From Edaphobacter aggregans (GTDB lineage: Bacteria > Acidobacteriota > Terriglobia > Terriglobales > Acidobacteriaceae): DNA of 32,000 nt. The notes under the pieces were generated by a model. It was not told the DNA's origin. It did no database searches and was given only the letters and a program-made list of their open reading frames with translations. This document shows positions 1-32,000 of this stretch, piece by piece. The stretch's first letter is position 1; each line of letters opens with the position of its first letter. The stretch is taken from contig NZ_RSDW01000001.1 in the NCBI RefSeq assembly GCF_003945235.1, positions 3,210,001 to 3,242,000 of the forward strand. Reading direction: 5' to 3'. Position numbers and translations under genes: made by a program.

Positions 1-307
1 CAGTCTCCGCCGGAACCTTCACCTGTGCACTCGGAGCCGTATGATTCGCTGCCCCGCAAGTACGCAGCTGCGCCTCGGTGACATGGTTGACGACCCGCGC
101 AAACGTCCGCACCTCAGGCGTCGGCTTGAACGAGTAACTCTCCGCTGGCATACGATCCGCCGACTTTAGGATGTTGTCCTTCAACCCCGCATAGCTCCGC
201 TGCGCCTCAGCTGCCGGCCCGGTAGCCACGCTCGCCACCGGAGCCTGCCCAAACGCCACACCCGAAACCGCCAACGCCACACATGCCACCCGTACAAGTC
301 GCATCAT
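1..307 (-). CDS. DinB-family-like secreted protein, N-terminal part only (3' end lies beyond the left window edge)
   Basis: My own minus-strand translation from the ATG at 305-307 (GAGGTGAGG RBS just upstream) stays open to position 1: MMRLVRVACVALAVSGVAFGQAPVAS...DRMPAESYSFKPTPEVRTFARVVNHVTEAQLRTCG. It has a signal peptide and the SYSFKPTPEVRTF..NH pattern I associate with DinB_2-type proteins. It is absent from the ORF track because it has no stop in the window. Confidence 0.5.
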   Translation of the reverse strand, partial: MMRLVRVACVALAVSGVAFGQAPVASVATGPAAEAQRSYAGLKDNILKSADRMPAESYSFKPTPEVRTFARVVNHVTEAQLRTCGAANHTAPSAQVKVPAET

Positions 308-413
308 CCTCACCTCGAACATCAACACCAGCCTACAGGCATTCGAATATCTTATGGCCAACAAAAAATGTCGAACGAATCTCCAGCAACTCTCCATCGT
401 CTAACCTCACTAT

Positions 414-1376
414 ATGAAGGTCATAGGGTCTGGCTCGCGCACTCGTCTCCTTGCATCTATCCTCATGGTTTGCGTCGTAGTCTTCGCGGCCATCCAGTTG
501 ATCCACCCAAAACTCGACAACCCACCGGTAACCGCCGAACTCAAGGCCCCTCCCGAGGTCAAGCGGATCCTCAAGACCTCCTGCTACAACTGCCACTCCA
601 ACGAGACCCACCTCTTCTGGTTCGACCGCGTAGCCCCCGCCTACTGGATCGCAGCCAGCGACGTAAAAGAAGCCAGAAAGCACCTGAACTTTTCTGAGAT
701 AGAAAAATTACCAGCCGCACAACAAAGCGCCATCCTCTACGAAGCAATCAGCCAGATCCAACTCGGCGGAATGCCTCTCAAGAGCTACACACTCCTTCAC
801 CCCGAAGCAAACGTCTCGCCCGATGACCTCGCCATCCTAAAGAACTACCTGCATCCCACTGAAACCAGCACTCCCAACCCAGCAGCCGGGACAGCCGCAG
901 ACGACCAGTACGAAAAGTGGATCCACGCCAGCGCTCCGACAACCAATGTCCAACCGACCTTGAACGGAATCGCCTACATCTCCGGCTATCAGGACTGGAA
1001 GATCATCAGCACCACCGATCGTTTCGACAACCACACCATGCGTGTCATCTTCGGCAACGATGTAGCGATCAAAGCCATCGCCGAAAACAACATCCATCCC
1101 TGGCCCGACGGAACCATCTTCGCCAAAGGAGCCTGGGCCCAGCAGGTCGACGAAAACGGCGACACTAAAACCGGCCAATTCATCCAGGTCGAGTTCATGA
1201 TCAAGGACCACCAGAAGTATGCATCCACCGAAGGATGGGGATTCGCAAGGTGGCGTGGCACTGACCTGAAGCCGTACGGCAAGGACGCCGCCTTCACCTC
1301 CGAGTGCACCGGTTGCCACAAACCCGTCCGCGAAAACGACTACGTCTACTCCTTCCCACTTACAGGACAACAGTGA
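414..1376 (+). CDS. membrane-anchored di-haem protein: haem-binding domain fused to a cytochrome P460-family domain
   Basis: N-terminal TM helix (LLASILMVCVVVFAAIQLI). Haem-binding-domain signature NPP..APPEVKRILKTSCYNCHSNETHLFWFDRVAPAYW..NFSE (first CxxCH). P460-type C-terminus EGWGFARW...FTSECTGCHKPVRENDYVYSF (second CxxCH). Confidence 0.75.
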   Translation: MKVIGSGSRTRLLASILMVCVVVFAAIQLIHPKLDNPPVTAELKAPPEVKRILKTSCYNCHSNETHLFWFDRVAPAYWIAASDVKEARKHLNFSEIEKLPAAQQSAILYEAISQIQLGGMPLKSYTLLHPEANVSPDDLAILKNYLHPTETSTPNPAAGTAADDQYEKWIHASAPTTNVQPTLNGIAYISGYQDWKIISTTDRFDNHTMRVIFGNDVAIKAIAENNIHPWPDGTIFAKGAWAQQVDENGDTKTGQFIQVEFMIKDHQKYASTEGWGFARWRGTDLKPYGKDAAFTSECTGCHKPVRENDYVYSFPLTGQQ

Positions 1377-1381
1377 AACCC

Positions 1382-1867
1382 ATGAAAACCACCTTCATCG
1401 TTGTAGGACTTGCAATCCTCCCCTTCGCAGGCTGCACTAGCAAGCCAGCCACTCCATCCGTCAATCAACAGGCTGCTCTCAATGGAACCCTCCCCTACAA
1501 TCCGTTCCAATGGAAGATCATCACTTCGTCGCTCAATCGCCGCGACTCCACCATGTCCACGCTGTACGGCAACGACATCGCCGTGAAGTACGCACGATCC
1601 AACCCTGACCACAACTACCCCACCGGAGCGGTCCTCTCCCTCGTAACCTGGGCGCAGCGCGACGATCCGCATTGGTTCGGAGCGAAGATCCCCGCATCAG
1701 TAAAATCCGTCGAGTTCCTCACCGTCGCCGCCTCTCCAAACCAACCGGCATACACGTACGAGAACTACCAGGGCTCACCTCTTAGAAAGATCAACCTGTC
1801 AGACACCAGCGCCGTCAACGCACGCGTCGATCATCTTCTCTCGCGGAGGGCTGCCGTCATGCCTTAG
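1382..1867 (+). CDS. P460-like lipoprotein paralog lacking any CxxCH haem-attachment motif
   Basis: The ATG at 1382 gives MKTTFIVVGLAILPFAGC (lipobox); the track start at 1304 would overlap the upstream gene. It aligns by eye with the upstream P460 half: WKIITSS..STMSTLYGNDIAVKYA..YPTGAVLSLVTWAQ versus WKIISTT..HTMRVIFGNDVAIKAI..WPDGTIFAKGAWAQ. The only Cys is the lipobox Cys. Confidence 0.7.
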   Translation: MKTTFIVVGLAILPFAGCTSKPATPSVNQQAALNGTLPYNPFQWKIITSSLNRRDSTMSTLYGNDIAVKYARSNPDHNYPTGAVLSLVTWAQRDDPHWFGAKIPASVKSVEFLTVAASPNQPAYTYENYQGSPLRKINLSDTSAVNARVDHLLSRRAAVMP

Positions 1868-2786
1868 CCGGTCTATTTGTGCGCAGAATAAGGAACACGC
1901 TCACCAGAACAATTGCCGCACCCACCAGCGTTCGTCCGGTCAGTTGCTCCTTCGCAACGAAGTACCCCAGCGCAACGGCCACCACCGGATTCACATATGC
2001 ATGGCTTGAGATCTTCGACGCCGGCATCCTTCCCAGCAGCCAGACAAACGCGGTAAACGCCAGCAGCGATCCGCACGTAATCAGATAGCCCAGTGCCAGC
2101 GCAGCGCGCAGCGAGACATGTGGAAACGGATGCAGCTCGCCGAACATCCCAGACAGCATCAGCAATCCGGCGCCCCCCAGCATCATCGCCCCTCCCGAGG
2201 TCAGCGGCCGCGACGCCGGCATCTTCATCCGCCGCTGCAGCACCGAACCTAGCGCCCATCCCATCGAGCCCAACAAGACAGCTAGGCACGGCACCAGCGC
2301 AACATTGCCACCGTTGTTCGGAAGAACCAGCACGCCCACGCCGAAGAAGCCCAGCAACGTCGCACCCATTACGCCCCAGCGAAACGGCTGCATATGGAAG
2401 ACAAGCATCTCCAGAGCTATCGTAATCAGCGGAACCGTGGCCGCAAGAATCGATGTCAGACCCGACGTCAGATACTTTTCTGCCCAGAACAGCGGTCCAT
2501 ACTCCGCCACGAACATCACAAACCCGATGACGGCAAGATTCTTCCACTCGAGCCGCGTCGGCCCAATCGTGCCTCGCAGCCGCGTGAAGACGTACAGCAG
2601 GACTCCTGCAGTGAAGAAACGCACACCCGCAGCAAACAGCGGTGGGACCTCATGCACTGCGATTCGTATCGCCAGAAAGGTCGTTCCCCAGAGCACATAG
2701 ATCGCAAGGAATGCCATGACGACCCGAAGGTCGAACGATCTAGTACTCGAAGAAGGAGCGCCTACGGTAACCGCTGTATTCGCCAT
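1857..2786 (-). CDS. EamA/DMT-superfamily transporter
   Basis: 309 aa and almost entirely hydrophobic, with about 10 predicted TM segments in two repeated halves. It has typical EamA N-terminal helices (FLAIYVLWGTTFLAIRIAV) and a C-terminal half ending VGAAIVLVSVFLILR. Confidence 0.85.
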   Translation of the reverse strand: MANTAVTVGAPSSSTRSFDLRVVMAFLAIYVLWGTTFLAIRIAVHEVPPLFAAGVRFFTAGVLLYVFTRLRGTIGPTRLEWKNLAVIGFVMFVAEYGPLFWAEKYLTSGLTSILAATVPLITIALEMLVFHMQPFRWGVMGATLLGFFGVGVLVLPNNGGNVALVPCLAVLLGSMGWALGSVLQRRMKMPASRPLTSGGAMMLGGAGLLMLSGMFGELHPFPHVSLRAALALGYLITCGSLLAFTAFVWLLGRMPASKISSHAYVNPVVAVALGYFVAKEQLTGRTLVGAAIVLVSVFLILRTNRPAKA

Positions 2787-2799
2787 AGATGGTTATCAC

Positions 2800-2826
2800 T
2801 TTACATTTAGTAAACTAACCTGTAAA
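2800..2826. promoter_or_regulatory. AT-rich nested palindrome in the EamA/CGNR divergent intergenic region (candidate operator), flanked by GGTTATC direct repeats
   Basis: TTTACA-t-TTAGT-aa-ACTAA-cc-TGTAAA at 2800-2826. GGTTATC occurs at 2791-2797 and 2839-2845. The element lies between the EamA ATG (2786) and the probable CGNR GTG (2854). Confidence 0.4.
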
Positions 2827-2853
2827 TCTAAGTTAGAAGGTTATCCGCAAAAA

Positions 2854-3450
2854 GTGACGAAACCTTTTCAACTCGTCGCCGGCCATCCCGTCCTCGATCT
2901 CATCAATACGCTCGACTGGCGCTTCCGCGAGACCGGCCCCGAAGAACTCCTCAACACCTACGACGACCTGCTGCAGTTCTCAGAGCAATCCATGCTGCTG
3001 ACTGCCCGTCAGACCCAGCGTCTACGCAAGGTATCTCCTTCAGCCGCTGACAAAACCCTGCAATCGACAAAAGACCTTCGTGAAGCCACTTCGCAGATCC
3101 TCTACGCCATCATGGATGCTCGAACCCCACCGATAGACGCGATAAAAAAACTCGATCAACATATCCAGAAGGCACAGGCAAATCGCACTCTCCGATGGAG
3201 TCAATCCCGCTTCGAGCTAAGCTGGCCCAATACGGAAGCCGACGCCCAACTTCCCCTCTGGCTCCTCGCGCAATCCGCAGCCGATCTCCTCACGGCAGAG
3301 ATCATGCAGCGCCTGCGCTCCTGCGACAACCGGGAGTGCCGCTGGCTCTTTCTCGACACCAGCAAAAACCACACCCGCCGCTGGTGCGACATGAAGCTCT
3401 GCGGCAACCGCATGAAAGCCCGTCGCTTCAAAGCCCAACACAGCGCATAA
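2854..3450 (+). CDS. CGNR zinc-finger (ABATE-domain) putative regulator
   Basis: C-terminus CDNRECRWLFLDTSKNHTRRWCDMKLCGNRMKARRFKAQ is the CGNR Zn-finger signature. The N-terminal FQLVAGHPVLDLINTLDWR is typical of the ABATE domain start. The track start at 2716 overlaps EamA by 71 nt, so the in-frame GTG at 2854 is more plausible. Confidence 0.8.
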   Translation: MTKPFQLVAGHPVLDLINTLDWRFRETGPEELLNTYDDLLQFSEQSMLLTARQTQRLRKVSPSAADKTLQSTKDLREATSQILYAIMDARTPPIDAIKKLDQHIQKAQANRTLRWSQSRFELSWPNTEADAQLPLWLLAQSAADLLTAEIMQRLRSCDNRECRWLFLDTSKNHTRRWCDMKLCGNRMKARRFKAQHSA

Positions 3451-3587
3451 CAGCCGCAATGAAACCTGTGTCGCACCCCCGCAAGCTCAATCGTCGCCAA
3501 TGAACTATCCTATAAAGGATAGCTTCGCGAAAAGAGCCTAGCCTCCGCCAAGCCCACGACGCCTTCGTCTGAAAAGGAACTACTCAC

Positions 3588-4685
3588 TTGCCACTGAACT
3601 GCGGAATCGTTGGCCTCCCCAACGTCGGAAAATCCACGATCTTCAACGCCCTCACCTCGGCCAAGGCCCAGGCGGCAAACTATCCCTTCTGCACCATCGA
3701 CCCAAACACCGGCACGGTTACAGTCCCAGACGTCCGTCTCGACAAGATCACCGAGTTCGTCAAGCCCAACCGCACCGTCCCCACTACGATGGAGTTCATC
3801 GACATCGCCGGCCTGGTCGAAGGCGCATCCAAAGGCGAAGGCCTCGGCAACCAGTTCTTGGGCCACATCCGCTCAACTGACGCTATCTGCCACGTAGTCC
3901 GCTGTTTCGACGACCCCGAAGTCGTCCACGTAGCTGGTGGAGTCAACCCGCTCCACGACATCGACATCATCAACACCGAGCTCCTCCTCGCCGACCTCGA
4001 CACCGTCGATAAGCGCAGCCAGCGCCTCGAAAAACTCGTCCGCAACACGCAGGACGCGAAGATCAAAGCCGAAGCCTCCGCCGTAGCCAAGCTCAAGGAG
4101 ACCCTCGAAGCCGGCAAGCCTGCCCGCACCGCCGACCTCACCGACGACGAGCGCCTCGCGGCCCGCGACCTCTTCCTCATCACTGCCAAGCCCCAACTCT
4201 ACGTCGCCAACGTCGACGAATCCGGCCTCACCACTGGCAACGACTACACCGCCGCCGTCGAAAAGCGCGCCGCCGAAGAGAACTCCCAGGTCGTCCGCAT
4301 CTGCGGAGCCCTCGAGTCAGAAATCGCCCAGCTCGAACCCGCCGAGCGCGACGAATTCCTCAAGGACATGGGTCTCGAAGAGCCCGGCCTCAATCGCCTC
4401 ATCCACTCTGCCTACCGACTGCTCGACCTCATCACCTACTTTACCGCCGGTGTGCAGGAGGTCCGCGCCTGGACCATCCGCCGAGGCACCAAAGCCCCCG
4501 GAGCCGCCGGTGTCATCCACTCTGACTTCGAGCGTGGCTTCATCAAAGCCGATTGCTACTCCTACGACGACCTTTTGAAGTACGGCAGCGAACAAGCTGT
4601 CAAAGAAAAAGGCCTCCTACGCTCCGAAGGCAAGGAATACATCGTCAAGGACGGCGACATCCTCTTCTTCAAATTCAACGTGTAG
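3588..4685 (+). CDS. ychF: redox-regulated ribosome-binding ATPase YchF
   Basis: TTG start. P-loop GIVGLPNVGKSTIFNALT, YchF coiled-coil insertion, and the C-terminal TGS-like end KEYIVKDGDILFFKFNV. 365 aa is the canonical length. Confidence 0.95.
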   Translation: MPLNCGIVGLPNVGKSTIFNALTSAKAQAANYPFCTIDPNTGTVTVPDVRLDKITEFVKPNRTVPTTMEFIDIAGLVEGASKGEGLGNQFLGHIRSTDAICHVVRCFDDPEVVHVAGGVNPLHDIDIINTELLLADLDTVDKRSQRLEKLVRNTQDAKIKAEASAVAKLKETLEAGKPARTADLTDDERLAARDLFLITAKPQLYVANVDESGLTTGNDYTAAVEKRAAEENSQVVRICGALESEIAQLEPAERDEFLKDMGLEEPGLNRLIHSAYRLLDLITYFTAGVQEVRAWTIRRGTKAPGAAGVIHSDFERGFIKADCYSYDDLLKYGSEQAVKEKGLLRSEGKEYIVKDGDILFFKFNV

Positions 4686-4715
4686 CGCAGTTCTAATCGC
4701 GGCTTCCCGAAGGCC

Positions 4716-4735
4716 CACGGCAGACCCATGCCGTG
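4716..4735 (+). terminator. weak hairpin downstream of ychF
   Basis: CACGGCA-gaccca-TGCCGTG (7-bp stem) 31 nt after the ychF stop, with no clear T-tract. It contains the GTG at 4733 that the ORF track uses as the start of the next ORF, which argues against that start. Confidence 0.3.
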
Positions 4736-4798
4736 ACCACCTTTGGTGAAAGTAAAACGAACAGGTGTATCGTAGTGGCCACTGGAGGTCATGGACCC

Positions 4799-6136
4799 AT
4801 GTCCTTGCGATCTCACGTCGATATGTGCCTCTTCGTTCGCATTATGCGGGCCGACGTAGAACACGTGTCCTCGCAGGGGATTGAAGATCTCGATCGTGCA
4901 AAGGACGTGGAACCGGCGCTCCGCCTATGGAGAGCGCAGTATGAGGCTCATACAACGACCTGGTTTCATGAGCTGTATCACTACTGGCAGGGGCTTCGAC
5001 TTCCATTTCTGTTCTGGTTCGCCTGTTACTCCTTCCGCTGGATAATGACAGGATTTAGAGATTTCATGCGATCGAATCTTCCCTTCGATCAGTGGAACGG
5101 TATAGCTCCCCAGTTGGAATATCTCTCCTTAAAGCAGCACTGCCTCTACATGGGCGTGGGCGAATTTATTCTCCGCGTGGAGGACGTGCCCCCTCCTTCC
5201 GGATGGAAATGTCAGGCCATGCTATCTCCCTTGGACCTCATCGAGGGCGCCACGTCCATTGCCGAATGGCAAGTACAGTCTCCTACCCACGGACCCAACA
5301 CAAAAGAGTTTTTCCGTTGGTGTAAAAGACACCCTGCATACGTCGACGCCTTTCAGTTTGTGACTCAGGCTCTGGGGAGCGATGAGCTTGCGCTTCGGTG
5401 TTTCAACCCCCTCGTCGAAGCCGCCTTCCATACCAGCCAACCGGTTAGAGGATTCGTGGAGCTTCTCTCACGCTTTATCCCATTCCTGGAGTCCCCGATC
5501 GGAAAGGCCTTTATTGCGCAAAATGAGCCCTGCAGATGGAGCTTCCTTTTCCAGGATTTTCTCTCCGAGATCGAGTTTGAGGCTAAGCCCAACTCAATCC
5601 GCGGAGTCTACCTCGAAATGCCATTCTGCCTCATGGAACGCGACACTTGGATCGAGGCCAGCTGGGATGGCGCCGATTTTCTTCATCCGTATCTCACCCC
5701 AAATGCGCGCACGTGGAGCAAACTCGAGAAGCAGGATCCCCTCCTCTCCCTCGTTCTCTCTCAGTTGCCATGGAGTAGCCAAACTGCATTCGATACTTGC
5801 GTCAACAACTTCTATCCGCCATTGACACTTCTTCACCTTGCCGCGACCGACGGCAAAAACCGCCTGATCGTCACCGGAGGCGAACGACAGAAGGACCCCG
5901 CTCTGGACCCTCTGGCCAGCGGTAATCTCCTTTGGTTGTTGACCGCCTTCAGCGTTGTCCGCCGAGCCACAGGAAGCCACTTCGATCCCGGACTTCGCCT
6001 CTGTCATCACAGCAATTGCCCCCGGTACGAAGGAAATTACTGTAACCTGTACCCCGTAATTCCTGCCCGATGGCAAGACTGCGGCTTTCCCGATCGAGTT
6101 CAGGAAATTATCGACGTGCTCTCCCACAGTAAGTAG
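4799..6136 (+). CDS. hypothetical protein, family not recognised (HELYH motif, C-terminal 4-Cys cluster)
   Basis: Long uninterrupted ORF (track 4733-6136). The ATG at 4799 is preceded by GGAGG (4784-4788). HELYH lies at 4967-4981. The C-terminus reads CHHSNCPRYEGNYCNLYPVIPARWQDC. Codon usage differs from neighbouring + strand genes (many NNT/NNA codons, plus aga, ata, tta). Confidence 0.6.
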   Translation: MSLRSHVDMCLFVRIMRADVEHVSSQGIEDLDRAKDVEPALRLWRAQYEAHTTTWFHELYHYWQGLRLPFLFWFACYSFRWIMTGFRDFMRSNLPFDQWNGIAPQLEYLSLKQHCLYMGVGEFILRVEDVPPPSGWKCQAMLSPLDLIEGATSIAEWQVQSPTHGPNTKEFFRWCKRHPAYVDAFQFVTQALGSDELALRCFNPLVEAAFHTSQPVRGFVELLSRFIPFLESPIGKAFIAQNEPCRWSFLFQDFLSEIEFEAKPNSIRGVYLEMPFCLMERDTWIEASWDGADFLHPYLTPNARTWSKLEKQDPLLSLVLSQLPWSSQTAFDTCVNNFYPPLTLLHLAATDGKNRLIVTGGERQKDPALDPLASGNLLWLLTAFSVVRRATGSHFDPGLRLCHHSNCPRYEGNYCNLYPVIPARWQDCGFPDRVQEIIDVLSHSK

Positions 6137-6154
6137 CCAAAATTGAGGTCAGCC

Positions 6155-6523
6155 ATGGAAAACCTATCGACCATAGAACTGGATGCCGGTACAGAAACAG
6201 ACAAGCTATCCAACTACATCCTCGGCTCGCTTACCGACGACGAGATCGACGAGATAGAAGTTCGTCGGACTCTGGCTCCTGCTACAAGTATGGCAAACGA
6301 GCCCGTAACGATTGGCCTCATCCTGGTTGCCGGCGCCAAGGCGGCAGCTGCAATCGCGGGCGCCATCACCGCTTACATGAAATACCGCACCCAACAGTTG
6401 GAGAATCAGGCGAAGCTGCAGCCCCACCAGACAGTGACAATCAGAGTGTTGGAGGGCGAGGTGCCCGAATCAATCAGAAAACTCGCCGGAACCGTTCGTC
6501 TGGAAACGCCGAACAAAGCGTAG
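6155..6523 (+). CDS. small single-pass membrane protein, unknown function
   Basis: The ATG at 6155 has GAGG 6 nt upstream and lies 18 nt after the previous stop, so an operon is likely. Acidic N-terminus (LTDDEIDEIEV), Ala/Gly-rich TM helix VTIGLILVAGAKAAAAIAGAITAY, basic stop-transfer KYR, then a short beta-like tail TVTIRVLEGEV. Confidence 0.55.
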   Translation: MENLSTIELDAGTETDKLSNYILGSLTDDEIDEIEVRRTLAPATSMANEPVTIGLILVAGAKAAAAIAGAITAYMKYRTQQLENQAKLQPHQTVTIRVLEGEVPESIRKLAGTVRLETPNKA

Positions 6524-6617
6524 CTGCGAAACTCGTCCATCGCTGCGGCCAGGGCCGGGTGTTCCATCCCTTTGTGGCTTTGCCGAAAAGGTGCAACCGA
6601 ACACCCGTTCCCCGCAG

Positions 6618-6860
6618 CTATTCCTTGCTCTTCAACAAGCTCTCGTTCTCCTGAATGAACGTCTCAATCTCAGCCGCCATCCCAAGAATCCTTCGCCACT
6701 GCTCCTTATAGAGCGTCACCGGAAATCGGCCCACGCCATACAGCGACAGCCCACCCTTCTCACTGACCTTGAGGCTCAGTCCGCGCACGCCTTTGTTCTT
6801 CAGCTTATCGTTCTCCGCACGCAACCGTTCAATCTCTGCCTTCAGATCTTCATCCGACAT
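6618..6860 (-). CDS. small coiled-coil protein, unknown function
   Basis: Strong RBS (AAGGAGAA) upstream of the ATG. N-terminal heptad segment DLKAEIERLRAENDKLK, followed by the conserved-looking LKVSEKGGLSLYGVGRFPVTLYKEQWRRIL. I have seen this pattern in small hypothetical proteins but cannot name a family. Confidence 0.6.
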   Translation of the reverse strand: MSDEDLKAEIERLRAENDKLKNKGVRGLSLKVSEKGGLSLYGVGRFPVTLYKEQWRRILGMAAEIETFIQENESLLKSKE

Positions 6861-6954
6861 AACCTGTTCTCCTTCAATTCAAGACTACATTGTCTTCTCC
6901 AGCCTCTTCCGCTGGGTCTCTTCTTTGGCGTGGAAATTCAGCCGCAATAATCCA

Positions 6955-6994
6955 GCGATCGCGCAGGATGGGACGCAATTCTAGCGCGGATCGC
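6955..6994 (-). terminator. possible terminator hairpin after the 7008-7550 gene
   Basis: GCGATCGCGC (6955-6964) pairs with GCGCgGATCGC (6984-6994) with one bulge, 14 nt downstream of the stop on the minus strand. The trailing sequence is only moderately U-rich. Confidence 0.3.
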
Positions 6995-7007
6995 ATCGTC
7001 AACGCGG

Positions 7008-7550
7008 CTAAGCGTCAGTCTTCCTCACGTAGTCCAGCTCCATCAGCTTCTTCCATCCGTCTCCCACCTTCTCATTCAGTGTCCAGTGGTAGAGATCATT
7101 GCTCTTCATCGCAACATCCACCCGAAAGTCCGCCTGCTTCCCTTCAAAATCCTCTCCATGAAATGTCATCTGCCAATTACTTCCTGCGATGCTCATCGGC
7201 CCTTCTGTAATTGCATTCTGAGCATCCATGTACCACATCGCCAGCGTCTTCTTTCCCGGATCCCAGAACATGTTCCCGTCATACGTCTTCATCGCGCCTT
7301 TGTTCGTCACAAAGTGCGTCGTAAACCGCACATAGCTTCCGTTATCCGACCATTGATACCGCGTCTCGATCCGCTCCATCCCCGGAGCCAGCTTCGAAGC
7401 ATCCGCCGTCCACACCCCACCCACAAGCCAACCCAGCGCCGCAATCGGTTTCGCCTCTGTCGTCGTTGAAGCCGACGTCTGCGCCACAACGGGGCTCGAT
7501 GCCCCCATCCCAACCGTCAAAGCAAGCGCACAAATCACAAACAATCTCAT
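7008..7550 (-). CDS. secreted hypothetical protein (beta-rich, family uncertain)
   Basis: The ATG at 7548-7550 has a GGAGAA RBS and gives the signal peptide MRLFVICALALTVGMGASSPVVAQ. The longer track ORF (to 7655) would run into the TetR gene. Confidence 0.7.
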   Translation of the reverse strand: MRLFVICALALTVGMGASSPVVAQTSASTTTEAKPIAALGWLVGGVWTADASKLAPGMERIETRYQWSDNGSYVRFTTHFVTNKGAMKTYDGNMFWDPGKKTLAMWYMDAQNAITEGPMSIAGSNWQMTFHGEDFEGKQADFRVDVAMKSNDLYHWTLNEKVGDGWKKLMELDYVRKTDA

Positions 7551-7578
7551 CGAACTTTCTCCTGTCAAAAGATATGTC

Positions 7579-8190
7579 CTACGCGGCCCGCAACCTCTTC
7601 TGCTCGTCCTGTAGCAATCGAAAATAGTTCCGTAACTGCGCCACAGAAGCATCAAACGGCGCCAGACTCCTGTGTGCTCTCGCCTGCATCACGCCGCCCT
7701 CCATTACCGTCAGCACGAACCGCGATAGCGCACTTCGGTCCAGTTCCTGCGGCAACCGCTCGCCAGCATCCCTCAGGCAGCTCTCAACCGCAGCGGTCCA
7801 CCCATCGAAGTTGTCGCTCAGCAGCTTATGCACCTCCACCTGCTCCTCGCCGATCTCGAGCGCCAGCCGCCCAATCGGACACCCATACGTGCATCCAGTC
7901 GCAATCAAATTCCTCCGATAGAACCCCAGCACCGCAAACACCCGTTCCACGGGATCATCCGTCTGGGCAAAGACCGGATCCATGACGATGGGGTGCAGCG
8001 TCGCTGCATACAGCCGCAGAACAGCCAGCAGCAGCTCCTCCTTCGTCTTAAAGAAGTAGTAAAAGCTCCCCGGCTTCGCCCGAGCGTGGTCCAGAATCTC
8101 CGCCATCCCAGTAGCCGCGTACCCGTGCTTCCAAAACAGATAAAGGGCCGCCTCGACGATTCGCTGCCGGGTTGTATTCTCTTGTTTCAT
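7579..8190 (-). CDS. TetR/AcrR-family transcriptional regulator
   Basis: N-terminal HTH TRQRIVEAALYLFWKHGYAATGMAEILDHARAKPGSFYYFFKTKEELL. Start taken at the ATG at 8188-8190 (MKQENTT...), because the extra 13 codons of the track ORF are encoded by the operator palindrome. Confidence 0.85.
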   Translation of the reverse strand: MKQENTTRQRIVEAALYLFWKHGYAATGMAEILDHARAKPGSFYYFFKTKEELLLAVLRLYAATLHPIVMDPVFAQTDDPVERVFAVLGFYRRNLIATGCTYGCPIGRLALEIGEEQVEVHKLLSDNFDGWTAAVESCLRDAGERLPQELDRSALSRFVLTVMEGGVMQARAHRSLAPFDASVAQLRNYFRLLQDEQKRLRAA

Positions 8191-8215
8191 GTTAGTTGAA
8201 TGATCAACTAACATG
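8188..8215. promoter_or_regulatory. perfect 12-bp-arm palindrome, probable TetR operator overlapping the tetR start codon
   Basis: CATGTTAGTTGA-atga-TCAACTAACATG at 8188-8215. The first CAT is the reverse complement of the regulator's ATG. Confidence 0.6.
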
Positions 8216-8406
8216 TAAAACATTGTCAATTAAATCTTTTAGATTCAGGCAACTGTCCTTCAACTTGAAGGAATTTATCTTTCACTCCAATTGGCTGCTC
8301 ACTCCGATCTCAGCCATCCAAACTTATAGAAAAAGAATGGAGGAGTAAATGAACCTCAAATCGAACCACCGCACTTGTAGCTGTTGGAACTATCCTTTCT
8401 CTCCCC

Positions 8407-8688
8407 ATGGCCAGCTTGGCCCAGCGAACCGAAACCCAGCAGCAGGCCCATGAACGGGCCGAACGTGAACAAACCGCCAAGGATCACCGCCATCACACCG
8501 GCGCGAAGATAGTCGGAGGCTCCGCAGCCGGCGGAGCAGTAGTGGGCGCGCTAGCTGGTGGAGGCAAAGGAGCCCTCATCGGCGGTGCAGTAGGCGCAGG
8601 TGGAGGAGCCATCGCCAACAAAGTCCGCAAAGACAAAGCCGTCGACAAGCGCGAACGCGAGGAATCCGGCTATCGGCAACCTCACTGA
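8407..8688 (+). CDS. glycine-zipper protein (YMGG/Gly-zipper-like); 5' end probably disrupted by a frameshift (see findings)
   Basis: Gly/Ala zipper GGSAAGGAVVGALAGGGKGALIGGAVGAGGGAIA flanked by charged segments. In-frame sequence upstream of the called ATG encodes a start-less signal-peptide h-region. Confidence 0.6.
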   Translation: MASLAQRTETQQQAHERAEREQTAKDHRHHTGAKIVGGSAAGGAVVGALAGGGKGALIGGAVGAGGGAIANKVRKDKAVDKREREESGYRQPH

Positions 8689-8701
8689 TTTCTTTTGAGC
8701 C

Positions 8702-11203
8702 CTAGATCTTCTGTACCCGCTGGACGTCCCGCACCCCCGGAACCCGCCGCAGATTCTGCACCAGCCGGTTCAGGTGCCGGACGTCCACCGTCTCAATCAC
8801 AAAATCAACAATCGCCGTTCCATCACCCTCAGGAGAAGGCTTCGAATCCACGCTCCGGATATTCGTCCCATCGTCCGAGATGATCGCCGTAAACTCCTTC
8901 AGCATCCCAGTCCGGTCGTCGCATATCACCGTCAGCTTCACCGGATACGTCTGCGCCTTAGCCGCCCCCGGCTCACTCGGCGTCGGAGCCCACTCCACCT
9001 GAATCCGCCTATCCGACTCATACAGCAAATTCTGCACATTCGGACAGCTCCTTGCATGCACCGCGACGCCCTTACCCCGCGTCACATACCCGATAATCTC
9101 CTCACCTCGGATAGGGTTACAACAACGCGCCCGGTACACCAGCAGATCGTCCTGCCCTTCCACCTGCAGCGAGTCCGAACCCTTCCCGAAGAAGACCCGC
9201 TTCACCGCCTCCGACATCTGCCCTACAGCATTGCCAACGCCGCTCTCGGGCGCCGCCGGCTCAGCCGCCATCGTCGAACCCGGCTCCAGCTTATTCAAAA
9301 CCTGCCGCGCCGAGTACTTGCCAAAGCCCACCGCCGCCAGCAGCTCCGCCTCTGAGCCCATGCCATACTCAACGGCGACCTTGTCATAATCCGCCGTGCC
9401 GTACTTGTTCAACGAAAGTTTGTACTTTCGAGCCTCACGATCCAGCAGCTTTCGCCCAATCTCCACCGCCCGCTGCCGCTGATGCTCATTCAGCCAATGC
9501 TTGATCTTGTTCCGAGCCTTCGAGCTCTTCGTAAAGCTCAGCCAATCCCGGCTAGGAGTATGCCCAGTCTGCGTCGAAATCTCGACGATATCGCCGTTCT
9601 TCAGCTTCGTCCGTAGCGGCACAATCCGCCCATTCACCTTCGCGCCAACCGTCGTATTCCCAACCTCGGTATGGATCGCATAAGCAAAATCAATCGGGCT
9701 GGCATCCTTGGGCAGCACCACCACCTTGCCCTTAGGCGTAAAGGTGTAGACCTCCTCCGGGTACAAGTCGATCTTCAGCGTCGACATGAACTCGTTCGGG
9801 TCGCTCATCTCGCGCTGCCACTCCATCAACTGACGCACCCACGCCAGCCTCTGTTCATCCTTGGCGCTTACATTGTCATCAGCCTTGTACTTCCAGTGAG
9901 CCGCAATGCCTTCCTCGGCCACCCGATGCATATCCTCCGTTCGGATCTGCACCTCGAACTGATGCCCACCTTCCGCAATCAGCGTCGTATGCAGCGACTG
10001 ATAAAGATTCGGCCGCGGCATAGCAATAAAGTCCTTGATCCGCCCCGGCACCGGCCGCCATATCGAATGCAGCAACCCCAGCAGCGCATAGCAATCCTGC
10101 ACCGAATCCGTGATCACACGGATAGCAAGCAGGTCATACACCTGGTCCACCGGAATCTTCTGGTCCTGCAGCTTCTGCTGAATCGAATAAAGCCGCTTGA
10201 TCCGAGACTCCACCCGCCCCGGAATCTTGAACTCCTTCAGCTTCGTCTCCATCTGCACAACAATCTTGCGCAGAAACTCCTCGCCCGCCCCACGCAGCGC
10301 ATCCACCTCATGCGAGACCTGCTCATACCCGAAAGGATCGGTATACCGAAACGCCAGATCCTCAAGTTCACCGCGCAGCTTACCCATGCCTAGCCGATGC
10401 GCCAACGGAGCATAAATCTCCAGCGTCTCCCGAGCAATCTTCTGCTGCTTCTCCGGCTTCAGATGCTCCAGCGTCCGCATATTGTGCAGCCGGTCGGCCA
10501 GCTTGATGATGACGACCCTTACATCCGTCACCATCGCGAGCAGCATCTTCCGAATATTCTCCGCCTGATGATCTTCGCGATTCGCGAACTTGATCTTATC
10601 CAGCTTCGTCACGCCTTCGACGATGTGCGCCACCTGCTCGCCAAACCGCTTCGCAATCTCAACCGAAGTCACATCCGTGTCTTCCACCGCATCATGCAGC
10701 AACCCAGCCGCAATCGCCGTCGAATCCATCTTCAACTCGGCCAGCACTTGCCCCACCTCAAGCGGGTGGATCACATAAGGCTCGCCGCTCGCCCGCTTCT
10801 GCCCCTCATGCTGCTGTAGGCAGAACGCCCAAGCCTTCCGGATGATCTCCAGATCATCCCCAGGCCGGTTCTCATGCACCGTCTCCAGCAGCTTCTGAAA
10901 CTTATCGTCAATTGTCCTGATATCGCTTACCGCAAGCCCCGCCAGATGCGAAGCCGAGGATTCAGACTCCACAATGTTCTCTTCGGCCTTAGGCTCGGAC
11001 GCCCCCACCGGCATCAGCACCCCCGAGATATCTGGAGCCGCAGCAGAGACCGTCCCCACGGGTATAGTCGGAGCCGCGACAGCAGGAGTCGCTTCCAGCG
11101 AAACACCTGCATCGATCTTGGAACTCTCCGGTTGGCCCTTAGGTTCGTTGTGCGACTCTGGCTCGGGGCCGACCTGCGGAGAGGCCGGGTTAGCGATTGC
11201 CAT
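8702..11203 (-). CDS. relA: bifunctional (p)ppGpp synthetase/hydrolase, RelA/SpoT family
   Basis: HD hydrolase motifs (YVIHPLEV, LLHDAVEDT). Synthetase region (RVESRIKRLYSIQQKL, DLLAIRVI, GRIKDFIAMPRPNLYQSLHTT, FEVQIRT). TGS domain (VYTFTPKGKVVVLPKDASPIDFAYAIHTEVG). C-terminal ACT-like domain. The N-terminus carries an unusually long low-complexity leader. Confidence 0.95.
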   Translation of the reverse strand: MAIANPASPQVGPEPESHNEPKGQPESSKIDAGVSLEATPAVAAPTIPVGTVSAAAPDISGVLMPVGASEPKAEENIVESESSASHLAGLAVSDIRTIDDKFQKLLETVHENRPGDDLEIIRKAWAFCLQQHEGQKRASGEPYVIHPLEVGQVLAELKMDSTAIAAGLLHDAVEDTDVTSVEIAKRFGEQVAHIVEGVTKLDKIKFANREDHQAENIRKMLLAMVTDVRVVIIKLADRLHNMRTLEHLKPEKQQKIARETLEIYAPLAHRLGMGKLRGELEDLAFRYTDPFGYEQVSHEVDALRGAGEEFLRKIVVQMETKLKEFKIPGRVESRIKRLYSIQQKLQDQKIPVDQVYDLLAIRVITDSVQDCYALLGLLHSIWRPVPGRIKDFIAMPRPNLYQSLHTTLIAEGGHQFEVQIRTEDMHRVAEEGIAAHWKYKADDNVSAKDEQRLAWVRQLMEWQREMSDPNEFMSTLKIDLYPEEVYTFTPKGKVVVLPKDASPIDFAYAIHTEVGNTTVGAKVNGRIVPLRTKLKNGDIVEISTQTGHTPSRDWLSFTKSSKARNKIKHWLNEHQRQRAVEIGRKLLDREARKYKLSLNKYGTADYDKVAVEYGMGSEAELLAAVGFGKYSARQVLNKLEPGSTMAAEPAAPESGVGNAVGQMSEAVKRVFFGKGSDSLQVEGQDDLLVYRARCCNPIRGEEIIGYVTRGKGVAVHARSCPNVQNLLYESDRRIQVEWAPTPSEPGAAKAQTYPVKLTVICDDRTGMLKEFTAIISDDGTNIRSVDSKPSPEGDGTAIVDFVIETVDVRHLNRLVQNLRRVPGVRDVQRVQKI

Positions 11204-11527
11204 AGGTCATTATAGGCTGCTCGTCCAATCGTTGCTCACCAGACAGTTGCATCACTTGCAGCTCGGCGATGAACTTTCCGAAACCCCGTTTCCAGAGAGC
11301 TATTTGAAGACCACATTTCGTGTCAATTATCGATTTTAGATTTGCGGGCAAGAGCAAGACACAATAGCGAAAATTCCTCTCGAACAGCTTGCACAATGGA
11401 CGGTCTGCGCATAGACTGCCCCCACCAAGTCTTCCCAGGGATTTTCCTACCTGTGTAGCGCGACATTTTCGGCCCCAAAATGTCTTACCCACCCATTTGC
11501 TGCTCTAGCAAGACAAGGAGTTGCTCA

Positions 11528-12859
11528 ATGACGGGGGAGCCCAGACAGCCAGTAGACACACGCACCTTAGCACTGGTCGCCTTCTCGGCGACGGGGGGTG
11601 CGTTCATCGAATATTACGATTTCATTATCTACGGATATGCAGCCGCCAGCGCGTTTCCGGCGATATTCTTTCCCAGATTGCCGCCTACCCAGGCACTCCT
11701 GTTCTCTTTCCTGGCTTTCGGTGCGGGGTTCCCAGCACGCTTATTGGGGGCCTTCCTATTCGGTCACTTCGGCGATCGCATCGGACGCAAGTTCACATTC
11801 GTGGTCAACCTCATCATTGTGGGAGCCGCCACTTGCTTAACCGGACTCTTGCCCGGCTATGCGAAGTTAGGAATCGCCGCCCCAATCCTTCTTGTAGTGC
11901 TGCGAATCCTGCAAGGAGTTGGAATAGGGGGGGAGTTTGGAGGCGCTTCTTCTTTGATTGGCGAATTTGCTGCGCAGCGACGCCGAAGGGCGTTCTGGAT
12001 GTCGCTGGCGACCCTGGGCGTCCCTTTGGGCAGTATTGGTGCCGCCGTTGTCCTGCTGATCATGAGCAAGACGTTCGCAACCACCGGTTGGCGGGTGGCA
12101 ATGCTCCTCTCTGTCGTGATGGTGATTCCGGCACTGCTGGCACGCTATAAGCTAGCCGACAGCCCCCTGTTCGAGCAGCTCAAACAAACAGGCAAGCTCG
12201 ATGCGCTGCCGAGCTTCGGTGTTCTGAAGCACCACACTCGTCCCGTGATTCTCCTCGCCCTGGTTTACGCCTTCCAAAACATGGGCGCATATGTAGCAGG
12301 AACCTACCTTATCTCATTCATGCGCTTTGCCGGTATCTCTTTGGCAACTACTGCCACGATCCTCTTAATTGGCAGGTTCGGAAGTCTTCTAGGCATACTT
12401 GCCAGCGGGCCCACTGCCGACTTCTGCAAGCGAAGAGTCACCGCATACATCGGGATCGGGCTAACAACGCTGCTCTCCTATCCTCTTACATTGGCCGTTC
12501 TGAGCAAGCGCATTACGCTGGTGACCCTCTTGGAGATCCTTGTTAATTTCATCAATCTTGGAATATTACTGGGGCTTGCGCCGATCCTGACCAATGAGAG
12601 CTTTCCGACAAAATTCAGATACTCTGGAGCCGGAATCTCCTTCAACTTCGCGGGCATTCTGGGCGGCATGATCGCGCCGTCGCTGCTGACGGGACTCATC
12701 GGGAAGGATGTCTTTCATAAGTGGTACTACATCCCGATCGTCTATGGCATTTACGCTGTCGTTGCCATGATTGCACTGCGATTCATCCAGGAGACCCGCG
12801 ACCTGAAGTTAGAGGATCTCGACCGGGCCGAGCCTGCTTTGCGCACAGTGCGAACATGA
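11528..12859 (+). CDS. MFS transporter (metabolite:H+ symporter-like)
   Basis: The ATG at 11528 has an AAGGAG RBS. About 12 TM segments. MHS-type motifs YDFIIYGYAA, GHFGDRIGRK and LRILQGVGIGGEFGGA. Confidence 0.85.
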   Translation: MTGEPRQPVDTRTLALVAFSATGGAFIEYYDFIIYGYAAASAFPAIFFPRLPPTQALLFSFLAFGAGFPARLLGAFLFGHFGDRIGRKFTFVVNLIIVGAATCLTGLLPGYAKLGIAAPILLVVLRILQGVGIGGEFGGASSLIGEFAAQRRRRAFWMSLATLGVPLGSIGAAVVLLIMSKTFATTGWRVAMLLSVVMVIPALLARYKLADSPLFEQLKQTGKLDALPSFGVLKHHTRPVILLALVYAFQNMGAYVAGTYLISFMRFAGISLATTATILLIGRFGSLLGILASGPTADFCKRRVTAYIGIGLTTLLSYPLTLAVLSKRITLVTLLEILVNFINLGILLGLAPILTNESFPTKFRYSGAGISFNFAGILGGMIAPSLLTGLIGKDVFHKWYYIPIVYGIYAVVAMIALRFIQETRDLKLEDLDRAEPALRTVRT

Positions 12860-12899
12860 TTGCTGCAGCCTCACCGGGCGAATGACTGCGACCGGCTAG

Positions 12900-13370
12900 T
12901 TACAACAGGCTCATAAGCTCCTCATGTGCCTGACGGCTAAAGCGAAACGGCCCGATGGAGCCGTAAGAAGCGCGGTCGATCGATTCTTCATGGGTGTTTT
13001 CGTAGCCAAAATCAGACCATATGACGTCGTCTACAGCAAACTCGATCTTCAGGGTTATAGCGCCGCATCCCACATCTCCGCATTCCGGACAAACATACAG
13101 GGAAACCCTGTCACCGGGAAGGTCGCCTCGCTCAAGACCCAAGAGGCGGCGCACGGCTTTTTGCTCCTCCTCAGCTGCTGGAGGAGAGATCCATAACGTT
13201 GAAACCCGATCAGACCGCCGCCCGATTTCGTCATACAGCGAGTGCCCATCAACGACAAAATCCAGAAAGCTACGATCCACGCGATCCGGGCCAGACACAT
13301 GTCGGTCCCGCTTCACCAGGTTGAGGGTAGAAAGACGTGTACTCACAACTGGACACCTCTCAAAATCCAA
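12900..13370 (-). CDS. hypothetical protein with CPECGDVGCG motif
   Basis: 156-aa ORF (TTG at 13370; alternative GTG at 13346 with GAGAGG upstream). Contains RVSLYVCPECGDVGCGAITLKIEF..VIWSDFGYEN. I recall similar uncharacterised proteins but cannot name a family. Confidence 0.55.
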   Translation of the reverse strand: MDFERCPVVSTRLSTLNLVKRDRHVSGPDRVDRSFLDFVVDGHSLYDEIGRRSDRVSTLWISPPAAEEEQKAVRRLLGLERGDLPGDRVSLYVCPECGDVGCGAITLKIEFAVDDVIWSDFGYENTHEESIDRASYGSIGPFRFSRQAHEELMSLL

Positions 13371-13464
13371 CCTTTAAAAACTCAGCTAACTATCAAATAA
13401 CAGGCCAAATAGAGTCTCTTCGACTTGGCCTATTAATTTCAATCCCCAAAATAGAACTAAGAGC

Positions 13465-13509
13465 AAAAGCCCCGATGCAGGATCCGAAGATCCCAGAACC
13501 GGGGCTTTT
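13465..13509 (-). terminator. intrinsic terminator downstream of acnA (bidirectional architecture)
   Basis: AAAA-GCCCCG..GGATC-cgaa-GATCC..CGGGGC-TTTT. A two-tier stem flanked by an A-run and a T-run, 41 nt after the acnA stop. Confidence 0.6.
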
Positions 13510-13549
13510 CCTGTCTTCATGATTCCGACCGCCGGATTAATCCCGGCCC

Positions 13550-16459
13550 CTAACCCTTGGCCGCCAACTGCCGCAGAACATACTGCAAGATCCCGCCATT
13601 CTGGTAGTACAGAATCTCCTGCGGCGTATCGATCCTTACCGTCACGGAGAACTCTGTCGTCTTGCCCTTGTCGGACTCTGCAAACACCGTCAGCGTCTTC
13701 CCATTGGCAAATTTGCTATCCAGCATCGCCTTCAGCTGTCCCGGAGTTTCTCCCAGAGCGAACACCTCCTCGCCAGTCAAATGCAGCGACTCTACATTCT
13801 GCCCCGGCAAAAACTGCAACGGCAGAATGCCCATACCAACCAGGTTCGACCGGTGAATCCGCTCATAGCTCTCTGCAATCACGAACCGAATCCCAAGCAA
13901 CCTCGGTCCCTTCGCAGCCCAGTCACGCGACGAGCCCGACCCATACTCCTTGCCCGCCAGAATCGCCAGCGGCGTCCCTCGCTTCGCATACTCCACCGAA
14001 GCGTCATAGATCGACATCGGCTTATCGTCCGGCAGCAGCCGAGTCACACCGCCCTCGGTCCCCGGAGCCAGCCTGTTCCGCAACCGCACATTGGCAAACG
14101 TCCCGCGCACCATCACCTCATGGTTGCCGCGCCGCGATCCATAGCTGTTGAAGTCCGCAGGCTTCACCCCATGGTCGGTCAGATACTTCCCCGCCGGCCC
14201 ATTCAGCTTGATCGACCCCGCCGGCGAAATATGGTCTGTAGTCACCGAATCACCCAGCACCGCCAGCACCCGGGCCCCATGGATATCCTCCACCGGCTCC
14301 GGCTGAGCCTTCATGCCATCGAAATAAGGAGCCTTCCGGATGTACGTCGAATCCGCCTCCCACCCATACGTATTACCAGCCGGAAACTTCAGATTCTGCC
14401 AGTTCTGATCGCCCAGCGAAACCGTGCTGTACTCATGCCGGAACATATCCGAATCAATCGAGCTACCCACCGTCTCCGAAACCTCCTGCTGGGTCGGCCA
14501 GATGTCCTTTAGGAACACTGGCTTCCCATCCTTGCCCTTACCCAGCGGCTCCGTATCGAAGTTATGCCCGATATGCCCCGCCAGCGCATAAGCCACCACC
14601 AGCGGAGGACTCATCAGATAATTCGCCCGTACCTCCGGCGAAATCCTTCCCTCAAAGTTCCTGTTCCCCGACAACACCGAAACCGCGACTAGCCCATGGT
14701 CCTCAATCGACTTCGAAACATCCGTAGGCAGTGGCCCCGAGTTGCCGATACAAGTCGTGCATCCATACCCCACAATCTGAAACCGCAGAGCATCCAGATA
14801 AGGCATCAATCCCGACTTCACGTAATAATCCGTCACCACACGCGAGCCCGGCGCCAGCGAAGTCTTCACCCACGGCGGCGTCTTAAGCCCTTTCTCCACA
14901 GCCTTCTTCGCCAGCAATCCTGCCGCGATCATCACATAAGGATTCGAAGTATTCGTGCACGAAGTAATCGCCGCAATCACAATGGACCCATGCCCCAGGT
15001 AAGGATCAGGATCGACCCCAAACCGGCTCTTGATCGACACCGCAGGAGCCTCCAGCGTAGCCACGCCGCCACCCTCAGCCTCGAGCGTAGCAACCGCAAC
15101 CACTGGCGCGCCCACAACTGGCGCCGGAGCCCCTATGGCACTCGCGACATCACCCGTAGCCGAAGTATGACCACCCTCACCCTCCCAGCGCACCAGCTGC
15201 CGCACCGTCTGGCTATTCGCATTCGGCCCCAGCAGAGCAGGCAACTGCTCCTTGAAGCTCGCGCCAGCCTTTGACAGCGGAACCCGATCCTGCGGCCTCT
15301 TCGGTCCAGCCACGCTCGGCTCCACCGTCGCCAGATCCAGTGCAATCGTCGCCGAATACTCCGCCTCAGCAGCATCCGTCGTATGGAACAGCCCTTGCTC
15401 CTTGTAGTACGCCTCGACCAGCGCAATCTGCTCTTCCGTCCGGCCAGTCAGCCGCAGATACCGCAACGTCTCTGCATCCACCGGGAAGATCCCGCACGTC
15501 GCCCCATACTCGGGAGCCATATTTGCAATCGTCGCCCGGTCGGCCAGCGGAAGCTCCGCGATCCCCGGACCATAAAACTCCACAAACTTACCAACAACAC
15601 CCAGCTTCCTGAGCGCTTCTGTCACCGTCAGCACCAGGTCCGTAGCGGTCGTCCCTTCCTTCAACTTGCCCGTCAGTTTGAAGCCCACCACCTGTGGCAC
15701 GAGCATCGAAACCGGCTGCCCCAGCATCGCCGCCTCGGCTTCAATCCCACCAACACCCCAGCCCAACACCCCTAATCCATTGATCATCGTCGTATGCGAG
15801 TCCGTCCCCACCAACGTATCGGGATACGCATAAACATTGCCCGCCGCATCCGGCTGCGTCGTAAACACCACCCGCGCCAGATACTCAAGATTCACCTGAT
15901 GGCAGATCCCCATTCCCGGCGGCACCGCCGAAAAATTCCGGAAAGCCGTCTGCCCCCACTTCAAAAACGCATACCGCTCGCGGTTTCGCTGAAACTCCAG
16001 CGCGGCATTCATGTCATACGCCCGCACCGTCCCAAACTCATCCACCTGCACCGAGTGGTCGATCACCAGCTCGGCAGGCTGCAGCGGATTGATCCTCTCC
16101 GGATTACCGCCCAGCGCAAGCATCGCATCGCGCATCGCCGCAAGGTCAACGACAGCAGGAACACCAGTGAAGTCCTGCATCAAAACACGCGCCGGCATGT
16201 AAGCAATCTCACGCGAGGGCTCAGCCTTCGGATCCCACGCCGCAAGAAACTTAATATCATCGGCAGTCACCGTGCGGCCGTCTTCATGACGCAGCAGATT
16301 CTCCAGCAGTATGCGCAGCGAGAAGGGAAGCCGCGCAAGGTTCACGTCGGTACCTTCCAGCGCCTTCAGGCGAAAAAGATTGACGGTCGTTGAACCGGAT
16401 TTCAGTGTGGATTTGCTCTTGAACGAATCGGGATGCGAAGTAGTCGGGGCGCTCGACAT
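13550..16459 (-). CDS. acnA: aconitate hydratase A
   Basis: Full-length aconitase/IRP signature: TLVGTDSHTTMINGLGVLGWGVGGIEAEA, IAAITSCTNTSNP, GYGCTTCIGNSGPL, NRNFEGR, and the swivel domain SSRDWAAKGPRLLGIRFVIAESYERIHRSNLVGMGILPLQF. Confidence 0.95.
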   Translation of the reverse strand: MSSAPTTSHPDSFKSKSTLKSGSTTVNLFRLKALEGTDVNLARLPFSLRILLENLLRHEDGRTVTADDIKFLAAWDPKAEPSREIAYMPARVLMQDFTGVPAVVDLAAMRDAMLALGGNPERINPLQPAELVIDHSVQVDEFGTVRAYDMNAALEFQRNRERYAFLKWGQTAFRNFSAVPPGMGICHQVNLEYLARVVFTTQPDAAGNVYAYPDTLVGTDSHTTMINGLGVLGWGVGGIEAEAAMLGQPVSMLVPQVVGFKLTGKLKEGTTATDLVLTVTEALRKLGVVGKFVEFYGPGIAELPLADRATIANMAPEYGATCGIFPVDAETLRYLRLTGRTEEQIALVEAYYKEQGLFHTTDAAEAEYSATIALDLATVEPSVAGPKRPQDRVPLSKAGASFKEQLPALLGPNANSQTVRQLVRWEGEGGHTSATGDVASAIGAPAPVVGAPVVAVATLEAEGGGVATLEAPAVSIKSRFGVDPDPYLGHGSIVIAAITSCTNTSNPYVMIAAGLLAKKAVEKGLKTPPWVKTSLAPGSRVVTDYYVKSGLMPYLDALRFQIVGYGCTTCIGNSGPLPTDVSKSIEDHGLVAVSVLSGNRNFEGRISPEVRANYLMSPPLVVAYALAGHIGHNFDTEPLGKGKDGKPVFLKDIWPTQQEVSETVGSSIDSDMFRHEYSTVSLGDQNWQNLKFPAGNTYGWEADSTYIRKAPYFDGMKAQPEPVEDIHGARVLAVLGDSVTTDHISPAGSIKLNGPAGKYLTDHGVKPADFNSYGSRRGNHEVMVRGTFANVRLRNRLAPGTEGGVTRLLPDDKPMSIYDASVEYAKRGTPLAILAGKEYGSGSSRDWAAKGPRLLGIRFVIAESYERIHRSNLVGMGILPLQFLPGQNVESLHLTGEEVFALGETPGQLKAMLDSKFANGKTLTVFAESDKGKTTEFSVTVRIDTPQEILYYQNGGILQYVLRQLAAKG

Positions 16460-16680
16460 AATGTCTTCTCCAATAGACGTGAGGGCCGTTTTTTCGGACG
16501 GCGACGGGTGAAGCCTATCAAATTTCCAGGGAAGGGGTAGAAACTAGGAACGACCGCGGTCAGGGCGACCGTGGCGGAAGCGCTTTAACATGGGTAAGCG
16601 ACCTGCCATCAACCTCATTTTACTGCGATTCCTCATCCAAGGTACACCCAACCTACTAAATCGCATCTCACTTACAAAGT

Positions 16681-16696
16681 CCGGGTTATAACCCGG
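16681..16696. promoter_or_regulatory. perfect 16-bp palindrome abutting the RBS of the downstream lipoprotein gene
   Basis: CCGGGTTATAACCCGG at 16681-16696, immediately followed by GAAGGAG and the ATG at 16714. Confidence 0.3.
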
Positions 16697-16713
16697 GAAG
16701 GAGCAATAAAACG

Positions 16714-18240
16714 ATGCAAGTATCAGGGCCCCTTTGCAGCAAATGCACCAAATATCTCTTAGGTCTGGCTATCGGGCTCACAACCATCGCAACCGTCACC
16801 GGAATCACCGGTTGCCGCCAAGCGTCCGATGCCACCACCGTAGCCGCTAGCACCGGCCCCGACCCCGCCGACGCTAACTTAGCCCCAGTCGGCTCCAATC
16901 AGTCGCAACAGCCAGCCCCGGCTCCAGCGCAAACAAATCCAGCGCCTGCGCGCGTCTTGGGTCAGCGCATCCAGAACGAGAGCCAGCAGACCGCCGAAGA
17001 GTATCCGCAAACTGAAGCCCAGCAGCCCGAAGCTGATCAATCAGCTCAGCCTCAACCGCAAAACCCAACCTACGATAACAACGACCAAACCTACGACGAT
17101 CAGGTTGCCGCCGGCCAGGCCGCGCTCGAAGCCGACCAGCCCCCACCGCCACTCCCCGTCTACGATCAACCCCCAGCCCCCGCGCCCAACTACCTCTGGA
17201 CCCCCGGCTACTGGGGCTACGCTCCCGCCGGCTACTACTGGGTTCCCGGGGCCTGGGTCGCCGCCCCCTATTACGGGGCCCTCTGGACCCCCGGCTACTG
17301 GTTCTTCTACGGCAACCGCTACCGCTTCCACCACGGCTTCTGGGGCCCGCACATCGGCTACTACGGAGGCATCAACTACGGCTTCGGATACACCGGCTAC
17401 GGCTATCACGGCGGCTACTGGAACGGAAACCGCTTCTACTACAACCGGGCCGTCAACCGCGTCAACGTTAACAACATCACTAACGTCTACAACCGAACCG
17501 TCGTCGTCAATAACAACACCCGCGTCTCCTACAACGGAGGCAGAGGCGGCATAACCGTCCGCCCACAACCCGCTGAACTTGCAGCCATGCGCGGCCCCCG
17601 CACCCCGCCAATGACAGCCCAGCTTCAAAACCAGCGCGAGGCCGCCCAGAACCACGCGCAGTTCTACGCAGCGAACCGAGGCCGTCCCTCCATCGTGGCA
17701 TCGCCACGTCCTTTCACCGCCGACCGCGGCGTCACGCCTCAGATTCGGCCAACGCCGGTCAATCAACCTCAGCCGCACACATTCCAGCCCGCCAGTCCGC
17801 AGCCCTCACGACCGGCTCAGCCACAGATTCAGGCCTACCACTCCACCCCGCAACCAAACGTCCGTCCCGCAACTCCGGCACCGCGGCCTCAGCCCGAAAC
17901 GCGCCCTGCTCCCGCGCAGTCCTACACTCACCCAGAGCCGACCCCTGAACACCCTCACTCCGAGCTCAGAGGACCCAACCCAACCGTACGACCCACATTC
18001 AATCCCGGCATCACCGAACCAACCCCACACCCTCAACCCGAGGTACGCCCAGCCCCGCAACCAAGACCAACGCCCGAGATACGTCCGGCTCCGCAGTCCA
18101 CTCCAAGGCCCGCACCCTATGTCTCTCAGCCAAGACCAACACCGCAGCCGCAGTATCATCCTGCACCGCAACCACAATCTCATTCCGCGCCACAGCCGCA
18201 TCAAGAGCAGTCTCACGGCGACGGACACCACCCTCGCTAG
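16714..18240 (+). CDS. WxPGxW (YXWGXW)-repeat, proline-rich lipoprotein
   Basis: Lipobox TGITGC. Q/P-rich spacer. Aromatic repeats YLWTPGYWGY, YYWVPGAWV, ALWTPGYWFF and GGYWNGNRFYY. Asn-rich segment VNRVNVNNITNVYNRTVVVNNNTRV. About 170-aa Pro-rich tail (RPAPQPRPTPEIRPAPQSTPRPAP...). Confidence 0.75.
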   Translation: MQVSGPLCSKCTKYLLGLAIGLTTIATVTGITGCRQASDATTVAASTGPDPADANLAPVGSNQSQQPAPAPAQTNPAPARVLGQRIQNESQQTAEEYPQTEAQQPEADQSAQPQPQNPTYDNNDQTYDDQVAAGQAALEADQPPPPLPVYDQPPAPAPNYLWTPGYWGYAPAGYYWVPGAWVAAPYYGALWTPGYWFFYGNRYRFHHGFWGPHIGYYGGINYGFGYTGYGYHGGYWNGNRFYYNRAVNRVNVNNITNVYNRTVVVNNNTRVSYNGGRGGITVRPQPAELAAMRGPRTPPMTAQLQNQREAAQNHAQFYAANRGRPSIVASPRPFTADRGVTPQIRPTPVNQPQPHTFQPASPQPSRPAQPQIQAYHSTPQPNVRPATPAPRPQPETRPAPAQSYTHPEPTPEHPHSELRGPNPTVRPTFNPGITEPTPHPQPEVRPAPQPRPTPEIRPAPQSTPRPAPYVSQPRPTPQPQYHPAPQPQSHSAPQPHQEQSHGDGHHPR

Positions 18241-18288
18241 CCGTACATTCGCTGGGAGACGCGGTACATCCGTGCCTCCCAGCGATCC

Positions 18289-18870
18289 TTAATCACCATC
18301 TACCCAAACCCGATCGCAAACCTCGCACCGCCACCTATTCGTAGGCTCGATCTCTTCCAACAGCGGATCAGCCGCCCCACACCCCGGACAAGTTGGTATT
18401 TCAAAATCCCCCACTTTCTCCGACTTCCGAAATTCTTCCGAGATCGGCTGCGCAAGAACTGTGGCCGCGCGTTCCGCATCATCCGGTGCGACTACGACGC
18501 GAGGTCCTCGCATGTCGAATTTGCGAGTCGCCTGCGATATCACCTGATTGCGAATCCCCGCAGATGCAAGAGCGGCACTAGCAGCCTCAGCGTCATCGAT
18601 TTCGGCAAACTCCCAAACGCAATCGTCAGGTGCGAGTTCAGCGAACTCAAAAAGACTTACTTCCCCTTCAGCCCTAGAAGATAGGTCGACAACGGGCTTT
18701 TTCACCTCAGGCGAAACAACCAACCTCCGCCGGGCAAGCTCGCCCTTCAAAGCCTCCTGAGCAGTCTCAGTAAGATCACCCACCTGACGCACCAGCGCAA
18801 TCAACTCATCATCGCCATACTCGCCATAAAGCCGCACTAGCTCGCTGTACTGTTCCGCATCACTGATCAA
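18289..18870 (-). CDS. DUF2007-like domain protein with C-terminal zinc ribbon
   Basis: The TTG at 18868-18870 is preceded by AGGAGG (18875-18880) at 4-nt spacing; the track start (GTG at 18903) has no RBS. Contains WEFAEIDDAEAASAALASAGIRNQV...RVVVAPDDAERAATVL and CPGCG...x18...CEVC. Confidence 0.6.
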   Translation of the reverse strand: MISDAEQYSELVRLYGEYGDDELIALVRQVGDLTETAQEALKGELARRRLVVSPEVKKPVVDLSSRAEGEVSLFEFAELAPDDCVWEFAEIDDAEAASAALASAGIRNQVISQATRKFDMRGPRVVVAPDDAERAATVLAQPISEEFRKSEKVGDFEIPTCPGCGAADPLLEEIEPTNRWRCEVCDRVWVDGD

Positions 18871-19014
18871 GCGTCCTCCTAAAGTGGTAGTCCGGAGCCT
18901 CACACAATGGTCTTTTTCTTGTCAAGAGCCGGAAACCTGTAACTCCATAAAAATGATGGAGATAAGCCCTGCCGAACAATTCGACCCCATTTGTTAAACT
19001 GGATATAGAACAGA

Positions 19015-19043
19015 AACAGCCCCGTTCAAAAGACGGGGTTGTT
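19015..19043 (-). terminator. hairpin downstream of the molybdoenzyme gene
   Basis: AACAGCCCCGT-tcaaaag-ACGGGGTTGTT. On the minus-strand RNA this gives a 6-bp GC core plus 4 outer pairs (one A/C mismatch), followed by UUUCUGUUCU. Confidence 0.5.
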
Positions 19044-19163
19044 CTCTTTAACCCTAAACACCATGAAAGGAGCAAGATGCCTCATGCCAAGTCCAGACCT
19101 AAGTCGCCTATCATGAAGACTTTGGATACTTCAGTACGGGGTAGGGGATACCTCGCCAGCACG

Positions 19164-21323
19164 TCACTCCGCCAACGAAGCCTTCCGCACCTCGACCAGC
19201 GTCGAGTAGAACGTAGCCCCGCCGCCAATATCCGTCAGCCGCTCACTCGTCAGCACATTCACGTTCGCCCCATCCCGCGAGAGCTTATTCCAATCTAGCC
19301 GAGCCGCCACCACCCCGGCCCCCACATGCCCATTCACCAGCGCCCGAAGAGCAATCTTCCCGCGCCCGTTGAACACCTCGACCTCATCCCCCGCGGTGAT
19401 CCCGCGAGCGGTCGCATCCGTCGTATGCATCTCCAGCACGCCCGCCGTCCGCAACTCCATCCGCTGATGCCCTGCCAAATTCGCAAACGTCGAGTTCATA
19501 TAGTTGTCCGCCTTCCGTGCCAGCAGCTCCAGCGGAAACTTCGCTGCATCCGCCCCACCTCGTGACTCCGTAGGCGCAACAAACACCGGCACAGGCGTCA
19601 GTTCACCTCGACCGCTAGGCGTCCTGAACCACTCCGCCGTTGAAAAGGGAAGCGTCACCCCATCCTTATTCACCGGCAACTGAAGTGGAACGTGACCCTC
19701 CTGCTCCAACCTCGCCCGAGTCATCCCCGCAAACCATGGATGATCGGTCGTCAGAGCCTGATCGATCAGCTCATCCTCGCGATCGTCAAAGCACTCCTCC
19801 GCAAACCCCATCCGCCGTCCCAGCTCACCGAACACCCGCACATTGTTCCGAGCCTCACCCAGCGGCTCAATCGCCCTGTTCGAAACCTGCGCGAACAGAT
19901 GCCCATACGCCCCCTGCACATCCTTAGTCTCCAAAAAAGTAGGTGCAGGCAGCAGCACATCCGCATAGTCCGCCGTATCCGTAAAGAACTGCTCATGCAC
20001 CACCATGAACATGTCGTCGCGCCGCATCCCCTCCAGCACATCGTTCTGGTTTGGAGCCACCGCCGCCGGATTCGAGTTGTAGACAAACATCGCCTTCACC
20101 GGAGGCCCACCAACCCCAGCATCGCCCATCGTTAAAGCCTGCCCCAACTGGCTCATATTCACCGTCCGAGCAACACGCCCCAACGGACTCTTCAACATCA
20201 ACTCCGGCATCTGCAGCGCATCCGAATTAAACGGAAACGACCCAGAAGTAGAAAGCTGCAACCCACCACCAACGTACTTCCAAGCCCCCGTCAGTAGCGG
20301 CAGCATGCACACCGCACGAGCCGCCGTCCCGCCATTCTCACTCCGCTGAATCCCATAGTTCAGCCGAATCGCCGCCGGTCTACTTCCATTCCGTCCCGCC
20401 GTCGCATAAGCCCGCGCCAGCGTCACAATCGTCTGCGCCGAAATCCCAGTAATCGCCGCTACCTTCTCCGGCGAGTTCTCCGGCTTCATCGCATGAACCT
20501 TCAGCTCCTCAAACCCCGTCGTGCACTGAGCAATGTACTCGCGATCCTCCAGCCCCATGCTCAGAATCACATGCATCAACCCAAGCGCCAGTGCCGTATC
20601 CGTCCCCGGATTGATCGCCAGATGCTCATCCGCCAGCGCAGCCGTCCGCGTCTTGTACGGATCAATCACCACCAGCCGCGCGCCACTCCGCCGAGCTTCC
20701 TCGATAAATGGCCACAGATGCACATTGTTCCCGTGGATATTCGCGCCCCACGCAATCACAAGCCCCGCATGAACAAAATCCTCGGGCCGCGTCCCCAGTT
20801 TGATCCCATACACATTCTTTAGTGCCGTCCCACCCGCCTCCGCGCAGATCGTCCGTGCCAACTGCGAAGCCCCCAGCCGATGGAAGAACCGCCGGTCCAT
20901 CGACCCATACCCCAGCTGTCCAATCGTCCCGGCGTAGCTGTACGGAAGAATGCTCTCCGGCCCAAACTCCTCCGCAATCTTCTTCAGCCGAGCCGCAATC
21001 TCATCCAGAGCCTCGTCCCACGTAATCCGCTCAAAAGCCTCAGCCTCGCGACCCTTAACCGCACCGTAACCGGCTGGCCCCTTCGGCACACCAGCCTTCC
21101 GCCGCATCGGATACAGCAGCCGATCCGGCGAATAAACCCGATCCAGATACTTCGCCACCTTCCCACACAAAAATCCACGCGTCACCGGATGCGAAGGATC
21201 CCCCTGCATCTTCACCGCGCGCCCGCTCAACTCATCGACCGTCACCAGCACACCGCACGAGTCCGGGCAGTCATGCGAGCACACCGCATGCACAACCCTC
21301 GTCCCGGCCAATTGCTCGCTCAT
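19164..21323 (-). CDS. molybdopterin (bis-MGD) oxidoreductase, DMSO-reductase superfamily, cytoplasmic
   Basis: N-terminal 4Fe-4S motif CSHDCPDSCGVLV...GFLCGK with no Tat signal. MopB core (IVIWGANI-type LVIAWGANIHGNNVHLW, VVIDPYKTRTA). C-terminal molybdopterin-binding barrel (LEMHTTDATARGITAGDEVEVFNGRG). Confidence 0.9.
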   Translation of the reverse strand: MSEQLAGTRVVHAVCSHDCPDSCGVLVTVDELSGRAVKMQGDPSHPVTRGFLCGKVAKYLDRVYSPDRLLYPMRRKAGVPKGPAGYGAVKGREAEAFERITWDEALDEIAARLKKIAEEFGPESILPYSYAGTIGQLGYGSMDRRFFHRLGASQLARTICAEAGGTALKNVYGIKLGTRPEDFVHAGLVIAWGANIHGNNVHLWPFIEEARRSGARLVVIDPYKTRTAALADEHLAINPGTDTALALGLMHVILSMGLEDREYIAQCTTGFEELKVHAMKPENSPEKVAAITGISAQTIVTLARAYATAGRNGSRPAAIRLNYGIQRSENGGTAARAVCMLPLLTGAWKYVGGGLQLSTSGSFPFNSDALQMPELMLKSPLGRVARTVNMSQLGQALTMGDAGVGGPPVKAMFVYNSNPAAVAPNQNDVLEGMRRDDMFMVVHEQFFTDTADYADVLLPAPTFLETKDVQGAYGHLFAQVSNRAIEPLGEARNNVRVFGELGRRMGFAEECFDDREDELIDQALTTDHPWFAGMTRARLEQEGHVPLQLPVNKDGVTLPFSTAEWFRTPSGRGELTPVPVFVAPTESRGGADAAKFPLELLARKADNYMNSTFANLAGHQRMELRTAGVLEMHTTDATARGITAGDEVEVFNGRGKIALRALVNGHVGAGVVAARLDWNKLSRDGANVNVLTSERLTDIGGGATFYSTLVEVRKASLAE

Positions 21324-21400
21324 CCTTCAATTCTAGCCCTCGGATACGCAAAACCACTCTCGGCATTTATGCTGCATGCACCAGGCATCACGCCAACTCC

Positions 21401-22009
21401 ATGCCCGAAAAGCTCTTCCCCACCACGCGCCTCGAAGCCTTCTCCGACGGAGTCCTCGCCGTCATCATCACCATCATGGTCCTCGAGCTCAAAGTCCCCG
21501 AACAAAATGGGCCCGCCGGTCTCCTCAAAATCGCCCCCATTCTCTTCATCTACTTCCTCTCCTTCACCTTCATCGGTATCTACTGGATCAACCACCATCA
21601 CCTCATCCACCGCACCGAGCAGGCCGACCACCGCGTTCTCTACTCCAACCTCGCCTTCCTCTTCTCTGCCTCGCTCCTGCCCTTCTTCACCGCCTACGTC
21701 ATCGAAAAGCACGCTGACTCTTTCTCGGTCGCACTCTACGCCGCGTCCATGATCGTCACCGGCATCACCTTCCTCCTGCTGCGCCTCGCCGTCGGCCGCC
21801 TGCTCAAACAAACCGGAGGACTCCAGCCCGAGGACATCGCCACCGAGCGCAAGCACTACGCCAGCCTCGCTCTCTACCTCATCGCCATTCCGCTCGCACA
21901 CTTCCACCCTTACCTCGCGCTCACTGCCATCACCCTCGTCACCGTCGTCTGGATCGTCCCCACCGCCGCAACACCTGCCTGTCCCGAAGACTCCACTTCA
22001 TACCGGTAA
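21401..22009 (+). CDS. TMEM175/DUF1211-family potassium channel
   Basis: Signature RLEAFSDGVLAVIITIMVLEL at the N-terminus, followed by six hydrophobic helices. Confidence 0.85.
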   Translation: MPEKLFPTTRLEAFSDGVLAVIITIMVLELKVPEQNGPAGLLKIAPILFIYFLSFTFIGIYWINHHHLIHRTEQADHRVLYSNLAFLFSASLLPFFTAYVIEKHADSFSVALYAASMIVTGITFLLLRLAVGRLLKQTGGLQPEDIATERKHYASLALYLIAIPLAHFHPYLALTAITLVTVVWIVPTAATPACPEDSTSYR

Positions 22010-22088
22010 CTTCTTCACCCTTTGACTCTTCATCAACCCAAGCCCACACATTTGCTACAGTTGTCGATAGATCCCCTGAGGTGACCCT

Positions 22089-22562
22089 GTGCGCTTCCGC
22101 CCCGCCGTCCTCGCCCTCGTTCTGCTGCTTCCCTTTGCCACCACCTGCCGCTCGTTCGCACAGGATGACCAGCTCAAGCCCGTCCCCAAGGAGCAACTCG
22201 ACGTCATCAAGGTCCTCCTCGCCCAGGAGGCCGCCTGGAACAATGGCGATCTCGAAACCTTCACCCAGTCCTACAAAAACTCCCCCGATATCCTCTTCGT
22301 CACCACCAACATGGTCAACCGCGGATTCGAAGGCATGCTCGAAGCCTACCGCCGCAACTATCCCAACAGAGCCGCCATGGGCAACCTCAGCTTCTCCGAG
22401 CTCGAGGCCCACCCCCTCGACGAAAAATTCGCCGTAGTCCTAGGTAAATACCACCTCGACCGCAGCAAAAAAGACGGCGGCAACGCCGAAGGCCGCTTCT
22501 CCCTGGTCCTCGAAAAAACCGACAAAGGCTGGAAGATCATAGTCGACCACACGACCGGCTAG
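22089..22562 (+). CDS. secreted SnoaL-like / DUF4440 (NTF2-fold) protein
   Basis: GTG start and signal peptide MRFRPAVLALVLLLPFATTCRSFAQ. NTF2-like pattern EAAWNNGDLETF...AVVLGKYHL...GRFSLVLEKTDKGWKIIVDHT. Confidence 0.7.
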   Translation: MRFRPAVLALVLLLPFATTCRSFAQDDQLKPVPKEQLDVIKVLLAQEAAWNNGDLETFTQSYKNSPDILFVTTNMVNRGFEGMLEAYRRNYPNRAAMGNLSFSELEAHPLDEKFAVVLGKYHLDRSKKDGGNAEGRFSLVLEKTDKGWKIIVDHTTG

Positions 22563-22599
22563 GCCTACTCCTCCCAGCCCATAAGTCGTCGTTCTTGCC

Positions 22600-22695
22600 T
22601 CTCTTGCTTGTCATCACCAAAGACAATCTGCTGTTGTCATCGCTTTTGTTTGTCATTCTGACCCTGAGCGAAGCCGAAGGGGACCCTTGCCATCC
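22600..22695. repeat. REP-like intergenic element between convergent genes
   Basis: Three TTGTCAT(C/T) copies, followed by the core CCCTGAGCGAAGCCGAAGGG (22662-22681). A related core, CCCTGAGCCAGCTGAAGGG..GGAGCGAAGAATCC, occurs at 29058-29090. Confidence 0.35.
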
Positions 22696-23907
22696 CTACT
22701 TGCCCACAATCAATAAAGTAGCCCCATGCTTAGGAAGCCAATCCCTCACCACCCCTGTCCGCCGTCCAAGATCCTTCCCCTTCCAGACATCCCGCACATT
22801 CGCTCCATCCTTAAACCCAATCTGAGCCAGATCCACCGTAACCTCCCGATTACTCCAACTCCGATTGAACATCCCCACCGCCACCCGCCCACCACTCAGC
22901 GGCTTCGTCCAAACATCCAGATCCCCGCTCTGAAACAACCGATCTCCCTGCCTCCCCAGAACATCCTGATCAATCGCAATCGCGTCCTTGTTCATCAGGA
23001 TGTTCTTGTCCACCTCGCTCATCTTGCTCAAGTCATTCCCAGCCAGCAGCGGAGCAGCCAGAATCACCCACAAACTCATATGCGTCTTATATTCGTCCGT
23101 GGTCATCCCGCCATTACCCACCTCAAGCATGTCCGGATCGTTCCAATGTCCCGGCCCCGCATACTTCGCAAGCCCAGCCTGGCTGAACCCAATGGCGATC
23201 ATCCGCCCATACGTATCGTCGATATCATCCGTCGTCCGCCACATATTCGCGCCCAGCCCCGGCCCCCATGTCCACGGCTGCGCAACCCCGTACTGGCACA
23301 AGCTATAAAGTATTGGCCTTCCTGTAGCCTTCAATGCATCGCCCATCTTCCGATAAGCCGCAATCATCAGCTTATTCGCAGCCTCAGGATCATCCGGATG
23401 CTCCGCCTGCACCTTCTTCATGTTGTCTTCAAACGAGCACAGATCGTACTTCAAAAAATCCACTCCCCAGTCCGCATACATCTTCGCGTCCTGCGCCTCA
23501 TGGTCCAGACTCCCGGCATACTTACCGCACGTCTTCGCCCCCGGCGACGAATAAATCCCAAACTTCAACCCCTTCGAATGGATGTAGTCTCCCAGTGCCT
23601 TCATATCCGGAAAGCGCTTATTCGGATGCAGCACTCCCTGAGCATCCCGCTCGCCCTGCCAAGTGTCGTCGACATTCACGTAGACGTAGCCCGCATCGCG
23701 CATACCGGTGCTGACCATCATGTCCGCAGCCGAGCGAACATCGGCATCCGTCACACGCCCGGCAAAGTGATTCCAGCTGTTCCAGCCCATCGGTGGCGTA
23801 GCCGCAAGCTTCGTCTGGCCAAAAGCCGCAACGCCACACAACAAAACAGTCGTCGAAAGCACAGTAAAGATCCGCATCGCGAGTAAGCTCCGAAAGATCG
23901 ATTTCAA
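22696..23907 (-). CDS. alpha-galactosidase, glycoside hydrolase family 27 (secreted)
   Basis: PPMGWNSWNHF, YVYVNVDDTWQ, GLKFGIYSSPGAKTC, VDFLKYDLC, plus a C-terminal beta-sandwich. A signal peptide is present. Start is either TTG at 23907 or ATG at 23877 (MRIFTVLSTTVLLCGVAAFGQ). Confidence 0.9.
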   Translation of the reverse strand: MKSIFRSLLAMRIFTVLSTTVLLCGVAAFGQTKLAATPPMGWNSWNHFAGRVTDADVRSAADMMVSTGMRDAGYVYVNVDDTWQGERDAQGVLHPNKRFPDMKALGDYIHSKGLKFGIYSSPGAKTCGKYAGSLDHEAQDAKMYADWGVDFLKYDLCSFEDNMKKVQAEHPDDPEAANKLMIAAYRKMGDALKATGRPILYSLCQYGVAQPWTWGPGLGANMWRTTDDIDDTYGRMIAIGFSQAGLAKYAGPGHWNDPDMLEVGNGGMTTDEYKTHMSLWVILAAPLLAGNDLSKMSEVDKNILMNKDAIAIDQDVLGRQGDRLFQSGDLDVWTKPLSGGRVAVGMFNRSWSNREVTVDLAQIGFKDGANVRDVWKGKDLGRRTGVVRDWLPKHGATLLIVGK

Positions 23908-24040
23908 GCGCGCCTAAGCTTACCGCATTTCGCCTCTTCGCCATCGTCAAATAGCCGAAGCACACCAGCGGAGCAAATGCGCGGCCCCGTGCAAAAGCAT
24001 GGCAGCCGCGCACCTCACTAAGTCGACTTAACAGTACTGC

Positions 24041-24388
24041 TCAGGGCGTTAAGGTTAGCGTGTAGTTGTTGAAGTTCCCGGTGCAGATCTCCCGCATACC
24101 GACACGTCTCGCATCCGTGGAGCTCGTATTCGCACACCAATCGAAAGCAGTCGAAGGCACGAACTCCGTGATAGGGCCTGCCCACTGAGCGCCATTCGCC
24201 CCATGGGCATAATAGTAAGAACAAGCTTGTAGCGGGACGAGATCGCCCCCGTACACAACTTTGGATTGTCCCGGCGGAATCATCCACCAACCTTTTTTCT
24301 CCCAGTCTCCGCCATCCGGGCAATTGGGCCGACGCCACTCGAACATGGCCCAGATCGTCGTTTGAGTCCCATTAGCAATTCTGAACAT
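24041..24388 (-). CDS. DUF1036-like small protein (4 Cys, no signal peptide)
   Basis: Strong RBS GAGGAGGAAG. FRIANGTQTTIW...KKGWWMIPPGQSKVV...YYYAHGANGAQWAG...FDWC...F resembles the DUF1036 pattern (CN.T...v....GWW.i.pg.c...yy.A...g..W.G) as I remember it. Codon usage is atypical for a minus-strand gene here. Confidence 0.6.
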   Translation of the reverse strand: MFRIANGTQTTIWAMFEWRRPNCPDGGDWEKKGWWMIPPGQSKVVYGGDLVPLQACSYYYAHGANGAQWAGPITEFVPSTAFDWCANTSSTDARRVGMREICTGNFNNYTLTLTP

Positions 24389-24444
24389 GGCTCTTCCTCC
24401 TCGGGATAGTGTTCGTTGAGCACGTCTACGTATTACGACCTGAT

Positions 24445-24687
24445 TTACTTTTCCAGATCATGAGTAGGGGAACGCCTCGCGATTCCAGAACCCCCGGAGG
24501 CGTGTGGGCTGGCGCTATATTCCTCCACTCCCGGCTTGGCAGAGGAAGACCCACCACCACCGTCTGCCGAGCGGGCGGCCACCTCGGATGGTTCCGTTTC
24601 ACCAAGACCCACCACCCCGTCCGCACCCGCTTGCGATGCTTTCAGGGGGCCGGTCAGATTTTCGTACACTCGTATTTTTTCTGACAT
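24445..24687 (-). CDS. possible small disordered protein upstream of the DUF1036-like gene
   Basis: ATG with an AGGAGA RBS at about 7 nt spacing, 57 nt upstream of the next gene. The product is Gly/Ser/Ala-rich with no recognisable domain. Competing ORFs overlap it in other frames. Confidence 0.35.
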   Translation of the reverse strand: MSEKIRVYENLTGPLKASQAGADGVVGLGETEPSEVAARSADGGGGSSSAKPGVEEYSASPHASGGSGIARRSPTHDLEK

Positions 24688-24890
24688 TCTGGTTCTCCTG
24701 TCTCGGAAAAATTGATGCTGGCCGGGACGCTATACCTGCTCAAAAGTTGTGTCAACAAAGCCTGCAAGTCGCGCTGCAACGTGTTTTGAATCAGAGCACG
24801 GTGATTTTGCTCAATCGGTATCCAATGGCTTCGATACACATAAAAATCATCGTTCCGCGTTAGTATCGTTCCAGAACAAGAGAGATCTGC

Positions 24891-25847
24891 ATGAACACTT
24901 TGCGAACCGTTAGCCGCCGCCGTTTCCTTACCGCCACTGCCGTCACGGCCACTGCCGCATACATCACTCCCCGTAGTCTCTTCGCCCAGACCCAGCAACC
25001 CGAGATGGTCATCAAGGGCCGCGAGACCGCCGTCAAGGCCAAGATCACCACCCAGAAGCTCCGCGGCGACGTCAGCGTCCTCCTCGGCTCCGGAGGCAAC
25101 ATCGCCGTCCTCGCCGCCAAAGAAGGCAAGCTCCTCGTCGACGCAGGCATCTCGACCTCCCGCCCTCAAATCACCGAAGCCCTCGCCGCCATCAACGCCG
25201 ACCCCATCCGCATCCTCATCAACACCCACTGGCACTGGGACCACACCGACGGCAACGAGTGGGTCCACTCCGTCGGCGCCACCATCTGGGCCCACGAAAA
25301 CACCCGCTACCGCATGTCATCCCCGCAACACATCGACTTATTCAACGCCACCTTCCCGGCCGCGCCCGTCGGAGCCCTTCCCACCATCCTCTTCAACCCG
25401 TCCCGCACCATCAGCGACAGCATAAGCACCCTCGAGCTCTCCCACTACGATCCCGCCCACACCGACACCGACATCTCCGTCCACTTCCTCGAAGCCGACA
25501 TCCTCCACACCGGCGACACCTGGTTCAACGGCGCCTACCCCTTCATCGACTACTCCACCGGTGGCAACATCGACGGCATGATCGCCGCCACCAAGCGCAA
25601 CCTCGCCACCGGAACCAACTCGACCACCGTCATCCCCGGCCACGGTCCTGTCGGCAATAAGCAACAGCTCTCCGACACCCTCGACATGCTCTCCGCCATC
25701 CGCGACAAAGTCGCCGACCTCAAAAAACAGGGCAAATCTATCGACGAAGTCATAGCAGCCAAGCCCACCGCTCAGTTCGACGGCAAATTCTCCAAAGGCT
25801 TCGTCACTCCCGAAATGTTCACCCGCCTCGTCTATCAAGGCGTCTAG
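24891..25847 (+). CDS. Tat-exported MBL-fold metallo-hydrolase
   Basis: Twin-arginine signal SRRRFLTATAVTATAAY..LFAQ. HxHxDH motif NTHWHWDHTDGN. Downstream His/Asp ligands (PAHTDTD, HTGD, PGHG). Confidence 0.85.
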   Translation: MNTLRTVSRRRFLTATAVTATAAYITPRSLFAQTQQPEMVIKGRETAVKAKITTQKLRGDVSVLLGSGGNIAVLAAKEGKLLVDAGISTSRPQITEALAAINADPIRILINTHWHWDHTDGNEWVHSVGATIWAHENTRYRMSSPQHIDLFNATFPAAPVGALPTILFNPSRTISDSISTLELSHYDPAHTDTDISVHFLEADILHTGDTWFNGAYPFIDYSTGGNIDGMIAATKRNLATGTNSTTVIPGHGPVGNKQQLSDTLDMLSAIRDKVADLKKQGKSIDEVIAAKPTAQFDGKFSKGFVTPEMFTRLVYQGV

Positions 25848-25883
25848 ACCGCTCCGGCTCGTCGATTCCGACAGGCACGGCGA

Positions 25884-26456
25884 TCAGAAGAGGTAAGGCA
25901 CCAGGGCGGCGGTCCGATGAACATACTTGGCATACGTCTCTCCAAACTGAGAGCGCATCCACTGCTCTTCCTTGCTGAGCTTGGCCCAGAACATGACGAA
26001 GAAGAGGATGAAAACAACGAATCCGCGCACATCCGAGAGGGCGATCGCGAGACCGAGAAATCCAGTCAGTATGCCAGTGTAGATAGGGTGGCGCACGACG
26101 GCGTATGGACCCGTGGTGATCAGCTCGTGATCCTGCTTAATAGTGACCTGGCTACTCCAGTTGCGGCCAAGGTGCTCACGCGCCCAGACGGCGAAGAGAA
26201 GACCGCCGACGGTGACTGCGGCTCCTAGCCAGAAGGGCCAGAATCCAGCGCGCCAGACAGGTCGGTAAAGCCAGGGCAGAGGGATCCAGTTTGTCGTGAG
26301 GAGGATGATCGCGATGAGGATGATTAGGAGACGCAGAATGCCGGAGGAGGCCGATTCCAGGCGCTGGGTCTTCTTCGTATTGGAGGCCTTGATCCGCCAG
26401 TAGGCTAAGAAGGCAATCCAGACGGCAGGAAAGAAAAGTCTGTAGATCCAGATCAT
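25884..26456 (-). CDS. isoprenylcysteine carboxyl methyltransferase (ICMT/PEMT)-family membrane methyltransferase
   Basis: GGAGG RBS, multi-TM N-terminal half, and C-terminal signature LITTGPYAVVRHPIYTGILTGFLG...EEQWMRSQFGETYAKY. Confidence 0.85.
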   Translation of the reverse strand: MIWIYRLFFPAVWIAFLAYWRIKASNTKKTQRLESASSGILRLLIILIAIILLTTNWIPLPWLYRPVWRAGFWPFWLGAAVTVGGLLFAVWAREHLGRNWSSQVTIKQDHELITTGPYAVVRHPIYTGILTGFLGLAIALSDVRGFVVFILFFVMFWAKLSKEEQWMRSQFGETYAKYVHRTAALVPYLF

Positions 26457-26598
26457 GGGGGACCTCCGGGGCTGAAGGTTCTACGCAGGCTCGCACGGGG
26501 CAGTTCTAAAGGCGAGCAGCGTTTTCATCACGAGGCGAGCGCGTCTCCAGATTCGATCCAGCCGCCGTGAGCTTTTGACGTTCCTGGCGAGTGACCGG

Positions 26599-27210
26599 TC
26601 AACTTAATAGTGCAAACACCTGCTCGACCATTGCCGCCACAACGATCTCGTGATCGAGACCGAGCGCCTTGAGTTCGCCCTGTCCAATCGCATCATACGT
26701 TCGTTCTGTCGTGAATAGATGGATTGCGTCATCCTCTCGCCGGCCTGCCGGAATTCCATGGCGGAGACGCAGTTGAGCAATGACATCCAGTTGCCTGCGA
26801 CGTTGGCTCCGATAAAACCGCCGCACTTCCTCATCCGTGAAGACCAGCTCCATCAACGACGCTCGCAGACCGCGCCATTTCGTATGGAAATCGATGGCTA
26901 GCTCGACGAGTCTTCGTGCCGTCTCTTTCGGCTCCCTGCCGGCCGACAGCTCCGAATCGATCGCGGCCCACTCGGACGTAACCCACGTCTCATAAACAGC
27001 GAGAAAGACTTCGCGCTTGTCTTTGAAGTGCTTATAAAAAGTGCCGGTCGCGTATCCGGCCTCCTTCGCAATCCGATTCGAATCGGTCCCACGATAGCCG
27101 TCACGATTGAAAATCTCCGCTGCCGTCGCCACAAGCCGCGCGCGCGTTTGCGCTGGTGTACCCCGTCTGGGGCGTTCAACCTCGACTCTTTTCTTCCTGC
27201 CGTTGGTCAC
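26599..27210 (-). CDS. TetR/AcrR-family transcriptional regulator
   Basis: HTH TRARLVATAAEIFNRDGYRGTDSNRIAKEAGYATGTFYKHFKDKREVF. Divergent from the DoxX gene. Confidence 0.85.
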   Translation of the reverse strand: MTNGRKKRVEVERPRRGTPAQTRARLVATAAEIFNRDGYRGTDSNRIAKEAGYATGTFYKHFKDKREVFLAVYETWVTSEWAAIDSELSAGREPKETARRLVELAIDFHTKWRGLRASLMELVFTDEEVRRFYRSQRRRQLDVIAQLRLRHGIPAGRREDDAIHLFTTERTYDAIGQGELKALGLDHEIVVAAMVEQVFALLS

Positions 27211-27246
27211 GAGAATATTGACACGCTCAAGTGCTGATGATAGTCA

Positions 27247-27263
27247 TATCACTCATAGTGATA
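27247..27263. promoter_or_regulatory. inverted repeat in the TetR/DoxX divergent region (candidate operator)
   Basis: TATCACT-cat-AGTGATA at 27247-27263, 24 nt downstream of a TTGACA hexamer (27218-27223). I could not identify a convincing -10 box. Confidence 0.4.
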
Positions 27264-27302
27264 CAAACGTCACTAACGCTTGCCCCACAAAAGAGGCTAT
27301 TC

Positions 27303-27719
27303 ATGCGCATACTCTTCCCTATCGCAAGAATCATGTTTTCATTCATCTTCCTTATTGCAGCTCCACGTCATTTCTCAAGCGAGGGAATAGGACACGCTGC
27401 AAGTTTGGGCGTTCCTCTCTCGAACCTGCTCGTTCCCCTGTCCGGAGTCATGGCGATTGTCGGCGGATTGAGCATCGTCTTCGGTTACAAAGCACGCTGG
27501 GGAGCTTGGATCTTAGTCGCGTTCCTCGTGCCAGTCACATGGACGATGCACGCATACTGGAAACAGACTGATCCGGCTGTGATTCACGTACAACAAGCAA
27601 TGTTTGCCAAAAATCTGTCCATGCTCGGTGCAGCACTTCTGATTACGCAGTTCGGAGCCGGTCCAATCAGCATCGACGATCTGAAGAAGGATCGCGAATC
27701 TGTCGCCGAGACTTGTTGA
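27303..27719 (+). CDS. DoxX-family membrane protein
   Basis: The ATG at 27303 has an AAGAGG RBS. Four TM helices and the DoxX-type segment HAYWKQTDPAVIHVQQAMFAKNLSMLGAALLI. Confidence 0.8.
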   Translation: MRILFPIARIMFSFIFLIAAPRHFSSEGIGHAASLGVPLSNLLVPLSGVMAIVGGLSIVFGYKARWGAWILVAFLVPVTWTMHAYWKQTDPAVIHVQQAMFAKNLSMLGAALLITQFGAGPISIDDLKKDRESVAETC

Positions 27720-27775
27720 AGGCGTGGTTTAGACCCACAAAAACCTGTCGCAGGCGGGTCATTGCAAGCCCGGTG

Positions 27776-27815
27776 CCCCATCTTAGCGCCCGGCCTTTCG
27801 GGCGCTAAGATGGGG
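27776..27815. repeat. perfect 17-bp-stem GC-rich hairpin between convergent DoxX and PilZ genes (REP-like or bidirectional terminator)
   Basis: CCCCATCTTAGCGCCCG-gccttt-CGGGCGCTAAGATGGGG at 27776-27815. No strong T-tract on either side. Confidence 0.55.
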
Positions 27816-27843
27816 CTTTGCAGGATGCTCACATCGAGACGCG

Positions 27844-28206
27844 TTACCGCCCCACTCCCCGCTGCATCTGCCGAATCAGCCCTTCCAGCCCCGTCTGCAT
27901 ATAAGCACTCATCTCCCCGAACAAGAACCCCGCTCCAACTCCCGGCCGCACGGCCCGCACCGTAGCCTGCACACGCATCGTCAGACCCCCCGCCCGAAAC
28001 ACCATCTCCACCGGAGTCCCCGCCTCCAGCATCAGCCGAGCCCGCGTCTCAATAAAGCACCCCGACAAGCTGATATCCACCGTGTTGCCACGAAACAGCA
28101 GCCTGCCATCACTCACCATCACCTCGGCGTCGCCATGGACGGCGTAGCGCTCATGCCGCCGCCTCTCGCGAACCTCACCGCCATCCTGCGCCACCATCAG
28201 ACCCAT
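27844..28206 (-). CDS. PilZ-domain protein (c-di-GMP receptor type)
   Basis: RxxxR motif (RRRHERY) and D/NxSxxG motif (DISLSGCF) at the canonical spacing. 120 aa, single domain. Confidence 0.8.
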   Translation of the reverse strand: MGLMVAQDGGEVRERRRHERYAVHGDAEVMVSDGRLLFRGNTVDISLSGCFIETRARLMLEAGTPVEMVFRAGGLTMRVQATVRAVRPGVGAGFLFGEMSAYMQTGLEGLIRQMQRGVGR

Positions 28207-28273
28207 AGCGTCCTCAGAGGCAAGCCAAAGAAACCCGCCAAATCCTTCATCGGCAGCCCGCCGAAAACCTTCA

Positions 28274-28310
28274 CCAAAGCGAAAGGGGCTGAGCCAAAAG
28301 GCCCAACCCC
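28274..28310 (-). terminator. intrinsic terminator after frr
   Basis: The minus-strand RNA GGGGUUGGGCC-uuuu-GGCUCAGCCCC forms an 11-bp stem including two G.U pairs, followed by UUUCGCUUUGG. It lies 34 nt after the frr stop. Confidence 0.6.
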
Positions 28311-28343
28311 TCGAAAATCGTCCTTCGAAAAGACCGCAGCACC

Positions 28344-28928
28344 TCAGACGGTCATCACTTCTTTCTCTTTAGCCTTGAACAGCTCCTCGACCCGCTTGAT
28401 CTCCGCATCCGTCAGCTGCTGAACCTCTTCGTTCGCCCGCTTCTCATCATCAGCCGAAATCAGCTTATCCTTCGCCGCCTTCTTGATCTGCTCATTCCCA
28501 TCCCGGCGGATATTCCGGATCGCCGTCTTGTGGTCTTCCATCGTCTTGTTCAGCTGCTTGACCACCTCCTTGCGCCGCTCCTCCGTCATCGGAGGCACAG
28601 GCACCCGGATTACCTTCCCATCCGTCATCGGATTCAGCCCGGTCCCCGAAGTCCGAATCGCCTTCTCAATCGCCGACACCATTCCGGCGTCATAAGGTGA
28701 CACCAGGATCAACGTAGGTTCCGGCGTACTCACCTGTCCCATCTGCGCCACAGGCGTGTCCGTCCCGTAATAATCCACCTTTACATGGTCGAGCATATGC
28801 ACATTCGCGCGCCCTGTCCGCGCACTCAGCAGATGCGCTCTGAAGTCCTCCACCGACTTCTCCATACGCGCCTTCAACTCCCGGTGGGCGCCCTTCAACG
28901 CTTCCATATTTGCCATCGCTGATGCCAT
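28344..28928 (-). CDS. frr: ribosome recycling factor
   Basis: Canonical RRF sequence: RMEKSVEDFRAHLLSARTGRANVHMLDHVKVDYYG..TPVAQMGQVS..LILVSPYD...IEKAI..SGTGLNP..DG..IRVP.PP.TEERRKE..K. Confidence 0.95.
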   Translation of the reverse strand: MASAMANMEALKGAHRELKARMEKSVEDFRAHLLSARTGRANVHMLDHVKVDYYGTDTPVAQMGQVSTPEPTLILVSPYDAGMVSAIEKAIRTSGTGLNPMTDGKVIRVPVPPMTEERRKEVVKQLNKTMEDHKTAIRNIRRDGNEQIKKAAKDKLISADDEKRANEEVQQLTDAEIKRVEELFKAKEKEVMTV

Positions 28929-29137
28929 AAACTATGTCCTCACTGCGCCGATGCGCCAAGGCAAATTCTAATTCACTGACGAAAACCGTGCCCGTAATCG
29001 AACACACAGCCAACCGTTAAACCGCGCTCCTTAAAGCGTCCCTCATCCTTACCCTGGCCCTGAGCCAGCTGAAGGGCGGAGCGAAGAATCCCCGCATTTT
29101 GCTCGAAGCGCCTCGCTCCATCCATCAACAAACCGCT

Positions 29138-29941
29138 CTAACGCACCACAGGCAGCGTCTTCGAGATCGCCGTAGCATCAGGACTGCACGCAGGATGACC
29201 CCATCCACTCGCACTCACGCCAATCATCACTCCCGGCGCCGTCATAATGTCATACACAATATTGTCCGGACGGCTCGAATCCGGCCCAACTCCCCCCGGC
29301 ACATAATCCAGCTTCAGCGTATTCCTCGTCCGCCACGCAATATTGTGGTCCGCGCAAGACGAGTCCCCGCTCACGCCCAGTCCGCCGATAAGCGTTCCCT
29401 GCGCGTTATACAGAGCCAGCCCGCCGCCAAACACATTCACGCCGCCAATCCTGTTCCCAACCATCGGGTCATCCGACTGGCCATAATCTGAAGGATCGCC
29501 GCCATACGCCACCTTCGTATCCACCGGATTGCTCGCCTGCAGCCCGAACAAACTTCCTCCCGGCTGCGTCGCGCTGTAAAGGTCCGCCGTCGACAACGCC
29601 AGCTTCGGCAAGCTGAACGCATTCGCCGTATTCGCCTTCTGCGCCGAAATCACCCTGCTCCCCGGCCATTGCGACCCGCGATCCGCGCCTGTAAACGCCA
29701 CCGCGCACACAATCCCATCGCGATTCACAACCGTCCCCCACATATCCAGATTGAACCCGCCGTTGCTCTGCATCCGCGCCGAAATCAGCGCCGCCCGCAA
29801 CGCCGCATAAGAAGGCAGCCCTTTGCACGCCGACCCTGAATTGTTGTTATTGCCATCGGCAGCCTGTACAACCGCACCACTGCGAGCCAGCAAACACACC
29901 GCCACCAACACGGTCATCTTGATGAATCCGTTTTTGCTCAT
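29138..29941 (-). CDS. secreted GlcG/HbpS-like (DUF336) haem-binding-family protein
   Basis: The ATG at 29939-29941 gives the signal peptide MSKNGFIKMTVLVAVCLLARSGAVVQA. DUF336-type core NRDGIVCAVAFTG...SRVISAQKANTANAF...GGLALYNAQGTLIGGLGVSGDSSCADHNIA. The track ORF start (30094) adds 51 unlikely codons. Confidence 0.75.
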   Translation of the reverse strand: MSKNGFIKMTVLVAVCLLARSGAVVQAADGNNNNSGSACKGLPSYAALRAALISARMQSNGGFNLDMWGTVVNRDGIVCAVAFTGADRGSQWPGSRVISAQKANTANAFSLPKLALSTADLYSATQPGGSLFGLQASNPVDTKVAYGGDPSDYGQSDDPMVGNRIGGVNVFGGGLALYNAQGTLIGGLGVSGDSSCADHNIAWRTRNTLKLDYVPGGVGPDSSRPDNIVYDIMTAPGVMIGVSASGWGHPACSPDATAISKTLPVVR

Positions 29942-30141
29942 AGTGCTTCCTCTCATAAAAATCAGATTGGAGCCCAGAATGTCAGGGTGACCCGGAACGC
30001 CAGATAAAGGCCCGGAAACGTGCGAAATTCTACCACCCGCAAGGCAACACTCGTCGGCTGCACCCCGCACACCGGTCGACCACACCACCCGCATCTAAAG
30101 CATCAAACCTGAAATACCGGGCCAAAAAGGAGAGATGTCGC

Positions 30142-31014
30142 ATGTACGCAGTCATGGGAATCACCGGGCAAGTAGGATCAGCCGTCGCCGACAACCTCCT
30201 CGCCCACGGCAAGCAGGTTCGCGCCATCGTCCGCAACCCCGAAAAAGCCGCCACTTGGAAATCCCGCGGTGTCGAGCTAGCCATAGCCGACTACGACAAC
30301 CCCACCGCGCTCGAAGCCGCCTTCCGCAACGTCGAAGCCGCCTTCGTCATGATCCCGCCCTACTTCGCCCCCTCACCCGACCTCCGCGAACCCCTCGCCA
30401 CCATCGCCGCCATCCGCACCGCGCTCGACCGCGCCCGCCCCGCCAAGGCCGTCTATCTCTCCTCCATCGGAGCCCAGCAAACCAGCGGCATCGGCCTCAT
30501 TACCGTCCTGCACATCCTCGAAGAGCAGTTCGGCTCACTGCTCATCCCCGGAGCCTTCCTCCGCGCCGGCTGGTTCATGGAAAACTGCCTCTGGGACGTA
30601 GCCCCCGCACGCGAGCAGGGGAAACTCTTCTCCTACCTCCAGCCCCTCGACCATAAATTCCCCCTCGTCGCCACCGCAGACATCGGCCGGGTAGGCGCGG
30701 AAGCCCTCCTCCAAACCTGGCAAGGCAATCGCTACATCGAAGTCGCTGGCCCCGCCCGCTACTCACCCCGGGACATCGCCGCCGCCTTCACCGCCGCCCT
30801 CAACCGCAATGTCGAAGCAGTAGCCGTCCCCCGGGACACATGGGAAAGCAACTTCATCTCCCAGGGCACGCCCGAAGACCGCACACCACGACGCATCGAG
30901 ATGATCGACGCCTTCAACTCCGGCTGGATCGACTTTCCCGCCCCCGGAACCGAACACATCCAAGGCACCACCACTCTGAAAACAGTCATCGACCAGCTAG
31001 TAGCAAACAACTAA
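30142..31014 (+). CDS. NmrA-family NAD(P)-binding protein (atypical SDR)
   Basis: Rossmann start MYAVMGITGQVGSAVADNLLAHGKQVRAIVRNPEKA and an NmrA-like length and C-terminal region. Confidence 0.85.
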   Translation: MYAVMGITGQVGSAVADNLLAHGKQVRAIVRNPEKAATWKSRGVELAIADYDNPTALEAAFRNVEAAFVMIPPYFAPSPDLREPLATIAAIRTALDRARPAKAVYLSSIGAQQTSGIGLITVLHILEEQFGSLLIPGAFLRAGWFMENCLWDVAPAREQGKLFSYLQPLDHKFPLVATADIGRVGAEALLQTWQGNRYIEVAGPARYSPRDIAAAFTAALNRNVEAVAVPRDTWESNFISQGTPEDRTPRRIEMIDAFNSGWIDFPAPGTEHIQGTTTLKTVIDQLVANN

Positions 31015-31021
31015 CCAGCCT

Positions 31022-31837
31022 TCAGGCAGAAGGCTGGGTGGCTCTAGAGAGTGCAACCGACGCCTCACTCGTCAACACGCGGAACGTGAATGTCTCCTGC
31101 AGATACAGCCGAACCATACTATCCGTGTGGCTCAGATAGCCAATCGACACATCCTGCCCAATATTGAGCTCGAAATCGCCACCGCGCGTAGTCAGCACAA
31201 ACGCCCCATCGATAGCAGGAGCCCAAATAATATCGCCGTCGACGATGCGTTTAACGTGCTCCAGTATGGGATACCCGTGATCGCGAGTCTCTGCCAGCTC
31301 CGTATATTCATTCGCACCCAGCAGAACCGAATAAGGCCCATTCACACCCACTAGCCGCAACTGGCTCAACGCCCGTGCCACAGCATCCGGATAGTCGCGC
31401 ACATCCGTTGGCAGCGGCATGATCGGATTGCTCGTACCTTCCCGAATGCCCTGAATATTCGCCGCGCCGTAACCATCAAAGATGGCCCTGTCCTCAGCGA
31501 AGGCAATCTTCTTGGCAGCATCCTTCGCAGGCTGCCAGTCGGAGTCATCCGAGCCGCGCTCCACATCATCAATCGCCTGACGAGTGAGTTCAAAAGGAAC
31601 CCGCAGTTCTACCAGAGGCTTCACCTCACGCTGGTTGGCAACGATGTCCGCAGCTGGCGGCGAGATCGTCAATAAATGTCCCGTGGCAACTCCCGGCAGA
31701 TCAATTCCACTCGGGGACGGCACATCGACCACGCGTCGGCCCGCGAGATAGCGCTTCAGCGTCCGCGTCGTCTCCTCTTCGATCTGCGCCCAAGCGGCGT
31801 CCGAAATCGGTGCCAAATCCCGATGAAGATTATTCAT
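31022..31837 (-). CDS. family 1 encapsulin nanocompartment shell protein (Linocin_M18 / HK97 fold)
   Basis: 271 aa, colinear with characterised family-1 encapsulins as I recall them: HRDLAPISDAAWAQIEEE...YLAGRRVVDV, ...LVELRVPF, ...DAAKKIAFAEDRAIFDG, ...GPYSVLLG, ...GYPILEHV, ...TTRGGDFELNIGQDVSIGY......VRLYLQETFTFRVL. Confidence 0.92.
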   Translation of the reverse strand: MNNLHRDLAPISDAAWAQIEEETTRTLKRYLAGRRVVDVPSPSGIDLPGVATGHLLTISPPAADIVANQREVKPLVELRVPFELTRQAIDDVERGSDDSDWQPAKDAAKKIAFAEDRAIFDGYGAANIQGIREGTSNPIMPLPTDVRDYPDAVARALSQLRLVGVNGPYSVLLGANEYTELAETRDHGYPILEHVKRIVDGDIIWAPAIDGAFVLTTRGGDFELNIGQDVSIGYLSHTDSMVRLYLQETFTFRVLTSEASVALSRATQPSA

Positions 31838-32000
31838 GTTTAACTCCTTTGAGCGATCCTATTCCAAGTGATGTGTCCCGCATGGATGATGCAGGTGAAG
31901 CGTCGGATGATGCGGGCGACTCGTCGGAAGGAGCAGCCAGAGCATCGATTGCCGCAGGCTCTGCATCCCCAACGTCTTCAAGAAACGTCGCAGACGGCGC
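31830..32000 (-). CDS. encapsulin cargo protein, C-terminal 56 codons only (5' part beyond the right window edge); DyP-type peroxidase is the most likely identity but is unverified
   Basis: My own minus-strand translation gives APSATFLEDVGDAEPAAIDALAAPSDESPASSDASPASSMRDTSLGIGSLKGVKHE*. This is a flexible A/P/S/D/E linker followed by an SLGIGSLKG cargo-loading-peptide motif. The stop (31830-31832) overlaps the encapsulin ATG (31835-31837). It is absent from the ORF track because the start lies outside the window. Confidence 0.75.
   Translation of the reverse strand, partial: APSATFLEDVGDAEPAAIDALAAPSDESPASSDASPASSMRDTSLGIGSLKGVKHE

Follow-up and report, generated by a model that had tools for sequence, protein, structure and literature searches.

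A probable DyP-type peroxidase–encapsulin operon on the chromosome of the acidobacterium Edaphobacter aggregans

The window analyzed here is a 32,000-nucleotide stretch of the Edaphobacter aggregans chromosome. Its final 979 nt hold, on the minus strand, a complete gene for an encapsulin shell and, immediately upstream of it, the 3′ end of a second gene that runs past the window edge. The complete gene (31022–31837, minus strand) starts with ATG and translates into 271 amino acids. The first-pass annotation had called this product a family-1 encapsulin along its whole length and had proposed searching it against Linocin_M18 and encapsulin profiles; that search gave full-length matches above the curated cutoffs. 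Pfam Linocin_M18 (PF04454) matches at E = 3.6e-96 and 321.7 bits (cutoff 24.3), covering profile positions 1–253 of 253, and the NCBIfam equivalog NF041155 (encap_f1) scores 348 bits against a cutoff of 100. Together with matches of 1e-108 to 1e-119 to solved shells, these results bear out the family-1 assignment and mark the gene as T=1-type. An exact-protein look-up of the shell returned no identical record.

Comparison with structures in the PDB is equally consistent. The best match is 9i8d (E = 9.3e-119), for which the printed alignment is gapless over residues 1–264. Mycobacterial Cfp29 and B. linens Linocin M18 (7boj, 6i9g) match at 2.5e-116, residues 1–264 against 1–264, and the K. pneumoniae shell (8u50) at 2.7e-108, residues 1–263 against 1–263. 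The alignment to 9i8d, a solved HK97-fold shell, with similarly strong matches to 7boj and 8u50, strongly implies an HK97-type fold for the window protein. The T=1 shell of T. maritima matches at about 1e-40, whereas the T=3 shell of M. xanthus (EncA) and the T=4 shell 6nj8 reach only about 1e-11. Because the strong PDB matches (1e-40 to 1e-119) are all to T=1 shells, it is natural to expect, by analogy, that the protein would form a T=1 particle of 60 subunits, about 24 nm in size. An AlphaFold2 model of a shell-plus-tail fusion, computed from the single sequence without an alignment, was unusable (mean pLDDT 32, pTM 0.18).

A gene with this fold might also be the major capsid protein of a prophage, or the decaying remnant of one: encapsulins share the fold with the capsids of tailed phages, and PMC8346489 notes that the two are often confused. 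The equivalog score and the matches to solved T=1 encapsulins given above argue against a phage capsid, as does the cargo gene with a targeting peptide that lies directly upstream. Likewise, none of the 27 ORFs scanned, which cover 31 kb on one side of the locus, carries a phage morphogenesis domain (no terminase, portal, protease or tail domain), and related loci keep only the peroxidase–shell pair described below. We therefore consider a phage origin of this gene extremely improbable, and treat the gene as an encapsulin shell gene in what follows.

Upstream of the shell gene, between 32000 and 31830, the minus strand reads as 56 codons without a stop to the window edge, APSATFLEDVGDAEPAAIDALAAPSDESPASSDASPASSMRDTSLGIGSLKGVKHE, followed by a stop codon. 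This frame (31830–32000, minus strand) is the 3′ end of a cargo gene cut by the window edge, comprising its last 56 codons and the stop; the open frame itself, two near-identical contigs (L081 and L082) and 78/80 related loci point to a DyP-type peroxidase, as detailed below. Its first five residues, APSAT (31986–32000, minus strand), correspond to the last five of the DyP C-terminal domain: the Dyp_perox_C envelope in L082 ends at residue 183 of 234, the window tail starts at residue 179 of the same frame, and relatives read ...LFFAPSATFL... at this point. There follows a linker of about 38 residues (FLEDVGDAEP...ASSMRDT; 31872–31985, minus strand) that has abundant Ala, Ser, Pro and acidic residues and is the least conserved stretch among relatives; in length it is comparable to the disordered linker of 40 residues in the enterobacterial DyP (PMC12140327). 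The linker leads into the targeting-peptide core SLGIGSLK (31848–31871, minus strand), recognized from the translation, from a motif scan, from relatives and from the register of the K. pneumoniae peptide, and the tail then ends with GVKHE.

The C-terminal end of the cargo frame thus reads ...MRDTSLGIGSLKGVKHE, with the linker followed by SLGIGSLKGVKHE and the stop. What adjoins the shell gene, ending ...TSLGIGSLKGVKHE, is therefore an adjacent cargo gene with a C-terminal targeting peptide, the arrangement expected of a family-1 system. A six-frame scan of the whole window for targeting-peptide-like motifs found a single real site, the one located five residues before this stop, and no second cargo. 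The tail string, the truncation at the edge, the flexible linker and the C-terminal peptide had all been described in the first-pass annotation, and all are present.

The targeting motif does not by itself identify the cargo. The ferritin-like cargo of Haliangium ochraceum ends in GSLGIGSLR (PMC10960027), and a Pfam search with the 56-residue fragment alone gave no match. Both observations would be compatible with a ferritin-like, hemerythrin or other non-DyP family-1 cargo bearing the same type of peptide, and the caution about cargo identity in the first-pass annotation was justified. The answer comes from sequence upstream of the identical tail in other contigs. A 21-nt query spanning the gene junction found two contigs in metagenomes, L081 and L082, both belonging to the population of the window, while a 36-nt exact query from the variable linker found no match in metagenomes. 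L082 is 98.5% identical to the end of the window at the nucleotide level; L081 is 96% identical over 13.3 kb (window 18686–32000). Both encode the identical 56-residue tail, and in both the frame runs upstream beyond the window edge as a DyP, including ...FGTYFIGYSRSPR...LFFAPSATFLEDV..., so that the region beyond base 32000 holds a DyP gene in each of these contigs.

The L082 locus sequence extends over 1,001 bases and encodes 234 amino acids of the cargo, ending before the DyP N domain. Upstream of the identical tail, it matches Dyp_perox_C at 4e-60, with GFVDG as its GXXDG motif; the profile search of the upstream part of the cargo that had been proposed at first pass thus returns DyP when carried out through these contigs. 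L082, a contig from the same population and not the window itself, reads GFVDGTENP, ...TNAHSAL... and ...ILRDNMPFG..., supplying the catalytic Asp, the proximal His and the distal Arg of the family. These motif residues probably correspond to Asp153, His226, Arg244 and Asn246 of R. jostii DypB. A protein search with the 234 residues of L082 gave no identical entry but 8,000 or more relatives at E ≤ 1e-30. Its best matches, which share 91% identity with the L082 cargo, carry both Dyp_perox_N and Dyp_perox_C, and homologs from cultured Acidobacteriaceae are already deposited under the annotation of DyP-type or iron-dependent peroxidases.

The same picture emerges from related loci. A scan of species-representative genomes yielded 575 confirmed relatives of the shell, and we compared the best 80 of these 575. 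Their shells are 76–89% identical to the window shell, and almost all come from Acidobacteriaceae or other Terriglobia, with a few from Alphaproteobacteria (e.g., Methylocella and Bradyrhizobium, about 78% shell identity). Among the best 80 of 575, the ORF whose end meets the shell start is a DyP homolog in 78 loci; in the remaining two it is short or broken, and a different cargo family occurs in none (0/80). All six relatives' DyPs scanned with Pfam contain Dyp_perox_N and Dyp_perox_C, and both of those checked against NCBIfam match TIGR01413. The DyP of a representative relative, L002, matches PDB entries described as “encapsulated subgroup” or encapsulin-associated DyPs at 1e-115 to 1e-128. 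The motif [ST]LxIGSL[KR]G, followed by 1–5 residues to the end of the protein, is found in 78/80 loci, 42 of which read SLGIGSLKG.

The window fragment begins with APSATFLEDV, which aligns with the ...LFFAPSATFLE/D... end of the DyPs upstream of these related shells. Because the identical tail in L081 and L082 is fused to a DyP domain, and because DyP lies upstream in the related loci, the cargo can be regarded as settled, on near-identical contigs and homologs: a DyP-type (dye-decolorizing) peroxidase, the body of which would lie beyond base 32000. A four-helix-bundle cargo (ferritin-like, IMEF or hemerythrin) is effectively refuted by L081, L082 and 78/80 relatives, and a non-DyP cargo of any kind is now highly improbable.

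The peroxidase and shell genes are closely interlocked. The cargo stop (31832–31830) and the shell ATG (31837–31835) overlap by 8 nt (ATGAATAA; 31830–31837, minus strand), as had been noted at first pass: the junction AAACATGAATAA is read as AAA CAT GAA TAA in the cargo frame and as ATG AAT AAT in the shell frame. Of the 80 related loci, 72 also show an 8-nt overlap and 7 show one of 4 nt. Six nucleotides upstream of the shell ATG lies a Shine-Dalgarno-like AGGAG (31844–31848, minus strand), contained within the Lys-Gly-Val codons of the cargo tail; in 79/80 loci AGGAG, GGAGA or a similar sequence likewise lies within the peptide codons, in the 18 nt that precede the shell start. The 8-nt overlap and the placement of AGGAG inside the peptide codons suggest that translation of the shell is probably coupled to that of the cargo gene, and this part of the first-pass interpretation stands. 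The further claim of a fixed stoichiometry control over-reads the overlap, since the loading published for DyP amounts to no more than one to three hexamers in a shell of 60 subunits (PMC10960027).

At the other end of the operon, a terminator scan and RNA folding identified a terminator-like hairpin with a 9-bp stem and a 5-nt loop, followed by TTAGTTGTTT (31005–31037, minus strand). The hairpin itself (31037–31015) spans the shell stop and falls in the 7-nt gap before a convergent NmrA-like gene; when folded in a 66-nt context the stem is present, with z = −2.05. On this match to the consensus, we designate it a putative terminator.

Comparison with L081 shows how the operon has been maintained. 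Across the 979 nt there are 13 differences, 11 of them at third codon positions, resulting in one amino-acid change in the shell (S43G; 270/271 identical) and none in the cargo tail. The third-position bias and the single replacement indicate purifying selection on the operon, as judged from this pair of sequences. This bears on whether the operon is non-functional as a compartment, either as a silent or decaying copy or because the DyP stays free in the cytoplasm. Five of the 80 relatives (L023, L040, L046, L047 and L055) have a truncated or frameshifted DyP ORF, and the promoter of the window operon lies beyond the window, both of which leave some room for this reading. Against it, both frames are intact within the window, substitutions are concentrated at third positions, and the peptide and the pocket residues are conserved; the broken relatives are metagenome-assembled genomes, in which such frameshifts are commonly, we presume, errors of assembly. 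A non-functional operon is thus improbable.

The conservation of the pocket can be followed residue by residue. With pocket numbering that assumes a gapless alignment, as with 9i8d and in the 1–263 against 1–263 match to 8u50, the window shell has R34, R35, D38, T217, D229 and S231 at the peptide-contact positions of the K. pneumoniae and enterobacterial cryo-EM structures, pointing to a conserved luminal peptide-binding site. In K. pneumoniae, the peptide SGSLNIGSLK was solved bound to the shell: three hydrophobic pockets take up its Leu, Ile and Leu, and a salt bridge joins its Lys to Asp38. Cryo-EM and mutagenesis showed that Arg34, Asp229 and Ile230 of the shell are important for loading, and Thr217 may act as an alternative partner (PMC10960027). 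In the enterobacterial system, Arg35 and Ser231 are further contacts (PMC12140327). The Leu, Ile, Leu and Lys of the window peptide stand in the same register as those of the K. pneumoniae peptide, and none of the 81 shells compared departs from R34, D38 or D229. Position 230 is Val in the window, which is also the commonest residue among relatives (66/81); the contact at this position in K. pneumoniae was attributed to backbone hydrogen bonds (PMC10960027).

Outside the two genes, nothing in the surroundings is conserved. An HbpS-like gene (29138–30094, minus strand; domain at 1.8e-10) does lie two genes from the shell, with the NmrA-like gene (plus strand) between them, as first reported. 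The proposal that it lends support to a heme or oxidative-stress theme does not hold up: in the 6-kb flanks of the 80 related loci, no HbpS-like, NmrA-like, RRF, PilZ, DoxX or TetR neighbor was found (0/80), and the HbpS-like and NmrA-like genes are thereby rejected as functional partners. Clustering of flanking ORFs across the 80 loci revealed no conserved neighbor beyond DyP and shell, the largest shared family being present in at most 9/80. Because only the DyP–shell pair is conserved, the cassette is a self-contained module in variable surroundings. The 27 ORFs scanned in the window fall into housekeeping genes, regulatory genes and ORFs with no match. Other genes in the window encode a cytochrome P460 fusion, EamA, YchF, RelA/SpoT, an MFS transporter, aconitase, RRF, a molybdopterin oxidoreductase, an alpha-galactosidase and a metallo-beta-lactamase-fold protein; the window contains no tRNA and no Rfam family at gathering score.

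Taken as a whole, the locus is very probably the 3′ part of a two-gene DyP–encapsulin operon, carried on the minus strand of a chromosome from the Acidobacteriaceae. Its sequence-level features are those of the DyP–encapsulin class, with the DyP domains read in L082 and in relatives, and it is a system of an already known kind; its differences from known members are confined to host lineage and to minor residues (Gly for Asn in the peptide, Val230 for Ile). The class is among the best characterized, with several DyP encapsulins having solved structures and biochemistry, and no other family-1 encapsulin class is as abundant, DyP accounting for 1,505 of 2,383 systems (PMC8346489). The first-pass annotation had described encapsulins in this lineage as essentially uncharacterized. 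This appears correct for the lineage, in that the full-text literature searched yielded no experimental study of an acidobacterial encapsulin, but it does not extend to the type of system.

A close parallel in architecture is with the DyP encapsulins of Klebsiella pneumoniae and other enterobacteria (8U50/8U51 shell and 8U4Z DyP; 9E5E; PMC10960027, PMC12140327), whose gene pair is the one predicted here: a B-type DyP in which a disordered linker of about 40 residues leads to a C-terminal peptide, followed by a T=1 family-1 shell. The DyP of L002 matches Klebsiella 8U4Z at 1.1e-128, peptide region included. All six pocket residues (R34, R35, D38, T217, D229 and S231) are identical to those of Klebsiella, while position 230 is Val here and Ile there. 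The peptides are SGSLNIGSLK in Klebsiella and TSLGIGSLKG in the window; because Gly replaces Asn, the Asn-Ser hydrogen bond within the Klebsiella peptide would be impossible in the window peptide. The window also differs in its host, a soil Acidobacteriaceae rather than an enterobacterial pathogen, in the lack of any transposon association within the window, and in a linker rich in Ser, Ala, Pro and acidic residues.

Among the closest solved shells are also those of the mycobacterial Cfp29–DyP systems (M. smegmatis 7BOJ/7BOK, M. tuberculosis 7P1T/7PHM) and B. linens Linocin M18 (6I9G), and M. smegmatis DyP 7BOK matches the DyP of L002 along almost its entire length (4.5e-125). The mycobacterial and Brevibacterium particles are T=1 and contain DyP hexamers; a role in oxidative-stress resistance is reported for them (PMC8635971, PMC8072242), in hosts of a different phylum from that of the window. 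Mycobacterial operons often include accessory genes, and the mycobacterial shell reportedly takes up other cargos as well (PMC8346489), whereas only the two-gene core is conserved across the 80 related loci. A third precedent is Rhodococcus jostii RHA1 DypB (3QNR), which matches the DyP of L002 at 7.7e-116 over residues 12–354, C-terminal tail included. DypB is cited (references 26 and 27 in PMC8346489) as a lignin-oxidizing peroxidase for which in vitro assembly with its encapsulin is described. DypB and its encapsulin are the nearest precedent for a role in a soil decomposer, although their host is an actinobacterium.

A mechanism can be proposed from the homologous systems of mycobacteria, Brevibacterium and Klebsiella. 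The upstream gene would encode a B-type heme-containing DyP that continues through the disordered linker of about 38 residues to SLGIGSLK, and the downstream gene an HK97-fold family-1 shell protein, 60 copies of which would self-assemble into an icosahedral T=1 particle about 24 nm in size. During assembly, the Leu, Ile and Leu of the peptide are expected to enter a luminal hydrophobic groove formed by the N-terminal helix and the P-domain of a protomer, with the peptide backbone and Lys held by Arg34, Asp38, Asp229 and Ser231, and one to a few DyP hexamers would be trapped inside the shell. H2O2 and small co-substrates may then pass through the shell pores, allowing the enclosed DyP to reduce peroxide while oxidizing organic co-substrates. 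The likely benefit would be protection from oxidative stress under acidic conditions, in keeping with an acidophilic host of soil or peat.

What the finding adds concerns the lineage more than the system. In the published census of DyP systems, 962 are from Actinobacteria and 519 from Proteobacteria, together 1,481 of 1,505 (PMC8346489), so that Acidobacteria are barely represented there. The scan of species-representative genomes found the cassette in 575 stretches or more. The value for annotation is small: a standard pipeline names the shell from its NCBIfam equivalog, and would name the cargo too once the contig is longer. The archetypal DyP–encapsulin cassette, with the same peptide, pocket and overlapping genes as the solved systems, is nonetheless common in Acidobacteriaceae, and it offers a starting point for work on the role of DyP encapsulins in soil decomposers. 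A shell–cargo pair derived from an acidophile could also serve as an acid-stable variant for encapsulin engineering. More speculatively, DyP encapsulins might be, lineage-wide in the Acidobacteriaceae of acid soil and peat, an acid-stable nanoreactor that goes beyond peroxide detoxification to oxidize lignin- or humic-derived aromatics or Mn2+. We hold this to be unlikely on present evidence, yet if it were true, Acidobacteria would have a defined means of oxidation for the turnover of soil carbon.

Within 31830-31850 on the minus strand, the DyP-type peroxidase cargo gene and the shell gene overlap, and the overlap (ATGAATAA) sets both the final two cargo residues (His/Asp-Glu) and the shell N-terminus (Met-Asn-Asn). 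Just ahead of these residues, AAAGGAG encodes the Lys-Gly pair of the targeting peptide and, judged from sequence, would double as the Shine-Dalgarno sequence of the shell gene. Because of this predicted dual use and the residues fixed by the overlap, the tag end appears to be under a double constraint, coding and regulatory.

The 80 best of at least 575 loci from relatives carry L-numbers here. In some of them the DyP C-terminus, which lies just ahead of position 6001 of the locus, bears the targeting peptide in tandem or partly duplicated: the protein ends in ...SLGIGSLKTGSLNIGSLKGEQNE in L039, in ...SLRIGSLHIGSLKGESNE in L022 and in ...PLKTGSLNIGSLKGE in L044. Duplicated tags could confer higher avidity for the shell. 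The DyP ORF is truncated or frameshifted in 5 of the 80 loci (L023, L040, L046, L047 and L055). The targeting peptide is out of frame in L047 and L055, and in the latter the DyP frame is joined to that of the shell, giving a single ORF of 808 aa. Each of the five reflects either an assembly error in a metagenome-assembled genome or a copy in decay.

The window as a whole (1-32000) shows a very strong strand asymmetry, with 11,344 C versus 7,156 G. The GC skew is -0.226 overall and ranges from -0.05 to -0.36 across all 2-kb bins; absolute values in related Acidobacteriaceae loci are 0 to 0.2. A coding-strand effect is ruled out, since the skew is visible in ORFs of either strand; the asymmetry resembles a replication-strand skew of unusual strength in which the plus strand is C-rich. 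Long ORFs of 467, 508, 204, 195 and 157 aa had no Pfam match at 1e-5, and ORFs of this kind lie at 4733-6136(+), 16714-18240(+), 18289-18903(-) and 21320-22412(-). Spurious frames, favoured by the compositional skew, may account for some of them, and uncharacterised genes for others. Elsewhere, a 320-aa product (414-1376, plus strand) fuses Haem_bd (3.3e-36) and cytochrome P460 (9.4e-34) domains. The HbpS-like ORF (29138-30094, minus strand; 318 aa as listed) carries its domain at residues 121-253 (E = 1.8e-10) and gave 0 matches in an NCBIfam profile search. An internal Met precedes a signal-peptide-like stretch (MSKNGFIKMTVLVAVCLLARSGAVVQA...), and the true start probably lies ~50 codons downstream of the listed one.

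Shells 76-78% identical to that of the window occur in alphaproteobacteria: L042 (Methylocella silvestris TVC), L050 (Bradyrhizobium sp. Tv2a-2), L051, L062 and L067. Many of the Acidobacteriaceae shells, whose identities run from 77 to 89%, are no closer. The alphaproteobacterial loci also show the same 8-nt overlap and tail (...GSLKGDKRHE). For the enterobacterial version of the DyP encapsulin, transposon association has been reported (PMC12140327). Together, the shell identity and the common overlap and tail suggest that the two-gene cassette has been transferred across phyla among acid-soil bacteria.
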